Shown: positions 1-64,000 of the stretch, one piece after another | How positions within the stretch are numbered: position 1 is the first letter of the stretch | Layout of the letters: each line of letters starts with the position of its first letter | Origin: Candidatus Entotheonellaceae bacterium | Lineage (GTDB): Bacteria; Tectomicrobia; Entotheonellia; Entotheonellales; Entotheonellaceae | DNA: 64,000 nt | Direction of reading: 5' to 3' | Assembly: GCA_965238075.1 (NCBI GenBank) | Contig: OZ250173.1 | Location: forward strand, 2,848,001 to 2,912,000 | The notes under the pieces: generated by a model | Told to the model about the DNA's origin: nothing | Database searches by the model: none | Seen by the model: only the letters and a program-made list of their open reading frames with translations | Position numbers and translations under genes: made by a program

Positions 1-1402
1 CAACACCATCGAGCGCTACGGTGAGCGCGCCATCCCGACGGATGCGACGATCCAGGACTGGCCGATGACGTACGACGAGTTGGAGCCTTACTACGACAAG
101 TTCGAGTACGCCATCGGAATTTCGGGCAAGGCCGGCAACCTCAAAGGGGAAATTCAGGCGGGCGGAAATCCTTTCGAGGGGCCACGCTCGCGGGAGTTTC
201 CGAATCCTCCCTTGCGGAAGAGCTACGGCATGGCCGTGTTCGAGGAGGCAACGCGGTCGCTGGGCTACCATCCCTTCCCGATGCCCGCCGCGCAGACGAG
301 CCGGGCCTACACCAATCCCGATGGGGTGGGGATGGGTTCGTGTGTGTATTGCGGCTACTGTATGAACACCGGTTGTGAGGTGGCTGCCAAAGCCACGCCG
401 CAGACGACGGTCTTGCCGTCTGCCATGCAGACGGGCAATTTTGAGATACGCACCCATGCGGCGGTGACCCGCATCAACACCTCCGGCAATCGCGCCACGA
501 GCGTGACGTACATTGACGGGCGTGGGCGTGAGGTCGAACAGCCGGCGGATATCGTTCTGCTGACGGCTTTTACATGGAGCAATACCCAGCAGTTGCTGGT
601 CTCCGGTATTGGCAAACCCTACGATCCGGCGACGGGAACAGGCAACGTGGGGAAGAACTACTCCTGGCACGGTGCCATGCCCTACATCCCGTTGTACTAC
701 GACGATGGGCACGTCTTTAACCCCTTCATGGGCGCCGGTGCGCTCGGTATGAGCTTTTCTGACCTGGAAGGCGATAACTTCGACCACACCGGCCTCGGTT
801 TCATCGGCGGCATTTTCATGACCTACTTCCAGCTTGGCAGTGGCCCGATGATGTATCAGCCCACGCCGCCGGGCACGCCGAGTTGGGGCTCGGAATGGAA
901 ACAGGCCGTGGCGCATTACTACAACCGCTCGCTCCAGGTGGTTGGTTTTCACGATCATCTGTCCTACCGCGGCAATTACATGGATCTCGATCCGAATTAC
1001 AACGACATCTACGGCAATCCGTTGGTGCGCCTGACCTACGATATCGGGCCTAACGAGATCCGCATGTCGGACTACATGGTTGGCGTGGGGCACGAGGTTG
1101 CCAAGGCGATGAAGCCCAGCCGCTATGCGGTCTACGGCTCGCCCAAGCGCTTCGATGCCGGTGCCAACTACTTCGTGATCCACCAGGTCGGCGGCGCCAT
1201 GACGGGCTCGACGCCCGAAAACAGCGTCGTGAACAAATACATGCAGAGTTGGGACGTGCCCAATCTGTTCGTGATAGGCGCCAGCGCCTTCCCGCAGATT
1301 ACGGCTTACAACCCGACGGGTACGGTGGGCGCGCTGTCTTACATGTCGGCAGATGCGATTATTAACCAGTACCTCAAGAACCCTGGCCCGTTGGTATCCT
1401 AG
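1..1402 (+). CDS. GMC-family flavoprotein, gluconate 2-dehydrogenase alpha-subunit-like (5' partial)
   Basis: Frame is open from base 2 (NTIERYG...QDWPMTYDELEPYY). It has CxxCGxC, VGKNY, and C-terminal HQVGGAMTG...VVNKYMQSWDVPNLFVIGASAFP...NPTGT motifs typical of GMC oxidoreductases. Confidence 0.85.
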   Translation, partial: NTIERYGERAIPTDATIQDWPMTYDELEPYYDKFEYAIGISGKAGNLKGEIQAGGNPFEGPRSREFPNPPLRKSYGMAVFEEATRSLGYHPFPMPAAQTSRAYTNPDGVGMGSCVYCGYCMNTGCEVAAKATPQTTVLPSAMQTGNFEIRTHAAVTRINTSGNRATSVTYIDGRGREVEQPADIVLLTAFTWSNTQQLLVSGIGKPYDPATGTGNVGKNYSWHGAMPYIPLYYDDGHVFNPFMGAGALGMSFSDLEGDNFDHTGLGFIGGIFMTYFQLGSGPMMYQPTPPGTPSWGSEWKQAVAHYYNRSLQVVGFHDHLSYRGNYMDLDPNYNDIYGNPLVRLTYDIGPNEIRMSDYMVGVGHEVAKAMKPSRYAVYGSPKRFDAGANYFVIHQVGGAMTGSTPENSVVNKYMQSWDVPNLFVIGASAFPQITAYNPTGTVGALSYMSADAIINQYLKNPGPLVS

Positions 1403-1430
1403 GTCAGACCGCATAACGCGGTGCACGGAT

Positions 1431-1462
1431 GCCGGGTGCGTTCTTCCGGGAATGCGCCCGGC
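1431..1462 (+). terminator. GC-rich hairpin after the GMC gene
   Basis: gccgggtgcgttc ... gaatgcgcccggc forms a long stem (with G-U pairs) about 30 nt after the stop; the U-tail is weak. Confidence 0.45.
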
Positions 1463-1637
1463 CCTGTTGCTTATCCTTCCTGGAATCTCTTTAACAGCCC
1501 CCGTCGTTACGTCCCTCCGGCTACGCTGGAAGAATCATGGCTTGACAGGATGCCCCGGGATTCCCCTGCGTCTCTTTGGCTGTCATCCAATCGAACCCTT
1601 CGGACGGTCCACCGAATCGGGACCGGTTCAGGGGGCT

Positions 1638-2132
1638 ATGGAGGCTTCTTTGACGATTTATTACTTGCAGATGACCGATTCAGCGCAGTTGCGGCCGTCG
1701 TCTCGGGTGGTGGAGGCTTTTGAGGTCAAACGGGCGCAGATAATGTACGGTGCCTTGAATCGTTTTTTCTACCAAACGGTCGGGGTAGCTTGGCAATGGA
1801 CGGACCGCTTGCCCTGGACGGATGAAGACTGGCAAGCCTATGCCGAGCGTCCGGGACTGGAGACGTGAATTGGCTACGTGCAGGGAACCCCGGCGGGATA
1901 TTTTGAATTGGCGCGGCAGGATGCGGCCCAAGTGGAGATAGCGATGTTCGGCTTGCTGCCGCCTTTTGTCGGGCGAGGCGTGGGCGGCGTCTTACTGACC
2001 GCGGCTTTGCGACGGGCTTGGGAAGAGGGGACGCGACGGGTGTGGCTGCACACCGCCACGTCGGATCACCCACATGCCTTGGCCAATTATCAGGCGCGCG
2101 GAATGCAGGTTTACAAGACCGAGGCGGCGTGA
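1638..2132 (+). pseudogene. GNAT acetyltransferase interrupted by in-frame TGA at 1866-1868
   Basis: ATG1638 MEASLTIYYLQM...PGLET*IGYVQGTPAGYFEL...FGLLPPFVGRGVGG...VWLHT...HALANYQARG is one frame. The acetyl-CoA motif (GRGVG) lies after the TGA. Confidence 0.75.
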
Positions 2133-2198
2133 GGAAGATCAAGAGCACCTGACCCTCCTGACGGGGTGGAATGTCGGATTACGCTTCCCTAATCCGAC

Positions 2199-3902
2199 CT
2201 ACAATTCGAATTGCCGGCAGCGGTCGTAGCATGCTAGCAGCTTCTCATCCCGCTCTTGCCACACTTGGCGTTGTGACGCCACAAAGCCATCAAGTTGCGC
2301 CAGTTCCGTCTCCATCGCCTTGGGACCGGGGCCGCCCACCACTTGCTTACCCTTGAGAATGGTTGCGGGCTCCTGCAAGCGGCGCACGGTTTCGGCGTCT
2401 ACGGAGAGGTCCAGACCTTCCTCCTGCAGGGCTTGGCTCATGGCGGCGTGGGTTACACAGTCCGATTCACCCTGCTGCAGCGACGAGGCGACGGCGTGTT
2501 CCATCACCCGTTTGAGTCGCCGGAATTCCACGCCGGTGCGCGCGATCAATTGCTCCATAAACTCGGTGACGCCGGTAAAGCCGCTGCGGGCCATGTGGTG
2601 CAGGCGCGCCGTGTCGATGCCCACCGGGCGGTCCAGCCAGGGGTTGGCGGCAAGCGGGCGGCAGGAATGGCGAACGATGCGGGTCATGATGGACACCGCC
2701 GGCAGCGCCTCCAGGCAGGCTTCCATGATGAGATATTTGCTCCATTGATGGTCGCGGTTGTACCCCGTGAGGTTCGCCTGGCCCAGGCTCAGCAGCGCGC
2801 CCAGCCGACTGGTGACCTCGGCGGCTTTGGCCTTGATGACTTCCAGCGCGTCGGGGTTGACCTTTTGGGGCATGATGCTGCTACCGGAGCAGAAGCGCGG
2901 GTGCGGTTTGAGCACCCCGAACTCCGGCGTGCTCAGGAGGATCAGCGTCTGCGCCATGCTTGAGAGGTGGGCGAGGAGAACGGCGAGAATCTGCGCCAAC
3001 TCGGCCTCCGGTTCCCAGCGGCTGGCTATCGGGTCCAGCGAGTTGGGCTCGGGGCCGTAGCACCCGAGCAACTCAGCGGTGAGTCGGCGATCGATGGCAA
3101 AGGTCGTGCTGAACCCAGTGACGCAGCCCAGAGGGCTGTAGTTGAAGGTCTCGTACCAGAAATTCAGGCGCTGCACCACGCGCCGCAGTGCCTCGGCATA
3201 CGCCGCCAGATGATGGCCGAAGGTCGACAGGGTGGCGTGTTGATGGTGGGTGTAGCCCGCCATGACGCTGTTCAGATGCTGGCGCGCTACCATCGTTAAA
3301 GCGTCCATGCAGCCGAGGCAGAGCCGCGCCAGGTTGAGCACCCGCTCCCGCATCCACAGGCGCATGTCGGTGACCACCTGATCGTTGCGGCTGCGCGCCG
3401 TATGCAAGGACAGGGCAGCGTGGATGCCGAGGTTGCCGCTCAGATAGGTTTCGATGTTGGTGTGAACGTCTTCGAGGGCGGGTTGTACGACGAACTGGCC
3501 GAGGTGGTACTGGCGTTCGATTTCGGCAAGGCCGTCCAGAATGGCCCGTCCCTGCTCGGCGGTGAGAATGGAGCACCTGACCAGCATGTGGGCGTGGGCG
3601 CGATTGACCCACAGGTCGAAAGGCACCAAGTTCTGGTCGGCGGCGCCTTTGCCGGCAACGTCCCAACCGGCCATGAAGGCCACGACTTCCGGCGTGGGGC
3701 TGACGAGGCGGTTGCTGTAAAGGCGCTTGGTGTCCTGATGCTGTTGGCCCTGGAGGCGATCCAGGGTATCGTCATCGTATTCGGGGGTGCCGCAGACAGC
3801 GCAATAGCGATCTGCCGCTGAGGATTCTTGCTGCCCTCCGGCCGGCCGCTCGGCCCCGCACGCCTGACAACGCCATGCGGGGTTCGCGTCAATCGCCTCC
3901 AC
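2199..3902 (-). CDS. argH: Argininosuccinate lyase-like protein with N-terminal zinc ribbon
   Basis: HTARSRNDQV, GYTHHQHA and GSSIMPQKVNPD fumarase/ASL signatures. Extra N-terminus WRCQACG...YCAVCG. Confidence 0.8.
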   Translation of the reverse strand: MEAIDANPAWRCQACGAERPAGGQQESSAADRYCAVCGTPEYDDDTLDRLQGQQHQDTKRLYSNRLVSPTPEVVAFMAGWDVAGKGAADQNLVPFDLWVNRAHAHMLVRCSILTAEQGRAILDGLAEIERQYHLGQFVVQPALEDVHTNIETYLSGNLGIHAALSLHTARSRNDQVVTDMRLWMRERVLNLARLCLGCMDALTMVARQHLNSVMAGYTHHQHATLSTFGHHLAAYAEALRRVVQRLNFWYETFNYSPLGCVTGFSTTFAIDRRLTAELLGCYGPEPNSLDPIASRWEPEAELAQILAVLLAHLSSMAQTLILLSTPEFGVLKPHPRFCSGSSIMPQKVNPDALEVIKAKAAEVTSRLGALLSLGQANLTGYNRDHQWSKYLIMEACLEALPAVSIMTRIVRHSCRPLAANPWLDRPVGIDTARLHHMARSGFTGVTEFMEQLIARTGVEFRRLKRVMEHAVASSLQQGESDCVTHAAMSQALQEEGLDLSVDAETVRRLQEPATILKGKQVVGGPGPKAMETELAQLDGFVASQRQVWQERDEKLLACYDRCRQFEL

Positions 3903-3906
3903 GGGT

Positions 3907-4806
3907 CTAAATTTTCCCCAATTCCTGCAAGCAGCGCTGCAATTCGGCGCGGCTCTCGGGCCGCATGGGAACCAAGGGCAGGCGCAGCGCGCCGGCCGGT
4001 TGACCCATCATGGCCAGAGCGGTTTTCACCGGCACCGGGTTGCTTTCGATGAACAGAGCGTTGACAACGTCCAGGGTGCGGAAATGGATGTCCTGCGCCG
4101 CCTTGTAATCGCCGCGCGCAAACGCCTGCATCATCTCGTGCAGTTCCTTGCCGACCACGTGGGCGACGGCGGCGATGGCGCCGTCGCCGCCCAAGCACAT
4201 GGAGCCGAAGGTCAGCGCGTCTTCGCCGCTCAACACGTAAAACTTCTTGCTCATCTTGCGCGTAGCGGCCAGCAGCGCCATGGTCTGGTTGACGTTGGCC
4301 GCCGCGTCCTTGACGCCAACGATGTTGTCGATCTGCGCCAGCGCCACGAGGGTTTTGACGTCGATCAGCCGTCCTGTGCGTCCAGGGATGTTGTAGAGAA
4401 TCAGCGGCAGGCTGGTGTTCTTGGCGATGGCCTCAAAGTGCGCCATCAAGCCGTGCTGTTCCGGCTTGTTGTAGTACGGGCAGACCTGCAGCGACGCCGC
4501 GGCGCCGGCCTGTTCGGCGTGTTTGGTCATTTCGATGGCTTCGTGCGTCGAATTGGAACCCGTACCGGCGATGACGGGCACGCGTCCAGCGGTTGCATCG
4601 ATGACGATCTCGGTTACCCGCTGGTGTTCGGCGTGCGACAAGGTCGGCGACTCGCCGGTTGTGCCGCAGGGCACCAGGCTGTCGGCCTTCTGCTCTTCGA
4701 TGAGGTAATCCACCAGACGGCGCAGGCCGGCTTCGTCAACGCTGAAGTCGTCCTTGAATGGGGTGATGATGGGGATGTGAATGCCGGTCCAATCGTACTG
4801 AGCCAC
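3907..4806 (-). CDS. dapA: 4-hydroxy-tetrahydrodipicolinate synthase
   Basis: GTTGES, YNIPGRTG, VGVKDA, ALFIESNPVPVK motifs. Confidence 0.93.
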   Translation of the reverse strand: MAQYDWTGIHIPIITPFKDDFSVDEAGLRRLVDYLIEEQKADSLVPCGTTGESPTLSHAEHQRVTEIVIDATAGRVPVIAGTGSNSTHEAIEMTKHAEQAGAAASLQVCPYYNKPEQHGLMAHFEAIAKNTSLPLILYNIPGRTGRLIDVKTLVALAQIDNIVGVKDAAANVNQTMALLAATRKMSKKFYVLSGEDALTFGSMCLGGDGAIAAVAHVVGKELHEMMQAFARGDYKAAQDIHFRTLDVVNALFIESNPVPVKTALAMMGQPAGALRLPLVPMRPESRAELQRCLQELGKI

Positions 4807-4866
4807 GGTTGCCTCCTTCCGGTTCGGGCCTCTCGGCAGTGAGCGGCCCGTTCATACGTGACGCCG

Positions 4867-6054
4867 CTAAACCGGCGCGGCGTCCGCCGCCATGTCGAAG
4901 ACCTGCCGGATGCCGTACGTCGTGGTGCGTTCCGCCGGCACCCGGCCAATCTGGTGAACCAACTGCTGGAACTCGTCCACGGGCATGTACTGGCCAGCCG
5001 AGGCGCCGGCCAGCCGAGAGATGTTCTCATTGATCAGCGTGCCGCCGTAGTCGTTGGCACCGGCCTGCAGGCAGCGCTGCGACAGTTGACGGCCCAGCTT
5101 GACCCACGATACCTGCACGTTATCGATCCAGCCCCGCAGCATGATGCGCGCCAGGGCGTGTACCTTGATGCTTTCCTCCTCGGTGGGCCCGGGACGCGCC
5201 ATGCCCAGCCGAAACAATCCGGTGTTCGCGTGCACGAAGCCCAGGGGGACAAACTCCGTGAAACCGCCGGTTTCCTTCTGGATGTCGCGCAGCAGCAGGA
5301 ATTGGTTGATCCAGTGCTCGGGGGTTTCCAGGTGGCCGTACATCATGGTGGAGGTCGTCGGGATGCCCAACTGGTGAGCGGTGCGGACGACGTTGGTCCA
5401 TTGTTTCACCGTGACCTTCTTGCGCGACAGCATGTGCCGCACGTCGTCATCGAGAACCTCCGCCGCGGTGCCCGGCAGGGTGTCGAGGCCGTTGTCCTTC
5501 AGCATTTGCAGGTAGTCGTGCAGCGTCATGCCGGTGAGCTCGGTGCCGTACGTCATCTCCATCGGCGAGAAGGCATGGGCGTGCATATCCGGCACCGCCT
5601 TCTTGATGGTGCGCAGAATGTCCCGGTAATAAAACGGGTCCAGGCCGCGCGGCAGCCCGCCTTGCACGCAGACCTCTGTGGCGCCCATTTCCCGCGCTTC
5701 GACCGTCCGCTGCGCGATCTCCTCGAACGGCAGGTTATAGGCGTCGGAGGCCCGCGCCGAGGTGCTGAAGGAGCAAAAGGCGCAGCCAATGAAGCAGACA
5801 TTGGTGAAGTTGATGTTGCGGTTGACGACGTAGGTGATGACGTCACCCACGATCTCCCGGCGCAGGTGATCCGCCACCGCTGCCAGCGTCTCGACGTCCT
5901 CGCTGGGCAGCGTGGCCAGAACGAGCCCCTCGTCGCGGGACAACTCGTGCCCGGCCATGGCCCTTTCCAGCACGCGCGCCACCTCGGGGGTGGTCTGCGG
6001 CAGCAGATGCGCCACGCGCTCCTGGGATTCCTGCACATTCGCGGCGATTTTCAT
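4867..6054 (-). CDS. cofH: FO synthase subunit 2 (radical SAM, F420 biosynthesis)
   Basis: YVVNRNINFTNVCFIGCAFC, LPGTAAEVLDDDVR, TGGFTEFVPL, NVQVSWVKLG, GANDYGGTLINENISR; overlaps cofG. Confidence 0.92.
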   Translation of the reverse strand: MKIAANVQESQERVAHLLPQTTPEVARVLERAMAGHELSRDEGLVLATLPSEDVETLAAVADHLRREIVGDVITYVVNRNINFTNVCFIGCAFCSFSTSARASDAYNLPFEEIAQRTVEAREMGATEVCVQGGLPRGLDPFYYRDILRTIKKAVPDMHAHAFSPMEMTYGTELTGMTLHDYLQMLKDNGLDTLPGTAAEVLDDDVRHMLSRKKVTVKQWTNVVRTAHQLGIPTTSTMMYGHLETPEHWINQFLLLRDIQKETGGFTEFVPLGFVHANTGLFRLGMARPGPTEEESIKVHALARIMLRGWIDNVQVSWVKLGRQLSQRCLQAGANDYGGTLINENISRLAGASAGQYMPVDEFQQLVHQIGRVPAERTTTYGIRQVFDMAADAAPV

Positions 6055-7265
6055 GGAATCGGTACTCCTTTCCGTTCTTCGATGGGATATCCCTCCTCGT
6101 CCACCATCGCTCGCAGGCGGGGTTCCAGGGCCGCCGCCATGAAGCCCTGCTTGCGGACGATAAATTCAGGGTAGACCGTCAGTCGGGGGCGCAGCCTCAG
6201 GCCCAACTCGTCGGACACACGTTCCAGCGTTTGAATCTGTGGCCAGGGCGCTTCGGGATTGATGAAGTCGATCGTCAGGGGGGAAATGCCGCCCCAGTCG
6301 TTGATACCGGCGGGGATCAGCAATTGGTATTGTTCCGGGGTCAGGTTCGGCGGCACTTGCAGGTTGACGTCGCCGCTCAGCATGAGCCGGGCCACGGCGG
6401 TTGTGCGCATGAAGTCCAGCAAGGTCGGCTCCGGCTGCGCGTGCATCGGGATGTCCGGCTTGGCCCGGAAATTTTGAATAATCACTTCCTGGATATGGCC
6501 GTACCGGTCATGTAGGTCTTGAATCGCTTCGAGAGTCTCCACCCGTTCGGCGAACGTCTCACCAATGCCGATCAGCATGCCGGTCGTGAAGGGGATGCCC
6601 AGCTTGCCGGCGTTTTCAATTGTCTTCAATCGTACCGTGGGGTCTTTATCCGGCGCCTCGTCGTGGGCCATGCCCGGACCCAGAAGGCGACGGCTGGTGC
6701 TTTCCAGCATAAGACCCATGCTTGGGCTCACGTCGCGCAACCGCTCGAGGTCCTTGCGACTCATGACGCCCGGGTTGGCGTGCGGCAGCAGCGGCGTCTC
6801 GTCGAGAACGAGCTGGCACATCTCCACCAGGTAATCCACGGTGCGCCGGTGGCCGTACTGCTGCAAGGTCTGACGCATCTCCGGGAACAACGCTTCGGGC
6901 TTGTCGCCCAGGCTGAACAACGCCTCTTTGCAGCCCAGCTTGGCCCCGTCCTGGGCCACCTGCAGCACCTCGTCCGGGGTCATGGTCTTGGCGCCGGGCT
7001 CGCCAGGGTCTTTGCGAAACGTGCAGTAGCCGCAGTAATCGCGGCAGAGATTCGTCAGCGGCAGGAAGACTTTGGGGGAGTATGTGATAGTGGCGCCGTG
7101 GTGCCGCGCCCGCAGGCTGTCAGCCACCTGCAGGAGGGCCAGCAGTTCGCTGCTCGTCAGGTGCTCGAAAGCGACCATCTCCTGGGCCGACAGCGGCTCC
7201 CCGGCTTCGGCACGGTTCAGGGTTTCCGCAATGGCGGGACGGCACGCCGAACTGATCAAGGTCAT
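6051..7265 (-). CDS. cofG: FO synthase subunit 1 (radical SAM)
   Basis: TYSPKVFLPLTNLCRDYCGYC, LLPHANPG, GHIQEVIIQNFRAKP, GINDWGGISPLTIDFINPEAPWP. Start chosen at ATG 7265 and uncertain. Confidence 0.9.
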   Translation of the reverse strand: MTLISSACRPAIAETLNRAEAGEPLSAQEMVAFEHLTSSELLALLQVADSLRARHHGATITYSPKVFLPLTNLCRDYCGYCTFRKDPGEPGAKTMTPDEVLQVAQDGAKLGCKEALFSLGDKPEALFPEMRQTLQQYGHRRTVDYLVEMCQLVLDETPLLPHANPGVMSRKDLERLRDVSPSMGLMLESTSRRLLGPGMAHDEAPDKDPTVRLKTIENAGKLGIPFTTGMLIGIGETFAERVETLEAIQDLHDRYGHIQEVIIQNFRAKPDIPMHAQPEPTLLDFMRTTAVARLMLSGDVNLQVPPNLTPEQYQLLIPAGINDWGGISPLTIDFINPEAPWPQIQTLERVSDELGLRLRPRLTVYPEFIVRKQGFMAAALEPRLRAMVDEEGYPIEERKGVPIP

Positions 7266-7477
7266 GCAAGCTGCTCGATGTTCTGAAGAGGCCTTTAGGG
7301 AAGCGCCCACACCGACATTCCCGCAGGCATGCAAGGCGTGAACGTGATTTGAAATGTTGGCAATTGGTAACACACGGGAGCGCGGCTTGTCAATGATCCG
7401 GCCTTTTGTTAGCGTTGGCCCTGGCCATGGGTGGGAGGCATCCGGCGCGTAGGTAAAGGCGACTTGAGGAGGGAGCG

Positions 7478-8338
7478 ATGGGGAACGGATTGATCAAGTG
7501 TGATCTGACGTTGGAGAACTATTTTGTCTACGGTAACGCAGCCACCGTCGTCAGCAAGACCGTCTTGCCGCGCCGCGAGGGGCAGCCGATTCTGATGCGC
7601 GGCGAGGTGGGCATCAAGGATGACGGCAATCTGCGGCCGATGGTCGCCCACAACACCACGCACGTCGATATGCCGCTGCACTTCATCGCCGACACTGCCG
7701 ATCTGGACCAGGTGCTGAACAATTCGAGCTATCGGATCAATTATCCCATGCTCGCCCGCGTCCTCGATGTCTCCACATGGTCCGATCCGCAGGTTTTTCA
7801 CGAACGCAACGGGGTGCGCTATTGCGACCGGGTCGTCGCCGAGATGCTGCCGCCGCTGGACGAATTGCGGCAATACGACGCTCTCGTCGTGCTCACCGGC
7901 TTTGGCGCCGTGATGCGGCAGGGTTCCGAGAGTTTTCACCCGGATGCGGCGGGCTTTTACCATCTTCCGCATATCGACGTGGAGGTGGCGCAGCGAGTGG
8001 CGGATGCCGGGATCACCATGCTGGCGATTGACTGCACGACAGTGGAGCGCCAGACCGCGGGCAACCCGCTGCGCATGACGGGCGACGTGCACCCGGTTCT
8101 GCTAGGCCATGAGCCGCCGGTGTTCATTCTGGAGGGCGTGGCGGGGGATCGCATTGCCTCACAGGTCGGCTTCCTGCCGACCGAGGCCGTCCTTGAGGTC
8201 ATCGCCCGGCGGACGAACGCCGCCGGTGCGGACGCCGCGCATACGCGCGTCTTTCTGAGCTTCTATGCGGGTGACGACAACCGCCAGCGCCTGGAGCGAC
8301 TACTGGAATTGGTCACCCCAGAGCATCTGTACGGTTAA
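7478..8338 (+). CDS. Cyclase / kynurenine formamidase-like metal hydrolase
   Basis: HNTTHVDMPLH resembles the HxGTHxDxPxH motif; LAIDCTTVE and VFILE also fit. RBS gagga/ggag upstream. Confidence 0.7.
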   Translation: MGNGLIKCDLTLENYFVYGNAATVVSKTVLPRREGQPILMRGEVGIKDDGNLRPMVAHNTTHVDMPLHFIADTADLDQVLNNSSYRINYPMLARVLDVSTWSDPQVFHERNGVRYCDRVVAEMLPPLDELRQYDALVVLTGFGAVMRQGSESFHPDAAGFYHLPHIDVEVAQRVADAGITMLAIDCTTVERQTAGNPLRMTGDVHPVLLGHEPPVFILEGVAGDRIASQVGFLPTEAVLEVIARRTNAAGADAAHTRVFLSFYAGDDNRQRLERLLELVTPEHLYG

Positions 8339-8351
8339 GCGGGTAGGGCGT

Positions 8352-9527
8352 TCAGGTCAGTAGGTTCAGCGCTGCCAGCGTGTAGATGCGGGCGGATTCG
8401 ACCAGCCGGGAAATCTCGACGTACTCGTTTGGCTGATGCGCCTTCTCCGGCAGGCCGGGACCGCAGATGACCATGGGCGCGTCGTACGCTGGCACGAATA
8501 CCGAGCCGTCAGTGGCGAATGTGGCAGCCGTCGGCACCGACGCGCCGCCGGTCACGAGGTCGCGCTGCCGCACAAAGCTCTGCACATATGGGTCGTCGAA
8601 GGGGATGTCCAGCGGAATGCGCTCGTTGATGGAGCGAACCTCAACATGCAGCGTGGGGTCTTCGGCGCACAGGCGGTCGATCAGTTGGCGAACCGTATCC
8701 AGGATTTGCTGATGGTCCTGGCCGATGACCGTGCGGGTGTCGATGGTGACGCGGCAGGCGTCGGGCACGACGTTGGTCTTCACACCGCCCTCGATGGTGG
8801 CGATGTTCATCGTGAAGTCGCCCAGCAGCGGATGCGCCTCGTACGGGATTTCTTCGGCCTGCAGCGCCTCCAACAGCCGGCTCATGTGAGCGATGGCGTT
8901 GACGCCGAGATGTGGCATGGAGCCGTGCGCCGTCTGCCCCTTGGCCTGCAGCTCAAGCCATAGCACGCCTTTCTCGGCGGTGATGACGCGGTTGGCGGTC
9001 GGCTCGCCGATAACCATGAAGCCGACGTCGTCCAGTTTCTGCTCCCGCACCAGCTCCCGAGCTCCCATGGACTCGATTTCCTCGCCTGCCGTGCCGGCAA
9101 AGAGCAGGTTGCCTTTGAGGACCGCGCCGCTCTGTTTCACGGCCCGCATGGCCATGAGCATGGCGGCGACGCCTGCCTTCATATCGGTGGTGCCCAGACC
9201 CCAGATCTTGCCGTCGTCGATGTCGGCCGCCAGCACCTCGTGCACCCAGTTGTCGCCCGCCGGCACCGTATCCAGATGGCCGCTGAACAGCACGGCCCGC
9301 CGCTCGTCCTGGCCGTCCAGGCCACCGACCACGCTGGCCCTGCCGTTTTCCGCGTGCGCCACCAGCTCGGCAGGCATGTCGTTCTGCTTCAGCCAGTCGG
9401 TCACAAACGTCGCGGCCTTGGCTTCATCGCCCGGCGGATTGATCGTTCGGATACGCACCAGGTCCTGGGTCAGTTGCACCAGCATGGCCTCGTCCAAGGC
9501 TGCCAGCGCGCGTTCTTGCGTGTCCAT
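8352..9527 (-). CDS. M20 metallopeptidase (ArgE/DapE family)
   Basis: SGHLDTVP, GLGTTDMKAG, GEE, GEPT, AHGSMPHLGVNA, AHQPNEY. Confidence 0.9.
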   Translation of the reverse strand: MDTQERALAALDEAMLVQLTQDLVRIRTINPPGDEAKAATFVTDWLKQNDMPAELVAHAENGRASVVGGLDGQDERRAVLFSGHLDTVPAGDNWVHEVLAADIDDGKIWGLGTTDMKAGVAAMLMAMRAVKQSGAVLKGNLLFAGTAGEEIESMGARELVREQKLDDVGFMVIGEPTANRVITAEKGVLWLELQAKGQTAHGSMPHLGVNAIAHMSRLLEALQAEEIPYEAHPLLGDFTMNIATIEGGVKTNVVPDACRVTIDTRTVIGQDHQQILDTVRQLIDRLCAEDPTLHVEVRSINERIPLDIPFDDPYVQSFVRQRDLVTGGASVPTAATFATDGSVFVPAYDAPMVICGPGLPEKAHQPNEYVEISRLVESARIYTLAALNLLT

Positions 9528-9708
9528 AGACGCTCCCTTTTGATGAAATCGTGGTTTTTGTGCGTCGCTCTTCAGTTGCCGATTATCAAAGGGTGGAAAT
9601 TAAAATGTCAAGGCAATGCGAAGGGTCAGGCATGGTTCTCAATTACCCCGCCTCGCCCAGGCGGCTGCGGAACGCTTGCCATGGAACGAGTGCATTGATC
9701 TTGACCAG

Positions 9709-10932
9709 CTACCCCTGCAAGAGCCGATTCGCCGCCTGCTCCAGGTGTTCCAGCGTCCAGCACTCCAACACCTCGTCGCAGAACGGCGCATACACCCCGA
9801 TGATCGAATCCCCCGTATCCCACTCGCGGCGCGGCTCCGGATTGAGCCACAAGATCCGGCGGCTGCGCTGGCGAACTTCCTCCAGCGTCCAGAATTGCGC
9901 GTCAAAGGCGTTGTTGCGCGCATCGCCCAGAATGACCACCACCGTCTCGCGCGTCAATTCATCAAAGTAATCGCGGTAGAACTGATAAAAGGCGCGCCCG
10001 AAGTCGCTGAATCCGAAGAGGTTGAGGTGAGGATACTGGCGCAAGGTCTTGAGGTCCTGAGGGAAGCGCATGCGGCGGAACAGGTCAGTCACCTCGACGA
10101 TGCTGTTGACGAACACCAGGCTGCGCACCTGGCTGAACTCGGCCTGCAGGGTGTGCACGAGCTTCAACAGAAACGTGGAAACCTGCCACACTGAGCCGGA
10201 CACGTCGCACAGCACCATGAGCCGCAGCTTGGTTTGCTTGCGGCGCCGGCGAAGCAGGGTGAAGGGAATTTCGGTGCCGTTGCGCAGCCCCCGCAGCACG
10301 GTGCCCCGCAGGTCGACCCGCCCATGGCGGGCGCGGCGGTAACGCAGGGCGCGGCGGGTCAGCAGTTGAACGGCGAGGCGCTCGACTTGGTGATACATGT
10401 CTTCCAGGTGGTCCGGTGGAAACGGGCGATCGATCCGCGTATGGAGCGCCTGCATGCCGGGTTTTTCAGGCTGCATCACCACGGGACCCAAGGGTGCCTT
10501 CAGCTGCTGTTGCCAAGCCCTCTCGAGAGCGTCCAATTTCTCCTGAACCTGCGTCTGGAGGGAATCAGCGGACGGCTGCCCCTTGGGTTGGTGCAGGGCT
10601 CGCAGTAACGGCGGGGAGATCGGCGAACCGCCGTTGTGCCGCGCGTGCGGGGTTGGCCGTTTGCCCGCCTCGTTGCCGCTCTGGTGTTGGTGTTTCGACC
10701 GCCGCCGCTTGCGCCGCCGCGGCACGGTGAAGAATCGCTGGAACAGGGTGTCGAACAGGGCGAAATCGCGCTGCGACTTGATCAGCACCGTACGCAGGCT
10801 GAGACGCAGCAACTCGCGATCGTCCAGTCCGATACTCCCAATGCTTTGCAGGGCTTCGAGGCCCTCGGCTACGGAAACTCGCAGCCCCTGATCGCGCAGC
10901 AGGCGTACGAAGGCGAGAAGGCGAGGCGTCAT
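9709..10932 (-). CDS. VWA-domain CoxE-like protein
   Basis: LCDVSGSV (MIDAS), ILGDARNN, WLNPEP, WDTGDS. The ATG overlaps the upstream AAA gene stop (ATGA). Confidence 0.85.
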   Translation of the reverse strand: MTPRLLAFVRLLRDQGLRVSVAEGLEALQSIGSIGLDDRELLRLSLRTVLIKSQRDFALFDTLFQRFFTVPRRRKRRRSKHQHQSGNEAGKRPTPHARHNGGSPISPPLLRALHQPKGQPSADSLQTQVQEKLDALERAWQQQLKAPLGPVVMQPEKPGMQALHTRIDRPFPPDHLEDMYHQVERLAVQLLTRRALRYRRARHGRVDLRGTVLRGLRNGTEIPFTLLRRRRKQTKLRLMVLCDVSGSVWQVSTFLLKLVHTLQAEFSQVRSLVFVNSIVEVTDLFRRMRFPQDLKTLRQYPHLNLFGFSDFGRAFYQFYRDYFDELTRETVVVILGDARNNAFDAQFWTLEEVRQRSRRILWLNPEPRREWDTGDSIIGVYAPFCDEVLECWTLEHLEQAANRLLQG

Positions 10933-11894
10933 CGCTTCACGTCTTGCAACACGCGGGCAATGTCGTCTTTGTCTTTCAGCAGGATGTTGAGCGTATCGAC
11001 GATGAGTTGGCGGGACAAAACGTTGGCGCCGAGCACCACGAGGGCCAGGGCCCAATCCAGAGTTTCGCTGATGCTGGGCGTTTTGCGCAGTTGGAGTTTC
11101 CGCACGCGCTGGATGAACTGCACGATGTGCGTGGCCAGATGATGGTCGATGCCGGGCACCTTGCGCTGCACGATCTGCAGTTCGACGTCAAAGGTCGGCT
11201 GGTCGATGTAGAGGTAAAAACAGCGCCGCTTGAGGGCCTCCGAGAGGCTGCGGGTGGCGTTGCTGGTGAGTAGGACGTGCGGTCTCTGAATGGCGCACAG
11301 TGTGCCGATTTCTGGAATGCTGACCTGAAAATCGCTGAGTATCTCCAGCAGAAAGGCCTCGAACTCCTGATCCGCGCGGTCAATCTCGTCGATCAACAGG
11401 ACCGTTGGCCGCGGCGACACGATGGCTTGCAGGAGCGGCCGCGGCAACAGGAAGTGGCGCGAAAAGAAAGCGCTTTCCTGATTCTGCAGGTACGCCATCG
11501 CCTCGTTGAGGGAATTGGCCTTGGCCAGCAGGCTTCCCAGCCGCTCCTTGAGCATCTGCACGTAGAGCAGTTGCTTGCTGTACTCCCACTCGTACAGCGC
11601 CTTCGCCTCATCCAGCCCCTCGTAGCACTGCAGGCGAATGAGCTCGCGCCCGGTGGTATCCGCCAGCACCTTCGCCAGTTCCGTTTTGCCGACCCCGGGC
11701 GGCCCCTCGATGAGCAACGGACGCTGCAATTGCGTCATCAGGTAAACGGCGGTCGCAACGTCCTTGCCGCACACGTAATCGGCGCCGCCGAACAGTTCGA
11801 TAACGCGCTCGACGGAAGCCAGTTTCGGAGCTTCCGAGGGCACGGAAAGGGGAGGTGCAGTAACCAAACCGTTCTCCTGAAAACCTTTAGTCAA
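10929..11894 (-). CDS. MoxR-family AAA+ ATPase (CoxD-like)
   Basis: GPPGVGKTELAK, LQCYEGLDEAKALYEWEY, LLIDEIDRAD, SEALKRRC. Start uncertain. Confidence 0.9.
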   Translation of the reverse strand: MTKGFQENGLVTAPPLSVPSEAPKLASVERVIELFGGADYVCGKDVATAVYLMTQLQRPLLIEGPPGVGKTELAKVLADTTGRELIRLQCYEGLDEAKALYEWEYSKQLLYVQMLKERLGSLLAKANSLNEAMAYLQNQESAFFSRHFLLPRPLLQAIVSPRPTVLLIDEIDRADQEFEAFLLEILSDFQVSIPEIGTLCAIQRPHVLLTSNATRSLSEALKRRCFYLYIDQPTFDVELQIVQRKVPGIDHHLATHIVQFIQRVRKLQLRKTPSISETLDWALALVVLGANVLSRQLIVDTLNILLKDKDDIARVLQDVKR

Positions 11895-13128
11895 AAGCCC
11901 GGAAGACCAGCGAGGCGTTGGTGCCGCCGAAGCCGAAGGCGTTAGACATGGCGACGCGCAGGGCTGCCTGCCGGGCCTCGTTGGGCACGTAGTCCAGATC
12001 GCAGCGCGGGTCCTGGTACTCGTAGTTGATCGTTGGCGGCAGGATGCCCTGACGCAAGGCCAAGATCGTGAAAATCGATTCGATCGCCCCGGCAGCGCCC
12101 AACATGTGGCCAGTCATGGATTTGGTGGCGCTGATCGGCAGCGAATAAGCGCGGTCCTTGAAAACGGACTTGATGGCCATGGTCTCGGAGACGTCGCCGA
12201 CCGGCGTCGAGGTGGCGTGGGCGTTGACGTAATCCACGGCATCGGGCGACAGGCCGGCGTCCTGCAGGGCGGCGGCCATGCAGGACGCGGCACCGGCGCC
12301 GTCCGGCGGCGGCGCCGTGACGTGATGGGCATCGGAGGCGCTGCCGTAGCCGACGAGCTCGGCATGGACCGGGGCGCCGCGCCGCCTGGCGTGCTGCAAT
12401 TCCTCCAAAATCACAACGGCGGCCCCCTCGGACATCACAAAGCCGTCTCGTTCACGATCAAACGGCCGGCTCGCCTTGGCAGGGGCGTCCGCCTGCGGTG
12501 ACAAGGCGCGCATATTGCCAAAGGAGCTGATAGCCAGAGGCGTGATCGTCGCTTCCGCGCCGCCCGCAATCATCACGTCGGCGGCGCCGCGCAGGATGGT
12601 GTGAAACGCCTCGCCGATCGAGTGGGCGCCTGCGGCACACGCCGTCACGCTGCTGTTATTGGGACCGGTGGCCCCGAAGCGCATCGACACGTGACCGGCG
12701 GCAAGGTTGCCCAACAACATGGCGGGGAACAGGGGGGATACCCGTTTCGGCCCCTTTTCCAGCAACACGCCATGCACGGTTTCGAGGGATTCCAGCCCAC
12801 CCATGGCGCTGCCGATGTAGACGCCGGTGCGGTGGCCGGTGCCTTCGTCGATGTCGAGGCCGGCGTCGTTCACCGCTTCCTGGCCGGCTGCGATGGCGAG
12901 TTGGCAAAATCGGTCGGTGCGTCGGATGTCGTGCTTATCCAGGTATTGGGCGGGGTCGAACTCGCGGACTTCTCCGGCGATGTGGGCGGGGTAGGCGGTG
13001 GCGTCGAATCGCGTGATGGGACCGATACCCGACTCGCCGCGGCAAAGCCGCTGCCAGATGGTATCGATCTCAGTCCCCAGAGGTGTCATTGCTCCAAGCC
13101 CTGTGACAACCACGCGCCTGTCCATCAT
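11887..13128 (-). CDS. fabF: Beta-ketoacyl-ACP synthase II
   Basis: RRVVVTGLG, TACAAG, YVNAHATST, KSMTGHMLGAAG, SNAFGFGGTN. Confidence 0.95.
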   Translation of the reverse strand: MMDRRVVVTGLGAMTPLGTEIDTIWQRLCRGESGIGPITRFDATAYPAHIAGEVREFDPAQYLDKHDIRRTDRFCQLAIAAGQEAVNDAGLDIDEGTGHRTGVYIGSAMGGLESLETVHGVLLEKGPKRVSPLFPAMLLGNLAAGHVSMRFGATGPNNSSVTACAAGAHSIGEAFHTILRGAADVMIAGGAEATITPLAISSFGNMRALSPQADAPAKASRPFDRERDGFVMSEGAAVVILEELQHARRRGAPVHAELVGYGSASDAHHVTAPPPDGAGAASCMAAALQDAGLSPDAVDYVNAHATSTPVGDVSETMAIKSVFKDRAYSLPISATKSMTGHMLGAAGAIESIFTILALRQGILPPTINYEYQDPRCDLDYVPNEARQAALRVAMSNAFGFGGTNASLVFRAFD

Positions 13129-13254
13129 ATCTCCCCTTTGTACAACCCGGCCTCCACAGACAAGCCCGGACGGTTAACGTTTCCTGCATCAAAGCCCTGA
13201 CGGCACCCATCATACAGCATGAAGGTTGTTTTTTCTTCCCTCGCGCCGACTGCC

Positions 13255-14049
13255 CTAACGGCCCTGAAACTGCGGTGGACGTTTCTCCAGGAAGGCGCGC
13301 CAGCCCTCCTGAAAATCCTCTGTTTCGTAGGGCGACACCGCCAGGGCTTGATGGGCCGGCGTCAGCGCTTCCAGCGCCGGGTGCTCCAGAACGGTATGCA
13401 GAATTTCTTTGTGCACGCGGTGCACGACCGGCGCCAGGGCCGCGATCTTGTTCGCCATGTCGTAGGTGAACGCCTCGACTTCTTCCGTGGCGACGACGTG
13501 GTTGACAAGGCCGATGGCGTGCGCTTGCGCGGCCGGAATGATGGCGGCGGTGAGCAGCAGTTCCATGGTCTTGGCGTGGCCGATGAGGCGCACCATGCGG
13601 CGCATTTCGCGGTAGGCAATCGGCAACCCGAGCCGCGCTATCGGCACGCCCATGCGGGCGGTGTCCGACGCGATGCGGATGTCGCAGGCGGTGCTGAACT
13701 CGCAACCGCCGCCGACGCAGGCGCCCTCGATCAGGCACAGGGTCGGTTTTCCGACGGCTTCCGCCATGTCCATAGCGGCATCAAAGGCGGCGTTGTACAG
13801 CGTGGCCTTGGCGGCATTGTTGCGGTGCGTGGCGAATTCGCTGATGTCCGCGCCGGCCGAAAACGCCTCACCGCCGGCACCTCGAAAGACGATGGCGCGC
13901 ACCGCCGGGTTCTCTTTCAGATCGACCAGCAGGCGCTGCAAGTGGTTCCACATGGCGAAGGTGATGGCGTTGCGCCGCCCGGGCCGGTTAAAGGTGACGG
14001 TGGCAATCGCCCCGTCGATGGTCAGGAGAATCGGGTCAGTCGTCGACAT
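13255..14049 (-). CDS. Enoyl-CoA hydratase/isomerase family protein
   Basis: NRPGRRNAI, FSAGADISEF, GACVGGG, EDFQEG...FLEKRPPQFQGR. Confidence 0.9.
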   Translation of the reverse strand: MSTTDPILLTIDGAIATVTFNRPGRRNAITFAMWNHLQRLLVDLKENPAVRAIVFRGAGGEAFSAGADISEFATHRNNAAKATLYNAAFDAAMDMAEAVGKPTLCLIEGACVGGGCEFSTACDIRIASDTARMGVPIARLGLPIAYREMRRMVRLIGHAKTMELLLTAAIIPAAQAHAIGLVNHVVATEEVEAFTYDMANKIAALAPVVHRVHKEILHTVLEHPALEALTPAHQALAVSPYETEDFQEGWRAFLEKRPPQFQGR

Positions 14050-14082
14050 GAAGGCTCCAACTGTGAGGTGGCGACGTTCGGC

Positions 14083-14730
14083 TTACGACTGCAGACCGGA
14101 ATACGGCTTGCCCCATTCGTCCTCGTAGACGATGTCTTCCAAGGGGCCGCGGCTGACGGGCCCAAAGCGGCCCATGGGGTAGCCGATCGGCAGGATAGCG
14201 TACGAGTGAACCCCGGCAGGTAAACCTAGCGCCGCCTCGGCTTCCTCTTCGTGCAGCAGGTGGCGCGTCGTCAGGGTGGTGCCGAGTCCCAGAGCGCGAG
14301 CGGCAAGCAGCATGTTCTGCACCGCCGGGTAAATGGAGGCGCCGGACATGCGGCTGGGCTGCGCCGTTCCCTCGTCGAGGCAGGCCACGATCCATACCGG
14401 CGCTTCGTGGAAATGGTCCGTCAAATACGCCACCGCGGCGTGCTGGCGCTTGTAGCGTTCGCGCGTCACACCCGGCGGCGGCTCGCTGGCGAAATAGCGC
14501 GGCCCGACCACTTCCTCGAAAGCTCGCTTGTAGAAAATTTGGACCTGTTTCTTGATCTTCTCGTCCTTGATGACCAGGAAACGCCAAGTCTGCCGGTTGC
14601 TACCGTTCGCGGCGGCGATGCCCGCGTCGAGGATGCGGCGGATCAGCGCGTCAGGCACCGGGTCCGGTTTCAGGCGGCGCATGGCGCGGGTGGTATGGAT
14701 GATGTGAAACAGGTCGGTTTCCTCGGGCAT
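14083..14730 (-). CDS. Nitroreductase family protein
   Basis: TRAMRRLKPDPVP, ANGSNRQTWRF, SIYPAVQNMLLAARALGLG, LPIGYP. Confidence 0.9.
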   Translation of the reverse strand: MPEETDLFHIIHTTRAMRRLKPDPVPDALIRRILDAGIAAANGSNRQTWRFLVIKDEKIKKQVQIFYKRAFEEVVGPRYFASEPPPGVTRERYKRQHAAVAYLTDHFHEAPVWIVACLDEGTAQPSRMSGASIYPAVQNMLLAARALGLGTTLTTRHLLHEEEAEAALGLPAGVHSYAILPIGYPMGRFGPVSRGPLEDIVYEDEWGKPYSGLQS

Positions 14731-15001
14731 GGTCTTTCTCCTCTACTCCCCCAACACTCCTCCTCCTCGCTGGCAGCTTCGGCGCGTCGTTACAGGCTCT
14801 CCGCCGACTGCGCGATAGTAGCATACGGTGCCGGGCAAGGCAGGCGCAAATTGTTGCAGCGTCTCATTTCCGGTATTTCCAGTGGCGGACCTGCTCTGTG
14901 GATGCCCCCAACGCTTTGTGGTATTCTGCCCACCCGCCGGCAGGGTACGGCATTGAACCTGGCGAACCGTATAAAAAAGCTGAAACGGCAACGAGGGACA
15001 G

Positions 15002-15871
15002 GTGACTGGAAGCCGGCGACCGCTGAACAGGGGTGTCGTAGAGCTTAGCCTGCGGCGGGCCGGGACGCGCACCGTGGTACGGGACGCCTACTTCCGAACC
15101 CCGTTACAGATCATGCGGCCCTACTATCTGGACGACAGCGGTACGGCTTACATTTATCTGCTAAGTCCCGGCGGTGGGGTGGTCGGCGGCGACCGTTACA
15201 CGATCACGGTGACGTTGGAAACCGGTGCTCGTGCCTGCATGACCACGGCGTCGGCAACCAAGATATATGCCTCGCCAGACACCATGGCACACCAGCGTTT
15301 CGATATCGTTTTGCAAGCCGGGGCTGCCTTCGAGTACCTGCCGGAGCAGATCATTCCTTTCGCCCGATCCGCGTTTCGCCAAGACATGACGGTGCGTCTC
15401 GGCAGCGGCGCCGTTGCCGTGCTGATGGAGATCGTTGCACCGGGGCGTCTGGCGCGCGGCGAGGCGTTCGCGTATGGCGGCGGCGAGGCGTTCGCGTATC
15501 GCGACTACAGTTCCGGGTTAAGCGTGGCGGACGCGCGCGGCCGGGTGCTGTTGCGCGATCGCACCCGCTTGCAGCCGCGGCACTGGGACGCCGGGAACGG
15601 CTTGGGGCTGCTGGAAGGCTTCAACTACCTGGGTACCCTATACGTATTGAGTGAGTCCTGCGGCGCACCGGGCGAGTTGGCCGACGATCTGCACGGCCTC
15701 GTGGCGAATCGCCGGCGTTGCATCGGGGGCGCCACTGCTCTGGAGTGGGGTGGCGTTGCTGTCCGCCTCTTGGCTGAGGACCATGCCACGGTAAGCCGTA
15801 CCTTGCATGCCGTATGGGATCGGGTACGGCAGTGCCTATTGGGATATCCGGCGGTGAGATGGCGCAAGTAG
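15002..15871 (+). CDS. ureD: Urease accessory protein D
   Basis: SPGGGVVGGD, TTASATKIY, EYLPEQIIPF, PGRLARGE; heads the urease operon. Confidence 0.88.
   Translation: MTGSRRPLNRGVVELSLRRAGTRTVVRDAYFRTPLQIMRPYYLDDSGTAYIYLLSPGGGVVGGDRYTITVTLETGARACMTTASATKIYASPDTMAHQRFDIVLQAGAAFEYLPEQIIPFARSAFRQDMTVRLGSGAVAVLMEIVAPGRLARGEAFAYGGGEAFAYRDYSSGLSVADARGRVLLRDRTRLQPRHWDAGNGLGLLEGFNYLGTLYVLSESCGAPGELADDLHGLVANRRRCIGGATALEWGGVAVRLLAEDHATVSRTLHAVWDRVRQCLLGYPAVRWRK
15456..15499 (+). repeat. In-frame tandem duplication (period 24 nt) within ureD
   Basis: gcggcgaggcgttcgcgtat occurs at 15456 and 15480; the protein reads GEAFAYGG-GEAFAY. Confidence 0.85.
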
Positions 15872-15926
15872 CCGCAGGCGGGAAGAGCGGGAGAGAAGGA
15901 CCGCCGAGGTTGGCGCGTCCGGCAAG

Positions 15927-15943
15927 AAAAAAGGGGGGGGGGG
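15927..15943 (+). repeat. A6-G11 homopolymer tract at the amtB ribosome-binding site
   Basis: aaaaaa ggggggggggg acg ATG(15947). Confidence 0.85.
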
Positions 15944-15946
15944 ACG

Positions 15947-17275
15947 ATGTTCGCAGGGCTGATTGACAAGGTGCGGATTCAGGCTTTGACCACGATAGGG
16001 ACGTGTTTTGGCCTGCTGATGTGTCTGACGCCGGGCGTGGTGCAGGCGCAGGAAGAGGCCGCTATCAATGCGGGCGACACCGCCTGGGTGCTGACCTCGT
16101 CAGTACTCGTCTTGATGATGGTGGCGCCGGGCTTGGCGCTGTTCTACGGCGGTCTGGTGCGCCGCAAGAACGTGTTGGCCACCCTGATGCAGAGTTTCAT
16201 TCTGCTGGCCATGATCAGCGTGCAGTGGGTGTTGTGGGGATACAGCCTTGCCTTTGGCCCGGATATTGGCGGCGTGATCGGCAACCTCGATTATCTCGGC
16301 CTGATGGGAGTAGGGGGCGAGCCCGGCCCGTACGCCGACACCATTCCGCACTTGGCGTTCATGGCGTTTCAGGGCATGTTCGCGGCCATTACCCCGGCGC
16401 TCATCACGGGCGCCTTTGCCGAGCGCATGAAGTTTTCCGCCTTCCTCATCTTCGGTCTGCTGTGGAGCACCCTGGTGTACGACCCGCTGGCCCACTGGGT
16501 GTGGGGCGGTGGATGGATCGGTGCCATGGGGGCGCTGGATTTTGCTGGCGGCACCGTGGTGCACATCAATTCCGGTGTCTCCGCGCTGGTATGCGCCATC
16601 GTGCTGGGCAAACGTCGTGGCTTTCCGGGTGAGCACATGCCGCCGCACAACTTGCCGCTCGCCGTTGTTGGCGCGGCCCTGCTTTGGGTCGGGTGGTTCG
16701 GCTTCAACGCCGGTAGCGCTCTGGGAGCCAATGCGACAGCAGCGTTTGCGTTCGTCACCACCAACACGGCGGCGGCGGCGGCGGCGCTGACCTGGATGTT
16801 TGCCGAGTGGCGCTACTCCGGCAGGCCCACCATGCTGGGCGCCGCGACCGGCGCGGTGGCGGGCTTGGTAGCGATTACCCCGGCAGCGGGTTTCGTCGGG
16901 CCGCTTTCGTCGCTCCTCATTGGCATCGTAGCCGGTCTGTTGTGCTTCGCCGCCGTGGTCATGAAGGTCCGCCTGGGGTACGACGACTCTCTGGACGTTG
17001 TCGGCGTGCACGGTGTCGGCGGTGCCTGGGGCGCCCTTGCGACCGGCCTGTTTGCCGCCGCCGCGATCGGCGGCACGAACGGGCTGTTTTTCGGCAACGT
17101 GGCGCAGATGGGGCCGCAGATCGTCAGCGTGGTCGCCACCTGTGTGTACGCCGCGGCGGTGACCTGGATCATCCTCAAGGTCCTGGATATGACGGTCGGC
17201 CTGCGGGTTTCGCAGGAAGACGAGCAAATGGGCCTCGACCTGAGCCAGCACAACGAGGCCGGCTACACGTTATAG
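15947..17275 (+). CDS. amtB: Ammonium transporter
   Basis: [50 protein letters not shown]. Confidence 0.96.
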
Positions 17276-17302
17276 GCGTGGGCCGCGGGGAGGATTTGTG
17301 GC

Positions 17303-17620
17303 ATGCATTTGACGCCGCGCGAGGTGGACAAACTGCTGGTGTTCGTGGCTGCGGACGTGGCGCGCCGCCGCCGCGAGCGCGGGCTGAAGCTGAACTACCC
17401 GGAGGCGATGGCCCTGATCACGGCGGAAATCATGGAAGGCGCCCGCGATGGACGCTCGGTGGCGGAGTTGATGCGCTACGGTGGGCAGATTCTGCGCCAC
17501 GACGAGGTCATGGAGGGCGTTCCGGCCATGCTAACCGAAGTGCAGGTGGAGGCGACCTTCCCAGACGGCACCAAGCTGGTGACGGTGCACGATCCACTGC
17601 GGGCAGGGGAGGAACAATGA
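17303..17620 (+). CDS. ureA: Urease gamma subunit
   Basis: [11 protein letters not shown]...LNYPEA...[16 protein letters not shown]. Confidence 0.97.
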
Positions 17621-18011
17621 CAATGACTCCAGGCGAATACATCCTGCGCGCCGAGCCGGTGCAGGCCAACGTGGATCGCGACACGGTGGATCTGGAAGTC
17701 GCCAATCACGGCGACCGGCCGATTCAGGTGGGCTCGCACGTTCATTTCTTCGAAGTCAACAAGGCGCTGGTCTTTCCCCGCGCCGCCGCCTTCGGCATGC
17801 ATCTCAACATCCCCGCCGGCACCGCGGTGCGTTTCGAGCCGGGCGACCGCAAGCAGGTGACGCTGGTCGCCTTTGCCGGGCGACGCGAGATGTACGGTGT
17901 CAACAATCTATGCGACGGCCCGTTGACCGACGAACGGCGCGCCGAGGCGCTGGCCCGCGCTCTGAGCGCGGGGTTCGGCAACGCCGAGGCGCAGCAGGAA
18001 GGAGGGCAGGG

Positions 18012-18015
<4 letters not shown>
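17617..18015 (+). CDS. ureB: Urease beta subunit
   Basis: MTPGEY...[19 protein letters not shown]...[16 protein letters not shown] overlap with ureA. Confidence 0.95.
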
Positions 18016-19727
<1,712 letters not shown>

Positions 19728-19736
19728 GAGGCAGCA

Positions 19737-20465
19737 GTGTTCACGGGCGCGCAGCCCCTCCCCAGCGGCCAGGCCCTGTGGCACCTCCTGCAAACAAGCG
19801 ATCAATTCTTTCCCACCGGCGGTTTCGCCTTTTCGCATGCTCTGGAGATGTACGTGGCGGCGGGCTTGGTGTATGACCGCGCCACCTGCCAGCGGCTGTT
19901 CATCGACCTGTTCAACCATGCCATGGGTCCCACCGACTTGGTGTTCTGCGCCCACGCCCATCGTCTTGCCGCCGGGCCCGATGACGCCGACGTCAAGCTG
20001 TCGTCCCTGGTGGACCTCGACTGTCTGCTGGCCGCCACAAAGGTGCCGCGCGAATTGCGCCTCGAGAGCCAGCACATCGGCAGATCGTTCTTGCGCGCCG
20101 CCATGGCGCTGTCGCCGTCGCCCCTGTCGCTGTCGTTCTGGCAGCAGGTGCAGCGGGGTGCGTCGCCGGGCCACCACGCCGCGGCCTTCGGGCTGGTGGC
20201 GCACGAACTCGGATCGCCGGAGACCACTGCCGTGCTGGCGTACCTCTATACGGTGGCCAGCAGTCTGGTCGCAGCCGCCGTTCGACTGGTGCCGCTCGGC
20301 CAATCCGACGGCCAGCGCCTGCTGCACGAGCTGCAGCCGCGTTGTCTGGAACTGGTGCAGCGCTATGCCCACCTCACCCCTGAGGACGCCTGGAACGGCG
20401 CGCCGGGGCTGGATATTCGCAGCATGCAGCACGAGCGGCTGTATTCCCGCCTGTGCCGCTCATGA
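19737..20465 (+). CDS. ureF: Urease accessory protein F
   Basis: DQFFPTGGFAFSHALE, AAVRLVPLGQ, HERLYSRLCRS. Confidence 0.92.
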   Translation: MFTGAQPLPSGQALWHLLQTSDQFFPTGGFAFSHALEMYVAAGLVYDRATCQRLFIDLFNHAMGPTDLVFCAHAHRLAAGPDDADVKLSSLVDLDCLLAATKVPRELRLESQHIGRSFLRAAMALSPSPLSLSFWQQVQRGASPGHHAAAFGLVAHELGSPETTAVLAYLYTVASSLVAAAVRLVPLGQSDGQRLLHELQPRCLELVQRYAHLTPEDAWNGAPGLDIRSMQHERLYSRLCRS

Positions 20466-20500
20466 AAGCAGAATTCATTCACGCATGAGGGAGAAACAGG

Positions 20501-21208
20501 ATGCACGACGTGTATCGAGAGGCGCCGCACACCCATCATGCGGCGTTGTTTGACTGGCCCGGCAAGGCGCCCAAGCCCCTGACAATCGGGGTTGGCGGTC
20601 CGGTCGGCTCCGGTAAGACGGCGCTGGTTGACAGGCTTTGCAAGGCGCTGCGCGACAGCTACCGCCTCGCGGTGGTCACCAACGACATCTACACCCGGGA
20701 AGACGCCGAATTCCTCTGCCGTAGCGGCGCCCTGGACGTCGAACGCATCGTCGGCGTTGAAACCGGCGGCTGCCCGCACAGCGCCATCCGGGAAGACGCT
20801 TCCGTAAACCTCGAAGCCATGGCCGGCCTGGCGGAGCGCTTTACTGACCTGCAGCTCATCTTCGTCGAAAGCGGCGGCGACAACCTGGCGGCCACCTTCA
20901 GCCCCGAGCTCGCCGATTTCACCATCTACGTCATCGACGTCGCCGCCGGCGACAAAATCCCCCGCAAAGGCGGCCCCGGCATTACCCGCTCCGACCTCCT
21001 GCTCATCAACAAGATCGACCTCGCCCCCCACGTCGGCGCCGACCTTCAGGTCATGGACCGCGACGCCCGCAAGATGCGCGGCGACCGGCCGTTCATCTTC
21101 ACCAACCTCTTGACCGGCCAAGGGCTTGATACGGTTGTCGGTTGGGTGCGGCGCCACGTTGATGCCGTGCTGAAAGACGGACGTGCGGAGCCCATTTCAG
21201 ACGCATGA
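20501..21208 (+). CDS. ureG: Urease accessory GTPase G
   Basis: [39 protein letters not shown]; His-rich N-terminus. Confidence 0.96.
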
Positions 21209-21238
21209 CGCTCTCTTTGCCCGCCCTGTTCAACACGG

Positions 21239-21661
21239 TCAAGCGCGCTCCTCTGGCTCTCCCCATACCTCAACACCAAGACCTGGAACACGAGCAAACT
21301 CGCGGACATTTGCTGTAAGGATGGTCAAACCGTGGGCAAGACAGGCGGCCGCAAGCCAGAGATCATTCGGCCCAATGATGTTACCCACTGCGGCCAACTC
21401 TGCCCATACTTGCGCGTGCAATCGGGCGGTCGCCAAGTCTATTGGCAATAAAGGAAAGCGTTCCAACAGCGCTTCGACAAATGCCGAACGCTTCGCCCGC
21501 ACACCCGACTGCACCGCACGATGCACGCCGTGGAGAAGCTCGCTCGCGGTGACAACAGAGATGAAGAATTCTTCCTGCCGTCGCTGTTCGGGATGACGTT
21601 GCAGGTCGAGACGCCCACGCTCGTACTCGATCAGGATGCTGGTATCGATCAAGACGGCCAC
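21239..21661 (-). CDS. PIN-domain toxin (VapC family)
   Basis: GTG start; LIDTSILI...SVVTASEL...IGPNDLWLAAACL...LTANVREF; overlaps the antitoxin. Confidence 0.9.
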   Translation of the reverse strand: MAVLIDTSILIEYERGRLDLQRHPEQRRQEEFFISVVTASELLHGVHRAVQSGVRAKRSAFVEALLERFPLLPIDLATARLHAQVWAELAAVGNIIGPNDLWLAAACLAHGLTILTANVREFARVPGLGVEVWGEPEERA

Positions 21662-21927
21662 GGGTCTCGGACCTCCACACGCGCCAGTTCTGCCCGCGCC
21701 GTTCTGAGGTCGTCGGCAAATTGCCTGGCTTCGTCTGGGGTGAGATGGGGTAGCGAGGCCAGCAGCGCGGGAAGTTCCGCCAGCCGTTTCCCCATGGGAA
21801 GGGGACGAAGTTCCGCCACAGGCTTGTTGCCGCGTACAAGTACGAAGCACTCGCCACGGTAGGCTACACGGTTGATGTATTCTGCAAAATGGCGCGCTGC
21901 CTCGGTAACGGAAAGCGTCTGGATCAT
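21649..21927 (-). CDS. Phd/YefM-type antitoxin (VapB role)
   Basis: LSVTEAARHFAEYINRV...VLVRGNKPVAEL; directly upstream of the PIN gene. Confidence 0.85.
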   Translation of the reverse strand: MIQTLSVTEAARHFAEYINRVAYRGECFVLVRGNKPVAELRPLPMGKRLAELPALLASLPHLTPDEARQFADDLRTARAELARVEVRDPWPS

Positions 21928-22138
21928 CAGATTCTCCCAAGTAAGATTATCTCCATTATACGACAGATAGTCATATTATCTGATTATCATCTTGCTCTCC
22001 ATCGATCCACTGCTGCGCGTTTTCGCTACTCGCATCCCCCGGCCTTCGTGGGATTGACAAAGCCGGGGCAGGGGGCTACGGTGCGCGTCGGTAAACGCCT
22101 ACTCACGTTCAAGAACCGTCAAAACGAAGGAGTATGGT

Positions 22139-23818
22139 ATGGCTGAGTACGATGTGGTTATTCGCGGCGGCACCATTGTAGATGGAACAGGCATTCCGCC
22201 GTTTCGAGCCGATCTGGCCGTCAAGGACGGTCGGATCGCGATGATTAGCGGTCGTATCAAAGCCGGCGGCGCCCGGGAGATCGACGCCAAGGGATGCAAC
22301 GTGGCGCCCGGCGCGATCGATCTGCACACGCATTATGATGCCCAACTGAACTGGGACCCTTACGCCACGTTATCCGGCTGGTTTGGCGTCACCTCTGTCA
22401 GCATTGGCCAGTGCGGCTTTGGCTTCGCGCCGACGCGGCCAGATGACCGCGATCTCAACATGCGCATGATGAACCGCATTGAAGCCATTCCCATGAAGTC
22501 GATGGAGCTCGGGCTGCGCTGGGACTGGGAGACCTTCCCGGAATATCTCGACAGCCTGGACCGCCAAGGCTTGGGGGTGAACGTGGGCGCGCTGGTGCCT
22601 TTCTCGCCCCTGCGTGGCTATGTGTTGGGGATGCGAGAAGCGCGTGAGCGCACCTCGGTGACCGAGGCCGAACTGAGCCAGATGAAAAAGCTTCTCCACG
22701 AAGCCATGCAAGCCGGGGCTTTCGGCTTCTCTGCCGACCAGAATCTCGAAGACCGCACGGAAGACGGCAGCGCCTTGCCGAGTCACGTGGCGTCGCCGGA
22801 AGAGTTTCTTGGGCTCGCGGAGGTGCTGTCCGACTTTGGCGTTGGCCACATGGGATGGACCATCGGCATTTCCAACACGGCCCATGAACAACACCTGCTG
22901 CTTCTGGACATGATGCAGCGCAGCGGACGGCCGCTGCACGTGGCCGTTGGGGATGATGAGGAAGGTTACACGTGGGCCAGCGAAGCGCGTGCCGAAGGGC
23001 TGCCGGTTGTGGTGCAGCAGAATTCCATGGATCCCGTGTCGGAGTTTACCCTGGCTGAGTACAACATGTTTGATTACATGCCCAACTGGATTCAGCCATT
23101 GGTTGGGACAGCTGTCGAGCGCGGCATGAAACTAAGTGACACGGAGACACGGGCCGCCATGAAACGCGACGTGACCGACCGGCCGCATGCCAGAACCGAT
23201 TGGCGCCATATGACCGTGGTCGAGGTGACCCACGAGCACAACCGGCAGTATGAGGGCATGACCATCGAAGACCTGGCTGCCAAGCAACAGAAGCATCCGG
23301 TGGATGCTCTCCTCGATCTGGCGTTGGATGAAGGGCTGCAGACGACGTTCAGCCATCAGATGTCGAACCGAGGCGACGAGGCCCTGGCCCGCCGCATTGC
23401 GAGCCCCTATTCCCACATCTCCCTGTCGGACGGCGGCGCCCATATCCGCTATCTCACCATCAGCACCTGGCCGGTCCATTTCCTGGGCTACTGGGTGCGT
23501 GATCGGCAGTTGGTCAGCATCGAGCAGGCGCACTACAAGATGAGCGCCTACCCGGCCTGGTTAGCCGATTTCAAAGGACGCGGCACGCTGCGCGTGGGCG
23601 ACTGGGCCGACATCATGATCTACGATCTCGAACAGCTCGGCTATGTCTATGACAAGCCGACCTATGCAAGTGATTTTCCCGGCGGCGAGTGGCGCCGGGT
23701 GCAGAAACCCACCGGCATACGCCACATTCTGGTGAATGGCGCCGTCACGTTCGAAGAGAATGAGTGCACCAGCGCCTTGCCAGGCAAGTTGTTGCGCAGC
23801 TACGACATGGTGGGTTAA
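22139..23818 (+). CDS. Amidohydrolase, N-acyl-D-amino-acid deacylase family
   Basis: IRGGTIVDGTG, PGAIDLHTHYDAQ, WDWETFPEYL, SDGGAH, GRGTLRVGDWADI. Confidence 0.88.
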   Translation: MAEYDVVIRGGTIVDGTGIPPFRADLAVKDGRIAMISGRIKAGGAREIDAKGCNVAPGAIDLHTHYDAQLNWDPYATLSGWFGVTSVSIGQCGFGFAPTRPDDRDLNMRMMNRIEAIPMKSMELGLRWDWETFPEYLDSLDRQGLGVNVGALVPFSPLRGYVLGMREARERTSVTEAELSQMKKLLHEAMQAGAFGFSADQNLEDRTEDGSALPSHVASPEEFLGLAEVLSDFGVGHMGWTIGISNTAHEQHLLLLDMMQRSGRPLHVAVGDDEEGYTWASEARAEGLPVVVQQNSMDPVSEFTLAEYNMFDYMPNWIQPLVGTAVERGMKLSDTETRAAMKRDVTDRPHARTDWRHMTVVEVTHEHNRQYEGMTIEDLAAKQQKHPVDALLDLALDEGLQTTFSHQMSNRGDEALARRIASPYSHISLSDGGAHIRYLTISTWPVHFLGYWVRDRQLVSIEQAHYKMSAYPAWLADFKGRGTLRVGDWADIMIYDLEQLGYVYDKPTYASDFPGGEWRRVQKPTGIRHILVNGAVTFEENECTSALPGKLLRSYDMVG

Positions 23819-23868
23819 TGGTCAGGCAAAGTCTGAATCGGTAGCGTTTCCATAGCATTCACGTTCGT

Positions 23869-23903
23869 CGGGGTTGGAGGCTGCCCGTCATCCCCCAACC
23901 CCG
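23869..23903. terminator. Hairpin between convergent genes
   Basis: cggggttgg / ccaaccccg 9-bp inverted repeat after the deacylase stop. Confidence 0.5.
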
Positions 23904-23934
23904 TCTCTATGTACCGCAGGAATCCGGCTCTCCC

Positions 23935-24108
23935 TCACATAGGCCCGCCACGCTCTAATCTATCCGGCTGTTGCCGAGAACGTAGACGTCTCGTGTGCTC
24001 GGCCCACAACTCGCGTTCTTCCTTTTTCGACTTTCCAGATAACAATTGCGCAACATACTCTACGCCACGACGCTTCAAGACGATGCATTCCGGTTCACGA
24101 GTTGTCAT
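23935..24108 (-). CDS. 57-aa small protein, probable orphan TA partner (not in ORF track)
   Basis: RBS gaggtg, then MTTREPECIVLKRRGVEYVAQLLSGKSKKEERELWAEHTRRLRSR...; resembles small 'CVxMKRRGAE...W' proteins that accompany PIN toxins (recalled). Confidence 0.5.
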   Translation of the reverse strand: MTTREPECIVLKRRGVEYVAQLLSGKSKKEERELWAEHTRRLRSRQQPDRLERGGPM

Positions 24109-24201
24109 ATTGACTCACCTCGTCAATCCTTTGGAACTTCGACCGTTACCGGCCTCACATCTAACCTCCCACCCTCGTCTCCGCACCGCCCGGCAACCTG
24201 A

Positions 24202-24435
24202 TCAAGAGACAAAGTCGAAGACTTGCATGGAAACTGACTTGGCGGCTTTGGATTCGCCGCGAACCATCGTGCGGACTTTCTCTACGGTCTCTCGGCTGAA
24301 GGCTTGCTCGCCGCATCGGGCGCATACCATAGCCGGAATACCGCCGACGAGAACGTATTCCCCGTCGATTCGGAAAACCTCGTCAACCCGTTCTTCCCGG
24401 CTCTCCTCGGCGCGACAGACTGGGCAGGCAGGCAT
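24202..24435 (-). CDS. YgiT-type zinc-finger protein (MqsA N-domain-like)
   Basis: CPVC...VLVGGIPAMVCARCGEQAFSRETVEKV. Confidence 0.85.
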   Translation of the reverse strand: MPACPVCRAEESREERVDEVFRIDGEYVLVGGIPAMVCARCGEQAFSRETVEKVRTMVRGESKAAKSVSMQVFDFVS

Positions 24436-24544
24436 GCCATCTCTTTATGTAATCGTCAATTGATTCGTTCGGATTCGGCTCGTACAGCGTTACGATCCTC
24501 ACCATTTGGGTGTCCGCAACGGTCTCCGTCCAGCACACCCTCAC
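24383..24544 (-). pseudogene. Chimeric remnant: RelE/ParE toxin start fused to DUF4258-like C-terminus
   Basis: GTG overlaps the upstream antitoxin stop. MRVCWTET (ParE-like start) joins in frame to VRIVTLYEPNPNE (DUF4258-like end) just before the YgiT gene. Confidence 0.5.
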
Positions 24545-24730
24545 ACTGACAACCCAAACTTCGCTCGGACTTCACCGACGTCCAATGCCTGACCGGCTTC
24601 GCTATCTTCGAGTCCGGCCACAATGGCTTGCCGGACATAGATGGTGTAGATCAGATCATTCCACGTAGCGCTTTCAGGCAGGCTTTCTGCCAGGCAATGG
24701 GCTTTCCTGGTTCACATCTGGCGCGTGCAT
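24541..24730 (-). pseudogene. Frameshifted antitoxin
   Basis: Removing one A in 'gaaagc' gives MHAPDVNQEAHCLAESLPESATWNDLIYTIYVRQAIVAGLEDSEAGQALDVGEVRAKFGLSV, typical of ParE-associated antitoxins. Confidence 0.6.
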
Positions 24731-24974
24731 GGTGTCGGCCTCGGGACGACTTTATGGGGTTGATTGTCATACGGCTGGGAGAGCTTGGCTGGCAACGGAA
24801 TTCGGTCAATTGCCGCTTTGGACAAATGGGCTACCGCCTGTCCAAGTTCATTCAACGGTTGCACCCACATAACGCTTCTGCTGAGCGGCGGCAACAGGAG
24901 GGAGACCCGCGAACAACGAAAACATGCACTGTCGCTCGTCCGCTTCAGCAGAAGACGACCAGGGAAGGCACTCT

Positions 24975-25252
24975 TTAATAGACTTCCTTATGAGTTCCAA
25001 CCTCTCGAGCAAGAGTGCTTCGGAACCCTCATGTTGGAGAACTGGAAAACAATCCTTAGATCATACCCAAGACTGTACGCCCAGGAGCCTGCAAATTCCC
25101 CTTTCAGCTTGTGGCTCCGTAGTTGAGGTGAAACGCATCTTCAGCCAGTAACGCCAATGTGGCTCGTAAATCTTCAGCGATGTGGGGATGTCTTCTCACC
25201 ACGCGTCGGCCGCCCTCACAAAGGCACTGGAGCGCAGCAGGAGTCGTTTCAC
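24975..25252 (-). pseudogene. RelE/YafQ-type mRNA interferase with four single-base deletions
   Basis: Reconstructed MKRLLLRSSAFVRAARRVVRRHPHIAEDLRATLALLAEDAFHPQLRSHKLKGEFAGSWAYSLGYDLRIVFQF.QHEGSEALLLE.VGTHKEVY needs four frame corrections. Confidence 0.7.
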
Positions 25253-25464
25253 GATTCGCTCTCGTTCATGAGTTCTTCCGGTCTCGCGGGTCGACACTGA
25301 CCCGCTTGAAATTCGTGTTGCGCCTGTTGAACGTCTTGGACGAGTTCTCCCCGTCGCCGCTCGACAATACGACGATGCAGAATCTCTTTGAGGATTTCCT
25401 GATCTTCCAGAGATAAGGCCTCGATACCTTCCAGGACTTCTCCAAAAGGCAGGGCCTTTGGCAT
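25249..25464 (-). CDS. Antitoxin partner of the RelE/YafQ-like pseudogene
   Basis: 71 aa, FGEVLEGIEALSLEDQEIL...RRRGELVQDV...PEELM; GTGA overlap with the toxin. Confidence 0.7.
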   Translation of the reverse strand: MPKALPFGEVLEGIEALSLEDQEILKEILHRRIVERRRGELVQDVQQAQHEFQAGQCRPARPEELMNESES

Positions 25465-25760
25465 GATTTACGTCCCCCTCCTGGGTTGTGTCACATTGGC
25501 TTAACGGTGCCGCTTAGGCGGATGACCGGAGGAAAGCCTTAAGTTGCGTTTGATTTGGACTACAGTCAGAAGTTACCTGCTCCATGCCAAGGTTAGGTGA
25601 AAGAGGCTGTCAATGGCACAAAAAGCCCCGGAAAACACTTTCGGATTCGGATGAGGCATGACGCTGGTCCAGCCGTACTGCATGTTCCCTGACGATGCGG
25701 CCGCAGCAGCATGGTTTGTTGAACTCGCCCGTTGGCTTCGCAACAAAGGTGGGGCAGCCT

Positions 25761-26762
25761 CTATTGAACATGACGGTCTTCCGACCGACCCACTTCGATA
25801 GAGAGATCACCAAAAAGTTGGCGCGTTTCATGGATTTTTTCGCTTGGAACAATCAGCCGGGTAGCCATCTCAAACAAATCACCCGGGTTGGGCTGAGAGA
25901 GTGAAACTGCTCTGTCTACGCGGCGAAATGTTTCATTCTTATACCCCAACTCACGTTTCCAAAAGGCGTTGTCGAGATCGATGAGACATTGCTTCTCGTT
26001 CTCGTCAAGGGTACGCCCACGAGGGGCTTCATTGACAAAATAGCCCGCCGTAATTCGCCATTCACGTTGCCTATAGTAGCCAAGCAGTTCATCAACGTGC
26101 TCGTCGTCTGTTGGGTAGAATAGCGACTGTGCAATGGAAGTTACTGCTGTCATTGCTTCAAAGGGCGCGTTTTCAAAGCCAATAAAACTCAGAAGATCTT
26201 TTATCGCACCCCATGGGACTTGAAACTCCTGAAGAGTTCCTCTTTCTTCATCGCCATTCCTCAGATTAAACATGCAGTCATCACTTATCCGTGTGGCCCC
26301 CGGAAACTTGTTTTGGACATGGGCTGGGTCGTTGAACCGATTCAGAAAATTAAGCTGTTCCAGCGTATGCCTGATGTGATCAGTATGACTTACAAGAAAC
26401 GCACCCAATAATGCCATATGGTCCTGCTCTGACAATGCTTGAGGCATGTAGATTACGGGTAACGCTCCAGCACGCCTCAACGCCATAATGTCAAATTCGA
26501 TGGCGAACGGGCCAAAACGCTTTGAATGTTCTCCTAATTCGTTTCGCGACAACTCAGTAAAGCAGACGCGCTGTTGCAAAAGTCGGATGGGCGATGGACT
26601 CCCGATACTGACTGGTGTTCTCCACTCGACAATTTCTGGAGCCAAAATCAAGCCCAGCCGCTTCATCGATTGGATGATAGACCATCCCCTATCAATAGTC
26701 TGGCTAGGTGTTTGCCCGACGCGCGGTCTTGGAAAGCTGTGATAAAAATACCTGGGAGCCAT
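25761..26762 (-). CDS. AbiGi-like putative phage-defence protein
   Basis: YFYHSF near the N-terminus, VCFTELSRNELGEHSKRFGPFAIEF...GALPVIY and YYRQREWR resemble the AbiGi family pattern. Visibly lower GC than its neighbours. Confidence 0.55.
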   Translation of the reverse strand: MAPRYFYHSFPRPRVGQTPSQTIDRGWSIIQSMKRLGLILAPEIVEWRTPVSIGSPSPIRLLQQRVCFTELSRNELGEHSKRFGPFAIEFDIMALRRAGALPVIYMPQALSEQDHMALLGAFLVSHTDHIRHTLEQLNFLNRFNDPAHVQNKFPGATRISDDCMFNLRNGDEERGTLQEFQVPWGAIKDLLSFIGFENAPFEAMTAVTSIAQSLFYPTDDEHVDELLGYYRQREWRITAGYFVNEAPRGRTLDENEKQCLIDLDNAFWKRELGYKNETFRRVDRAVSLSQPNPGDLFEMATRLIVPSEKIHETRQLFGDLSIEVGRSEDRHVQ

Positions 26763-26870
26763 CCTGAGAATTCCCCTTTGCCGAGAACGATGAAGGTGGC
26801 AAACCTGCGATTCTCTCCGTGAGGTTAAATGTTCGTGGCACTTGTAGCTCCTTAAAGCCAACTAACCATT

Positions 26871-29800
26871 CTACACCGCCACCCGCGTCTCCGTATCACC
26901 CGCTGCCAGAGCGTTCATGTAGGCCAGAATCAGGTCCCGCGTGCGGTAGCGGCCGAATTGCTTTTCGTCCTCGTGGCGCACGATGGGGAAGGTGTCGAGC
27001 ACGTAGCCGACGTCTTCCCGTGATAGGCCGTAGAGGTGGAAGTAGAGGGCGTCGAGGCGGGCGCGCAGGTGGCGGCGTTCTTCGTCGTCCCAGGGGAAGG
27101 GCGGGCCGTCGTAGCCGAGGTCGCGGGCGAAGGGGGCCATGTCGTGGGCGGTGTAGGTGAGGCGCAGCACGTGGTCGCGGACGAGGGCACGGGCGGTCGT
27201 TGCGCCGAATGGCCGGTCGTAGTCCGCAGGGGCAATGACAGGGAGTTGCTCGACGATGTACCAGTTGAGGTGCGTTCCTTGTGTCTTTTGCCTGACGACG
27301 AAGTCCACGCACAGGGAGTTCAGGTTGCCCACAAGGCATGCAGCAAGCGGGGCGCTCAGAGAAGAGCTGTCGCCCAGCAGCAAAGGCAACGTGTTCCCAT
27401 AGCCCGCCCACGGAACGATTGCGGCGATCAGGGTCCGCACATCCGTCGGTCTGCCGATGTCACGGAACCCCACTGTCCAGCTTCGTGACAGGGGTAGAAC
27501 CTGTTCCACGTCTGATTCTGGAACCCAGTATTGCGTCTGCGGAAGAAAGTCAGGATCAGCGCGCTCCGTATCGGCCACCGGTTCACTCAGATAGGGATTA
27601 TGGGTGTTCGCCGGGTTCACACGAACCGAGTTGGCACGATGGTCGAAATGTCCAATCATCCGTCCCTGATACAGCGGCAGATACAGGTCCTCCCCCCGTT
27701 TCCAGCGATTGCCCTGCACCGGGTAGAAACCTTCTGTGTCGAGTTGCGTGGCGGTGCGGAAGCGGTTCGAGTCGTTGGTCATGTCGAACATGCGCACGTA
27801 CCGCACCGGCCACGCCTTGCGCTCGCCGCCGCCAGAGCGGTCCACCAGTATGGGATGCCGTTCGTAGATACGGCGGGTGATGTCCGCATCGCGTCGGGTG
27901 CGGAACACGGGCGCGGTGCCGGTGTTGGGATTGACGCGGGCAAAGTCGGACGGCGCCAGCGGGAAGCAGCGGTCCGCGTCGTCTATCTCGGCGGTGTCGT
28001 GCAGGAAGAAGGCGCAACGCGTCTCGTTGAACCGTCGCGCTTCGCCGCCAACGATCAGGGCGCAGAATTTGAACGAAGCATGGATGTCCTTAAAGAAGAT
28101 TTTTTATTCTCGAAATCAAACAGCCCGCGTAATCGCCCGCTCGTGGACACGGACTTGAAGAAATCGGCCGCCGTCTTGTCGGCGCATATGCCCGACGGCG
28201 TCAGCAGGCCCACCAGGCCGTCGGGCTTGACTAGGTGCATGGCCCGCTCAACGAACAGCGAATACAGGTTGATGTCGCCGCCGCCGAGCAGCGGGTAATC
28301 GTCGGACACCCGCACCAGTTGGCCCAGACTGTCGGCGCGCGCCTTGGCGTCGTCGAACGCGGCGGCCAGCGGATCACCCGCGTCGCGCAGTCGCTGGATG
28401 CCTTTTCGCCGTGCCGCCGCGGTTGGCGCCAGCGCGAGATCGGGGGCGCGGGTGGCGAACCACTCGACTTCCTGCAGCTTGATGCGGTCCCACGGCGGGT
28501 TGCCGATGACGGCGTCGAAACCGCCTTCCGGGCGGACGTTCTGCCAGTGTTGCCAGACGCCGGGAAAAGCAGCCTCCCAGTGCAGGAAGCCTTCGCGGTC
28601 GGCAATGGCGCGGGCATTGCGCCACAACTCGGCAAACTGCGCCCAGGCCGCGGCGTCGGCATGGGGCGGACGATCCGTACGCTCCGGGCCACGAGCCAGC
28701 AGGCTGTAGGCATCGTCCCGCAAGGCGGCCACCAGTTGACCCTCCGCCCGGTCTTTCTCGCGCGTCTTCACGCCCGCCGTCATCCACCGCCAGCCGCAGA
28801 CGAAATCGAGCAGGCCGCGCAGGTCGGCGGTCGTCTCCTCTACCCGCACGAACAGCGACGCCGATTCCCGCACCTCGGCCACGTCGGCGTCGGACATCGC
28901 CTCGATGCGCTGCATGCCCGCGGTGGCGGCCTCGGCGCCGGCGATGGCGGAACCGGCGAACAGGCCGCCGAGCCGGTGCAACTCGCCCGTGGCATCCTGC
29001 ACCCGCACCCCGATGAGCGAGTCGCCAACCCGCAGGTGGTGGTCCAGGAAGGACAGCGGCGCGCCCACCGTGAAGCTGTGCAGCCACAGCGACACCTTGG
29101 CCAGCTCCACGGTCAGGCGGTTTTTGTCGACGCCGTAGATGCAGCGCTTGAGCACCATGCGTCGGATAATGGCCTGATCCGTCAATTGGGCTTCGTCGAT
29201 GATCCAGTTGGACGCCGCGGCGCGTTGCAGGATGTCGTGGCGGATGCGCTCAATGCGCTGCACCAGCGGCGAGGCGTAGGTGCCGTCCAGCCACGCCGGG
29301 ACCGCCGGCACGTACTCGATCAATTCGGAGATGTAGTCCGACAGGAAATCCACCGCGGTGACCAGGAAGTGGCCGCTGCCCATTGCCGGGTCGAGAACTT
29401 TGAGGTCCAGGACCGCCTCGGCCGGGTCGAGCTTGGTGAGTTCGGCGTGCCGTTTCGCCTTGGGATGGCGGTCATTTTGCAGCGCCGCGGCCTCGCCCTC
29501 GAAGGCCTTGAGCCGTTCCTCCGCCAAGGGCTTGAGGGTGTTGTCCACGATCAGATCGACCAGTTCCTGGGGGGTGTAGAAACTGCCGCTGTCCTTGCGA
29601 ACGTATGGATTGGGGCGGATGGTGATGCTGCCATCGTCGTGACGCACCGGCTCGTGCTCCAGCAGGCGTTCGTAGATCGAGCCGAGTTGCTGCACGGACA
29701 TGTCGCGGTAGTTGACAAAGTGGGACTCGCGGTGGCTCATGGCGTAGATGATGGGCGCGACGGCGGCGTCCGACAGGCGAACGGTCTCCAGCATCGGGGC

Positions 29801-30883
29801 GGACGCGGGCGCAAACAGGCCGCCGTTGTATGGGGGCAGGCCGATGGAGGCGTCGCCCTTGTCGATGAGGGTGAACAGCGTTGTCAGATGGTTGTAGTAG
29901 CTGGCGGCGTGGGCGGAGAAGGTGTCGCCGTCTTGGGTTCGCCGCGCGATGTCGTCGCGCACCCGTTTGCGCAGGCCGTAATCATCGTAGCGCGGGTCGT
30001 TGACGGGGAGCAGCCCGCGGTCTTCGGCGTACAGCACGAACAGCAGCCGGTACAGAAAGATCAGCGCCGCGTCGCGGATTGCCGACAAGTCCCGCGTCGA
30101 TTTCCGGGCGAGGGCGGTCACAAGCCCCGGGAACACGGTGTCGAACACCACGTTGGAGAGGTCGCGCGCCACCTGCTCCTCGTAGCGGCGCCCCTCGGCG
30201 AGCGCGGTTTCCAGGAAGGAGGCCTGCGCCCCATCCCGTAGGTTGGAGGAATCCCGGCGGAACAGCAGGTAGAACGTGCGGAGCGCGTCTTCGTTGCCGG
30301 ATCGCAGCAGGGCTGTGAGATCGGTCTCGTAGTAGCCGCTGGCGCGCGGCCGGGCGCGGGTGTCGTAGAGCCGCCAGACGCCGCCGTTGGTCAAGATACC
30401 CCAGCGCAGGCGCCCGTCGGTGACGCTGTCGGCGGTGGACAGATAGCGGCGTATCTGCCCGTGCGGCGTGCCCGCTCGGGCTTTCCCGGTTGCCTCGCGA
30501 GTATCGAGGGGCAGGCCGAACCGCTTGCTCTCTTCAATGAGCAGGGCGTCCCGGTAGCGTTCTTCGGAGTCGTTGCGGCCGGCGGCGCGGGCCTTGGATT
30601 CGGTGTCGGCGAACAGCAGATGGTCGGGGATGTCTTCGTTGCGCGCCGCGCCCTGCTGGGGCAGGCTGTGGACTCAGCCGAGCAACGCCAAAACGGGGCG
30701 GATCAGGTCCTGCTCGGTGACCGATTCGTTGGGGCTGTCGTAGTGGCTGAACGCCTCGAAGCGCTCGGCAACGGTACTGGCGAACGCGGTGAAGGCTTGC
30801 GGCCGGTCAACGGACGCCTGCCATTCAGGGGTGTGCCGGATGCCGTCGGTCAAAAAGTACTGGGTGAACAATTGGCCGGGCAT
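26871..30883 (-). pseudogene. Type IIG (Eco57I-like) restriction-modification fusion, disrupted
   Basis: PD-(D/E)xK-like N-terminus (IPDHLLF...IEESKRF...WGILTNG), GSFYTP, VLDPAMGSGHFL, GNPPW, C-terminal TRD. In-frame TGA at 30674-30676 and a frameshift in an A6 run at 28100-28105. Confidence 0.85.
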
Positions 30884-31026
30884 GTGGGCCTCAAATGGGT
30901 GAGATTCGCTTGCCGGGCATCGTGACGCCAAAAAGCATTCTACTGCAAAATGGCTTCGTGCCTATCGCTGTGAGCTATTGAGGTGGTTCTGTCCAGAGGG
31001 AAGAACGGCTTGATTGGCGGACCGGT

Positions 31027-31722
31027 TTAGAACGCCAAGTAGCGTTGGAGGTCCGCGTCCGACATGTCTTCGAGCTTACCTTCCAGGACGATGCTGCCTT
31101 GCTCCATGACAAAGACGTGGTCAGCGAGGCGGCTGGCGAACTCGACGTATTGTTCGACGAGCAGGATAGCCATATTGCCAGCTTCTTTCAGGCGCTGGAT
31201 GATGGCTTCGATCTCCAGGATGATGGAGGGCTGGATGCCCTCGGTGGGCTCGTCGAGGAGGAGGAGTTGGGGGCGAGTGACGAGGGCGCGGGCGATGGCC
31301 AATTGCTGTTGCTGGCCGCCGCTGAGGTAGCCGCCCTTGCGGTGCAGCATGGTTTGCAGGCCGGGGAAAAGCTCGAAGATGTCGTCCGGGATGGTGGCAG
31401 AGGGCAGGCCCTGAGCGATGAGGCCGATGCGGAGATTTTCGAGGACGGTCATGTCAGGGAAGATTTCGCGGCCCTGCGGCACATAGCCGATGCCCTGCCG
31501 GGCGCGGCGGTCGGAAGACAGCGCGGTGAGCGGTTTGTCCCGGAACGTGATGGCGCCGGTGCGGGGCTTCAGGAGCCCCATGACGCTCTTCAGCAGCGTC
31601 GTTTTGCCGACGCCGTTGCGTCCCATGAGGCAGACGACCTGACCGGCCGGAACGTGCAGGCCGACGTCCCAGAGGACCTGACTTTCGCCGTAACTCACAC
31701 ACAGGCCGTGGATGGTAAGCAT
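31027..31722 (-). CDS. urtE: Urea ABC transporter ATPase
   Basis: GRNGVGKT, YVPQGREIF, LSGGQQQQLAIARAL, DEPTEGIQPSII. Confidence 0.92.
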   Translation of the reverse strand: MLTIHGLCVSYGESQVLWDVGLHVPAGQVVCLMGRNGVGKTTLLKSVMGLLKPRTGAITFRDKPLTALSSDRRARQGIGYVPQGREIFPDMTVLENLRIGLIAQGLPSATIPDDIFELFPGLQTMLHRKGGYLSGGQQQQLAIARALVTRPQLLLLDEPTEGIQPSIILEIEAIIQRLKEAGNMAILLVEQYVEFASRLADHVFVMEQGSIVLEGKLEDMSDADLQRYLAF

Positions 31723-31728
31723 CGCCGG

Positions 31729-32481
31729 CTAACCCCTTCCCAGGTAGACTTCGACCACCCGGGGGTCGCTTTGCACGTGCGCCACCGAGCCCTCGCAGAG
31801 AATCCGTCCTTCGTGCAGAACCGTTACCCGGTGGGCCGTCTGGCGCACGAATTCCATGTCGTGCTCAACCACCAGCACGGCGTGAGTCTTGGCAAGGTCC
31901 TGCAGAATCTCTCCGGTCTTCTCGCGTTCTTCCCTGGTCATACCGGCAACCGGCTCGTCCAGCAGAAAAAGTGCCGGCTCTTGCACCATGACCATGCCGA
32001 TTTCGAGCCATTGCATCTCGCCGTGCGACAGCGCCCCGGCTTTGTTTTGGGCTTTCTGTTCCAACCCCAGGGTCTGCAAAGTCGAATTAATTTTGTCGGT
32101 ATGGCTGCGGGTCAGGGCACCGAACAGGGTTGCCATCACGTCGCGGCGGAAGCGCAGGGCGAGGGTGAGATTGTCGATGAGCGTGAGATTCTTGAAAACG
32201 GTGGGAGTCTGGAATTTACGCCCGATGCCCAGCAAGGTGATCTCGTGTTCCTCAAGTTTGCTGAGGTCGGTTCGCTGGCCGAAGACGACGCGCCCGGTAT
32301 CCGGCTTGGCTCTGCCGCAGATGACGTCTAGCAAGGTCGTTTTGCCGGCCCCGTTGGGACCGATCAAGGCGCGCAGCTCGCCGTGGTCCACGTAAAAATC
32401 GACCTCTTTCAGCGCCTGGAAGCCGTCGAACGTGACGGTGATGTCCTCGAGGTACATGATGGTGCCGCGTTGTTGTTCCAT
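31729..32481 (-). CDS. urtD: Urea ABC transporter ATPase
   Basis: GPNGAGKTT, GIGRKFQTP, LSHGEMQWLEIGM, DEPVAGMT. Confidence 0.92.
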   Translation of the reverse strand: MEQQRGTIMYLEDITVTFDGFQALKEVDFYVDHGELRALIGPNGAGKTTLLDVICGRAKPDTGRVVFGQRTDLSKLEEHEITLLGIGRKFQTPTVFKNLTLIDNLTLALRFRRDVMATLFGALTRSHTDKINSTLQTLGLEQKAQNKAGALSHGEMQWLEIGMVMVQEPALFLLDEPVAGMTREEREKTGEILQDLAKTHAVLVVEHDMEFVRQTAHRVTVLHEGRILCEGSVAHVQSDPRVVEVYLGRG

Positions 32482-32494
32482 GTGTCGCTCCCTG

Positions 32495-33658
32495 TCAGTC
32501 GTCGGACCGGCTAACGGTTGACGCCGGCTGCTCGCTCGGGCGTGGCACCGGTTCTGGGCGACGGGCCGGAGCGCCGGCAAGCCGAGCGCGCAGCCGCCGG
32601 ATGCCCCGGCGGCACTGGCTGGGGATGCCGACGATGCCATCGGGGAAGAACAAGACGACGGCCACGAACAGACCGCCCAGGATCACCGGCCACCATTCCG
32701 GAAAGCGAGTCGTCAGAACGCTGCGTGCCGCATTGATGCCCACCGCACCGATGATCGCACCGATGAGGCTGTTACGCCCGCCGGTTGCGACCCAGACGAC
32801 GATTTCCAGCGACGGCAACACCCCGATCTGACTGGGCGTGATAATACCGACTTGCGGCACATACAAAGCGCCCGCCAAGCCGCCCAACGCCGCGGCCACG
32901 GCAAAAATGAAGATCTTGTACGAGGCGACCGGATAGCCCAGAAACCGCAGGCGCTGTTCCTGGTCGCGCATGGCGGTCAGCACCAGCCCCATTTTCGAGC
33001 CCACCAGCCAGCGGCAGATGAAAAAACTGACGACGAGCAGAAGCGCGGTGCACAGGTACAACCCGCGTTGTGTGCTCGGCTCGCTCAGCGGATAACCCAG
33101 CACGCTCTTGAAATCCGTGAGACCGTTCGTGCCGCCGAGGTTGAGTTCGTTGCGGTTGAACATCAGCCACGTGGCGAAAGCCATGGCCTGGGTCAGAATG
33201 GCGAAGTAGGTGCCGCCGACGCGCCGCCGAAACGTCAGAAAGCCGATAATGGTGGCGGCTACGACCGGCAACAGCAGGGCCGCGGCCAGGGCGAAGGGCA
33301 GGGAGTGGAAGGGTTTCCAGTACAACGGCAGCTGGGTCACCTGGTTCCACACCATGAAGTCGGGAACGGCCTCTCCGTACACGCCTTTGCCGCTCGATTC
33401 GAGCATCAGGTACATGCCGAATGAGTAGGCGCCAATGCCGAAGAAGATGGCTTGCCCCAGACTCAAGATGCCGGAGAACCCCCAGATGAGGGCCATGCCC
33501 ATGGCCAGTATGGACAGCGACAGGTATTTACCGAACAGGTTGAGGTAGTAGTCGGAGATGTGCCCGGAGGCGTTCAGCAGCGGCAAGCCGATAAGCAGAA
33601 TAACTGCGAGCAGGGTGCCTGGCAGCAGCGCTTCTTTCCAAGCTGAGGTGGGTTTCAT
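32495..33658 (-). CDS. urtC: Urea ABC transporter permease
   Basis: GILSLGQ, PDFMVWN...LP.YW, GGTNGLTDFK, YVPQVGIITP. Confidence 0.9.
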   Translation of the reverse strand: MKPTSAWKEALLPGTLLAVILLIGLPLLNASGHISDYYLNLFGKYLSLSILAMGMALIWGFSGILSLGQAIFFGIGAYSFGMYLMLESSGKGVYGEAVPDFMVWNQVTQLPLYWKPFHSLPFALAAALLLPVVAATIIGFLTFRRRVGGTYFAILTQAMAFATWLMFNRNELNLGGTNGLTDFKSVLGYPLSEPSTQRGLYLCTALLLVVSFFICRWLVGSKMGLVLTAMRDQEQRLRFLGYPVASYKIFIFAVAAALGGLAGALYVPQVGIITPSQIGVLPSLEIVVWVATGGRNSLIGAIIGAVGINAARSVLTTRFPEWWPVILGGLFVAVVLFFPDGIVGIPSQCRRGIRRLRARLAGAPARRPEPVPRPSEQPASTVSRSDD

Positions 33659-33676
33659 GGTCGCGGTTGACCTTCC

Positions 33677-35350
33677 TTATCGCAGCGCCCCTGCGGCCGT
33701 GCGTTCCTTGGCCGGGAAGAGACCCGTGGGTCTGATCTGCAGGAAAATGATGACCAGCACGAGAATGCTGACCTTGGCGTAAACGGCGGCGGCGGTGCCG
33801 GCGATCAGCGGCTCCAGAAGTTTGTTCGACATGCCGATGACGCCGGACGCCAGGACCGTGCCGAACAGTTTGCCGACCCCGCCCAGCACCACGACCATGA
33901 ATGAATCGACAATATAGGTCTTGCCTACCTCCGGGTCCACAGTGCCGATGAGGCTCAAAGCGCAACCCGCCAGCCCCGCCAAAGCGGTACCGAGCGCGAA
34001 GGTGAAGGCGTCAACTTTGCGTGTGGAAATGCCGATGCAGGCGGCCATGTCGCGATTCTGCATCACCGAACGGATGCGCAGGCCGACGTTGGAGCGATAC
34101 AGCAGCAGATACACCATGGCAAGGGCGAACACCGACAGGGCAATGATGAAGAGCCGGCTATAGGGGAAAATGAGCCCTGGCATGACCTCCCAGCCACCGC
34201 GAAACCAGGTGGGCGGACTGACGCTCGTTTGATCACCGAAATAAAGACGCGCGCCCTGTTGCAGCACCATGCCGATACCCCACGTGATGAGTAGGCTTTC
34301 GAGCGGGCGGCCATACAGGAAACGCAGGATGCCGCGTTCCATCAACAGGCCGACACAGCCCGCCGTTAGGATGGATAAGGGCAGAGCAAAGATGAAGTAA
34401 TAGTCAAGATAATCCGGCAGGTGTGAGGTGAAGAATTCTTGCAGCACGTAGGCGGTGTACGAGCCGATCATCAGCATTTCGCCATGCGCCATGTTGATGA
34501 TGCCCATCAGTCCGAAGGTAATCGCGAGTCCCAGGCTCATGATCAGCAGGACGGAGGCAAGACTCACGCCGTTGAAGATGTAGCCGACGCTGTTGCGAAC
34601 AAGCAGAAAATTCTCAATGGTTTCGACGGCTCCGATGACCGCGGCCCGTACTTGGGGGTCGGGCTCCTGCTGGCGCATTTCGCGTAAGCGGCTCAGCGCG
34701 GCTTCCGAGCGCCTGTCACCGAAGTAGTTGACGGCCGCGCGCCGTGCCTGCGCTTCCGGCGCGAACAATTGCAATTTGTTGACGGCCTCGATGAGGACGT
34801 TACGCACCACGGTATCCGGTTCCGCGTCGCGCGCCTTTGTCAGGATGGGAATGAGGGATACGTCGCGCATATTCCCCAGGCGCAGAGCGGTCGAGCGCCG
34901 CGCACCCGGATCCGATGCAAAAAGTGCGATAACGTCAAGAGCGCGTTGCACTAGCGGGATGTTTTCTTCCTCTAAGGGGACCTGCTCAAGACCCTCCTCG
35001 GGGAAAATGGCCTCACCGGCGTCGTCGAGCAGCGGGGTGCCGGCGAGGTCTACAAAAACCCCATCGTCGGTGAAGATGAGGAAGCCTTCCGGCCAGCGAT
35101 ACAGGGCGCCTTCCTTCAGGGCCTGGAGCAGGCCCCGGAAGGCCGGGTCGGCGAGGTCACGGATGTGCTCGAGGGTGGCCCGCTGGGTAGCGAGCGTGGC
35201 GAGGTCCTGGGCATAGTCGGCGGGCGTGTCCGCCGCGACCGACGCGTTGGGCAACGCGCCGCCGGCACAGCACACGACCAGCAGGAAGGTCAGGATGCGT
35301 AACAATTCAGGTCTCCGCGTGCTTGAAATAGTTACGGGGGAATCCCTCAA
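33677..35350 (-). CDS. urtB: Urea ABC transporter permease with N-terminal HEAT-like extension
   Basis: GLAITFGLMGIINMAHGE, LYGRPLE, YIVDSFMVVVLGGVG. Start uncertain. Confidence 0.9.
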   Translation of the reverse strand: MRDSPVTISSTRRPELLRILTFLLVVCCAGGALPNASVAADTPADYAQDLATLATQRATLEHIRDLADPAFRGLLQALKEGALYRWPEGFLIFTDDGVFVDLAGTPLLDDAGEAIFPEEGLEQVPLEEENIPLVQRALDVIALFASDPGARRSTALRLGNMRDVSLIPILTKARDAEPDTVVRNVLIEAVNKLQLFAPEAQARRAAVNYFGDRRSEAALSRLREMRQQEPDPQVRAAVIGAVETIENFLLVRNSVGYIFNGVSLASVLLIMSLGLAITFGLMGIINMAHGEMLMIGSYTAYVLQEFFTSHLPDYLDYYFIFALPLSILTAGCVGLLMERGILRFLYGRPLESLLITWGIGMVLQQGARLYFGDQTSVSPPTWFRGGWEVMPGLIFPYSRLFIIALSVFALAMVYLLLYRSNVGLRIRSVMQNRDMAACIGISTRKVDAFTFALGTALAGLAGCALSLIGTVDPEVGKTYIVDSFMVVVLGGVGKLFGTVLASGVIGMSNKLLEPLIAGTAAAVYAKVSILVLVIIFLQIRPTGLFPAKERTAAGALR

Positions 35351-35377
35351 GGAACTCCCCCGCGCACAGATCTTTAT

Positions 35378-36730
35378 TTATCGCTGAGACAGCCAGGCGC
35401 GGTCGCCATTCACCATATCATAGGTTCCCAGGCCGTCGCCGCTCCAATCGCAGGCCCGACCGGGATAGGTCAACTCGCTCCACGGCAGGGGCCGCACCCA
35501 CTCCTTGCTCTTCCACACGACGTCGAACTGACCATCTTCGCGGATTTTGCCGATGTAGACCGGCTTCCAGGTGTGATGGTTCTTCTCGTCGACCTTGTAA
35601 TTGCCGACGGGGCTGCTGACCGTCAGACCTTCCAGCGCCTTCAGAACCGGTTCGACGTCCGTGCTGCCGGCCTTCTCGACGGCCTGGGCCCACAGTTTGA
35701 CGTGCGTGTAGGCGTGCATCATCGGATCATCGGTCACGCACTGTTTGTCGGGGATGCCGCGCTTTTCGCACCATTTCTTGTACGCTTTCACCCACTTGAA
35801 GTTCTGCGGGGACTTCAGCGACATGTAGTAGTTCCAGGAAGCGAGATGGCCGGCCAGGGGCTTGACGTCCAGGGTCTGCAATTCGACCTCGGCAAAGCTG
35901 AACGAAATCACCGGACAGGTGTCGGCCGTGATGCCCTGATTGGCCAGTTCCTTGAAGAACGGCACATTGCTGTCGCCGTTGATGGTGTTGATCACAGCGC
36001 CATCACCGCCGGCACAGAAGCTTTTGATCTTGCCAACGATGGTCTGGTAATCCTGATGGTGAAACGGCGTGTATTCCTCAGCGATGCCGTCCTCCATGAC
36101 GCCCTTGGCCTTGGTGAGGTAGAGCCGCAGGATTTTGTTCGTGGTGCGCGGATAGACGTAGTCCGTACCTATAAGGTAGAAGCGCTTTTTGCCGCCGCCT
36201 TCCGGGCTCATCAGGTAATCCACCGCGGGAGAGGCTTGCTGGTTGATGGTCGCACCGGTATAGATGACGTTCTTGGAGCACTCTTCACCCTCGTACTGGA
36301 CAGGGTAGAAAAGGAGGCCGTTGTACTGCTCAAACACCGGCAGCACGGACTTGCGGCTGACCGAGGTCCAACAGCCAAAAACCGTCGCCACCTCATCTTG
36401 CGTTAGGAGCTTTTTGGCCTTTTCGGCAAAGAGGTCCCAATTCGAGGCGGGATCTTCCACGATCGGCTCGACAGGGCGCCCCAACACCCCACCAGCCTCG
36501 TTAATTTCCTCGATGGCCATGAGGATAATTTCCTTGAGGGGTCCCTCGCTGATGGCCATGGTGCCGCTCAGCGAATGCAACACGCCTACTTTGATGGGCT
36601 CCTGTGCCATGGCGCCGGTGCCCATCAGTCCCGCCAACAGGATAAGCGAGAGCCCGAGGGTGCAGGCCGTGCGTTTCACGGCCTGCCATTTGTGCGTGCG
36701 GGCCCAGCCCGCGGTGTGCAAGTTGGTCAC
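35378..36730 (-). CDS. urtA: Urea ABC transporter substrate-binding protein
   Basis: Signal peptide, IKVGVLHSLSGTMAISE, FGCWTSVSRKSVLPVFE, YPVQYEGEE, GTDYVYPRTTN. Confidence 0.95.
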   Translation of the reverse strand: MTNLHTAGWARTHKWQAVKRTACTLGLSLILLAGLMGTGAMAQEPIKVGVLHSLSGTMAISEGPLKEIILMAIEEINEAGGVLGRPVEPIVEDPASNWDLFAEKAKKLLTQDEVATVFGCWTSVSRKSVLPVFEQYNGLLFYPVQYEGEECSKNVIYTGATINQQASPAVDYLMSPEGGGKKRFYLIGTDYVYPRTTNKILRLYLTKAKGVMEDGIAEEYTPFHHQDYQTIVGKIKSFCAGGDGAVINTINGDSNVPFFKELANQGITADTCPVISFSFAEVELQTLDVKPLAGHLASWNYYMSLKSPQNFKWVKAYKKWCEKRGIPDKQCVTDDPMMHAYTHVKLWAQAVEKAGSTDVEPVLKALEGLTVSSPVGNYKVDEKNHHTWKPVYIGKIREDGQFDVVWKSKEWVRPLPWSELTYPGRACDWSGDGLGTYDMVNGDRAWLSQR

Positions 36731-36792
36731 GATGTTCTCCTTAGTAGCTTGAACGAGACAATGCTGCGGACTTTCGATGCTTGTCTAATGAC

Positions 36793-36809
36793 AGCAATTT
36801 GCATGCCAA
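36793..36809 (-). promoter_or_regulatory. Sigma-54 (-24/-12) promoter of the urt operon
   Basis: Minus strand TTGGCATGCAAATTGCT matches TGGCAY-N5-TTGCW, about 60 nt upstream of urtA. Confidence 0.8.
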
Positions 36810-37015
36810 CTGCGGATGGGGATGCCAAAGCCGTTGTCTGGGGCTGTCCGCCTTGGGTGCGAGACGCGGTAAGGAGTGACCAGCACTCTCTAAGGATGGC
36901 ATTAAAGTAACAACGGGATTGTTAGGCGAGGGACCATTTTTGTACGAATCGACATCTTTGTAAGTTTTGGTTTCCTTAAGGTGAGGCCCCGTGGATTGGG
37001 AGGCACCTCAGGGTG

Positions 37016-38287
37016 TCAAAGCAAGTCGAGGCTGGGCGTGATGACCAGATGCAGGCGTCGATGGGCCTCGCGCAGGGTCTGTTCGACCGCCTGTGGGGTT
37101 TCACCGCGGGCAAAAATGAACCCGGGGTAACTGGCGCCCTCGGGGAAGGGCTGGAGTTTCTCATGCGGCTTGGCGGTGATCACAACATCTTCGATGCCGG
37201 GAAGGCTGAGTGCCGCGTCCAGGCCCGTCACATGTTTGAAAAAACCAGCGCGGGGAATGGGTAGCATCATAGTTCCGGCAGCAGCCTGCTCGCGTTTCAG
37301 AGAGGGCAGAGGGAGGCCGCACGCGTGACGGATGAGCAGCTCTTCAAGGGACATCCCGGTCCCAAAGCGCAGCGAGCGGCTTCACAAGCCGCCGATGGGC
37401 CGGGCGGCGAGTTCGAGGAGCCAGGGGCCTTGGCCGTTGACCCGAAATTCGGCGTGCAAAGGACCGTGGCAGAGACCCAGGGTAAGGGCTGCCTGTTCGG
37501 CGCAGCGGACGATCTCGGCCTGCAGGTCCGCACTGAGACGGGAAGGGGTGATGTAGAGGGTTTCTTCAAAAAAAGGACCGTTCAGCGGGTCGGGCTTATC
37601 AAACAGGGCCAACGGTTGCAGACGGCCCGCGGTTAACAGACCTTCCAGGGCGACCTCGGCACCGGGAATGAAACTTTCGATGAGGATCCCTTCGTTGGCT
37701 TCATCTTGTTTCTGGCGTATTTCATGCCGTTCCAGCAAGGCGCGCAACCGAAGGAAGGCGGCAATAAATTCGGCCGGGGTATTGGCCCGCATGACACCGC
37801 GACTCGCCGACAGGGCGAGCGGCTTAACGACACATGGGTACGGAACCTCGTGTTGCACGAGACGGGGGTCGGTTTGCATCGGGAAACACATAAAAGCCGG
37901 CACTTGCGCAAAAGTCGCCTGCAGGCGCTGGCGCATGAGGTATTTGTTGTGGCTGGACAGCACGGCGTCCGGTGGATTGTGCAGCAAACCCAACTCGCGG
38001 CTCGCTTTCGCGGCGCTGAGAAGAGGGGTGTCACCCACGGGGAGAATGGCGGCGACGGGTTGCTGCCCAGCAACATCGACGATGCGCCGTGCGGCTTCCT
38101 GTGGGCGCTCAAACCGTAGCGGCACGGCATCGTCTTCCCAGGGATCGTCCAGAACATCACAGCGGTCGCTGCCGAGCACCGTTTCCACGCCGAGTTGCTG
38201 AGCCGTCCGTATGAATTCTCGTGCCTCATACCCTGTCGTCGTATACAGGAGCATGAGCCGGGAACGGCCGACGTCGGGTGTTGTCAT
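37016..38287 (-). CDS. ATP-grasp domain protein, predicted selenoprotein (UGA at 37382-37384 = Sec302)
   Basis: ORFs 37382.. and 37016..37354 are in one frame: VVKPLALSASRGVMRA...IESFIPGAEVALEG...DKPDPLNGPFFEET...HAEFR...LELAARPIGGL-TGA-SRSLRFGTGMSLEE...YPGFIFARG. A hairpin follows the UGA. Confidence 0.8.
37339..37381 (-). promoter_or_regulatory. Candidate SECIS element of the ATP-grasp gene
   Basis: 18 nt after UGA the mRNA reads GGGAC-CGGGAU-GUCCC, extendable by GCUUU/AGAGC; G-rich apical loop at about +24 to +29. Confidence 0.6.
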
Positions 38288-38339
38288 CCTGATTTCCCCA
38301 GACTGTGCGCATGGCCAGAGTACCAAGAAGACCTTGGTT

Positions 38340-39740
38340 CTAGAACGGAGCAACCTGCTCCTCGGTGGGTTCCGCTCAACAATACCACGGTTCATCAAGG
38401 TAAGGAACGGGCCCACGGGCTGGCGGGGCAACGGGGGCAGGCACCAGCGGAGCGGGAATTTGGGCGGCCTTGTGGGCGGCGTGCCAGAGGCGTTCAAATA
38501 TCTCATAGCGGCCGGCGCCTTCCGTCTCACCGCTTTGGACCAATTGGAGCGCCTCCGTGCAGAGGCCATCCATCCGTACGTCGGGATGTTCCCAGCGGTA
38601 CGACAGGGCGTCGGCGTCGAATTCCCGCAGCGACAGACCCATTTCGGGCAGGTCAAGCAGTTTGGAGCCGTCAGGGATCAGCAAGCGCATGGCGAGTTGG
38701 ATGGGTGCGACGTGTTCGATCAGACCTTGCGTGGCGATTACGGTCAGTAAGTCGATATAGTCGGGCAAAAAGGTCCAGGGCATGAAGGCGACAAAGGTCG
38801 GATTGAGGCAAATTTCGGCTTGCCTGCACCGGGCCAGAGCCTGGAGAAAATCCTGTCGGGTGTGGCCTTTATCGAGCAGACGCAGAACGCCATCCTGGAC
38901 GGACTCCACGGCGCTCGTCACCATCAGGCAGCCGGTTTGGCGGAGGGTGGGCAGATGCTCGTCATACCGCAACAGGTGTTCTATCTTGATGGTGACGTCG
39001 TAGGTGAGGCTGGGGAACTCCCGGTGCAGGTCATGCACCAACGGCACGGCGTGGCCGATACCGTTGAAAAAATCGGGGTCGCCAAAGGTCACGTGCTCGG
39101 CGCCGGCCGCGACCTGGCGCCGGATATCTTCCAGGACGACGTCCCTCTGCACGATGCGAAAACGGCCCTCATAGACCGGCACGATCGGACAATGGCGACA
39201 GAAGTGTTTGCAGCCGCGGCTGGCTTCCGTGTAGCCGACGACGTGTGACCGCTCGCCTATTTTGAGTTGGGCGTAAACTGGCAGGGGGGGTAAATCGCGC
39301 CGATCAGGTACCTGAAACTGTTGGCGATCCAGGGAAGTGACGACTTCCGGCTGTTGGGCAGGGGGTGTGGAATCTGTCTGAAGGCGTTGCACGAGTCGTA
39401 ACAGCCCAGATTCAAATTCCCCACCGAGCAGGGTGGCGGCCCCCAGTTCGCGTAACAATCGGTCATTCATGGGGGCGTAAAGGCCATAGAAGCAGAGGTG
39501 AGCTTGCGGGTTAAGGGTCTTGACATGTTTCGCAACCTGGATGGCAATCCGCGTTGCGGTGTGCATGGGGATGTAGAAGGCCACAAGGTCGGCCGCCAGA
39601 ATGGCCTCACGGTCCAGGCGACTGCGTGACAAATCCTGGCACCGAACCGTCGCTCCTGCCTGTCGTAGCCAAGCGGCAGGGGAAGCCAGGCCAAAAGGCT
39701 GCCGTCCCAATTCATAGGTTGCGAGGAGTACAACACGCAC
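38340..39740 (-). CDS. CUAEP-tail radical SAM selenoprotein with B12-binding-like N-terminal domain
   Basis: ASRGCKHFCRHC (CxxxCxxC). C-terminus reads PVPYLDEPWYC-TGA-AEPTEEQVAPF-TAG (TGA 38376-38378; true stop 38340-38342). Start is GTG 39740 or 39749. Confidence 0.88.
38343..38375 (-). promoter_or_regulatory. Candidate SECIS element of the radical SAM gene
   Basis: 14 nt after UGA the mRNA reads GGAGCA-GGU-UGCUCC (6-bp stem), with a lower GAAC/GUUC pairing; loop G at about +21. Confidence 0.7.
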
Positions 39741-39771
39741 CGTGGCCACCCTAACGGATGCCGCTCTCAAG

Positions 39772-40092
39772 CTAGCCCTTGCCCATTGGCGGAACGTACC
39801 CTGGCGGCAGGGCAGCGCCTTCGCCGAAAAAGAATTCTTCCATTTGCTGACGGATGAACTCGTCGGCTTGTGGGTCCATGACATTCAGACGGTATTCATT
39901 TAGAATCATCGTCAGGAAGCCTTTCCACAATTCCCAAGCCTCCATGGAGATGTTTTCATAGATACGTTGACGTAATTCAGCCCCTCCCATCGATTCAGTC
40001 ATTTCCAAGGCAATGCCGCCCTGAAGATCGTCCTCATCAATACCAGGAGCCTCTTTTTGAAGCTTTGTGCAGTAGACGAATCGTTGCGTCAT
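39772..40092 (-). CDS. yggX: Fe(II)-trafficking / Fe-S oxidative-damage protection protein
   Basis: VYCTKLQKEAPG...RIYENISMEAWELW...TMILNEYRLN...MEEFFFG...GYVPP. Confidence 0.85.
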   Translation of the reverse strand: MTQRFVYCTKLQKEAPGIDEDDLQGGIALEMTESMGGAELRQRIYENISMEAWELWKGFLTMILNEYRLNVMDPQADEFIRQQMEEFFFGEGAALPPGYVPPMGKG

Positions 40093-40112
40093 GGTTGAAC
40101 CTTTTCTCCCTG

Positions 40113-40421
40113 TCAGGCACCATCGTCTGCCGTTTCAGACGTTTCCACCGCTTTACTGTCACCCTTGAGGGTGCCGTTGCCGGAAATTGCGGTGGGGACA
40201 GGAGGGGCGCTCTCAGGCGGAGGGGCAGACTCAAAAGAGAGATGGCCAGCGGCAATTTCACGAACCGCGATGGTAAAAAAGCTGTCTGCCTCCTCAGGTG
40301 GTACCTGCGGCCGGGCGCCGTGCTGGAGTTGACGGATGCGTTTGGCGATCAGCATGGTCGTATGGTAGCGGTTTCCTACCACTTTAATGGCGGCATCAAG
40401 AAGAGCGTGCTGCTGTCTCAA
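40113..40421 (-). CDS. rpoZ: RNA polymerase omega subunit
   Basis: AIKVVGNRY...IAKRIRQLQHGARP...IAVREIAAG; TTG start 6 nt after GGAGG. Confidence 0.75.
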   Translation of the reverse strand: MRQQHALLDAAIKVVGNRYHTTMLIAKRIRQLQHGARPQVPPEEADSFFTIAVREIAAGHLSFESAPPPESAPPVPTAISGNGTLKGDSKAVETSETADDGA

Positions 40422-40481
40422 GAGATTCCTCCCGGAGCGTGCTCCGCGAACTAAGAGACCAATTGTGGTGATCAAGGCTCC

Positions 40482-40511
40482 ACTATAACATGCGCATTGA
40501 AATTCTTGCCA
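40482..40511 (-). promoter_or_regulatory. Sigma-70-type promoter (extended -10) for rpoZ-yggX-rSAM-ATP-grasp
   Basis: Minus strand TGGCAA-N18-TATAGT with TGn immediately before the -10. Confidence 0.5.
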
Positions 40512-40569
40512 CCTGTACGGGCAATCCTTTTGAGCGGCATTTTACATTGAGCGGGTGCTGCAGGGACAC

Positions 40570-41289
40570 ATGAACGTGAAAGCAACGCTGACTCAAAAAC
40601 GTGTCGCGGGGCTTATTCCGGCTGCCGGCAGTGGCGTCCGGATGGGTGGGGACATTGCGAAGCCGTTTTTGCAACTCGGCGGGCGAGAGATATTGGCCCG
40701 CACGTTGGACGTTTTTGAACGTTCTGCGGTTATCGATGAGTTATGGGTTGTCGTTGCGGCCAAAAATGTTTCTGCTTGCCAACAGGGAATCATCAAACGT
40801 TATGGATTCCGTAAAGTGCGCGACGTCGTGGCAGGGGGAGCGAGTCGCCAGGAATCGGTTTGGCGTGGTCTGCAGCGGATCGATGCGGCGGTTGACCTCG
40901 TGGTGGTTCATGATGGCGTGCGCCCTTTTGTAACGGAGGCGGTTTTGCAAGAAACGCTGGGTTGTGCCGCACAGCACGGTGCCGCCGTGGCAGCCGTGCC
41001 GCTGCGAGATACGCTGAAGCGCATCTCCGAAGGGGGAGTAGTTGAAGCAACGATCCCGCGGGAAAATTTGTGGCGTACGCAGACGCCGCAGGCATTTCAG
41101 CGGCATCTCCTGATGTCGGCGTATCGTCAGGCTTGGGAGCGAGGCGTGTGTGCGACAGATGACGCCGGTCTGCTCGAATCGATAGGACATCCGGTGAAAG
41201 TGGTCTCGGGGCTGGAAAGCAACATCAAGATTACGACCCCGGAAGACTTGATTTTCAGCGAAGGGTTGCTGCGCACCCCGCGTCAGTGA
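40570..41289 (+). CDS. ispD: 2-C-methyl-D-erythritol 4-phosphate cytidylyltransferase
   Basis: IPAAGSGVRMG, GGASRQESV, VHDGVRP, QTPQAF, TDDA, NIKITTPEDL. Confidence 0.95.
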   Translation: MNVKATLTQKRVAGLIPAAGSGVRMGGDIAKPFLQLGGREILARTLDVFERSAVIDELWVVVAAKNVSACQQGIIKRYGFRKVRDVVAGGASRQESVWRGLQRIDAAVDLVVVHDGVRPFVTEAVLQETLGCAAQHGAAVAAVPLRDTLKRISEGGVVEATIPRENLWRTQTPQAFQRHLLMSAYRQAWERGVCATDDAGLLESIGHPVKVVSGLESNIKITTPEDLIFSEGLLRTPRQ

Positions 41290-41298
41290 GGGAGGGGC

Positions 41299-41790
41299 AT
41301 GCGAATAGGGTTCGGCTACGATGCGCACCGGCTGGTCCCTGACGCCGCCTTGGTGTTGGGCGGCGTGCCCATTCATCATGAATTTGGCCTGCAAGGACAC
41401 TCTGACGCGGACGTTGTTGTGCATGCGCTGTGCGACGCCATGCTTGGAGCAGCCGCACTTGGCGATATAGGCCAACATTTCCCAAGCACGGACGAACGTT
41501 GGCGAGGAGTTTCCAGTCTCACTATCCTGAAAGCCGTAACACGATTGCTGGCGGAAAACCACCACACGCTGGGGAACGCCGATATCACGATTGTGGCCCA
41601 ACGTCCTCGACTGGCTCCCTACCTTCCGCGCATGGCGGCAACGCTCGCTGCCACCGTACATGCCGAGCCTGCGCAACTGAGCGTCAAGGCTACCACGACG
41701 GACGGACTGGGTTTTCCCGGAATGGAGATGGGCATAGCGGCATACGCGGTTTGTCTTGTATGGCCGTTACAGGCTGCTGCATCCTCTTAA
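41299..41790 (+). CDS. ispF: MEcPP synthase
   Basis: MRIGFGYDAH, GHSDADV, GDIGQHFP, VKATT. Confidence 0.95.
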   Translation: MRIGFGYDAHRLVPDAALVLGGVPIHHEFGLQGHSDADVVVHALCDAMLGAAALGDIGQHFPSTDERWRGVSSLTILKAVTRLLAENHHTLGNADITIVAQRPRLAPYLPRMAATLAATVHAEPAQLSVKATTTDGLGFPGMEMGIAAYAVCLVWPLQAAASS

Positions 41791-41806
41791 TGTGGACGAC
41801 GGGACG

Positions 41807-42562
41807 ATGGCGGAAGAGACTTTGTACGGTTTCCATGCCGTTATCGGAGCCCTGAAAAATGAGCAGCGGCATGTATCGAAAGTTGTGGTCGATGAACGCC
41901 GCCGCGGTGGCGCAGTGCATCAGATCCTGGCACTGACTGAACAGCGTGGCATCGCCCTTGAGCTCGCCAACCGGGCGCAATTGAACCACTTACTTGGGCA
42001 TACGAGACATCAAGGGGTTGCCGCCCTTGCCGAGTCGTTGGGGTATGATTCTTTCAGGCAGGTAAGTGAACGCGTCGAAGATATCGCAGGGCCTCAAACG
42101 CTTCTGGTGCTTGACGGCGTGACAGATGTCGGCAATTTCGCGTCTCTCATACGGTCGGCCGTTGCTTTTGGTGTGGCTACGATTGTAATACCGAGTAATC
42201 GCTCCGTTGCTTTGACATCCGCAGTCGCCAAGCGGTCGTCCGGCGCGATTGAACGGGTATCAATAGTCCGAGTGGTCAACATTGCAAATACGCTCGACGA
42301 ACTGAAACAGCGAGGCTTCTGGATTTATGGTGCCGGGATGACAGCAGAACTACGGGTCGCTCAGGTTCAGTGGCCGGAACGCCTTGCAATTGTTCTGGGC
42401 GCTGAGGGAAGCGGTATGCGCCGGCTCGTGCGTAAACGCTGTGATGCCTTGATACGCATACCGATGCACCCAGGCAGCAACTCGCTCAACGTCGCCGTAG
42501 CAGGCGCCATCGTTCTTGCTTATGCTTGGGAACAACGTTGCGCTGTCGGTTCGGTACCTTGA
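41807..42562 (+). CDS. rlmB: 23S rRNA Gm2251 methyltransferase (TrmH family)
   Basis: HQGVAA, LDGVTDVGN, GAEGSGMRRLV, SLNVAVA. Confidence 0.88.
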   Translation: MAEETLYGFHAVIGALKNEQRHVSKVVVDERRRGGAVHQILALTEQRGIALELANRAQLNHLLGHTRHQGVAALAESLGYDSFRQVSERVEDIAGPQTLLVLDGVTDVGNFASLIRSAVAFGVATIVIPSNRSVALTSAVAKRSSGAIERVSIVRVVNIANTLDELKQRGFWIYGAGMTAELRVAQVQWPERLAIVLGAEGSGMRRLVRKRCDALIRIPMHPGSNSLNVAVAGAIVLAYAWEQRCAVGSVP

Positions 42563-42685
42563 CGGCGCGGAGCTGACCAACGGGGATTCTTGGTGTTGCG
42601 AGGTTACCTGCCTCCGTCAGAAATTGGTTTGCGCGGCTCTTGTGTTAGGATTGACGCAATATCCGAAAGCTGCGCCATACCTCCA

Positions 42686-42714
42686 TTGACACAAGGGACC
42701 ATTTTGTTTATCTT
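42686..42714 (+). promoter_or_regulatory. Sigma-70 promoter of the tRNA-tuf operon
   Basis: TTGACA-N17-TATCTT, about 45 nt before tRNA-Thr. Confidence 0.7.
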
Positions 42715-42758
42715 ACCTCTTCGCTCTTTCCTGGCTGTCGCATGAGGATGCCCTCTCC

Positions 42759-42830
42759 GCCGATGTAGCTCAATGGCAGAGCAGCCGATTTGTAATCGGC
42801 AGGTTGGAGGTTCAACTCCTCTCATCGGCT
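42759..42830 (+). tRNA. tRNA-Thr (TGT)
   Basis: Acceptor gccgatg/catcggc; anticodon arm gccga-ttTGTaa-tcggc; TTCAA T-loop; CCA not encoded. Confidence 0.95.
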
Positions 42831-42882
42831 CCTGTTTGTACCCATCTTCACATATTGCATATTGTTCAACGCATGCGTTCTT

Positions 42883-42965
42883 GGGGAGGTTCCCGAGCGG
42901 TCAAAGGGGACAGACTGTAAATCTGTTGGCTGATGTCTTCGGAGGTTCGAATCCTCCCCTCCCCA
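42883..42965 (+). tRNA. tRNA-Tyr (GTA)
   Basis: ggggagg/cctcccc acceptor; acaga-ctGTAaa-tctgt; long variable arm; GTTCGAA. Confidence 0.95.
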
Positions 42966-42994
42966 TTGGATGATGTGGGTGTTGGCGACACGTT

Positions 42995-43068
42995 GCGGGA
43001 ATAGCTCAGTTGGCTAGAGCATCAGCCTTCCAAGCTGAGGGTCGCGGGTTCGAGTCCCGTTTCCCGCT
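42995..43068 (+). tRNA. tRNA-Gly (TCC)
   Basis: gcgggaa/ttcccgc acceptor; tcagc-ctTCCaa-gctga. Confidence 0.95.
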
Positions 43069-43098
43069 TTCTTATTGTGTGATGTCGTTTCGGTGAAC

Positions 43099-43171
<73 letters not shown>

Positions 43172-43253
43172 CCTTTTCGCAGCCACTGTAGATTATTTTC
43201 TGCATTGTAATTTCTGGAACACAGCATATTCGACACAGAGGGGGATTGAGTTA

Positions 43254-44447
43254 ATGTCGAAGGCGAAATTCAAGCGTAGCAAGCCGCACGTCAACGTCGG
43301 GACGATCGGTCACGTAGACCACGGCAAGACGACGCTCACGTCTGCCATAACGCAGGTACTGGCAGCGCAAGGCAAGGCGGACTATGTGCCCTTTGACCAG
43401 ATCGACAAGGCGCCCGAGGAAAAAGCCCGCGGCATCACCATTGCTACTGCACACGTGGAATACGAAAGCGAGAACCGCCACTACGCCCACGTCGATTGTC
43501 CGGGTCACGCCGACTACGTGAAGAACATGATCACGGGTGCAGCGCAGATGGACGGGGCGATCTTGGTGGTGAGTGCCGCCGATGGCGCGATGCCGCAGAC
43601 GCGCGAGCATATCCTGTTGGCGCGTCAGGTTGGGGTGCCCTACATCGTGGTGTTCATGAACAAAGTGGACATGGTGGACGATGAAGAGTTGCTGGACTTG
43701 GTGGAGTTGGAGTTGCGGGAGTTGCTTAGCAAGTACGAATTTCCTGGCGACGACATTCCGATTATCCGGGGCAGTGCACTGCAGGCCTTGGAGAGTGGCG
43801 ATCCGAGTGCTTCGGAGAGCGCTTGCGTCTTTGAGTTAATGGGTGCGATTGATGAATACGTGCCGACGCCGCAGCGCGCCATAGACCGGCCGTTTCTGAT
43901 GCCCGTGGAGGACGTATTCACGATATCGGGTCGAGGGACGGTGGCGACGGGTCGTATTGAGCGTGGCGTGGTGACGGTAGGCGACGATGTGGAGATCGTG
44001 GGGATGAAGGAGACGCACAAGACGGTGGCGACGGGCGTGGAGATGTTTCGGAAGATATTGGACCGTGGCGAGGCAGGTGATAACATAGGGGTATTGTTGC
44101 GCGGTGTGAAGCGCGATGAGATAGAGCGTGGTCAGGTATTGGCGAAGCCGGGTTCGATTACGCCACACACGCGTTTTCAGGCAGAGGTGTACGTGTTGTC
44201 GAAAGACGAGGGAGGTCGTCACACGCCGTTTTTCAATGGCTACCGGCCGCAGTTTTACTTTCGCACGACGGATGTGACGGGTGTGGTGACATTGCCCTCG
44301 GGTACGGAGATGGTGATGCCTGGGGACAACGTTGGCGTGGAGGTGGAGTTAATCACGCCGATTGCTTTGGAGAAAGAGTTGCGCTTTGCGATCCGTGAGG
44401 GCGGCCGGACGGTAGGGGCGGGCGTCGTTAGTGAAATACTGGCGTAG
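43254..44447 (+). CDS. tuf: Elongation factor Tu (copy 1)
   Basis: [35 protein letters not shown]. Confidence 0.99.
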
Positions 44448-44528
44448 CTTTCTTCTAGCTTTGTGATCACGTTGGTGAGTAATCGCCTCTTGGTGTGGAT
44501 GTGCCTGGAGATAACGTAAGGAGTACCC

Positions 44529-44678
44529 GTGCGAGATTTGGCTACTTTGGCGTGTGTCGAATGCAGGCGCCGCAACTACACGACGACGAAAAATAAGCGA
44601 CGCACTCCTCAGAGATTCGAGTTCAAAAAATACTGCCGCTTTTGTCGTCAGCATCAGCTCCATAGGGAAACGAGGTAA
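44529..44678 (+). CDS. rpmG: 50S ribosomal protein L33 (Zn-binding type; not in ORF track)
   Basis: GTG start after aaggag; [49 protein letters not shown]. Confidence 0.95.
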
Positions 44679-44721
44679 GCTGAACGTCAAGTTGCGGGGA
44701 AATTGGGAATCTCAAAACTGT

Positions 44722-44794
44722 AGGCCAGTAGCTCGAACGGTAGAGCACCGGACTCCAAATCCGGGTGATGGGGGTTCGAATCCCTCCTGGCCTG
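44722..44794 (+). tRNA. tRNA-Trp (CCA)
   Basis: aggccag/ctggcct acceptor; ccgga-ctCCAaa-tccgg; canonical position before secE. Confidence 0.93.
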
Positions 44795-44922
44795 CTTGAA
44801 TTAAAGAAACAGTGTGTGGTTCCCTGTAGCAAACAAATCGCACAGGCGACCAAAGAAAACGCGTCCGCCCTTACTATTTTCGCTGGCTAAGATACCCTCG
44901 TGCTACACTAAAGGTTGCTGCT

Positions 44923-45144
44923 GTGTTTGAGGCCTACATTCAGCGGTACGTTCGAGATGTATATGGCAAAAGTTTCCAATTCTTTCGGGATGTGCGCTCT
45001 GAACTGAGAAAAGTCACATTCCCTAATCGAAAAGAGACAATCGCATCCACGTTGGTTGTTATTACGGTTGTTTTCATCATTGCCCTATACCTCGGCATAG
45101 TAGATTTCATCCTTTCAATGGCTTTAGGCAATCTTCTCAATTAG
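44923..45144 (+). CDS. secE: Preprotein translocase subunit SecE
   Basis: FFRDVRSELRKVTFP + TM helix; upstream of nusG. Start uncertain. Confidence 0.9.
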   Translation: MFEAYIQRYVRDVYGKSFQFFRDVRSELRKVTFPNRKETIASTLVVITVVFIIALYLGIVDFILSMALGNLLN

Positions 45145-45164
45145 TCCATGTAGGACGAGCCGCT

Positions 45165-45695
45165 ATGAGCAAGCACTGGTATGTTATCCATACATATTCC
45201 GGCCACGAGAATAAAGTTAAGGCTAGTCTTGAAGAACGTCTGAATTCGAGAGGATTGCTTGAACGAGTTGGACAGATTCTGGTGCCAGCAGAGGATGTTG
45301 TTGAAATCAAAGGCGGCAAACGCAAAATATCGTCACGGAAATTCTTTCCAGGATACGTGCTGATTGAGGCGGAGATAGATGACGAAGTTTGGTACGCAAT
45401 CAAAGATACCCCAAAGGTCACCGGATTTCTGGGGGGCGGAAAAGACCCAACGCCTTTGTCGGAGGAAGAAGTAGCTTACATTTGGAATCAGATCAGCAGC
45501 GAAACTTCAGAACCAAAGCCCAAAGTGATTTTTGGGTTGGGTGAGAATGTGCGCGTGACCGATGGGCCATTCACAAACTTTACCGGCGTGATCGGAGAGG
45601 TGCATCCTGAGCGTGGCAAGCTCAAAGTGATGGTCAGTATATTCGGACGTTCTACGCCGGTTGAGTTGGAATTCTTACAGGTGGAATCGATCTGA
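45165..45695 (+). CDS. nusG: Transcription factor NusG
   Basis: WYVIHTYSGHE, FFPGYVL, KOW domain, IFGRSTPVEL. Confidence 0.97.
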   Translation: MSKHWYVIHTYSGHENKVKASLEERLNSRGLLERVGQILVPAEDVVEIKGGKRKISSRKFFPGYVLIEAEIDDEVWYAIKDTPKVTGFLGGGKDPTPLSEEEVAYIWNQISSETSEPKPKVIFGLGENVRVTDGPFTNFTGVIGEVHPERGKLKVMVSIFGRSTPVELEFLQVESI

Positions 45696-45717
45696 GATAA
45701 ATACAGATTTTAACCAA

Positions 45718-45781
45718 TATGCTTGATGGCGCATGAACGTTGCCACGGTTATGCTTGATGGCGCATGAACGTTGCCACGGT
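45718..45781 (+). repeat. Exact 32-bp tandem duplication in the rplK leader
   Basis: tatgcttgatggcgcatgaacgttgccacggt x2 (45718-45749, 45750-45781). Confidence 0.92.
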
Positions 45782-45794
45782 AAGGAAATAGTAG

Positions 45795-46220
45795 ATGGCG
45801 AAACAGGTTGTAACGAAAATAAAACTGCAGGTGCCCGCTGGCCAAGCCAACCCTTCCCCTCCAGTGGGCCCCGCATTGGGTCAGCATGGTGTGAATATCA
45901 TGGAGTTTTGCAAGGCATTCAACGCCCACACTCAGGCCCAGGCCGGCATGATTACTCCGGTGGTTGTGACCGTGTACGCCGATCGTTCGTTTTCGTTCAT
46001 TACAAAGTCTCCTCCCGCCGCTGAATTGATAAAGCAGGCGGCCGGGCTTGCCAAGGGAGCGTCGACACCGAATCGGGAAAAGATTGGACAAGTGACAACA
46101 ATGCAGCTGCAGCAGATCGCTGAAACCAAGCAAGCTGACCTTAATGCGAATACTGTTGAGGCCGCAATACAGATTATCGCTGGGACAGCGCGCAGCATGG
46201 GCGTTGAGGTCGTCGATTGA
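45795..46220 (+). CDS. rplK: 50S ribosomal protein L11
   Basis: [23 protein letters not shown]...GTARSMG. Confidence 0.98.
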
Positions 46221-46243
46221 CATTTAATGAGGGGACACGTCGC

Positions 46244-46948
46244 ATGGCGCAGCGGAGCAAGAATCTCGATAATGCACGGAAGAAGCTTGACAAAACGCAA
46301 AAATATGAGTTGCGGGAAGCGTTGGGTTTGGTGCAGGACATGGCTTTCGCCAAGTTTGATGAAACCATCGAGATAGCGGTGCGACTTGGTGTGAACCCTC
46401 GCCATGCGGATCAGATGGTGCGGGGCGGGGTTGTGTTGCCTCATGGCGTTGGCAAGGTTCCACGCGTTGTGGTGTTTGCCAAAGGCGACAAGGAGCGAGA
46501 GGCGGTAGAGGCAGGCGGCGACTTCGTTGGCGGGGAAGACCTTGCCCAGAAAATAGCCGGTGGTTGGCTGGATTTTGATCGCACGGCAGCAACCCCTGAC
46601 ATGATGGCGGTTGTTGGCAAATTAGGCAAAATTTTGGGTCCGCGCGGACTGATGCCTAACCCAAGGACAGGTACGGTTGACCTCGACATCGGCCGCGTGG
46701 TTCGAGAGATCAAATCGGGCAAAGTGGAATTCCGTGTTGATCGTGCCGGTATTATTCACGTGGGCATTGGGAAGGTCAGTTTTTCTCTTGATTCCTTGGA
46801 GGAAAACGCCCGCACGCTTCTGGACACCCTGGTGCGGGTGAAACCGAACACCAGCAAGGGCAAATACATGCGCACCATTTCTTTGTCATCGACGATGGGT
46901 CCAGGCGTCAAGGTGGATGAGGTCGCTATGGGCAATGCGCTACGGTAG
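46244..46948 (+). CDS. rplA: 50S ribosomal protein L1
   Basis: [27 protein letters not shown]. Confidence 0.98.
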
Positions 46949-46997
46949 GTTGCATGCAGTAGAAGGCGAACTAGCAAAGTGACGTGGAGAGGGTTGC

Positions 46998-47537
46998 GTG
47001 GCTGAGAAAACGATAAGCGAAACAAAGATAGAGAAAGTAAAGTTCTTGCAGGCCAAGCTTGCCGATGCCAAGGCAGCAATTTTATCCGATTACTGCGGAT
47101 TGAACGTTCAAGAGATGTCAGAGCTCCGCGGCATGTTGCGAAAGGCCGATGTCGAACTGTACGTCGTGAAGAATACTCTGGCACGGCGCGCAGTTGAATC
47201 CACGCATCTTAAGCCGCTGGCTGAGTATATTAAAGGCCCGACCGCTGTCGCCTTAACGATTGACGATGCTGTGGGCATGGCCAAGATCCTAACCGAATAC
47301 ACCAAGAAAGAGCCTAAACTAGACATTCGGGTTGGGATTATGGAAGGGCGAGTGCTGACAGCGGAACAGCTTACTCAGGTGGCGGAGTTGCCGCCGCGGG
47401 AAGTACTTTTAGCTCAAATGCTTGGTGCCATGCAGAATCCCCTATCCGGTTTTGTTGGGGTGCTGCACGGGGTGCTGCGACAATTGCTTTATGCCCTCGT
47501 TGCGATTAAGGACGCGAAAGGGCAGACGGGCGATTGA
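46998..47537 (+). CDS. rplJ: 50S ribosomal protein L10
   Basis: DYCGLNV...LR...VVKNTLARRA...GPTA...LPPREVL. Confidence 0.95.
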   Translation: MAEKTISETKIEKVKFLQAKLADAKAAILSDYCGLNVQEMSELRGMLRKADVELYVVKNTLARRAVESTHLKPLAEYIKGPTAVALTIDDAVGMAKILTEYTKKEPKLDIRVGIMEGRVLTAEQLTQVAELPPREVLLAQMLGAMQNPLSGFVGVLHGVLRQLLYALVAIKDAKGQTGD

Positions 47538-47582
47538 GGCGGCTTTATATAGTGACTTTGGAATGTGATCACGGAGGAAAAG

Positions 47583-47963
47583 ATGGCTGTCACGAAAGAA
47601 GAAGTGCTTGATTACATAGACAACATGACCGTTCTTGAGATGTCGGAATTAGTGAAGGAGTTGGAAGAGAAATTTGGGGTGTCAGCGGCGGCCCCAATGT
47701 TTGCCATGCCCGCTGCGGGTGGCGCGGCGGTCGAAGAGGCCGCGGCCGAGAAGACCGAATTCGACGTCGTCCTTATCGGTATTGGGGACAAGAAAATCCA
47801 AGTCATCAAGGAGGTTCGGTCAATCACCGGTCTCGGTTTGAAGGAGGCTAAGGCTTTGGTGGATGAAGCCCCCAAACCCGTTAAGGAAGGGATTACGAAA
47901 GAAGAAGCCGAAACCGTCAAATCACAGTTGGAAGAAGTGGGTGCGCAAGTTGAGGTGAAGTGA
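47583..47963 (+). CDS. rplL: 50S ribosomal protein L7/L12
   Basis: [34 protein letters not shown]. Confidence 0.98.
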
Positions 47964-48036
47964 GATTTCGCAGGCTGAGGGCTTTGATTGAGAAGTTCTA
48001 CGGATTTGTTTCATTTTCACCTGTGAGGGGAGACCT

Positions 48037-51000
48037 GTGACCGTACGAGATAAATCGAAGGCTAACGGAAATAGCCGTCGGGAGCGACGGGATTTCGCAC
48101 GCATTCCCACGATTATCGATCTTCCCAACCTCATAGAGGTGCAGCAGAAATCCTACTCGCGCTTTCTGCAGCAGGAGCGCCCTCCCATGGATCGAGAAGA
48201 TCGTGGTTTGGAAGCGGTCTTCAGAAGCGTATTTCCCATTGAGGACTTCAACGGCACCTCCACACTGGAATACGTGGGTTATGAAATTGGGATGTGGGAG
48301 TCTAAGGAGGGCGAATACAAAGGGCTTGGTGGCAGTGGCGTGGTGAGTCAGAGCACCCGTCAGCCCCTCTCCTATCATTCCAAGTACGATTTAGGGGAAT
48401 GTCGGCAGAAGGGCATAACCTATGCAGACCCCTTACGTGTTTTGGTGCGTTTGGTGGTGCGTGAAAAAGGCAACAGTAGCGAACCCGCGGTCATTCGTGA
48501 TGTGAAGGAGCAGAAAGTATATCTCGGGGAAGTGCCGCTGATGACGGAACATGGCACTTTCGTCATCAATGGCACGGAGCGTGTCATTGTGAGCCAATTG
48601 CATCGTTCGCCCGGTGTGTTTTTTGCGCAGGAAAAGGGGCGCAGCAGTGGCAGCGGCAAACCGCTATACGTGGCGCGGATCATTCCCTACCGCGGTTCGT
48701 GGCTTGACTTTGAGTTTGATCTCAAAGATCACTTGTACGTTCGTATCGATCGACGTCGGAAACTGCCTGTTACTATTCTTCTGCGAGCCCTAGGCCTGTC
48801 TTCAAGAGAAATTCTCCAAACTTTCTATCAGCATGAATCCGTACGTTACGACCCTGGGCGCGATGTTTTCTACAAAGAGGTGTCGGAGTTGACACTGCAG
48901 CAGCAGAGTCCAGAGGACGTGTTGGATCCGAATTCCGGTGAAGTAATCATTCGTGCCGGGCGGCGTATTTCACGTAGCGCCTTACGCCGATTGCAAAATA
49001 GTGAGGTTGAGGAGATTCCGACCATTGAAGAATGGCTCGTAAATCGGGTCGCGGCAGAAGACATCATCGATCCAGTCACGGGCGAAGTTTTGTATGAACT
49101 GAATCACGAGCTGACCTCGGACGATTTGGCGCAATTGAAGGCGAAGGGCGTCACGGATTTCCGGCTACTTTTTCTGGAGCCGTTGTCCGCTGATGTCTCG
49201 CTCCGTCTCACGCTTATGGCAGACCGCCTTGAGACGAAAGAGGAGGCGCTACTAGAAATTTATAAACGCTTGCGACCTGGTGACATCCCAACGAAGGACA
49301 CCGCGCGCCTATTTTTTAACAACCTCTTCTTTAACGCCAAACGTTACGACCTCTCGAGAATAGGCCGTTTGAAGCTAAATACGAAGCTAGGTCTTGATTT
49401 GTCGCTTGAGACGCGCATGTTGACGCAGCAAGATGTGATTGAGGTGGTTAGATACCTCCTGGCGTTGCGCCAAGGTAGCGGTACGGTTGACGATATCGAT
49501 CATTTAGGTAATCGTCGCGTGCGTTCCGTCGGTGAATTGCTTGAAAACCAGTTGCGGATAGGTCTAGTACGAATGGAACGCGCCGTTCGTGAACGGATGA
49601 GTATCCAGGATCTTGAGACAGCGATGCCGCATGACCTGATCAACTCAAAGCCAGTGACGGCGGCAGTAAAGGAGTTTTTTGGTAGTAGCCAGTTGTCTCA
49701 ATTCATGGATCAGACCAACCCGTTGTCAGAAATTACCCACAAGCGTCGCTTGTCGGCTTTGGGGCCGGGAGGCCTGACGAGAGACCGAGCAGGTTTTGAA
49801 GTTCGAGATGTCCACCCAACACATTACGGACGCATTTGTCCCATTGAAACTCCCGAGGGGCCCAATATCGGACTGATCGCCTCACTCAGCACGTATGCAC
49901 GGGTGAATCGTTTCGGTTTCATCGAGACACCGTACCGTAAGGTGGAACAAGGCCGTGTGACGGATGAAATTAAATACTTATCGGCCATTGAGGAGGATCA
50001 GTACGTAATCGCTCAGGCGAATGCAGAAGTAACGGAAAAGGGAGAATTTGTTCAAGATCTGATATCGGCGCGCAGAGGGGGCGAGTTCGTTCTAACTCCA
50101 CCGAGCAAAATCAATTTTATGGATGTGTCGCCGAAACAGCTCGTCAGCGTCGCGGCTTCTTTGATCCCCTTTCTGGAAAACGACGATGCGAACCGGGCCT
50201 TGATGGGCTCTAACATGCAACGTCAGGCCGTCCCCCTTTTGCAGACCGAGTCTCCAATTGTTGGGACGGGAATGGAAACAATTGCCGCGCGTGATTCGGG
50301 TGCTGTCGTTTTGGCGAAGGCGGCGGGCGAGGTGGTCAACGTTGATGCGACGCGCATCGTCGTACGGGTGGATGAGGATGATGAAGGAGGAAATACCCGA
50401 GTCGACATCTACTCCCTGGTGAAATACCAACGGTCCAACCAAAGCACCTGTATCAACCAACGCCCCATTGTGGATTTAGGACAACGCGTCAGCAAGGGCG
50501 AAGTGCTGGCCGATGGCCCGTCAACTGAATTCGGTGAATTGGCGCTTGGCCGCAACGTGCTGGTAGCCTTCATGCCTTGGGGCGGGTACAACTTCGAAGA
50601 TGCGATTGTCATCAGCGAACGCGTTGTCAAAGAAGACGTTTTTACTTCGATACATATTGAAGAGTTTGACGTTGAAGCGTGTGACACCAAGCAGGGCAAA
50701 GAGGAGATCACCCGAGACATCCCAAACGTAGGCGAGGAGGCGCTGGCGAATCTCGATGAGAGCGGCATCGTTCGGATTGGCGCCACCGTTACGCCCGGAG
50801 ACATATTGGTTGGAAAGATTACTCCGAAGGGTGAGACGCAACTGAGTCCTGAGGAGAAACTTCTTAAGGCCATCTTCGGCGAGAAGGCTGGAGATGTGCG
50901 GGATACGTCGCTGACCGTGCCCCCAGGCGTGGAGGGCACGATAGTTGGGGTGCGAGTGTTTTCACGCCGTGGGGCCGACAAAGACGAACGCATGCAATTT

Positions 51001-52131
51001 ATTGAAGATGAAGACGTGGTCCGTATCGAAAAGGATATTTACGACGAAATCAAAATCGTCGCGGAAGAGCGGGACAAGAAAATTCGCCGTCTCCTTTTAG
51101 GCAAGACGGCCATCATCGCTGATGTGTCTAATGGCAAGGCAAATCGGCGGGCCTCCAAAGGTACGAAACTCACGGAGAAGGCGTTGGCCAAATTGTCCGG
51201 CAAAGCGCTTTTGGACGTCCGAGTCAAGGAGTCAGATCTTGTTCATGAACGGATGCTTGAGGTAACTGAAGCGGCGGAGCGGCAACTTGATGATCTGAAG
51301 AGGACGGCAGAAGAAAAAATCGTCAAACTCCGCCGGGGTGATGAATTGCCGCCGGGCGTTATCAAGATGGTCAAGGTCTACGTCGCCATGAAGCGCAAGT
51401 TAAGCGTCGGGGACAAGATGGCCGGTCGGCACGGAAACAAGGGTGTGGTGTCAATTATTGTGCCCGAAGAAGATATGCCTTACATGGCCGATGGCACCCC
51501 GATTGATCTCATTCTGAATCCCCTTGGCGTGCCGTCGCGCATGAATGTTGGGCAAATTCTTGAAACCCATTTGGGATGGGCCGTACAGAAATTGGATGTG
51601 GCAGTGTCAACGCCGGTATTCGACGGAGCAACGGAAAAGAACATCAAAGACGCGTTGGTACAGGCTGATTTACCGGAAAACGGCCGTGTAGAATTGTTTG
51701 ACGGGAAGTCTGGCGTTCCATTCGATCAGAAAGTTGTCGTCGGTCAGATTTATATGATGAAGCTTCATCACCTCGTTGACGATAAAATTCATGCCCGCTC
51801 GACCGGACCATACTCCCTGGTAACGCAACAACCATTAGGTGGCAAGGCGCAGTTCGGCGGACAGCGTTTGGGTGAAATGGAAGTATGGGCGCTCGAAGCT
51901 TATGGCGCTGCCCGTACCTTGCAGGAGATGCTTACTGTCAAGTCGGATGACGTTGCCGGGCGTACACGAATGTATGAAGCTATTGTTAAGGGTGAAAATA
52001 CCCTAGAAGCAAGTTTGCCCGAATCGTTTAATGTTCTTGTGAAGGAATTGCAGAGTTTGGCTCTTGATGTCGAGTTACTTGAGGCTAGCGAGGTACCGCA
52101 GGACGACCAGTGGGAAGAAATGTCTGAGTAA
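48037..52131 (+). CDS. rpoB: RNA polymerase beta subunit
   Basis: [47 protein letters not shown]. Confidence 0.99.
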
Positions 52132-52235
52132 CCGCTTCACCATCACGTGCCAATCTGCCTCAATTTGTTGAGACGTTACGTCGTCCAGTTGCTGTATGGA
52201 CGCAAATTCTGACACCTGCTGAAGGAGGCCCGCCT

Positions 52236-55200
52236 TTGGATAGCATATTTAATTTGTATGAGAAACCCAAAGACCCCACTTCTTTCAGTGCGATCCGCAT
52301 TCGTCTCGCGTCGCCACAAAAGATCCGCTCTTGGTCACACGGCGAGGTCAAAAAGCCAGAAACCATTAACTATCGCACCTTCAAGCCTGAGCGCGACGGG
52401 TTGTTCTGCGCCAAGATTTTTGGCCCAGCGAAGGACTGGGAATGCAACTGTGGCAAATACAAACGCATGAAGCACCGCGGCGTCGTCTGCGAAAAATGCG
52501 GTGTGGAGGTTATCCAGTCCAAAGTGCGGCGTGAGCGACTTGGACACATTGAACTGGCGTGCCCGGTGTCCCATGTTTGGTTTTTCAAAGGTATTCCAAG
52601 TCGTATTGGAATCCTGCTGGACATGTCTTTGCGGGAGTTGGAGCGCATTCTTTATTTCGAAAACTACGTGGTTATAGACCCTGGTGTAACAGGGTTGAAA
52701 AAGCAAGAACTCCTCATGGAGGAACGTCATCGCGAACTAGTCAAGGAGCACGGCAGCAAGGTCGTAACGTATGGCGTCAAGCCGTATGAGGAATCTCGTC
52801 GTCTCGAACCTAGCGCCGATGTTGTAACTGGCATGGGGGCCGAAGCGATCCGCGAGTTGCTGCGTCGTTTGGACCTTGACGAGCTAGCTGAGTCCCTGCG
52901 GTCAGAGATGCATGAGTCGGCGTCGCTGCAAAAACGCAAGAAAATCATCAAACGGCTAAAGGTCGTTGAAGCCTTCCGCAAATCGGACAACCGACCCGAA
53001 TGGATGATTCTTGAAGTAATACCCGTGATTCCGCCAGAGCTGCGCCCATTGGTGCCATTAGACGGAGGGCGTTTTGCCACCTCGGACTTGAACGACTTGT
53101 ACCGCAGGGTCATCAACCGAAATAATCGGCTGATCCGTTTGCAGGAGTTGCGCGCTCCGGAAATCATCATTCGTAATGAGAAACGCATGTTACAAGAAGC
53201 CGTGGACGCGCTGTTCGACAATGGGCGACGCGGCCGTGCCTTGCGGGGGCCGAACAAGCGTCCGCTGAAATCCTTGAGTGACATGCTTAAAGGTAAGCAA
53301 GGACGTTTTCGCCAGAACCTGCTGGGAAAACGAGTCGACTACTCTGGACGTTCTGTTATTGTCGTGGGGCCGGAACTCAAGTTGCACCAGTGCGGGCTGC
53401 CAAAAATAATGGCTTTGGAGCTCTTCAAGCCCTTCATCTATCACAAACTCGAAGAACGTGGACACGTTAACACCATCAAGAGCGCCAAGAGGATGGTGGA
53501 AAAGGGTCTGCCGGAAGTATGGGATGCCCTTGACGAGATCATCCACGAGTACACGGTATTACTGAACCGGGCGCCCACCCTTCATCGCCTTGGCATTCAG
53601 GCCTTTGAACCTGTGCTGGTAGAGGGCAAGGCAATCCGTATTCACCCGCTGGTATGTGCGGCATTCAACGCCGATTTCGACGGCGATCAAATGGCAGTTC
53701 ACGTGCCTCTCTCTGTCGAAGCTCAAGTAGAAGCCAAGACCCTCATGCTATCCGTGAATAATATCCTGTCGGCTGCCCACGGTAAGCCCTTGGCAGTGCC
53801 CAGCCAAGATATCATTATGGGCTGCTACTATATGACCAAGGAGCGGGGTGGAAGTCTCGGAGAGGGCAAACTGTTTACGAGTCCCGAGGAAGTTCGCATT
53901 GCATATGATGCCGAGGAGATTGGATTACAGGCTCGTATCCGTGTGCGGATGGGCAAGGATGTTGTGCCCACCACGGTCGGCCGTATTCTCCTCCGTGAGG
54001 TTTTGCCGCCGGAATTGGAATTCGAGCGGGTGAATCGGCACATGGATAAGGCTTCCCTTACGGACTTGGTGGCGGAATGCTATCAGCGTGTTGGGAAGGA
54101 ACGGACCGTACAACTCTTGGAAGACCTCAAGACACTTGGGTTCCAATATGCAACTCAGTCCGGGCTCTCCATCGGAATAGATGATATGCACATCCCGATG
54201 ATGAAGGAGTCTTTGATCGAAGAAGCCCAAACTCAAGTTGTAGATGTCGAGAGTCAGTATCGAGAGGGCCTCATCACGAACGGCGAGCGCTACAACAAAA
54301 TCGTCGACATTTGGGCAAAGGTCACTGAGCAGGTGTCCAACGAAATGTTCAAGGAATTGGAGCGGGAAGACCTTGAGGTTATGCATAGTCGTGGCGCCAA
54401 CGGGGCTCGGCACGACTTTAATCCCATCTATGCAATGGCCAACTCGGGAGCACGCGGTGGTTTGCAGCAGATTCGACAACTGGCAGGCATGCGAGGGTTA
54501 ATGGCTAAGCCAAGCGGGGAAATCATGGAGACGCCGATTACGGCGAATTTCCGCGAAGGGCTTAGTGTGCTCCAGTATTTCATTTCTACACACGGAGCGA
54601 GGAAAGGGCTTGCAGATACGGCCCTGAAGACGGCTAATTCCGGCTATTTGACCCGTCGTTTGGTAGATGTGGCCCAGGATGTGATCGTCCTGACCCAAGA
54701 CTGCGGTACTCTTGGCGGCGTTACGGTGACTGCTCTTGTTCAAAGCGGTGAGATCATCGAATCGCTCGGAGAGCGAATCCTGGGTCGTGTCACTGCCGAA
54801 GATGTGCTGGATCCTTATAGCGGCGAGATGTTGGTTGTCCGCAATACGCTTGTCGATGAGGAAGCTGCGGAGCGCATCGAAAACGCTGGGCTTGAGCATG
54901 TTGTCATGCGATCTGTACTTACCTGTGAGTTGAAAAGTGGCATCTGTGCAATGTGTTACGGGCGCAATTTGGCTTCTGGTTCTTTAGCCGAAATCGGCGA
55001 GGCTGTGGGCGTTATTGCTGCCCAGTCGATTGGCGAGCCAGGCACGCAGCTCACCATGCGAACGTTTCACATCGGAGGGGCTGCGAGCTTACAGGTAGAC
55101 CAGAGCACCTTGCAGGCCAAGAACAATGGGGTGGTGCGCTACCAGAATCTTCGCACGGTAAATAATCGCGAAGGTGCGATGGTGGTTATGAACCGTAACG

Positions 55201-56453
55201 GCGTCCTGGTTATCCAGGACAAGGAGGAACGCGAGAAAGAGCGTTACCCAATTGAGTACGGAGCACGTCTAAGGGTGAGGGACGGCCAGAAGATCGAACG
55301 CGGTGAAAACCTGGTCGAGTGGGATCCTTACACTCGTTCGATTCTTGCAGAGGTTTCCGGTCGCGTCGCCTACGGCGATATTGTGGAAGGTGTTACAGTT
55401 CAGGAAGAACTAGACGAACAGACCGGATTGTCGCAGAAAGTGATCCTCGACCACCACGATGAAAAGCGTCAACCGCGCGTGTCCATCAAGGATGAACAGA
55501 ATACGACATTAGGACGCCATCAACTCCCTGCTGGTGCGCACATTTCCGTGACGGATGGAGAAATGGTTTCCGCTGGCGACGTTTTGGTAAAGATCCCGCG
55601 CGAAACGGCAAAGACAAAAGATATCACCGGTGGGTTGCCGCGTGTTGCTGAGCTCTTTGAAGCCCGGAAACCGAAGGAACAAGCGATCATTTCCGAGATC
55701 GATGGTGTTGTGAGGTTCGGAGGATTTCAGCGAGGAGCCCGCAAGGTTATTGTCGCGGCGGATAGCGGCGAAGAACGGGAATACCTGGTGCCACGAGGTA
55801 AATACGTCAATGTGCATGAGGGCGATCGGGTTCGCGCCAGTGAGCCATTGATGGATGGAGCGGTTAATCCTCATGATATTCTTGACATCCGGGGCGAGCA
55901 GGAACTGCAAAAATATCTCGTGAACGAAATCCAGGAGGTATATCGCCTTCAGGGGGTACAGATCAATGACAAGCACATTGAGGTGATTGTCAAGCAGATG
56001 CTGAAACGTGTGGTCGTTGAGGAGCCTGGAGACACCGAATTCTTGGTTGGTGAGCAAGTGGCCAAAACAATTTTCTCTCGCCGCAATCAGGCCGTTGTAG
56101 CCGAGGGGGGTGGACCAGCCCTTGGCAAGCCCATCCTCTTGGGAATCACCAAATCCTCATTAAGCACGGAGAGTTTCATTTCTGCAGCTTCTTTCCAGGA
56201 AACGACGCGTGTGCTGACGCAGGCCGCAGTGAGTGGCATGGTTGACCGGCTCCGCGGCTTGAAAGAGAACGTCATCATGGGTCGCGTCATTCCGGCTGGC
56301 ACAGGTATCGCTCAACACCAGGACAATCTGGCCGAACCGGATGTGAATGGGGTGGACGAATACGTCGATGAAACACAGACTTTCCCGGCTGCTGGTGATG
56401 AATCCAATGCGGATGTCATGCTTGCCGCTGAGAGTCAAGAAGGGAGCAATTAG
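52236..56453 (+). CDS. rpoC: RNA polymerase beta' subunit
   Basis: [41 protein letters not shown] start after ggagg. Confidence 0.99.
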
Positions 56454-56525
56454 AAGCGTGGTAATTCTTGACAATCCATAGAGTTGTGTTGTACACACAT
56501 ATCAGTTCCTGATAGAAGGTTTCTT

Positions 56526-56894
56526 ATGCCTACGATTCATCAGTTGGTTCAAAAGGGACGGAAGCGAGCGAAGAAAAAAACCTCGAGTCCCGCGTTGCGT
56601 TCAAACCCTCAAAAACGAGGGGTTTGCATGAGAGTCTATACTTCGACTCCAAAGAAGCCGAACTCCGCCCTGCGTAAGGTGGCACGTGTACGGCTTACCA
56701 ACGGTGTCGAAGTGACGGCATACATTCCGGGTGTCGGCCACAATTTGCAGGAACATGCAATCGTTTTAATCCGGGGTGGGCGCGTGAAGGATTTGCCGGG
56801 CGTGCGGTATCATATTGTGCGCGGTACTTTGGACACGATGGGGGTTCAAAACCGCAAAAAGGGCAGGTCGAAATACGGGGCTAAGAGGTCGTAA
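56526..56894 (+). CDS. rpsL: 30S ribosomal protein S12
   Basis: [31 protein letters not shown]. Confidence 0.99.
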
Positions 56895-56906
56895 TTTAGT
56901 TCGAGG

Positions 56907-56947
56907 GAGGTGGTAGTGATTTTTCATACCACCACCTCTTTATTTTT
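56907..56947 (+). terminator. Terminator-like hairpin between rpsL and rpsG
   Basis: gaggtggt/accacctc 8-bp stem followed by tttattttt. Confidence 0.5.
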
Positions 56948-56958
56948 GGAGAGGCTGT

Positions 56959-57429
56959 ATGCCACGAAGAAAAGTTGTGACGAAGCGGCCGGTTTTGCCG
57001 GATCCTAGATACGGTGACGCATTCGTCACGCGTTGTGTCAATGTCTTGATGAAGCGCGGGAAGAAGAGTATTGCTGAACGGATCATGTACGGTGCAATGG
57101 ACGTGCTTGGCGAACAAACTGGCGAAGAACCACTGAAGGTATTCCGACAAGCCGTGGACAACGTACGACCTGTCATCGAAGTGCGGTCACGCAGAGTGGG
57201 AGGGTCCACCTATCAGATTCCAGTGGACGTCCCGCCCGAACGACGAATCGCTTTGAGCATGCGTTGGATTGTCGCGAGCGCTCGCGCTCGTAGCGAGCGA
57301 GGGATGTTAAGGCGTTTGGCGGCAGAGCTATTTGATGCGTATCGTAATACGGGGAACGCGGTAAAGAGAAAGGAAGACACACATCGTATGGCGGAAGCCA
57401 ATAAAGCTTTCGCTCATTATCGTTGGTGA
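56959..57429 (+). CDS. rpsG: 30S ribosomal protein S7
   Basis: [38 protein letters not shown]. Confidence 0.99.
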
Positions 57430-57645
57430 TCACTATCCATATTACTTTCCAGTAGAAATTCCTTGCCCAACACCCTTGGGTGCTTTCTGCGAGTTGTGAC
57501 GAGAGCAAGGGTGTTGGCTCACCGCCTGGCATGCTTTTCTGAAGCCAAATTGTAGCGTCTTCGATTGTGCTCAACAATTACAGTGAGCACCAACTGGGCT
57601 CACTTACGTGGTATTGCGCGTTGCAGAAAGAGAAATGAGGTTCCT

Positions 57646-59712
57646 GTGCCCCGGCTAGTCCCGTTGGAAAGAACACGTAACATCGGCATCATTGCGCACA
57701 TTGACGCGGGGAAGACGACAACGACTGAACGTATCCTCTATTACACGGGTAGGTCACATCGCCTGGGTGAAGTCCACGAAGGTTCTGCCACGATGGATTG
57801 GATGGTTCAGGAGCAGGAGCGAGGGATCACGATCACCTCCGCTGCCACGACGTGTTCCTGGGGTGATCACGTCATCAACATCATTGACACACCGGGGCAC
57901 GTGGACTTTACGGCCGAAGTGGAACGGAGCTTGCGCGTGCTTGATGGCGCGGTGGGCCTTTTCTGCGCGGTAGGAGGTGTGGAGCCGCAATCGGAGACCG
58001 TGTGGCGTCAGGCGGAGAAGTATCGTGTGCCACGCATAGCATTCGTGAATAAGTTGGACCGCGCAGGGGCCGATTTTTTTCGCACGATAAGGGCGATGAA
58101 AGATCGATTGGGGACCTCTCCAGTGGTTTTACAACTGCCATTGGGCAGTGAGGAGAAGTTCTGCGGGGTGATCGACCTACTACGAATGCAAGCACTCGTT
58201 TACGACGAGGACAACCTGGGAGTTGGGTACCGTACGACGGACATTCCTGATTCTTACCACGAGCAGGCGAGACAATACCAAGCGCGTCTGGTCGAAGATG
58301 TGGCAGAATTGGACGATGCTCTCATGGAGCGGTATTTAGCCGAGGAGGTTGTTACTCCTGGAGACCTCGCCAAGGTAATCCGTCAAGGTACAATCAACAA
58401 TCAAATCACACCGGTTTTCTGTGGTGCTGCATTCCGGAATAAAGGCGTCCAACCCCTGCTGGATGGCATTGTCGATTACTTACCCTCACCTGTCGATGTC
58501 CCCCCCATGGTTGGCATAGAATCCAAAACAGGAGAAAGAATTTTCCGTGCGGCCGACGACAATGCCCTAGCGGCGTTAGCGTTCAAAGTCATGGTTGACC
58601 CTTATGTGGGACAATTAGTCTTCGTGCGGGTTTACTCCGGGGTGTTAGAGGCAGGTTCTTACGTGTACAACTCCACTAAGGGTAAACAAGAACGCATCGG
58701 GCGCCTGATGAAAATGCATGCCAACAAGAGAGAGGACGTGAAGGTAATTCAGGCTGGAGACATCGGTGCGGTAATCGGTCTGAAGACTACAGCAACCGGC
58801 GATACGTTGTGCGACACCTCTCAGCCAGTCGTCTTGGAAGCGATAACGTTCCCTGAGCCAGTGATGGCGATCGCTATTGAACCAAAGACCAAAGCTGACA
58901 GCGATAAACTGGGCATGTCGCTCAGTAAAATCTCTCGAGAGGACCCGACCTTCCGGGTGCGGATTGACAAAGAAACCGGTCAAACCATCATTTCCGGTAT
59001 GGGCGAGTTACACCTCGAAATTCTCGTGGACCGTCTAGCACGGGAATTTCAGGTTGCTGCTCACGTGTCCCGCCCTCAGGTGGCATACAGGGAATCGATT
59101 CAGCGTGCCGCAGAATCCGAAGGACGCTTTGTGAGACAGAGCGGTGGCCGAGGGCAATATGGTCACGTTAAGATGCGCTTTGAGCCCTTGGAACGCGGCG
59201 TTGGGTATGTTTTTGAAGACGACATTGTTGGCGGGGCGGTGCCCAAGGAATACATCTCGGCCGTAGAGGCGGGTGTCGCCGAGGCAATGCGGCATGGTAT
59301 TCTCATGGGACACCCGGTAGTCGATCTGAAAGCTACTCTCTACGATGGGTCGTATCACGATGTTGATTCTTCGGAACTGGCTTTTAAGGTAGCAGCGTCC
59401 ATGGCATTTAAGGAAGCCGTAAAAAAAGCTGATCCAGTGATTCTGGAGCCTATCGTGAGTGTTGAAGTCGTGGTTCCAAATGAATACCTGGGTGATATTA
59501 TTGGCGATCTGAATAGCCGTCGAGGCAAAGTGCGAGGCATGGAAGATCGGGCTGGTGCTAAAGTTGTGTCGGGCCATGTGCCGTTAGCAGAGATGTTTGG
59601 CTACGCTACAGACCTGCGTTCCCGGACGCAGGGACGGGCGACATTTACGATGCAGTTTGCGCTCTACGAGACCGTTCCATCCCATAAGCAAACGGAGTTG
59701 TGTGCCTTGTAG
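57646..59712 (+). CDS. fusA: Elongation factor G
   Basis: [43 protein letters not shown] start. Confidence 0.98.
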
Positions 59713-59785
59713 AGGCCGTTTGGATAGAGGTCTGGCAAGGCTGCATAGTGTTCAGGAAGTTATAACACAGAGGGGGATTGAGTTA

Positions 59786-60979
59786 ATGTCGAAGGCGAAA
59801 TTCAAGCGTAGCAAGCCGCACGTCAACGTCGGGACGATCGGTCACGTAGACCACGGCAAGACGACGCTCACGTCTGCCATAACGCAGGTACTGGCAGCGC
59901 AAGGCAAGGCGGACTATGTGCCCTTTGACCAGATCGACAAGGCGCCCGAGGAAAAAGCCCGCGGCATCACCATTGCTACTGCACACGTGGAATACGAAAG
60001 CGAGAACCGCCACTACGCCCACGTCGATTGTCCGGGTCACGCCGACTACGTGAAGAACATGATCACGGGTGCAGCGCAGATGGACGGGGCGATCTTGGTG
60101 GTGAGTGCCGCCGATGGCGCGATGCCGCAGACGCGCGAGCATATCCTGTTGGCGCGTCAGGTTGGGGTGCCCTACATCGTGGTGTTCATGAACAAAGTGG
60201 ACATGGTGGACGATGAAGAGTTGCTGGACTTGGTGGAGTTGGAGTTGCGGGAGTTGCTTAGCAAGTACGAATTTCCTGGCGACGACATTCCGATTATCCG
60301 GGGCAGTGCACTGCAGGCCTTGGAGAGTGGCGATCCGAGTGCTTCGGAGAGCGCTTGCGTCTTTGAGTTAATGGGTGCGATTGATGAATACGTGCCGACG
60401 CCGCAGCGCGCCATAGACCGGCCGTTTCTGATGCCCGTGGAGGACGTATTCACGATATCGGGTCGAGGGACGGTGGCGACGGGTCGTATTGAGCGTGGCG
60501 TGGTGACGGTAGGCGACGATGTGGAGATCGTGGGGATGAAGGAGACGCACAAGACGGTGGCGACGGGCGTGGAGATGTTTCGGAAGATATTGGACCGTGG
60601 CGAGGCAGGTGATAACATAGGGGTATTGTTGCGCGGTGTGAAGCGCGATGAGATAGAGCGTGGTCAGGTATTGGCGAAGCCGGGTTCGATTACGCCACAC
60701 ACGCGTTTTCAGGCAGAGGTGTACGTGTTGTCGAAAGACGAGGGAGGTCGTCACACGCCGTTTTTCAATGGCTACCGGCCGCAGTTTTACTTTCGCACGA
60801 CGGATGTGACGGGTGTGGTGACATTGCCCTCGGGTACGGAGATGGTGATGCCTGGGGACAACGTTGGCGTGGAGGTGGAGTTAATCACGCCGATTGCTTT
60901 GGAGAAAGAGTTGCGCTTTGCGATCCGTGAGGGCGGCCGGACGGTAGGGGCGGGCGTCGTTAGTGAAATACTGGCGTAG
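59786..60979 (+). CDS. tuf: Elongation factor Tu (copy 2)
   Basis: Same protein sequence as copy 1. Confidence 0.99.
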
Positions 60980-61014
60980 GGTGGCCACAAATCACATAAA
61001 GGCTTGATGGAGCG

Positions 61015-61323
61015 ATGGCTGGACAAAAGATTCGTATACGTCTTAAGGCGTATGATCATCGGATTCTCGATCAATCGGTGGGCGAAATTGTAGAAACGGC
61101 TAAACGAACCGGGGCTAGAATTGTGGGTCCCATTCCTTTGCCGACAGTGTTGAATAAATATACGGTTTTGCGCTCGCCACATGTTGACAAGAAATCCCGT
61201 GAACAGTTTGAGATTCGGACGCATAAGCGCCTTTTGGACATTGTTGAGCCAACTCCGCAGACCGTGGAGGCCCTGATGAAACTAGACTTGTCCGCAGGGA
61301 TTGATGTGGAAATCAAGCTGTAG
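61015..61323 (+). CDS. rpsJ: 30S ribosomal protein S10
   Basis: [36 protein letters not shown]. Confidence 0.99.
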
Positions 61324-61336
61324 GAGAACCGGGCGC

Positions 61337-61996
61337 ATGTTGCGGGGATTGATTGGACGGAAAGTGGGAATGACTCAGATCTTCTCTGACGAAGGGGAGG
61401 TTATTCCTGTCACTGCTATCGAAACCGGTCCGTGCTGGGTCATCCAGAAGAAAAATCAAACACGTGATGGTTATACGGCGGTTCAACTTGGTTTCGGGGC
61501 CGGCAAAGTCAAACGTACCACTAAGCCACTAAGAGGGCACTTCCAACGCAGCAATGTGCCCCCAACACGCTGGCTTCGGGAGTTTCGTGTTGACGAGCAA
61601 ACGCTCGAAGAACTCGAGGAAGGCCAGCAGATTTCGGGCGAAATTTTTGCCAATTGGCGTTATGTAGACGTGACCGGCACCTCAAAAGGGCGGGGATTTA
61701 CGGGTGTAATGAAACGTCATAACTTTGCCGGTAAAAACCGATCCCACGGCACACACGAACATTTCCGACATGGGGGATCAATCGGAGCCTCCGCAACCCC
61801 TTCCAGAGTGTTTAAGAACAGGGGCATGCCTGGGCAATACGGCAACGAGCGGGTGACAGTGCAGAAGCTTGAAGTGGTTAGGTTTCTGGAAGAGCGTCAC
61901 CTGTTGTTGGTTAAGGGGGCGGTACCGGGACCGAACGGGGGCATGATATTGGTTCAGGTTAGCAAAAAGCACCCGCAGGAAACGGGGGAACGTTGA
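61337..61996 (+). CDS. rplC: 50S ribosomal protein L3
   Basis: [37 protein letters not shown]. Confidence 0.98.
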
Positions 61997-62616
61997 TGAA
62001 CATTGACGTATATGATTCTCAAGGTCAGGTCCTCCGTCAAGCCGAATTGCCGGATGGTGTATTCGGGGTCGAGGTGAGGGACCACTTGCTTTACGAGGTT
62101 GTGCGTTATCAACTTGCACGCCGGCGGCAGGGAACGGCGCATGCCAAGAATCGCTCCGCTGTGCGTGGTGGTGGGCGCAAGCCATGGCGTCAAAAGGGCA
62201 CTGGACGTGCACGTGCGGGCTCCCTACGTTCGCCATTGTGGCGTGGTGGAGGGGCGATTTTTGGCCCTATGCCGCGCTCTTATGCTTACAGCATGCCGAA
62301 GAAGAAACGCCGTGCGGCACTCTGTGGCGCCTTAAGCCTAAAGCTACGCGAAAATGCCTTTCGTGTTATTGAACGCTTTGACGTTGTTCAACCGAAAACC
62401 CGCCAGATCGTGCAGATGATTAGAATTTTCACAGATGAGCCCAAGGTGCTCTTGCTTGTTGGAGAGCCGAACGAGACGTTACATCTCTCTGCACGAAACA
62501 TTCAACAGGTCAAGGTGTTGCCCGTTGCGGGGTTAAATGTATACGACTTGCTGCATTACACTACGGTAATTTGTGCCGAGGAAGCTCTGGACGAAATTGC
62601 AGGGAGGCTTGCCTAA
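61996..62616 (+). CDS. rplD: 50S ribosomal protein L4
   Basis: RQGT, GGGRKPWRQKGTGRARAGS, GGGAIFGP. Confidence 0.97.
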   Translation: MNIDVYDSQGQVLRQAELPDGVFGVEVRDHLLYEVVRYQLARRRQGTAHAKNRSAVRGGGRKPWRQKGTGRARAGSLRSPLWRGGGAIFGPMPRSYAYSMPKKKRRAALCGALSLKLRENAFRVIERFDVVQPKTRQIVQMIRIFTDEPKVLLLVGEPNETLHLSARNIQQVKVLPVAGLNVYDLLHYTTVICAEEALDEIAGRLA

Positions 62617-62617
62617 C

Positions 62618-62905
62618 ATGGAGTATCATCAAATTGTTAGACGGCCCTTGATCACTGAAAAAGGCATGCGCTACAACGAGCAGCAAAACACAGTGATATT
62701 TCAGGTGGATCCCGGGGCTAACAAGCTGCAAATCAAACAAGCTCTTGAAGGCCTGTTTCAAGTTAAGGTTTTGCGCATAAACACCCTCAATATCCAAGGT
62801 AAGAAAAAGCGGATTCGGGGGCGAGAAGGCAAGAGACCTGATTGGAAAAAAGCCTATGTGACTTTGCGGGAAGGCGATAGTATCACCTTCTTCGAAGGGG
62901 TCTAA
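62618..62905 (+). CDS. rplW: 50S ribosomal protein L23
   Basis: [24 protein letters not shown]. Confidence 0.97.
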
Positions 62906-62919
62906 CGAGGGACGGGAAA

Positions 62920-63744
62920 ATGGCAATTCGCCGCTACAAGCCGACATCTCCAGGAAGGCGTTTTCAAACCGTAAGTACGTTCGAAGAGATTACTTCTTCG
63001 AACCCTGAACGGAGCTTGCTTCGTTCTGTGAGGAAATCCGGCGGACGTAACAGCAATGGGCGTATTACCAGTAGGCGTCGTGGAGGGGGGCATAAGCGGC
63101 GTTACCGCGTAGTCGATTTTAAACGTACGAAGGATGAAGTTCCGGCTCGCGTCGTCTCCATTGAATATGACCCCAATCGATCCGCACGTGTGGCGCTTTT
63201 GCACTATCTGGATGGGGAAAAGCGGTATATCCTGGCCCCAGCAAGTATTCAAGTTGGCGAAACCGTTATGTCCGGACCGCAGGCGGACATCCGGCCCGGA
63301 AATGCAATGGCGTTGAGCGATATGCCTCTCGGAATGACAATTCACAACATTGAACTTTCCCCAGGGAAAGGTGGGCAACTCGCCAGGAGTGCAGGGTCTT
63401 CCGCCCAACTCATGGCGCGCGAAGGCAAATATGCACAGTTGCGATTGACGTCAGGAGAGATGCGCCTGGTATTGGTAACGTGCCGGGCAACCATTGGACA
63501 AGTTGGCAATGCCGACCATGAAAATATTTCCGTTGGAAAGGCAGGGAGGTCGCGATGGTTGGGAAGGCGTCCTCGCGTGCGTGGCGTTGCAATGAATCCA
63601 GTTGATCACCCCCACGGCGGCGGTGAAGGGAAAACTTCGGGTGGTCGTCACCCGGTGACTCCGTGGGGTGTGCCAACGAAAGGTTACAAGACACGTCGGA
63701 ATAAGCGCACAGATAAATTCATCGTTCGGCGGCGTAAGCGGTGA
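62920..63744 (+). CDS. rplB: 50S ribosomal protein L2
   Basis: [33 protein letters not shown]. Confidence 0.99.
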
Positions 63745-63775
63745 GGAATTATAGCTTAGGGCTGGGGAGGTAGAT

Positions 63776-64000
63776 GTGGGTCGTTCGATAAAGAAGGGGC
63801 CGTTTCTTGACGACCATTTGCTGAAAAAAGTTCAGTTGATGGAGCAGGCTCAGGAAAAGCGTATTATCCGGACATGGTCGCGACGTTCGACGATTATCCC
63901 AGAAATGGTAGGGCATACTATCGCCGTGCATAATGGAAAAAGGTTCATCCCGGTTTATATAACCGAGAATATGGTAGGGCATAAGCTTGGGGAGTTTTCG
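63776..64000 (+). CDS. rpsS: 30S ribosomal protein S19 (3' partial)
   Basis: [13 protein letters not shown]...[16 protein letters not shown]...HNGK...MVGHKLGEF. Confidence 0.97.

Follow-up and report, generated by a model that had tools for sequence, protein, structure and literature searches.

Two consecutive genes in the window, i.e. the whole 64,000-nucleotide stretch of DNA analysed here, are strongly supported by sequence comparison as genuine selenoprotein genes within a conserved cassette of three genes (yggX, radical SAM and ATP-grasp ligase). Selenocysteine (Sec) in the radical SAM enzyme is not new, the protein belonging to a curated NCBIfam family that is mentioned in Haft 2022. 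The new part of the finding is its partner, an amino-acid ligase that has not previously been recognised as a selenoprotein; an ATP-grasp selenoprotein is described in no paper or NCBIfam model among those searched. The best explanation of the whole, which is considered quite probable, combines the two selenoprotein genes and the cassette with a two-step chemistry in which an ArsL-like transfer would be followed by ligation.

Gene order and selenocysteine decoding

The features of the locus are as follows.

40113..40421, minus strand: rpoZ, RNA polymerase omega (TIGR00690, 36.1 bits against a cut-off of 23.6; Pfam RNA_pol_Rpb6 match)
39772..40092, minus strand: yggX, Fe(2+)-trafficking / oxidative-damage protection protein (NF003817, 98.8 bits against a cut-off of 74; Pfam Iron_traffic match)
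38340..39740, minus strand: predicted radical SAM selenoprotein gene, GTG start, 466 aa (NF040546, translation with TGA as U, and alignments)
38376..38378, minus strand: UGA codon read as U455 of the radical SAM gene, TGA being conserved at this site in relatives
38342..38373, minus strand: SECIS-like stem-loop of the radical SAM gene (lower stem GGAAC/GUUCU, upper stem GGAGC/GCUCC, loop AGGUU)
37016..38287, minus strand: predicted ATP-grasp, L-amino-acid-ligase-like selenoprotein gene, 423 aa (Pfam ATP-grasp_4, LAL_C2, ATPgrasp_N)
37382..37384, minus strand: UGA codon read as U302 of the ligase, within the invariant motif R-x-I-G-G-L-(U/C)-S-R
37348..37363, minus strand: SECIS-like hairpin of the ligase gene (GGGAC-CGGGAU-GUCCC, 18 nt after the UGA)

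The original prediction described four co-directional, closely packed minus-strand genes following a single candidate promoter. The gene arrangement is as described, with intergenic gaps of about 20, 31 and 52 nt in the order rpoZ, yggX, radical SAM and ATP-grasp. The promoter did not hold up, as a sigma-70 scan gave no minus-strand site in 36700-40750, and the promoter and terminator scan of the locus returned nothing on this strand. The rpoZ frame is open as far as 40475, and its start is probably the TTG at 40421, which is preceded by GGGAGGAA. Contigs from RNA libraries span the operon and bridge both TGAs, a kind of evidence from which neither a single transcript nor transcript ends or strand can be established.

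Selenocysteine is the best reading of both TGAs, judged from the sequences of the locus, the genome and the relatives. Profile search of the genome for the Sec machinery, which had been proposed as a check, found all of it: selA (606.7 bits), selB (357.7 bits) and selD (318.8 bits), each over its cut-off, and a tRNA-Sec with anticodon tca at genome positions 617194-617290. Translation with TGA as U agrees with the earlier claim of one in-frame TGA and a following hairpin in each of the two enzymes, and also with the claim that meaningful sequence continues beyond each TGA, namely the AEPTEEQVAPF tail of the radical SAM protein and the LAL_C2 domain of the ligase. Tabulation of TGA versus Cys in homologues, likewise suggested beforehand, revealed a Cys column in both families, fitting Sec at both sites. 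At other places in the operon, e.g. at the end of the ATP-grasp frame, TGA acts as a normal stop.

The radical SAM hairpin, GGAGC-AGGUU-GCUCC, begins 14 nt after the TGA. Of 41 Sec-form sequences, 29 have G-C and 8 have A-U as the foot pair of the upper stem, i.e. the pair has been kept through changes on both sides; in RNAalifold consensus folding of these 41 sites the complete hairpin was not recovered, since in some of the sequences the 3' arm is one base off. The ligase hairpin occurs in all 12 Sec forms and in none of 55 Cys forms, and one A-to-G change among the Sec forms retains a G-U pair. Folding energy of the hairpin regions is no better than that of shuffled sequence (z of -1.24 for the radical SAM gene and -0.10 for the ligase), and at the ligase site the Sec forms are not the more stable, with a mean of -13.4 versus -16.5 kcal/mol for the Cys forms. 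The hairpins gain their significance from comparison with relatives and not from energy. The two genes share with classical bacterial selenoproteins and Sec/Cys pairs an in-frame UGA on a Cys column, G-rich-loop hairpins starting 14-18 nt downstream of the UGA, and selA, selB, selD and tRNA-Sec in the genome. They differ from the classical SECIS set in that an Rfam search of 36900-40600, with E up to 10, matched no SECIS family, the hairpins being judged here against a general SECIS consensus. A mir-132 Rfam match on the opposite strand was set aside as a chance match.

The ATP-grasp ligase

Domains and alignment strongly support assignment of the ligase to the L-amino-acid-ligase type of ATP-grasp enzyme. 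Its Pfam scores are all over the gathering scores (ATP-grasp_4 105.5, LAL_C2 61.1 and ATPgrasp_N 30.0 bits), and the part beyond the TGA matches LAL_C2 with E 1.2e-16; no NCBIfam family scores over its cut-off, and the highest-scoring one, PRK02186, gives 100.9 bits against 625. The best solved relative is BL00235 (PDB 3VOT, E 3.2e-36), whose alignment with the window ligase spans the full length, and the three-domain ATP-grasp/LAL_C2/ATPgrasp_N architecture is shared with both BL00235 and BacD (3VMM). The site of interest differs, as BL00235 has Ser and BacD has Met334 where the window family has an invariant Cys (Sec here). In the sequence alignment residue 302 falls on Met334, two positions after Trp332, which is described as a substrate-pocket residue of BacD, and a place in the pocket is predicted for residue 302 from this alignment.

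The ATP-grasp frame contains one internal TGA (U302), followed by 121 further codons and the gene's own TGA stop. The internal TGA is found in 9 of 9 genomic orthologues, which range from 67 to 98% identity over three genera, and in 3 of 80 metagenome loci, where it is carried by all three of the three metagenomic orthologues. Cys occupies the column in all 131 non-Sec homologues (51 of 51 and 77 of 80 other homologues, together with 3 in-phylum paralogues), and column 302, with U shown as C in the IGGL-C-SR motif, is invariant in 62 of 62 alignment rows. The Sec forms make up one clade (SH-aLRT 99), and it is strongly supported that a family-invariant Cys of the ligase was replaced once by Sec in this lineage. 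A candidate for a second, independent Sec form in another phylum (G073) was rejected, the TGA there being an ordinary stop and the site a Cys. A Cys paralogue of the ligase in the same genome, at 2400419-2401654, was likewise discounted, since it lies between a PQQ dehydrogenase gene and purA with no cassette.

Gene callers yield ORFs of exactly 301 and 112 aa from the ligase gene, and the truncation that had been forecast for both enzymes is real for the ligase, which is stored as these two fragments; the NCBI entry for one of them is titled 'ATP-grasp domain-containing protein'. Among the 120 database clusters listed, at least 30 end at IGGx, and at least 72 of the 120 C-terminal ones are exactly 112 aa long. 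Such fragments are what would be expected if the TGA were a true stop and the gene encoded two polypeptides, the second begun at a restart ATG 27 nt downstream, or were a pseudogene; a GGGA upstream of this ATG and one relative (P0035) that lacks the TGA owing to an apparent local frame change also lend themselves to this reading, which is nonetheless very improbable. The TGA falls exactly on the invariant Cys column, it is retained over three genera down to 67% identity, its hairpin is specific to TGA forms, and the genome has the Sec machinery. The restart Met is also conserved in unsplit Cys-form ligases (FGTGMSL); two Cys forms encode this identical peptide with different codons and without the hairpin. 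The eight codons from the TGA to the next ATG show 101 synonymous versus 50 non-synonymous pairwise differences, as under in-frame purifying selection, and differences in codons 311-423 number 3387 at third, 1169 at first and 918 at second positions. Judged from these patterns, coding selection on the ligase extends past the TGA.

The radical SAM selenoprotein and ArsL

Membership of the radical SAM protein in NF040546, the CUAEP/CCAEP-tail radical SAM (seleno)protein family, is strongly supported by a score of 632.3 bits (cut-off 500) in a match that covers model positions 1-467 of 468; no difference from the family was found, and the window protein is a full member with both the CUAEP tail and the CxxxCxxC motif. 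Its frame has exactly one internal TGA (U455), followed by AEPTEEQVAPF and a TAG, and the C-terminal tail reads EPWYC-U-AEPTEEQVAPF. This C-U/C-A-E-P tail and the CxxxCxxC motif (C177-KHF-C181-RH-C184) are invariant in 48 alignment rows, and there are two further conserved Cys, C271 invariant and C83 nearly so. The U455 site is TGA in 15 of 15 family members from the window's phylum; in other phyla it is TGA at 51 of 80 loci and Cys at the remaining 29. Haft 2022 calls the family uncharacterised and the CU dipeptide rare and linked to soft-metal chemistry.

The nearest studied relative of the family, on strong support, is ArsL, which forms a carbon-arsenic bond and whose model (NF040542) gives the second-best match at 276.4 bits. 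ArsL is described as making an aminocarboxypropyl radical in arsinothricin biosynthesis, and its Cys tail (RCCLKC) as binding the substrate As(III). The window protein resembles ArsL in homology across the whole catalytic body (residues 4-404) and in having a Cys-rich C-terminal tail. Unlike ArsL, it scores below the NF040542 cut-off of 450, its tail is C-U-A-E-P with two chalcogen ligands instead of R-C-C-L-K-C with three, and its family has the two extra conserved Cys, C271 and C83. The cassette partners also differ, being an ATP-grasp ligase and YggX or Nfu and not arsM/arsQ; neither arsM nor arsQ is among the recurrent cassette neighbours. Because of the score under the cut-off and the absence of an RCCLKC tail, ArsL-like chemistry is an analogy only.

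The conserved cassette and its proposed chemistry

The radical SAM/ATP-grasp/yggX set occurs in Acidobacteriota, Methylomirabilota, Pseudomonadota, Latescibacterota, Verrucomicrobiota, Gemmatimonadota and Actinomycetota. Conservation of radical SAM enzyme, ligase and YggX (or Nfu) as a cassette across at least seven phyla is strongly supported, and a functional link among the three is supported. The conserved neighbourhood anticipated for the gene pair is evident, the ligase being found no more than 6 kb from the radical SAM gene at 54 of 80 loci in other phyla, or at 37 of 48 when only loci with 4 kb or more of sequence to either side are counted. In 32 of the 54 the ligase gene follows the radical SAM gene immediately, on the same strand and at a distance of 150 nt or less. 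Since Acidobacteriota account for 50 of the 80 loci, part of this synteny is shared ancestry. Of the 26 genomes in which no ligase adjoins the radical SAM gene, 18 carry one elsewhere, and none was found in 8 of the 80 radical-SAM-bearing genomes; at the 6 Chloroflexota loci an adjacent ligase is seen in none. Action of the radical SAM enzyme without the ligase is therefore conceivable, though most of these genomes are incomplete MAGs. Adjacent yggX is found at 41 of the 80 other-phyla loci and in 4 other genera of the window's phylum, and the other recurrent neighbours, in 88 loci, are aconitase (36), G6PD (16), Nfu (11) and DUF169 (10). No common partner was found at in-phylum radical SAM loci without an adjacent ligase. 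In one such genome a NifU-domain protein and DUF169 lie beside the radical SAM gene.

Inclusion of rpoZ in the operon unit, as originally proposed, is not sustained: rpoZ was seen beside yggX at 4 of 4 loci retrieved from the window's genus and in no other genus, and it is a neighbour only, outside the conserved cassette. The linkage to core genes that had been taken as a clue to a housekeeping role, being limited to one genus, therefore provides no such clue. The further proposal of one selenium-dependent pathway stands in regard to the functional link of the two enzymes, but not in regard to a general dependence on selenium. Cys forms are common (29 of 80 radical SAM homologues, and 128 of 131 ligase homologues of other phyla), and selenium is consequently not obligatory for the pathway.

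By analogy with ArsL, we infer that the cassette carries out an aminocarboxypropyl transfer and then a ligation. The radical SAM enzyme would cleave SAM to a 3-amino-3-carboxypropyl radical, which would add to a soft atom held on the Cys-Sec tail to give a methionine-like amino acid; the ligase would then join this amino acid to a partner in an ATP-dependent reaction. Cys/Sec302 of the ligase may touch the same soft atom or serve a redox or nucleophilic step, and YggX (Nfu in other lineages) would supply or repair the Fe-S cluster.

An obligately selenium-dependent pathway with selenium as the substrate, e.g. with selenide receiving the aminocarboxypropyl group to yield a selenohomocysteine-type product, is quite unlikely. 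Sec in both window enzymes and in the radical SAM enzyme at 51 of 80 loci elsewhere would suit it, as would the rare CU dipeptide with its tie to soft-metal chemistry noted in Haft 2022; Cys forms of both enzymes are common, however, and selenium-transfer genes are not among the recurrent neighbours. As a raw count, the presence of selD in 23 of 29 genomes with a Cys-form radical SAM enzyme is also favourable; selD was not found in the other 6, one of them a 10.8-Mb genome. The target might instead be a macromolecule, the aminocarboxypropyl group being placed on a protein residue, perhaps Cys/Sec302 of the ligase or the enzyme's own tail, and the ligase attaching an amino acid at the C-terminus or on a side chain of a protein. 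Dph2, the other known aminocarboxypropyl-radical enzyme, is described as modifying a protein, transporter or export genes are not conserved among the recurrent neighbours, and the neighbours that do recur (aconitase, G6PD and Nfu) are housekeeping genes with Fe-S and redox roles; this alternative is nevertheless rather unlikely, given that ArsL, the nearest relative, acts on a small molecule, that BL00235 and BacD, the closest solved relatives of the ligase, join free amino acids, and that no candidate substrate-peptide gene recurs near the cassette.

A similarly doubtful reading has the Cys-Sec tail and Cys/Sec302 acting as redox relays instead of binding substrate, in a cassette for oxidative stress or Fe-S repair. 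Sec usually substitutes for redox-active Cys, and thioredoxin reductase uses a mobile Cys-Sec tail as a redox relay. YggX, Nfu, aconitase and G6PD recur beside the cassette, but the aconitase/G6PD synteny comes mainly from Acidobacteriota and may reflect inertia within a lineage. ATP-grasp ligases are not known to have a redox step, and the homologous tail of ArsL is described as binding substrate rather than electrons. Within the preferred reading of transfer followed by ligation, a bolder and still unlikely version has the shared intermediate held covalently on the Cys/Sec of both enzymes: the aminocarboxypropyl group would be added to a soft atom of Se, S, As or Te type on the tail, and the resulting product would pass by chalcogen exchange to Sec302 in the ligase pocket. 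If this were true, the ligase would be the first of the ATP-grasp ligases to use a chalcogen residue in catalysis, and the product would be an organo-chalcogen or organo-metalloid dipeptide, a redox buffer or antimetabolite, made in many soil and sponge-associated phyla.

The list of selenoproteins gains a predicted ATP-grasp L-amino-acid-ligase-like member, and a systematic annotation error is corrected, by which dozens of database clusters list the ligase as separate pieces of 301 and 112 aa. Because Sec normally replaces only chemically active Cys, the family-invariant Cys302 is marked as functional; since BL00235 and BacD have no Cys at this position, a redox or nucleophilic step would be unusual in the ligase family. 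U/C302 of the ligase and the CU tail of the radical SAM enzyme offer experimental handles. The occurrence of Sec in two consecutive enzymes strengthens the case that a widespread ArsL-like cassette handles a soft-atom intermediate.

Reading frames and gene order

Four co-directional genes, separated by gaps of about 20, 31 and 52 nt, occupy 37016-40475 of the minus strand:

37016-38287, minus strand: ATP-grasp gene (the ligase)
38340-39740, minus strand: radical SAM gene
minus strand: yggX (NF003817, 98.8 bits vs. a cut-off of 74)
minus strand: rpoZ (TIGR00690, 36.1 bits vs. a cut-off of 23.6)

With TGA read as selenocysteine (U), the radical SAM frame has a single internal TGA (U455) followed by 11 codons, AEPTEEQVAPF, and a TAG stop. 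The ATP-grasp frame likewise has a single internal TGA (U302), followed by 121 more codons and its own TGA stop, and the part after U302 hits LAL_C2, the C-terminal domain of L-amino-acid ligases (E 1.2e-16). Hairpins are located 3' of both TGAs (14 nt, radical SAM; 18 nt, ligase); folding of these regions is not above that of shuffled sequence (z -1.24 and -0.10), and no Rfam SECIS model matched in the four-gene stretch. Nor did a promoter scan of its minus strand find any promoter, so that the single candidate promoter of the original prediction is not upheld. Directly downstream of the ligase, at 35378-36730 (minus strand), is a gene for a periplasmic binding protein of 450 aa, presumably the substrate-binding component of an ABC system for urea or branched-chain amino acids, with synteny within the genus only.

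The genome, a single contig of 3.35 Mb, encodes selA (606.7 bits), selB (357.7) and selD (318.8), all above cut-offs, as well as a tRNA-SeC with anticodon tca (ARAGORN); thus all four components sought as a check on Sec decoding are present. A TGA-sense genetic code is ruled out as the explanation because TGA is the plain stop codon of rpoZ and of the ligase itself in the same operon. Within the window the selB model also gives strong partial matches (~180 bits) at 43290-44165 and 59822-60712, and a weak match at 57679-58074 (28.1 bits, E 1.1e-6). Two copies of tuf and one further translation GTPase are the probable source, which would place a ribosomal/translation gene region in the window.

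Two studies' RNA libraries, of a kind that may contain DNA, gave contigs that cover the four-gene stretch, although such contigs are no proof of a single transcript. In one study a single 13-kb contig runs across 36900-40600; in the second, labelled a sponge metagenome, contigs 38717-40191 and 38762-40600 reach from rpoZ through yggX into the 5' portion of the radical SAM gene. The two TGAs are bridged by contigs 37897-38438 and 37260-37761, and among the 40 listed of 63 differences from the window none falls on either TGA.

A curated radical SAM selenoprotein and a new Sec ligase

The radical SAM protein belongs to a known, curated selenoprotein family, NF040546, "CUAEP/CCAEP-tail radical SAM (seleno)protein", whose model it matches end to end (632.3 bits vs. 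a cut-off of 500). The Haft 2022 preprint, the sole paper that a literature search found to name the family or motif, describes an uncharacterised protein with a rare CU motif. NF040546 is above cut-off in 15 of the 17 Tectomicrobia genomes, with one TGA in 15/15. Scanning 185,579 species genomes yielded at least 594 relatives; of the best 80 of these loci, from other phyla, 51 have TGA and 29 have Cys at the Sec site. At the foot of the hairpin's upper stem, 29 of 41 Sec forms have a G-C pair and 8 an A-U pair. The second-best model is ArsL (NF040542; 276 bits over residues 4-404, below the cut-off of 450). According to two preprints, ArsL has a canonical CxxxCxxC yet cleaves SAM to a 3-amino-3-carboxypropyl radical, and its As(III) substrate is bound by the cysteines of a C-terminal RCCLKC. 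In the radical SAM family C271 is invariant and C83 nearly so (alignment of 48 rows), and neither is among the six conserved cysteines of ArsL described there.

The Sec ligase is a new selenoprotein. No NCBIfam family is reached at its cut-off, and no literature joining ATP-grasp with selenocysteine was found in a search whose coverage largely excludes subscription journals; papers with both "ATP-grasp" and "selenoprotein" are unrelated by title and abstract. Protein databases store the gene as two pieces. Among the 120 best-listed clusters, 30 stop at IGGx with 73-100% identity, one of them the 301-aa NCBI entry [quoted passage not shown]. When the C-terminal piece is the query, 72 of the 120 best-listed matches have a length of exactly 112 aa and start MSL or MSH. 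A ligase gene split in two would give such entries. The eight codons from the TGA to the next ATG, however, display 101 synonymous vs. 50 non-synonymous pairwise differences, and in codons 311-423 differences are concentrated at the third position (3387, vs. 1169 at the first and 918 at the second), evidence that translation runs on past the internal TGA.

Nine ligases, the window's own and eight orthologues of 67-98% identity from three genera, each have one TGA at R-x-I-G-G-L-*-S-R. The same column holds Cys in three in-phylum paralogues and in 51/51 cassette ligases of other phyla, as well as in 77/80 ligase loci of metagenome contigs, the other three having TGA; residue 302 is Cys in all 62 rows of the family alignment, in which U is shown as C. 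Of 93 loci, the 60 that gave just one match, 380 aa or longer, went into a ligase tree, on which the nine Sec forms group together as a clade (SH-aLRT 99), and thus a single Cys-to-Sec change is indicated. The hairpin GGGRC-CGGGAU-GUCCC occurs in 12/12 Sec-form and 0/55 Cys-form ligases; two Cys forms with the same peptide, FGTGMSL, use different codons and lack it. Both TGAs are best read as Sec, as originally predicted, in view of the Cys-column alignment and the Sec machinery and, for the ligase, also of the Sec-specific hairpin and coding past the TGA. One database protein (P0035; 366 aa, sharing 67% identity with the ligase) has IGGFEAARLRF at this site instead of IGGL-U-SR-x-LRF, at the same length; this looks like a local frame change removing the TGA and could be natural Sec loss or an assembly error.

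Among solved structures the ligase is closest to that of BL00235, an L-amino-acid ligase (3VOT; E 3.2e-36 over the full length), with BacD next; Met334 of BacD is aligned with residue 302. Residue 302 is two residues past BacD Trp332, given as a key substrate-binding-pocket residue in a review, and six past a conserved Arg; alignment, not structure, would thus place it by the substrate pocket. Two other cysteines of the family stand out: C152, which is invariant and part of YPCVVKP, shortly ahead of the ATP-binding Lys, and C43, which is nearly invariant.

Pairing of the enzymes across phyla

Three genera of the phylum preserve the order yggX-radical SAM-ligase, and a fourth has yggX-radical SAM with no adjoining ligase. 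The original prediction wrongly counted rpoZ as part of the unit; its adjacency is confined to the window's genus (4/4 loci). Pairing of the two enzymes fared better: among the best 80 of at least 594 relatives, from other phyla, 54 loci have a ligase no more than 6 kb from the radical SAM gene (37/48 when each flank extends 4 kb or more). In 32 of the 54 the ligase directly follows the radical SAM gene, in the same orientation and with a gap of up to 150 nt, and yggX is present in 41/80 loci. The observation of two Sec codons and paired enzymes is real. Acidobacteriota account for 38 pairings in 50 loci; pairing is also found in Methylomirabilota, Pseudomonadota, Latescibacterota, Verrucomicrobiota, Gemmatimonadota and Actinomycetota, and in 0/6 loci of Chloroflexota. 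Of 26 genomes, mostly MAGs, without a ligase at the locus, 18 encode one elsewhere (E <=1e-40) and in 8 none was found.

Recurrent neighbours in 88 loci are aconitase (36), glucose-6-phosphate dehydrogenase (16), an Nfu-type Fe-S carrier (11) and DUF169 (10), counts that may largely reflect acidobacterial or lineage synteny; together with YggX they give the surroundings an Fe-S and oxidative-stress flavour. In another genome of the phylum (G015; locus L024, 8633-9815) NifU-domain and DUF169 genes come after the Sec radical SAM gene in place of the ligase, a homologue of which is on a separate contig. The window's genome has a second, Cys-form ligase copy outside the window (48% identity; genome 2400419-2401654, locus L037 7417-8673), which clusters with the cassette ligases of other phyla outside the Sec clade. 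Its surroundings are unrelated to the cassette: a PQQ-dependent dehydrogenase gene on one side, that of adenylosuccinate synthetase on the other, and a MiaB-like radical SAM gene close by.

Proposed chemistry and the role of selenium

By analogy to ArsL, the radical SAM enzyme would form an aminocarboxypropyl radical and add it to a soft atom held on its Cys-Sec tail; the resulting amino acid would then be joined to a partner by the ligase, whose Cys/Sec302 may touch the same soft atom or have a chemical role, and YggX or Nfu would serve the Fe-S cluster. We infer that this mechanism is the most likely account, and prefer it to modification of a macromolecule by the enzyme pair and to a redox relay.

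The remaining rival is an obligately selenium-dependent pathway, as first envisaged. The Sec-form ligase was seen only alongside a Sec-form radical SAM enzyme. Other combinations are frequent, with Sec in the radical SAM enzyme and Cys in the ligase at 30 loci and Cys in both at 21. selD is present in 23/29 genomes with a Cys-form radical SAM enzyme and was not found in the other six, one of 10.8 Mb. In 7 of the 23 selD-positive Cys-Cys-tail genomes (G044, G050, G054, G055, G060, G061 and G065) selD itself has one in-frame TGA; these organisms apparently decode Sec yet retain Cys in the cassette. Because Cys forms are common and selD was not found in those six genomes, a general selenium dependence does not hold. 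Selenium thus serves some lineages as a catalytic refinement, and a role as the substrate of the cassette is less likely.

What the first reader, a model, noticed from the sequence alone, without database searches (positions are those of the whole stretch)
37339..37384. ATP-grasp enzyme with selenocysteine beside its active-site loop
Seen: ...LELAARPIGGL-TGA-SRSLRFGTGMSLEE... The upstream and downstream ORFs are in one frame and together make a complete ~423-aa protein. A GGGAC-CGGGAU-GUCCC hairpin starts 18 nt after the UGA. Knowledge: ExxxRxxGG is the catalytic/phosphate-binding segment of ATP-grasp ligases, and my recollection (unverified) is that homologs read 'GGLC' here. Inference: Sec302 could be a nucleophile that captures an acyl-phosphate as a selenoester, or a redox/metal ligand. 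ATP-grasp proteins are not among the classic selenoprotein families.
Basis: partly seen in the sequence, partly recalled or inferred. Interest (0 to 1): 0.88.

Follow-up and report, generated by a model that had tools for sequence, protein, structure and literature searches.

The report
Selenocysteine in an amino-acid ligase
A stop-like TGA inside an ATP-dependent amino-acid ligase gene almost certainly encodes selenocysteine at a spot where relatives always have cysteine, which marks that residue as chemically important in a widespread enzyme pair of unknown product.

Summary
On the minus strand, a 423-codon gene (38287-37016) has one in-frame TGA at codon 302 (37384-37382). A GGGAC-CGGGAU-GUCCC hairpin starts 18 nt after it.

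The TGA is very probably a selenocysteine codon:
- In all 95 homologous loci without a TGA there, the column is Cys.
- 30 of 120 database relatives are annotated as ending exactly at ...IGGL.
- The TGA form occurs in 9 genomes of three genera and about 42 metagenome contigs.
- The 121 codons after it are under purifying selection (dN/dS 0.07-0.21).
- The hairpin is kept in 19 of 20 distinct TGA sequences, against 3 of 80 Cys sequences.
- A second, phylogenetically separate TGA lineage has a compensated stem in the same register.
- The genome has tRNA-Sec, SelA, SelB and SelD.

The protein is an L-amino-acid-ligase-type ATP-grasp enzyme. It is the last gene of a yggX-like / CUAEP radical-SAM selenoprotein / ligase operon.

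Residue 302 lies six residues after the catalytic Arg, at the position of BacD Met334, in the first-substrate pocket region. Its role is inferred, not shown. I favour a selenol ligand or acceptor for the heteroatom of the radical-SAM product.

Earlier notes of this scan described the cassette in other genomes. None shown mentions Sec in the ligase. My literature searches found no ATP-grasp selenoprotein.

The parts
37016..38287 (-). ATP-grasp ligase gene of the L-amino-acid-ligase type. It has 423 codons plus a terminal TGA at 37018-37016, and is read through one internal TGA.
   Evidence: Translation. Pfam ATP-grasp_4 105.5 bits, LAL_C2 61.1 bits, ATPgrasp_N 30 bits. AF2 model pLDDT 87.8. Best fold match 3VOT, TM 0.82.
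37382..37384 (-). Selenocysteine codon UGA (residue 302).
   Evidence: Aligns with an otherwise invariant Cys. One TGA inside full-length matches in 9 genomes.
37348..37363 (-). SECIS-type hairpin GGGAC-CGGGAU-GUCCC, starting 18 nt after the UGA.
   Evidence: All 5 pairs kept in 19 of 20 distinct TGA sequences against 3 of 80 distinct Cys sequences. 98.7% of cells paired, with 2 pairs changed on both sides. No synonymous variation in codons +6 to +11 across 30 distinct sequences.
37364..37383 (-). Tentative second helix that pairs the GA of the UGA plus AGC with GCUUU of codons 307-308.
   Evidence: 93.5% of cells paired, mostly one-sided changes, 9 unpaired cells in its two inner pairs. Weak, and possibly a by-product of codon choice.
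38340..39740 (-). CUAEP-tail radical SAM selenoprotein (ArsL-like). GTG start at 39740, its own Sec codon at 38378-38376, stop TAG at 38342-38340.
   Evidence: NF040546 631.8 bits against a cut-off of 500; next best is ArsL NF040542 at 275.9 bits, below its cut-off of 450. It is the only copy in the genome and has 1 TGA. Start read. Its own mini-hairpin is seen.
39772..40092 (-). yggX-like Fe(2+)-trafficking protein gene, the first gene of the operon.
   Evidence: Pfam Iron_traffic 95.9 bits. Homologues present in 57 of 85 loci analysed. Start and stop read.

Best explanation
The UGA at codon 302 is decoded as selenocysteine. SelB-GTP carrying Sec-tRNA(Sec) is recruited by the 16-nt hairpin 18 nt downstream, so the ribosome makes a full 423-residue ligase instead of a 301-residue stump. 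The gene's own terminal UGA, which has no hairpin, terminates.

The enzyme is an L-amino-acid-ligase-type ATP-grasp protein. It is the dedicated partner of an ArsL-like radical SAM enzyme whose C-terminal Cys-Sec (CU) dyad is already catalogued as a selenoprotein site.

Residue 302 replaces a family-invariant Cys six residues after the catalytic Arg296. That is the position of BacD Met334, two residues after the specificity residue Trp332. By register it is also RhiM Leu291, at the entrance of the pocket that holds the side chain of the carboxylate-donor (N-terminal) substrate.

My proposed mechanism is as follows. The radical SAM enzyme attaches the 3-amino-3-carboxypropyl group of SAM to a soft heteroatom held by its CU/CC tail. 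The ligase then activates that amino acid's alpha-carboxylate as an acyl phosphate (Glu280/Glu292-Mg, Arg296) and joins it to a second amino acid. Cys/Sec302 binds or receives the thiophilic heteroatom of the side chain.

What is shown: the evidence for Sec decoding, the fold, the operon and the position in the sequence.
What is inferred: the chemical role of residue 302 and the nature of the substrate.

The confidence of 0.85 refers to 'genuine Sec codon in a functional ligase'. I put the heteroatom-ligand role at about 0.35.
For: Cys/Sec pairing
- Of 120 listed database relatives, 89 have Cys at the column. 30 are gene calls of 290-398 aa, mostly 300-301, that end exactly at ...IGGL. 1 (P0036) is aberrant.
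- All 80 genome-contig loci and all 15 Cys-form loci of the window's phylum have TGC or TGT there.

Persistence of the TGA
- Exactly one TGA sits inside full-length matches in 9 genomes of three genera, at 67-100% identity.
- A pattern scan found 46 metagenome stretches. Of these, 42 belong to the same clade, 2 (L150, L155) to a second lineage, 1 (L152) has no hairpin, and 1 (L151) is unrelated.

Translation beyond the TGA
- Exactly 121 codons stay open in 32 loci.
- dN/dS downstream is 0.07-0.21, against 0.08-0.14 upstream.
- Codons +1 to +5 change mostly synonymously; for example Leu is encoded by CTG, TTG, CTA and TTA.

RNA element
- The hairpin keeps 5 of 5 pairs in 19 of 20 distinct TGA sequences, against 3 of 80 distinct Cys sequences.
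- L150 and L155 have GGCUC-CGGGUC-GAGCC in the same register, which is two compensatory pairs. L021 has a G-U wobble.
- There is no synonymous variation in Phe-Gly-Thr-Gly-Met-Ser across 30 distinct sequences, while neighbouring Gly, Arg and Ala codons vary.
- The neighbouring CUAEP gene, an accepted selenoprotein, uses a similar mini-hairpin: a 5-7 bp stem, a loop of AGGUU or AGUUG, 14 nt after its UGA, with many compensatory changes.

Sec machinery in the genome
- tRNA-Sec 73.9 bits, SelB 357.7, SelD 318.8, SelA 606.7.

Phylogeny
- All 12 sampled TGA rows of the main clade form one clade (SH-aLRT 100).
- L155 nests among Chloroflexota-type Cys forms (99). That means at least two separate Cys-to-Sec events.

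Linkage to the radical SAM gene
- The ligase has U only where the radical SAM tail also has U: 35 loci, against 0 loci with ligase U and tail C.

Position of residue 302
- Alignment to BacD puts R296 at the catalytic Arg, G300 at Trp332 (3wo1 is the W332A mutant) and residue 302 at the Met two residues later.
- Passages of the RhiM/RhiC paper give the roles of the Glu, the Arg and Leu291.
Against: - There is no protein-level or selenium evidence.
- The hairpin stem is only 5 bp. Its folding energy is unremarkable (z = +0.63), and no Rfam family matches it.
- Within the main clade the hairpin is invariant. Covariation therefore rests on one divergent lineage of two contigs plus one wobble.
- One TGA-bearing contig (L152) lacks the hairpin, so TGA at this column can also arise as an error or a nonsense mutation.
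- Against the proposed role: no arsenic or other metalloid genes are conserved near the cassette. Apart from the three cassette genes, only housekeeping neighbours recur.
- The other family Cys residues are not universal: C43 is present in 76 of 116 rows and C152 in 109 of 116.
- The nearest solved relatives have Ser, Met or His at this position.
- I had no model coordinates, so the distance from residue 302 to the bound substrate was not measured.
Confidence: 0.85

Rival explanations
1. The TGA is a nonsense mutation or assembly error. The gene is a pseudogene or makes only a 301-residue stump.
For: Public gene calls end at the TGA: 30 of 120 relatives. One contig (L152) carries a TGA at this column without the hairpin and with the codon usage of the Cys forms. 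L148 has a frameshift just after the hairpin.
Against: The same TGA is present in 9 genomes of three genera and about 42 further contigs. The downstream 121 codons are open and under purifying selection. The hairpin is specific to the TGA forms. A stump would lack the LAL_C2 domain.
Confidence: 0.03
2. The gene is split. A 301-residue N-terminal protein ends at the TGA, and a separate 112-residue C-terminal protein starts at the ATG of Met312 inside the hairpin loop.
For: the ORF listing reports an ATG-started ORF at 37016..37354.
Against: Residues 303-311 (SRxLRFGxG) are conserved at the protein level with the Cys forms and change synonymously in frame. The second TGA lineage has Ser, not Met, at that position, so it has no start codon there.
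Confidence: 0.03
3. The UGA is read through, but not as Sec. It could be read as Trp or Cys by near-cognate tRNA, or under an alternative genetic code.
For: None specific. Read-through alone would also keep the downstream frame under selection.
Against: The same gene ends in a terminating TGA. A full Sec machinery is present. A conserved, compensated hairpin sits at SECIS distance. The column is Cys, the classic partner of Sec. The ligase has a TGA only in loci whose radical SAM gene also uses Sec.
Confidence: 0.03
4. Sec is real but has a different role. Either (a) Sec302 attacks the acyl phosphate and forms an enzyme-bound acyl-selenoester, or (b) it forms a selenenyl-sulfide or redox switch that gates the active site under oxidative stress.
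For: Cys-to-Sec replacements typically mark nucleophilic or redox-active Cys (general knowledge, recalled). Residue 302 lies next to the catalytic Arg segment. For (b): the operon carries a yggX-like iron-protection gene and an oxygen-sensitive radical SAM enzyme, and C43 lies in a low-confidence loop (pLDDT below 50 at residues 44-50).
Against: For (a): I know of no ATP-grasp enzyme that uses an enzyme thiol as acyl acceptor (recalled, not searched), and the aligned residues in solved ligases line the side-chain pocket rather than the carboxylate. For (b): the candidate partner C43 is present in only 76 of 116 family members, whereas position 302 is invariant.
Confidence: 0.3

Closest known systems
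BL00235, L-amino acid ligase of Bacillus licheniformis (PDB 3VOT)
   Same: It is the best sequence match among solved structures (E 7.8e-65 with the family profile) and the best fold match (TM 0.82). It has the same three-domain ATP-grasp plus LAL_C2 architecture. According to passages of a review, it makes Met-Gly and Met-Met, so it accepts an amino acid built on the 3-amino-3-carboxypropyl skeleton.
   Different: It is only about 26% identical. It has Ser at the position of residue 302 and a one-residue insertion in the GG loop. It is not linked to a radical SAM gene and is not a selenoprotein.
BacD/YwfE, alanine-anticapsin ligase (PDB 3VMM, 3WNZ, 3WO1)
   Same: It shares the E-x3-R-x2-G catalytic segment. 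The alignment places residue 302 two residues after the specificity-determining Trp332.
   Different: It has Met at the aligned position. The window protein scores 40.5 bits against an 850-bit cut-off on the NCBIfam BacD equivalog, so it is not an orthologue.
CUAEP/CCAEP-tail radical SAM (seleno)protein, NCBIfam NF040546
   Same: It is the adjacent gene in the same operon and a known selenoprotein with the same Cys/Sec alternation. It also uses a mini-hairpin just after its UGA. Haft and Gwadz describe it as uncharacterised (passage read).
   Different: It belongs to a different protein family. Its Sec is far more widespread: in 31 loci the tail has U while the ligase keeps Cys.
ArsL and the arsinothricin pathway (arsQML)
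   Same: ArsL is the only characterised relative of the partner radical SAM enzyme (275.9 bits). From abstracts seen, ArsL joins the 3-amino-3-carboxypropyl group of SAM to As(III).
   Different: The arsinothricin cluster has no ATP-grasp ligase (abstract of PMC8552651: the three genes arsQML). No ars genes are conserved beside this cassette.
Catalogued prokaryotic selenoprotein families (119 in the review PMC13188914)
   Same: The logic is the same: an in-frame UGA, a Cys in homologues and a hairpin just downstream.
   Different: No ligase or ATP-grasp family is listed. The words 'ligase' and 'grasp' occur 0 times in the main text, which includes Table 1. The review states that most listed families are thiol oxidoreductase-like.

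Membership tests
Bacterial selenoprotein gene (Sec-UGA) | The in-frame UGA aligns with Cys in homologues. | tested here: met
   89 of 120 database hits have Cys, 30 are truncated at the column and 1 is aberrant. 95 of 95 Cys-form loci have TGC or TGT.
Bacterial selenoprotein gene (Sec-UGA) | The reading frame continues after the UGA and is under purifying selection. | tested here: met
   121 codons stay open in 32 loci. Downstream dN/dS is 0.07-0.21 in 5 pairs.
Bacterial selenoprotein gene (Sec-UGA) | A SECIS stem-loop lies shortly after the UGA, is conserved, and has compensatory changes. The usual 16-37 nt UGA-to-loop window is recalled, not checked. | tested here: met
   The hairpin starts 18 nt after the UGA, so 23 nt separate the UGA from the loop. 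19 of 20 TGA sequences keep it, against 3 of 80 Cys sequences. 2 pairs are changed on both sides. Caveats: folding energy is not significant and there is no Rfam hit.
Bacterial selenoprotein gene (Sec-UGA) | The genome encodes tRNA-Sec, SelA, SelB and SelD. | tested here: met
   All four score above the curated cut-offs.
Bacterial selenoprotein gene (Sec-UGA) | Selenium is found in the protein. | not testable with these tools
   This needs 75Se labelling or mass spectrometry.
ATP-grasp superfamily, L-amino acid ligase (LAL) type | Domain architecture of ATPgrasp_N, ATP-grasp_4 and LAL_C2. | tested here: met
   All three score above the Pfam gathering scores.
ATP-grasp superfamily, L-amino acid ligase (LAL) type | The fold matches solved LALs. 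| tested here: met
   AF2 model with pLDDT 87.8. Foldseek TMq values: 3VOT 0.82, BacD 0.75-0.76, RizA 0.72.
ATP-grasp superfamily, L-amino acid ligase (LAL) type | The ATP/Mg and catalytic residues are conserved (Lys, two Glu, Arg). | tested here: met
   K155, E211, E215, E280 and R296 are present in 116 of 116 family rows, and E292 in 115 of 116. The mapping onto the RhiC and BacD residues is by alignment and register.
ATP-grasp superfamily, L-amino acid ligase (LAL) type | ATP-dependent dipeptide synthesis. | not testable with these tools
   This needs an enzyme assay. The substrates are unknown.
Named LAL equivalogs (BacD NF053745, DdaF NF041595) | The score reaches the NCBIfam curated cut-off. 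| tested here: not met
   40.5 bits against 850, and 29.1 bits against 840. The protein is not an orthologue of any named ligase.
CUAEP/CCAEP radical SAM - ligase - iron-helper cassette | The ligase sits next to an NF040546 radical SAM gene, usually with a yggX-like or Nfu-like gene. | tested here: met
   In the window, the three genes are co-directional. The radical SAM gene is present in 60 of 85 loci and the yggX-like gene in 57 of 85.

The most novel reading that the evidence does not exclude
This is the first selenoenzyme of the ATP-grasp superfamily. Its selenol is not a redox centre but a substrate handle. The Cys-Sec tail of the ArsL-like radical SAM enzyme and Sec302 of the ligase would form a selenol relay. 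The relay would carry an organo-metalloid or organo-chalcogen amino acid (3-amino-3-carboxypropyl bound to As, Se, S or similar) from the site of C-heteroatom bond formation into the ligase pocket. The cassette, which is widespread in soil bacteria, would then make an unknown heteroatom-containing dipeptide.
Probability: 0.2. Interest if true: 0.85.

Novelty: new variant of a known kind. Interest (0 to 1): 0.62.

Why it matters
According to the 2026 review read, most catalogued bacterial selenoproteins are thiol-oxidoreductase-like. An ATP-grasp amino-acid ligase would add a new enzyme class to that list.

Public annotation cuts these proteins at residue 301. This is seen in 30 of the 120 closest database entries, including NCBI records.

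Cys-to-Sec swaps usually single out the chemically active Cys. Two independent swaps at one column therefore flag Cys302 as a functional residue of a ligase family found in Acidobacteriota, Methylomirabilota, Chloroflexota, Poribacteria, Nitrospirota and Tectimicrobiota. The product of that family is unknown.

That gives experimenters a precise residue to mutate and a hint that soft-heteroatom chemistry is involved. The operon is also unusual in that two of its three proteins are selenoproteins.

Tried and rejected
- Folding energy as evidence for the hairpin: not significant (z = +0.63), so I rely on conservation instead.
- Rfam scan of 37200-38500 at E up to 10: only a chance miR-132 hit, no SECIS family.
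- Extended lower stem seen in the window's own fold: not conserved in relatives, so dropped. A UGA-proximal helix is kept as tentative only.
- Search for further TGA forms among 401 genomes of the phylum of G042: 131 genomes have a homologue. The 2 matches flagged '1 TGA' were ordinary terminal stops, and both have TGC at the column. So 0 of 133 matches has Sec. This tally includes the unpublished genomes G081, G387 and G216.
- A wider conserved gene set around the cassette: the other recurring neighbours are aconitase, glucokinase and G6PD, which reflect lineage synteny and not pathway genes.
- Three-Cys metalloid site (C43, C152, C302): weakened, because C43 is present in only 76 of 116 rows.
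- BacD structure paper (PMC3403468): not held. The role of Met334 itself is therefore not documented here.
- Complex prediction of the ligase with the radical SAM enzyme: the job was not accepted, so no result exists on whether the two proteins bind.
- Supplementary tables of the selenoproteome papers could not be read. They might list candidate families that are not named in the main texts.
Full report
**Observation**

The finding lies on the minus strand. The ORF listing gives an ORF at 37382..38656 that ends at a TGA, and an ORF at 37016..37354 in the same frame. Reading TGA as U from the ATG at 38287 to 37019 gives 423 residues with one internal TGA. That is U302, in ...LELAARPIGGL-U-SRSLRFGTGMSLEE.... 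The TGA occupies 37384-37382. On the RNA strand the next 18 nt are followed by GGGAC (37363-37359), CGGGAU (37358-37353) and GUCCC (37352-37348).

**What the gene is**

- Pfam finds ATPgrasp_N, ATP-grasp_4 and LAL_C2, all above their gathering scores.
- NCBIfam gives only sub-threshold hits to named ligases, for example BacD at 40.5 bits against a cut-off of 850.
- An AlphaFold2 model built on 30 homologues has a mean pLDDT of 87.8.
- The model matches the L-amino-acid ligases BL00235 (3VOT, TM 0.82), BacD/YwfE and RizA best. The family profile also hits 3VOT at E 7.8e-65.

**Is the TGA selenocysteine?**

Cys/Sec pairing
- Of the 120 best database relatives, 89 have Cys in the column (GGLCSR).
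- 30 are gene calls that end exactly at ...IGGL, mostly at 300-301 aa.
- One (P0036) reads GGFEAAR, and looks like a local double frameshift.
- All 80 genome-contig loci and all 15 Cys-form loci from the window's phylum have TGC or TGT. 13 of these 95 were confirmed only with a looser motif.

Persistence
- Six-frame searches show exactly one TGA inside full-length matches in 9 genomes. These are the window's genome, five congeners, and three genomes from two further genera of the same family, at 67-100% identity.
- A degenerate DNA pattern for A-x-R-x-I-G-G-L-TGA-x-R-x-L-x-F found 46 metagenome stretches.
- Of these, 42 belong to the same clade, 2 (L150, L155) are divergent, 1 (L152) lacks the hairpin, and 1 (L151) is not a homologue.

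Translation past the TGA
- 121 codons remain open in 32 loci.
- dN/dS downstream is 0.07-0.21, similar to 0.08-0.14 upstream.
- Codons +1 to +5 vary mostly synonymously in frame.
- This excludes a pseudogene. It also excludes a split gene restarting at Met312, and the second lineage has no Met at that position.

RNA element
- All five stem pairs are kept in 19 of 20 distinct TGA-bearing sequences. Among 80 distinct Cys-codon sequences only 3 keep all five, and most have 2-3 pairs.
- L150 and L155 carry GGCUC-CGGGUC-GAGCC in the same register, with two base pairs changed on both sides. L021 has a G-U wobble.
- On 31 distinct rows, 98.7% of cells pair, against 39-60% when the partner is slid.
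- Codons +6 to +11 (Phe-Gly-Thr-Gly-Met-Ser) show no synonymous variation in 30 distinct sequences, although nearby Gly, Arg and Ala codons vary freely.
- Against this: the local folding energy is unremarkable (z = +0.63) and Rfam has no match.
- A useful in-operon control is the adjacent CUAEP radical SAM gene, a catalogued selenoprotein. It uses a comparable mini-hairpin with a 5-7 bp stem and an AGGUU or AGUUG loop, 14 nt after its UGA, with many compensatory changes across 60 distinct sequences.

Machinery
- The genome has tRNA-Sec (73.9 bits), SelB (357.7), SelD (318.8) and SelA (606.7).
- The ligase gene itself ends in a TGA that terminates, so TGA is not generally reassigned.

**Phylogeny**

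I built a tree of 95 rows: 81 Cys forms plus 14 of the 35 full-length TGA forms. The other 21 TGA rows, mostly close relatives of the kept ones, were left out. The trait column was masked.

- The 12 main-clade TGA rows form one clade (SH-aLRT 100).
- L155 sits inside a clade of Chloroflexota and Thermomicrobiota Cys forms (99).
- L152 sits inside a Methylomirabilota and Rokubacteria clade (96).
- The tree needs three changes of state.
- L155 has its own compensated hairpin, so I read it as a second, independent Cys-to-Sec conversion.
- L152 has Cys-type codon usage and no hairpin, so I read it as a nonsense change or an error.
- In 401 genomes sampled from the phylum of G042, 131 have a homologue and none of the 133 matches has a TGA at the column. 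Two flagged TGAs were terminal stops. This tally includes the unpublished genomes G081, G387 and G216.
- The tree labels place the window's genome in the family of Candidatus Entotheonella (Tectimicrobiota). L028, from a genome of the same family, is identical to a named Entotheonella record.
- The window's genome also holds a second ligase paralogue with Cys, at 48% identity and with no radical SAM neighbour. It has only one NF040546 gene.

**Context**

The ligase is the last gene of a co-directional operon:
- a yggX-like Fe(2+)-trafficking gene (40092-39772; Pfam Iron_traffic 95.9 bits);
- a CUAEP-tail radical SAM selenoprotein (39740-38340; NF040546 631.8 bits; Sec at 38378-38376);
- the ligase itself.

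Across 85 loci of at least 7 kb, the ligase is accompanied by the radical SAM gene in 60 and by the yggX-like gene in 57. Other recurrent neighbours are housekeeping genes.

The ligase has Sec only where the radical SAM tail also has Sec: 35 loci, and none with ligase U and tail C. In 31 loci the tail has Sec while the ligase keeps Cys.

Earlier notes of this scan describe the same cassette in other genomes. None of those shown mentions Sec in the ligase.

**Where residue 302 sits**

- Alignment to BacD gives E292, R296, G299, G300 and U302 opposite Glu, Arg, Gly, Trp332 and the Met two residues after Trp332.
- Chain 3wo1, the W332A mutant, fixes that register.
- In passages of the RhiM/RhiC paper, the equivalent Glu binds Mg2+. 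The Arg (R285/R275) holds the substrate carboxylate and the gamma-phosphate. Leu291 (Arg+6) lies at the entrance of the first-substrate pocket. The Arg+6 equivalence is by register only.
- A review notes that BacD Trp332 governs substrate recognition and that BL00235 makes Met-Gly and Met-Met.
- The solved relatives have Ser, Met or His at the column. The Cys is therefore specific to this radical-SAM-linked family.

**Mechanism**

Shown:
- Sec decoding is well supported.
- The ligase has all ATP-grasp catalytic residues. K155, E211, E215, E280 and R296 are present in 116 of 116 rows, and E292 in 115 of 116.

Inferred:
- The partner enzyme's only studied relative, ArsL, couples the 3-amino-3-carboxypropyl group of SAM to As(III) (abstracts).
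- Both proteins carry a Cys/Sec at a substrate-facing site.
- I therefore propose that residue 302 binds or accepts the soft heteroatom of the amino acid made by the radical SAM enzyme, while the ligase activates its carboxylate and joins it to a second amino acid (about 0.35).
- No metalloid genes are conserved nearby, which counts against an arsenic-specific reading.

**Novelty**

- Full-text searches for 'selenocysteine' plus 'ATP-grasp' returned 7 papers, and 'selenoprotein' plus 'ATP-grasp' returned 6. None is relevant by title or abstract start.
- 'CUAEP' returned the Haft and Gwadz preprint, which names NF040546 as uncharacterised and does not mention ATP-grasp.
- The 2026 review of 119 prokaryotic selenoprotein families and the BSepDB paper both contain 'ligase' and 'grasp' 0 times in their main text.
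- Supplements could not be read, and a groundwater-MAG study cited in the review is not in the library. A prior listing of this family as a candidate therefore cannot be excluded.
- Public records annotate these proteins as truncated, for example the 301-aa NCBI entry P0081.

**Verdict**

This is a genuine, previously unannotated selenoprotein form of an uncharacterised ligase family. The observation and the main interpretation are supported. The chemical role of the Sec remains open.

Noticed in passing
window 38340-39740 (-), Sec codon at 38378-38376: The upstream gene is a CUAEP-tail radical SAM selenoprotein (NF040546). Gene callers would cut it 11 codons early. Its hairpin GGAGC-AGGUU-GCUCC starts 14 nt after the UGA and shows many compensatory stem changes across 60 distinct sequences.
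   Followed up: yes
window 39772-40092 (-): A yggX-like Fe(2+)-trafficking gene precedes the radical SAM gene. The longest ATG-started ORF of the radical SAM gene (from 39884) overlaps it in another frame. The real start is more likely the GTG at 39740.
   Followed up: yes
own genome, G000:C1:2400419-2401654 (locus L035): A second ligase paralogue has Cys at the column, is 48% identical, and belongs to a different clade of the tree. It has no NF040546 gene within its 1.5-kb flanks, and the genome holds only one such gene. Genomes with the Sec form mostly carry both paralogues (8 of 9).
   Followed up: partly
L152 (metagenome contig), 1306-1365 (-): There is a TGA at the same column in a Methylomirabilota-type ligase, with no hairpin (3 of 5 pairs) and with Cys-type codon usage. 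It is probably a nonsense change or a sequencing error. It serves as a natural negative control.
   Followed up: partly
L155 4085-5314 (-) and L150: This is the second Sec lineage of the ligase. It is 45-48% identical to the window protein and has the hairpin GGCUC-CGGGUC-GAGCC. In L155 it sits next to an MFS transporter and a divergent yggX-like gene, with no NF040546-type gene on the 11.9-kb contig.
   Followed up: partly
protein P0036 (database hit, 366 aa): This is the only relative without Cys or a stop at the column. It reads GGFEAARLRFG, as if two compensating frameshifts bypass the TGA of a Sec-clade gene. Whether it is an assembly artefact or a real variant is unknown.
   Followed up: no
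window 40555-41289 (+), 35378-36730 (-), 33677-35350 (-), 42880-44800: The flanks are housekeeping genes: IspD, a urea/branched-chain-type ABC substrate-binding protein and permease, then tRNA genes and an EF-Tu gene (43254..44447). The cassette is therefore embedded among core genes.
   Followed up: partly
own genome, G000:C1:1025501-1028793: selB and selA are adjacent on the same strand. tRNA-Sec lies elsewhere, at 617194-617286.
   Followed up: no

Follow-up and report, generated by a model that had tools for sequence, protein, structure and literature searches.

A radical SAM gene on the minus strand of the window (the whole stretch of DNA analysed here, 64,000 nucleotides from a Candidatus Entotheonellaceae bacterium) seems to end at a TGA that directly follows a cysteine codon, with an open frame continuing beyond it. 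This raises two questions: whether the TGA is a stop or a hidden selenocysteine (Sec) codon, and what a Cys-Sec pair near the C terminus would do in an enzyme of this class. The features of the gene are as follows:

38340..39740, minus strand: radical SAM gene of the CUAEP/CCAEP-tail family, with the TGA read through (NF040546 and Pfam Radical_SAM matches)
39189..39212, minus strand: CxxxCxxC motif (CKHFCRHC) of the radical SAM [4Fe-4S] cluster, with C178, C182 and C185 invariant in two alignments
38376..38381, minus strand: predicted vicinal Cys-Sec pair (C455/U456), TGT (Cys) at 38381-38379 and TGA (Sec) at 38378-38376
38340..38375, minus strand: predicted tail AEPTEEQVAPF (11 codons, 38375-38343) and true stop TAG (38342-38340)
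38347..38361, minus strand: SECIS-like hairpin, +15 to +29 past the UGA (GGAGCA-GGU-UGCUCC)

The likely start is a GTG at 39740, chosen on the basis of M-x-(I/V)-L-L, the consensus of the family, and an upstream AGGGTGG; the longest open reading frame begins at 39884, overlapping a yggX-like gene, and one database gene call begins about 10 codons upstream of 39740. The encoded protein matches the NCBIfam model NF040546 over profile positions 1-467 of 468 with 631.8 bits (cut-off 500), and carries a PF04055 (Radical_SAM) match (E 1.8e-11). Judged by this profile, it is a member of the family 'CUAEP/CCAEP-tail radical SAM (seleno)protein', which the sequence-only reading had named and which indeed exists; the window protein has the family's CxxxCxxC motif as well as its C[U/C]AEP tail and differs from it in no structural respect. 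Among relatives that carry a name, the closest are Tectomicrobia/Entotheonella entries, roughly 70-75% identical. We found the family named in one paper, a 2022 preprint, a passage of which places it among rare selenoproteins with a CU motif and calls it uncharacterised.

Gene callers and RefSeq place the end of the protein at the TGA, and in all of the best 120 relatives from the protein database the annotated end is exactly EPWYC; among 150 representatives, 38 terminate at W[YF]C and CC[AS][EM]P is found in 43. Taken at face value, the TGA would be a real stop, the protein would end in WYC, and the similarity and hairpin downstream would be incidental, the latter serving, for example, as a terminator or attenuator. 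Also in favour of this reading, selA, selB, selD and tRNA-Sec are all absent from the 64 kb window, although such genes may sit anywhere in the genome. Comparison across 80 loci from related genomes argues strongly against it. At the codon that follows W[YF]C, 59 loci have TGA, 17 TGC and 4 TGT, and none has TAA or TAG; [AST]EP follows directly in 80/80, so that a peptide is conserved in frame past the TGA. The motif C-[U/C]-A-E-P, which the window reads as WYC-U-AEP, is common to all 80 loci, and the family shows a conserved acidic tail after the pair, [CU]AEPT.[ED]Q. This alternation of CC and CU (21 and 59 loci), together with the lack, among these loci, of any homologue ending at WYC with TAA or TAG and without AEP, bears out the proposal, made earlier from this DNA by itself, that the apparent stop hides a Sec codon.

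The hairpin encoded by the added codons offers a further line of evidence. Across the family it lies +13 to +31 nucleotides after the UGA, and its stem levels are paired in 53-60 of 60 TGA sequences with compensatory changes, GC swapping with CG and AU with GC while pairing is preserved. Folding is better than that of at least 95% of synonymous recodings in 51/60 TGA sequences compared with 3/21 Cys sequences; mean energies are -11.3 kcal/mol (recodings, -5.0) for the former and -7.0 kcal/mol (recodings, -5.3) for the latter. The hairpin is thus kept in TGA loci and mostly lost in Cys loci; in Thermomicrobium roseum another stem occupies this position. The signal emerges only with the coding-aware control of synonymous recoding and the comparison of TGA with Cys sequences: no curated Rfam SECIS family matched positions 38200-38500 at a permissive threshold, at which the sole match was a chance miRNA, and whole-segment RNA folds were unexceptional against dinucleotide shuffles (z -0.76, +0.54 and -0.34). 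By its specificity for TGA and its compensatory pairs, the hairpin, which the sequence-only reading had noticed in the added codons, behaves as a SECIS-like element.

Because the codon is TGA, TGC or TGT but never TAA or TAG, because [AST]EP is kept and because the hairpin is tied to TGA loci, the TGA at 38378-38376 is almost certainly decoded as selenocysteine, with help from the hairpin that its final codons encode. For practical purposes the comparative data refute the reading of the TGA as a real stop, which we consider extremely improbable, and by the same comparison the predicted protein is shown to end in ...EPWYC-U-AEPTEEQVAPF. We also considered and rejected a global reassignment of TGA: of all ordinary stops in the window it is the commonest, terminating 14 of the 29 family-confirmed genes, and the code is therefore not globally changed.

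What the Cys-Sec pair does is best approached through relatives. The second-best NCBIfam match of the protein is the ArsL model NF040542 (E 6.5e-82), whose cut-off is not reached (275.9 bits against 450). Identity to proteins of the ArsL family with an RCCLKC tail is 34-36% across the whole core, and the CC of that tail aligns with the C-U of the window protein, a vicinal C-terminal pair at the same place in both. By sequence, then, the nearest characterised relative of the window protein is ArsL. Published descriptions have ArsL transferring SAM's 3-amino-3-carboxypropyl (ACP) moiety to As(III) held by a C-terminal CCxxC, through an ACP radical or an Fe-C species, with the As(III) bound by the enzyme's own tail. 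The likeness extends to the neighbourhood: both Bacillus/Priestia RCCLKC-tail loci that we fetched contain an ATP-grasp ligase, 23% identical to that of the window (E 1e-18), beside ArsR and a MIP channel, with ars genes in one of the two. There are also differences. The third Cys of CCxxC is absent from the window protein, leaving two chalcogen ligands in place of three Cys; a linker of about 40 residues, the AEP tail and Sec are extra; and, besides falling below the ArsL cut-off, the protein stands outside any ars context found, there being no ars genes among the window open reading frames scanned or among the annotated recurrent neighbour families.

Of the earlier idea that the tail is a swinging redox or metal(loid)-binding arm, the binding part gains indirect support by analogy, in that the nearest characterised family, ArsL, binds As(III) through a C-terminal CC..C. 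A vicinal Cys-Sec likewise occurs in other CU-motif selenoproteins, which deal with heavy metals (MerB-like proteins of SAO loci, some HgcA and some MerT proteins), whose folds are unrelated and whose link to the window protein is the motif only; the author of the 2022 preprint proposes that the Cys-Sec of the CU motif contacts a heavy-metal atom. The swinging part fares less well. The pair follows a Pro-rich stretch, IPAPLVPAPVAPPARGPVP, upstream of YLDEPWYC, and in the AlphaFold2 model of the protein (pLDDT 94.6) the linker has a predicted confidence of 87-93 and the tail of about 74, values that do not suggest a floppy arm.

Alternatively, the Cys-Sec pair could hold no substrate atom and instead cycle between selenol/thiol and selenenylsulfide as a hydrogen-atom donor or electron relay, in a host that would be a canonical 5'-deoxyadenosyl-radical enzyme, possibly of the cobalamin type. 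The placement of the pair on a C-terminal extension fits such a role. Mammalian thioredoxin reductase, an enzyme of a different class, carries a vicinal Cys-Sec in just this way, ending in Gly-Cys-Sec-Gly with Sec penultimate; the window protein, by comparison, has neither a flavin nor an NADPH domain, and at least 11 residues with the conserved AEP extend past its Sec, unlike the penultimate Sec of GCUG. The free interchange of Sec and Cys, usual at redox-active sites, favours a redox tail as well. So does the predicted fold, which matches AprD4, TsrM, MgmA and OxsB and belongs to a class that also holds cobalamin-dependent methylases; the NCBIfam B12/radical SAM families match weakly, far below their cut-offs, and the resemblance is to the cobalamin-binding TsrM and OxsB and also to AprD4. 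(A PDB sequence search with the protein matched MiaB alone, at E 0.001, and found no ArsL structure.) Against it, ArsL, the closest characterised relative, uses the aligned CC for substrate binding and not as a redox couple, and the annotated neighbour families include no recurrent reductase or thioredoxin partner. We regard a redox tail as unlikely, if a serious contender, and return to the ArsL-like reading, to which the neighbouring genes are directly relevant:

39772..40092, minus strand: gene for a YggX-like Fe(2+)-trafficking protein, directly upstream of the radical SAM gene (NF003817, PF04362)
37016..38287, minus strand: L-amino-acid ligase (ATP-grasp) gene, with an in-frame TGA read through (PF13535, PF18130 and PF18603 LAL_C2 in one frame)
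37382..37384, minus strand: in-frame TGA of the ligase gene (putative U302), motif ARPIGGL-U-SRSLRF
37348..37363, minus strand: candidate ligase hairpin GGGAC-CGGGAU-GUCCC, +19 to +34 after the ligase UGA; weak

The YggX-like protein scores 98.8 bits against NF003817 (cut-off 74) and matches PF04362. Its gene is a conserved companion, occurring in 42/80 radical SAM loci; where each flank covers at least 3 kb (56 loci) it occurs in 34, in every case with the ligase. The ligase is itself present in 51/80 loci and in 41 of the 56 with long flanks; in the remaining 15/56 it is absent within 8 kb. The cassette is found in Acidobacteriota, Methylomirabilota, Chloroflexota, Tectomicrobia-like and other lineages. 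A prediction of the complex between the radical SAM protein and the ligase of locus L035, a natural CC-form pair, with an alignment for each, returned 'no answer' (score 0.00, mark 0.32) and is uninformative either way.

Under translation table 11 the ligase gene falls into two open reading frames of 301 and 112 amino acids, and ATP-grasp_4, ATPgrasp_N and LAL_C2 come together in one chain only if the TGA at 37384-37382 is read through. The chain so obtained shows homology over its whole length to PDB 3VOT (BL00235; E 3e-36, residues 49-417), gives an AlphaFold2 model with pLDDT 89.5, and has the three-domain L-amino-acid ligase (LAL) architecture common to BL00235 and BacD (3VMM, 3WNZ); no NCBIfam model reaches its cut-off. 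The position of U302 is Cys in 49/49 loci in which both halves were found and in 88/89 full-length database relatives; in a 39-sequence alignment of ligase relatives C43, C152 and C/U302 are invariant, the third being read as Sec in the window's clade. Thirty of 120 relatives (73-100% identical) terminate at [PA]IGGL, and stand-alone C-terminal halves are conserved. Because both halves are conserved across the diverged clade, each at 66-100% identity, the ATP-grasp ligase looks like an uncatalogued selenoprotein. Between its TGA and the next ATG the family motif SR.LRFG.G is still encoded, both in the window and in five relatives whose gene calls begin at upstream starts; with this motif kept past the TGA and both halves so similar, we judged a split gene or a pseudogene unlikely. 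This TGA had escaped the sequence-only reading. The candidate hairpin downstream is equalled in folding by only 3% of its synonymous recodings, but 12/49 Cys-form loci do just as well; it does not discriminate and was not counted as a SECIS element.

The presence of the ligase suggests another role for the tail. The ACP or another group might be placed on the Sec or Cys in the tail of the enzyme itself, or this tail might serve as a carrier, with the ligase then acting on the tethered group. This is the version closest to the idea, in the sequence-only reading, of an arm that carries an intermediate to the ATP-grasp partner. Analogies exist in the LysW/LysX carrier systems and in diphthamide, in which ACP transfer is followed by an ATP-dependent step, and the acidic tail conserved past the pair and the ligase as a conserved neighbour would both suit a tethered substrate. 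Yet without some release step the enzyme would turn over only once, the ligase belongs to the LAL type that acts on free amino acids, with LAL_C2, and not to the RimK/LysX type, and it is missing nearby from the 15 long-flank loci noted above. A tethered substrate strikes us as quite improbable.

Overall, we favour a Sec-tailed ArsL-like enzyme with a coupled ligase as the best explanation of the locus, at a probability of roughly 0.45. Support of the Fe-S cluster of the radical SAM enzyme would fall to the YggX-like iron-trafficking protein. The radical SAM enzyme would join the ACP group of SAM to a soft, thiophilic atom held on the C-terminal Cys-Sec pair: As(III), a different metalloid, or some species of selenium or sulfur. 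The product, ACP-X, would be a methionine-like amino acid and the substrate of the co-operonic L-amino-acid ligase, which would turn it into a dipeptide. According to a review, BL00235, the closest solved relative of the ligase, makes Met-Gly and Met-Met, and a table in it lists Met, an ACP-type amino acid, as an accepted N-terminal substrate. The ligase Cys, here probably Sec, aligns two residues past the BacD pocket residue Trp332 and would fall within the segment that in BacD forms the lining of the substrate pocket. For the individual parts, ArsL-type ACP chemistry in the radical SAM enzyme, argued by analogy, comes a little short of an even bet, and its functional coupling to the ligase has about an even chance. 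Speculatively, and with real doubt as to the whole, the YggX-like protein, the Cys-Sec radical SAM enzyme and the Cys/Sec ligase may constitute a widespread, unrecognised pathway in which an ArsL-type C-Se or C-As (or similar) bond is made and the product then converted to a dipeptide; in the window's clade both enzymes would be selenoproteins, the ligase being the first Sec-containing ATP-grasp enzyme.

The Cys-Sec tail was already catalogued, and as first noted it adds no new family. The neighbouring ligase, by contrast, appears to be a new selenoprotein, the halves of which are annotated as two proteins in many database entries. The tie to ArsL gives an uncharacterised selenoprotein a testable hypothesis, namely whether MTA is cleaved from SAM and what binds to the C-U pair, and cultured carriers are available in Thermomicrobium roseum DSM 5159 (CU form) and a Nonomuraea strain (CC form). 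ArsL-type chemistry is so far known for arsenic only; a sister family of far greater size in soil phyla may point to new natural products with carbon-heteroatom bonds.

The radical SAM gene lies on the minus strand, where its features, read from the sequence except as marked, are as follows.

38376..39884, minus strand: longest open reading frame under translation table 11 (ORF call)
38381-38379, minus strand: Cys codon TGT preceding the putative selenocysteine (Sec) codon
38378-38376, minus strand: in-frame TGA, the putative Sec codon
38375-38343, minus strand: tail AEPTEEQVAPF
38361-38347, minus strand: hairpin GGAGCA-GGU-UGCUCC, +15 to +29 after the UGA (sequence and fold)
38342-38340, minus strand: true stop TAG

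With the TGA read as Sec (U), the protein ends ...QIPAPLVPAPVAPPARGPVPYLDEPWYC-U-AEPTEEQVAPF before the TAG; the TGA after Cys, the read-through and the hairpin are thus all present as the sequence-only reading had described them. The family that it had named also exists, as NCBIfam NF040546, 'CUAEP/CCAEP-tail radical SAM (seleno)protein'; the protein scores 631.8 bits against a cut-off of 500 and covers profile positions 1-467 of 468. The first 50 residues of the long ORF lie outside this match, and the ORF runs into the upstream gene; translation therefore probably begins at the GTG at 39740, giving M-R-V-V-L-L as in relatives. In an alignment of relatives, the CxxxCxxC cysteines and C455, the Cys of the Cys-Sec pair, are invariant. 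In full-text searches a single preprint mentioned the family, listing it as 'uncharacterized' among proteins with the rare CU motif, in agreement with its earlier description as functionally uncharacterised. The protein is therefore a member of a catalogued but uncharacterised family.

Each of the 120 top-ranking relatives from the protein collection (69-100% identical) stops exactly at [DNS]EPWYC. Among 150 representatives from 50% clustering, 38 stop at W[YF]C and 43 go on as W[YF]CC[AS][EM]P, while the remaining 69, which lack the motif, are fragmentary or frame-broken. At the DNA level, in the best 80 of 591 relatives confirmed in a genome scan, the codon after W[YF]C is TGA in 59, TGC in 17 and TGT in 4, and [AST]EP follows in frame in all 80 (in one locus, L056, as TEP after TGA). 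The alternation between CU (59) and CC (21) that the sequence-only reading had proposed looking for is thus found, and homologues ending at WYC with TAA or TAG and no AEP, which it had named as evidence to the contrary, do not occur among these 80 loci. A global change of the genetic code is ruled out, as TGA is the commonest ordinary stop in the window and ends 14 of its 29 family-confirmed genes. The five tRNAs of the window are Thr, Tyr, Gly, Thr and Trp; no tRNA-Sec, selA, selB or selD was found within the 64 kb. Judged from these sequence comparisons, we consider it very probable (roughly 95%) that the TGA is decoded as Sec and that the protein is a true selenoprotein.

Folded plainly, the hairpin segment is unexceptional relative to dinucleotide shuffles (z -0.76). 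The decisive control, unlike plain folding, respects the coding sequence: nucleotides +7 to +39 were folded and compared with synonymous recodings of the same peptide. Sequences with TGA (n=60, comprising 59 loci and the window) have a mean fold of -11.3 kcal/mol versus -5.0 for recodings, and 51 of the 60 fold better than at least 95% of their own recodings; the 21 Cys-codon loci average -7.0 versus -5.3 kcal/mol, and only three of them reach the 95% mark. Taking for every sequence in both sets the better of two registers, stem levels 1-6 outward from the loop are paired in 60, 60, 53, 60, 57 and 55 of the 60 TGA sequences, versus 20, 10, 11, 18, 5 and 8 of the 21 Cys sequences. Double changes maintain the stem in the TGA set (for example, level 2, GC 36 and CG 24; level 6, GC 26, AU 23 and CG 6), and the loops are mostly AGUU, GGU or AGGUN. 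In Thermomicrobium roseum, of another phylum (45% identical), C-TGA-AEP is followed by GGACCC-GUC-GGGUCC, a stem that differs from that of the window yet occupies the same place, +15 to +29. From the recoding control, the pairing with its double changes and the T. roseum stem, we conclude that the hairpin is a SECIS-like element inside the last codons of the gene; no Rfam family matched the region. A second small hairpin, CCAAG-GUCUU-CUUGG (38318-38335, minus strand), without a U-run, sits just past the TAG, within the 52 nt that separate this stop from the ligase start.

On the minus strand the window order is rpoZ, a yggX-like gene, the radical SAM gene, the ATP-grasp ligase gene, a gap of about 285 nt and urtA.

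39772-40092, minus strand: YggX-like Fe(2+)-trafficking ('oxidative damage protection') gene, PF04362

By tblastn, the ligase is present in 51 and the YggX-like gene in 42 of the 80 loci. Fifty-six loci extend at least 3 kb in both directions: 41 of them contain the ligase and 34 the YggX-like gene, in every case alongside the ligase; the other 15 have neither, and no recurrent substitute. Aconitase (28 loci), G6PD, glucokinase and other neighbours look like lineage synteny, and no ars, methyltransferase or transporter family recurs among the neighbour families annotated. NifU-like and aconitase genes are frequent neighbours, an Fe-S theme. The cultured T. roseum DSM 5159 carries the CU form on megaplasmid NC_011961.1 (locus L081, 7935-9440), where RefSeq ends the protein at the TGA. 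Genes close by encode a PLP aminotransferase, an MFS transporter and a large GNAT protein, but no ligase. Also encoded in the window are cofH/cofG (F420 chromophore synthesis), amtB, urease ureC/ureG and the urea transporter urtABC (4867-7373, minus; 15947-21208, plus; 32495-36730, minus); UrtB is extended at its N terminus by about 250 residues that include HEAT repeats. The low GC3 of ORFs at 25761-26861 suggests an island, near a VapC-like toxin domain within a 233-aa ORF (21239-21940, minus) and a 779-aa protein (28055-30394, minus) that weakly matches BREX PglX-type adenine methyltransferases.

The ligase gene, directly downstream of the radical SAM gene, has an in-frame TGA of its own.

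38287 (ATG) to 37384-37382 (TGA), minus strand: upstream ORF, table 11, 301 residues
37384-37382, minus strand: in-frame TGA, putative U302
37016..37354, minus strand: downstream ORF in the same frame, table 11, 112 residues

Read through, the product continues ...LELAARPIGGL-U-SRSLRFGTGMSLEEL... and gains an LAL_C2 domain (PF18603, E 1.2e-16). In all 49 loci in which both halves were found, the ligase is a single ORF with Cys at the TGA site (IGGLC[AS][RKQD]), and GG[LI]C occurs in 88 of 89 full-length relatives in the protein collection (at most 61% identical). Among the 120 matches listed, the 30 closest (73-100% identical) end at [PA]IGGL, the stop being read from the protein ends, and the downstream half is a stand-alone 112-residue ORF, always LAL_C2, in 72 of 120 matches listed (66-95% identical). 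In five relatives, for which an alternative start further upstream was called, the protein begins (L)RFGTG-M..., indicating that the codons between stop and ATG are conserved in frame. The read-through model folds as a complete ligase (pLDDT 89.5 overall, 83-87 around the junction), and residues 49-417 align with the L-amino-acid ligase BL00235 (PDB 3VOT, E 3e-36). A pseudogene was judged unlikely because the in-frame stop is conserved at an invariant Cys and both halves are under selection, a signature of Sec; a hairpin after this UGA is weakly supported. The two ORFs, which database entries split into 301-aa and 112-aa proteins, are thus probably one gene decoded with Sec. As no NCBIfam model reaches its cut-off and a full-text literature search combining selenocysteine, selenoprotein and ATP-grasp returned no paper, the product seems to be an uncatalogued selenoprotein. 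The 890-residue NCBIfam model PRK02186 ('argininosuccinate lyase') matches the ligase (37016-38287, minus) with its N-terminal half and a 567-aa ArgH-like protein (2199-3902, minus), about 33 kb away, with its C-terminal half.

The AlphaFold2 model of the radical SAM protein (mean pLDDT 94.6; Pro-rich linker 87-93; tail about 74) resembles enzymes with an N-terminal B12-binding-type domain (AprD4, TsrM, MgmA and OxsB), as well as MiaB and RimO. The protein's second-best NCBIfam match, NF040542 'rSAM_RCCLKC' (E 6.5e-82; 275.9 bits, under the cut-off of 450), marks ArsL of arsinothricin biosynthesis as the nearest characterised relative by sequence. RCCLKC-tail proteins from Bacillus and Priestia plasmids share 34-36% identity with the window protein over the whole catalytic core, their terminal CC aligning on C-U. 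The window family differs in its linker, longer by about 40 residues, in carrying the AEP tail and in lacking the third Cys. According to two preprints, ArsL converts SAM to MTA and a 3-amino-3-carboxypropyl (ACP) radical and joins ACP to As(III), a newer proposal having an Fe-C(ACP) organometallic species instead of the radical; deleting or mutating RCCLKC abolishes product and arsenic binding but leaves SAM cleavage (10.1101/2024.02.01.577332; 10.64898/2026.04.29.721666). From this role of the motif and its alignment on C-U, we infer by analogy that the Cys-Sec pair may hold the atom receiving ACP. The main rival is that the pair acts as a redox or hydrogen donor in a canonical radical SAM reaction.

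An acceptor held by the Cys-Sec pair can be set beside the properties of the ligase. Three Cys positions are invariant in its family (C43, C152 and C/U302; 39-sequence alignment), and the usual As(III) site consists of three thiolates. Methionine is ACP-S-CH3. According to a review, BL00235 makes Met-Gly and Met-Met, and Trp332 of BacD is a key pocket residue (PMC6920838); the Cys/Sec falls two residues past this Trp332 in the BacD alignment (represented by the W332A mutant, 3WO1). Both RCCLKC-tail loci examined, on Priestia and Bacillus cereus plasmids, carry an ATP-grasp ligase 23% identical to that of the window (E 1e-18) but without Cys at the Cys/Sec site; it adjoins ArsR and a MIP channel, and in B. 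cereus there are also a GNAT acetyltransferase and an ars operon. The two loci (L082, 1635-8137; L083, 1444-13245) also carry a GTP-binding protein and a phosphate transporter. Their gene content is a hint that arsinothricin-like amino acids may also occur as peptide derivatives. By homology and context, the most likely activity of the cassette would be an ArsL-type transfer of ACP onto a soft atom bound by Cys-Sec, after which the partner ligase would form a dipeptide, and the most novel result of the analysis is that this ligase itself probably contains Sec.
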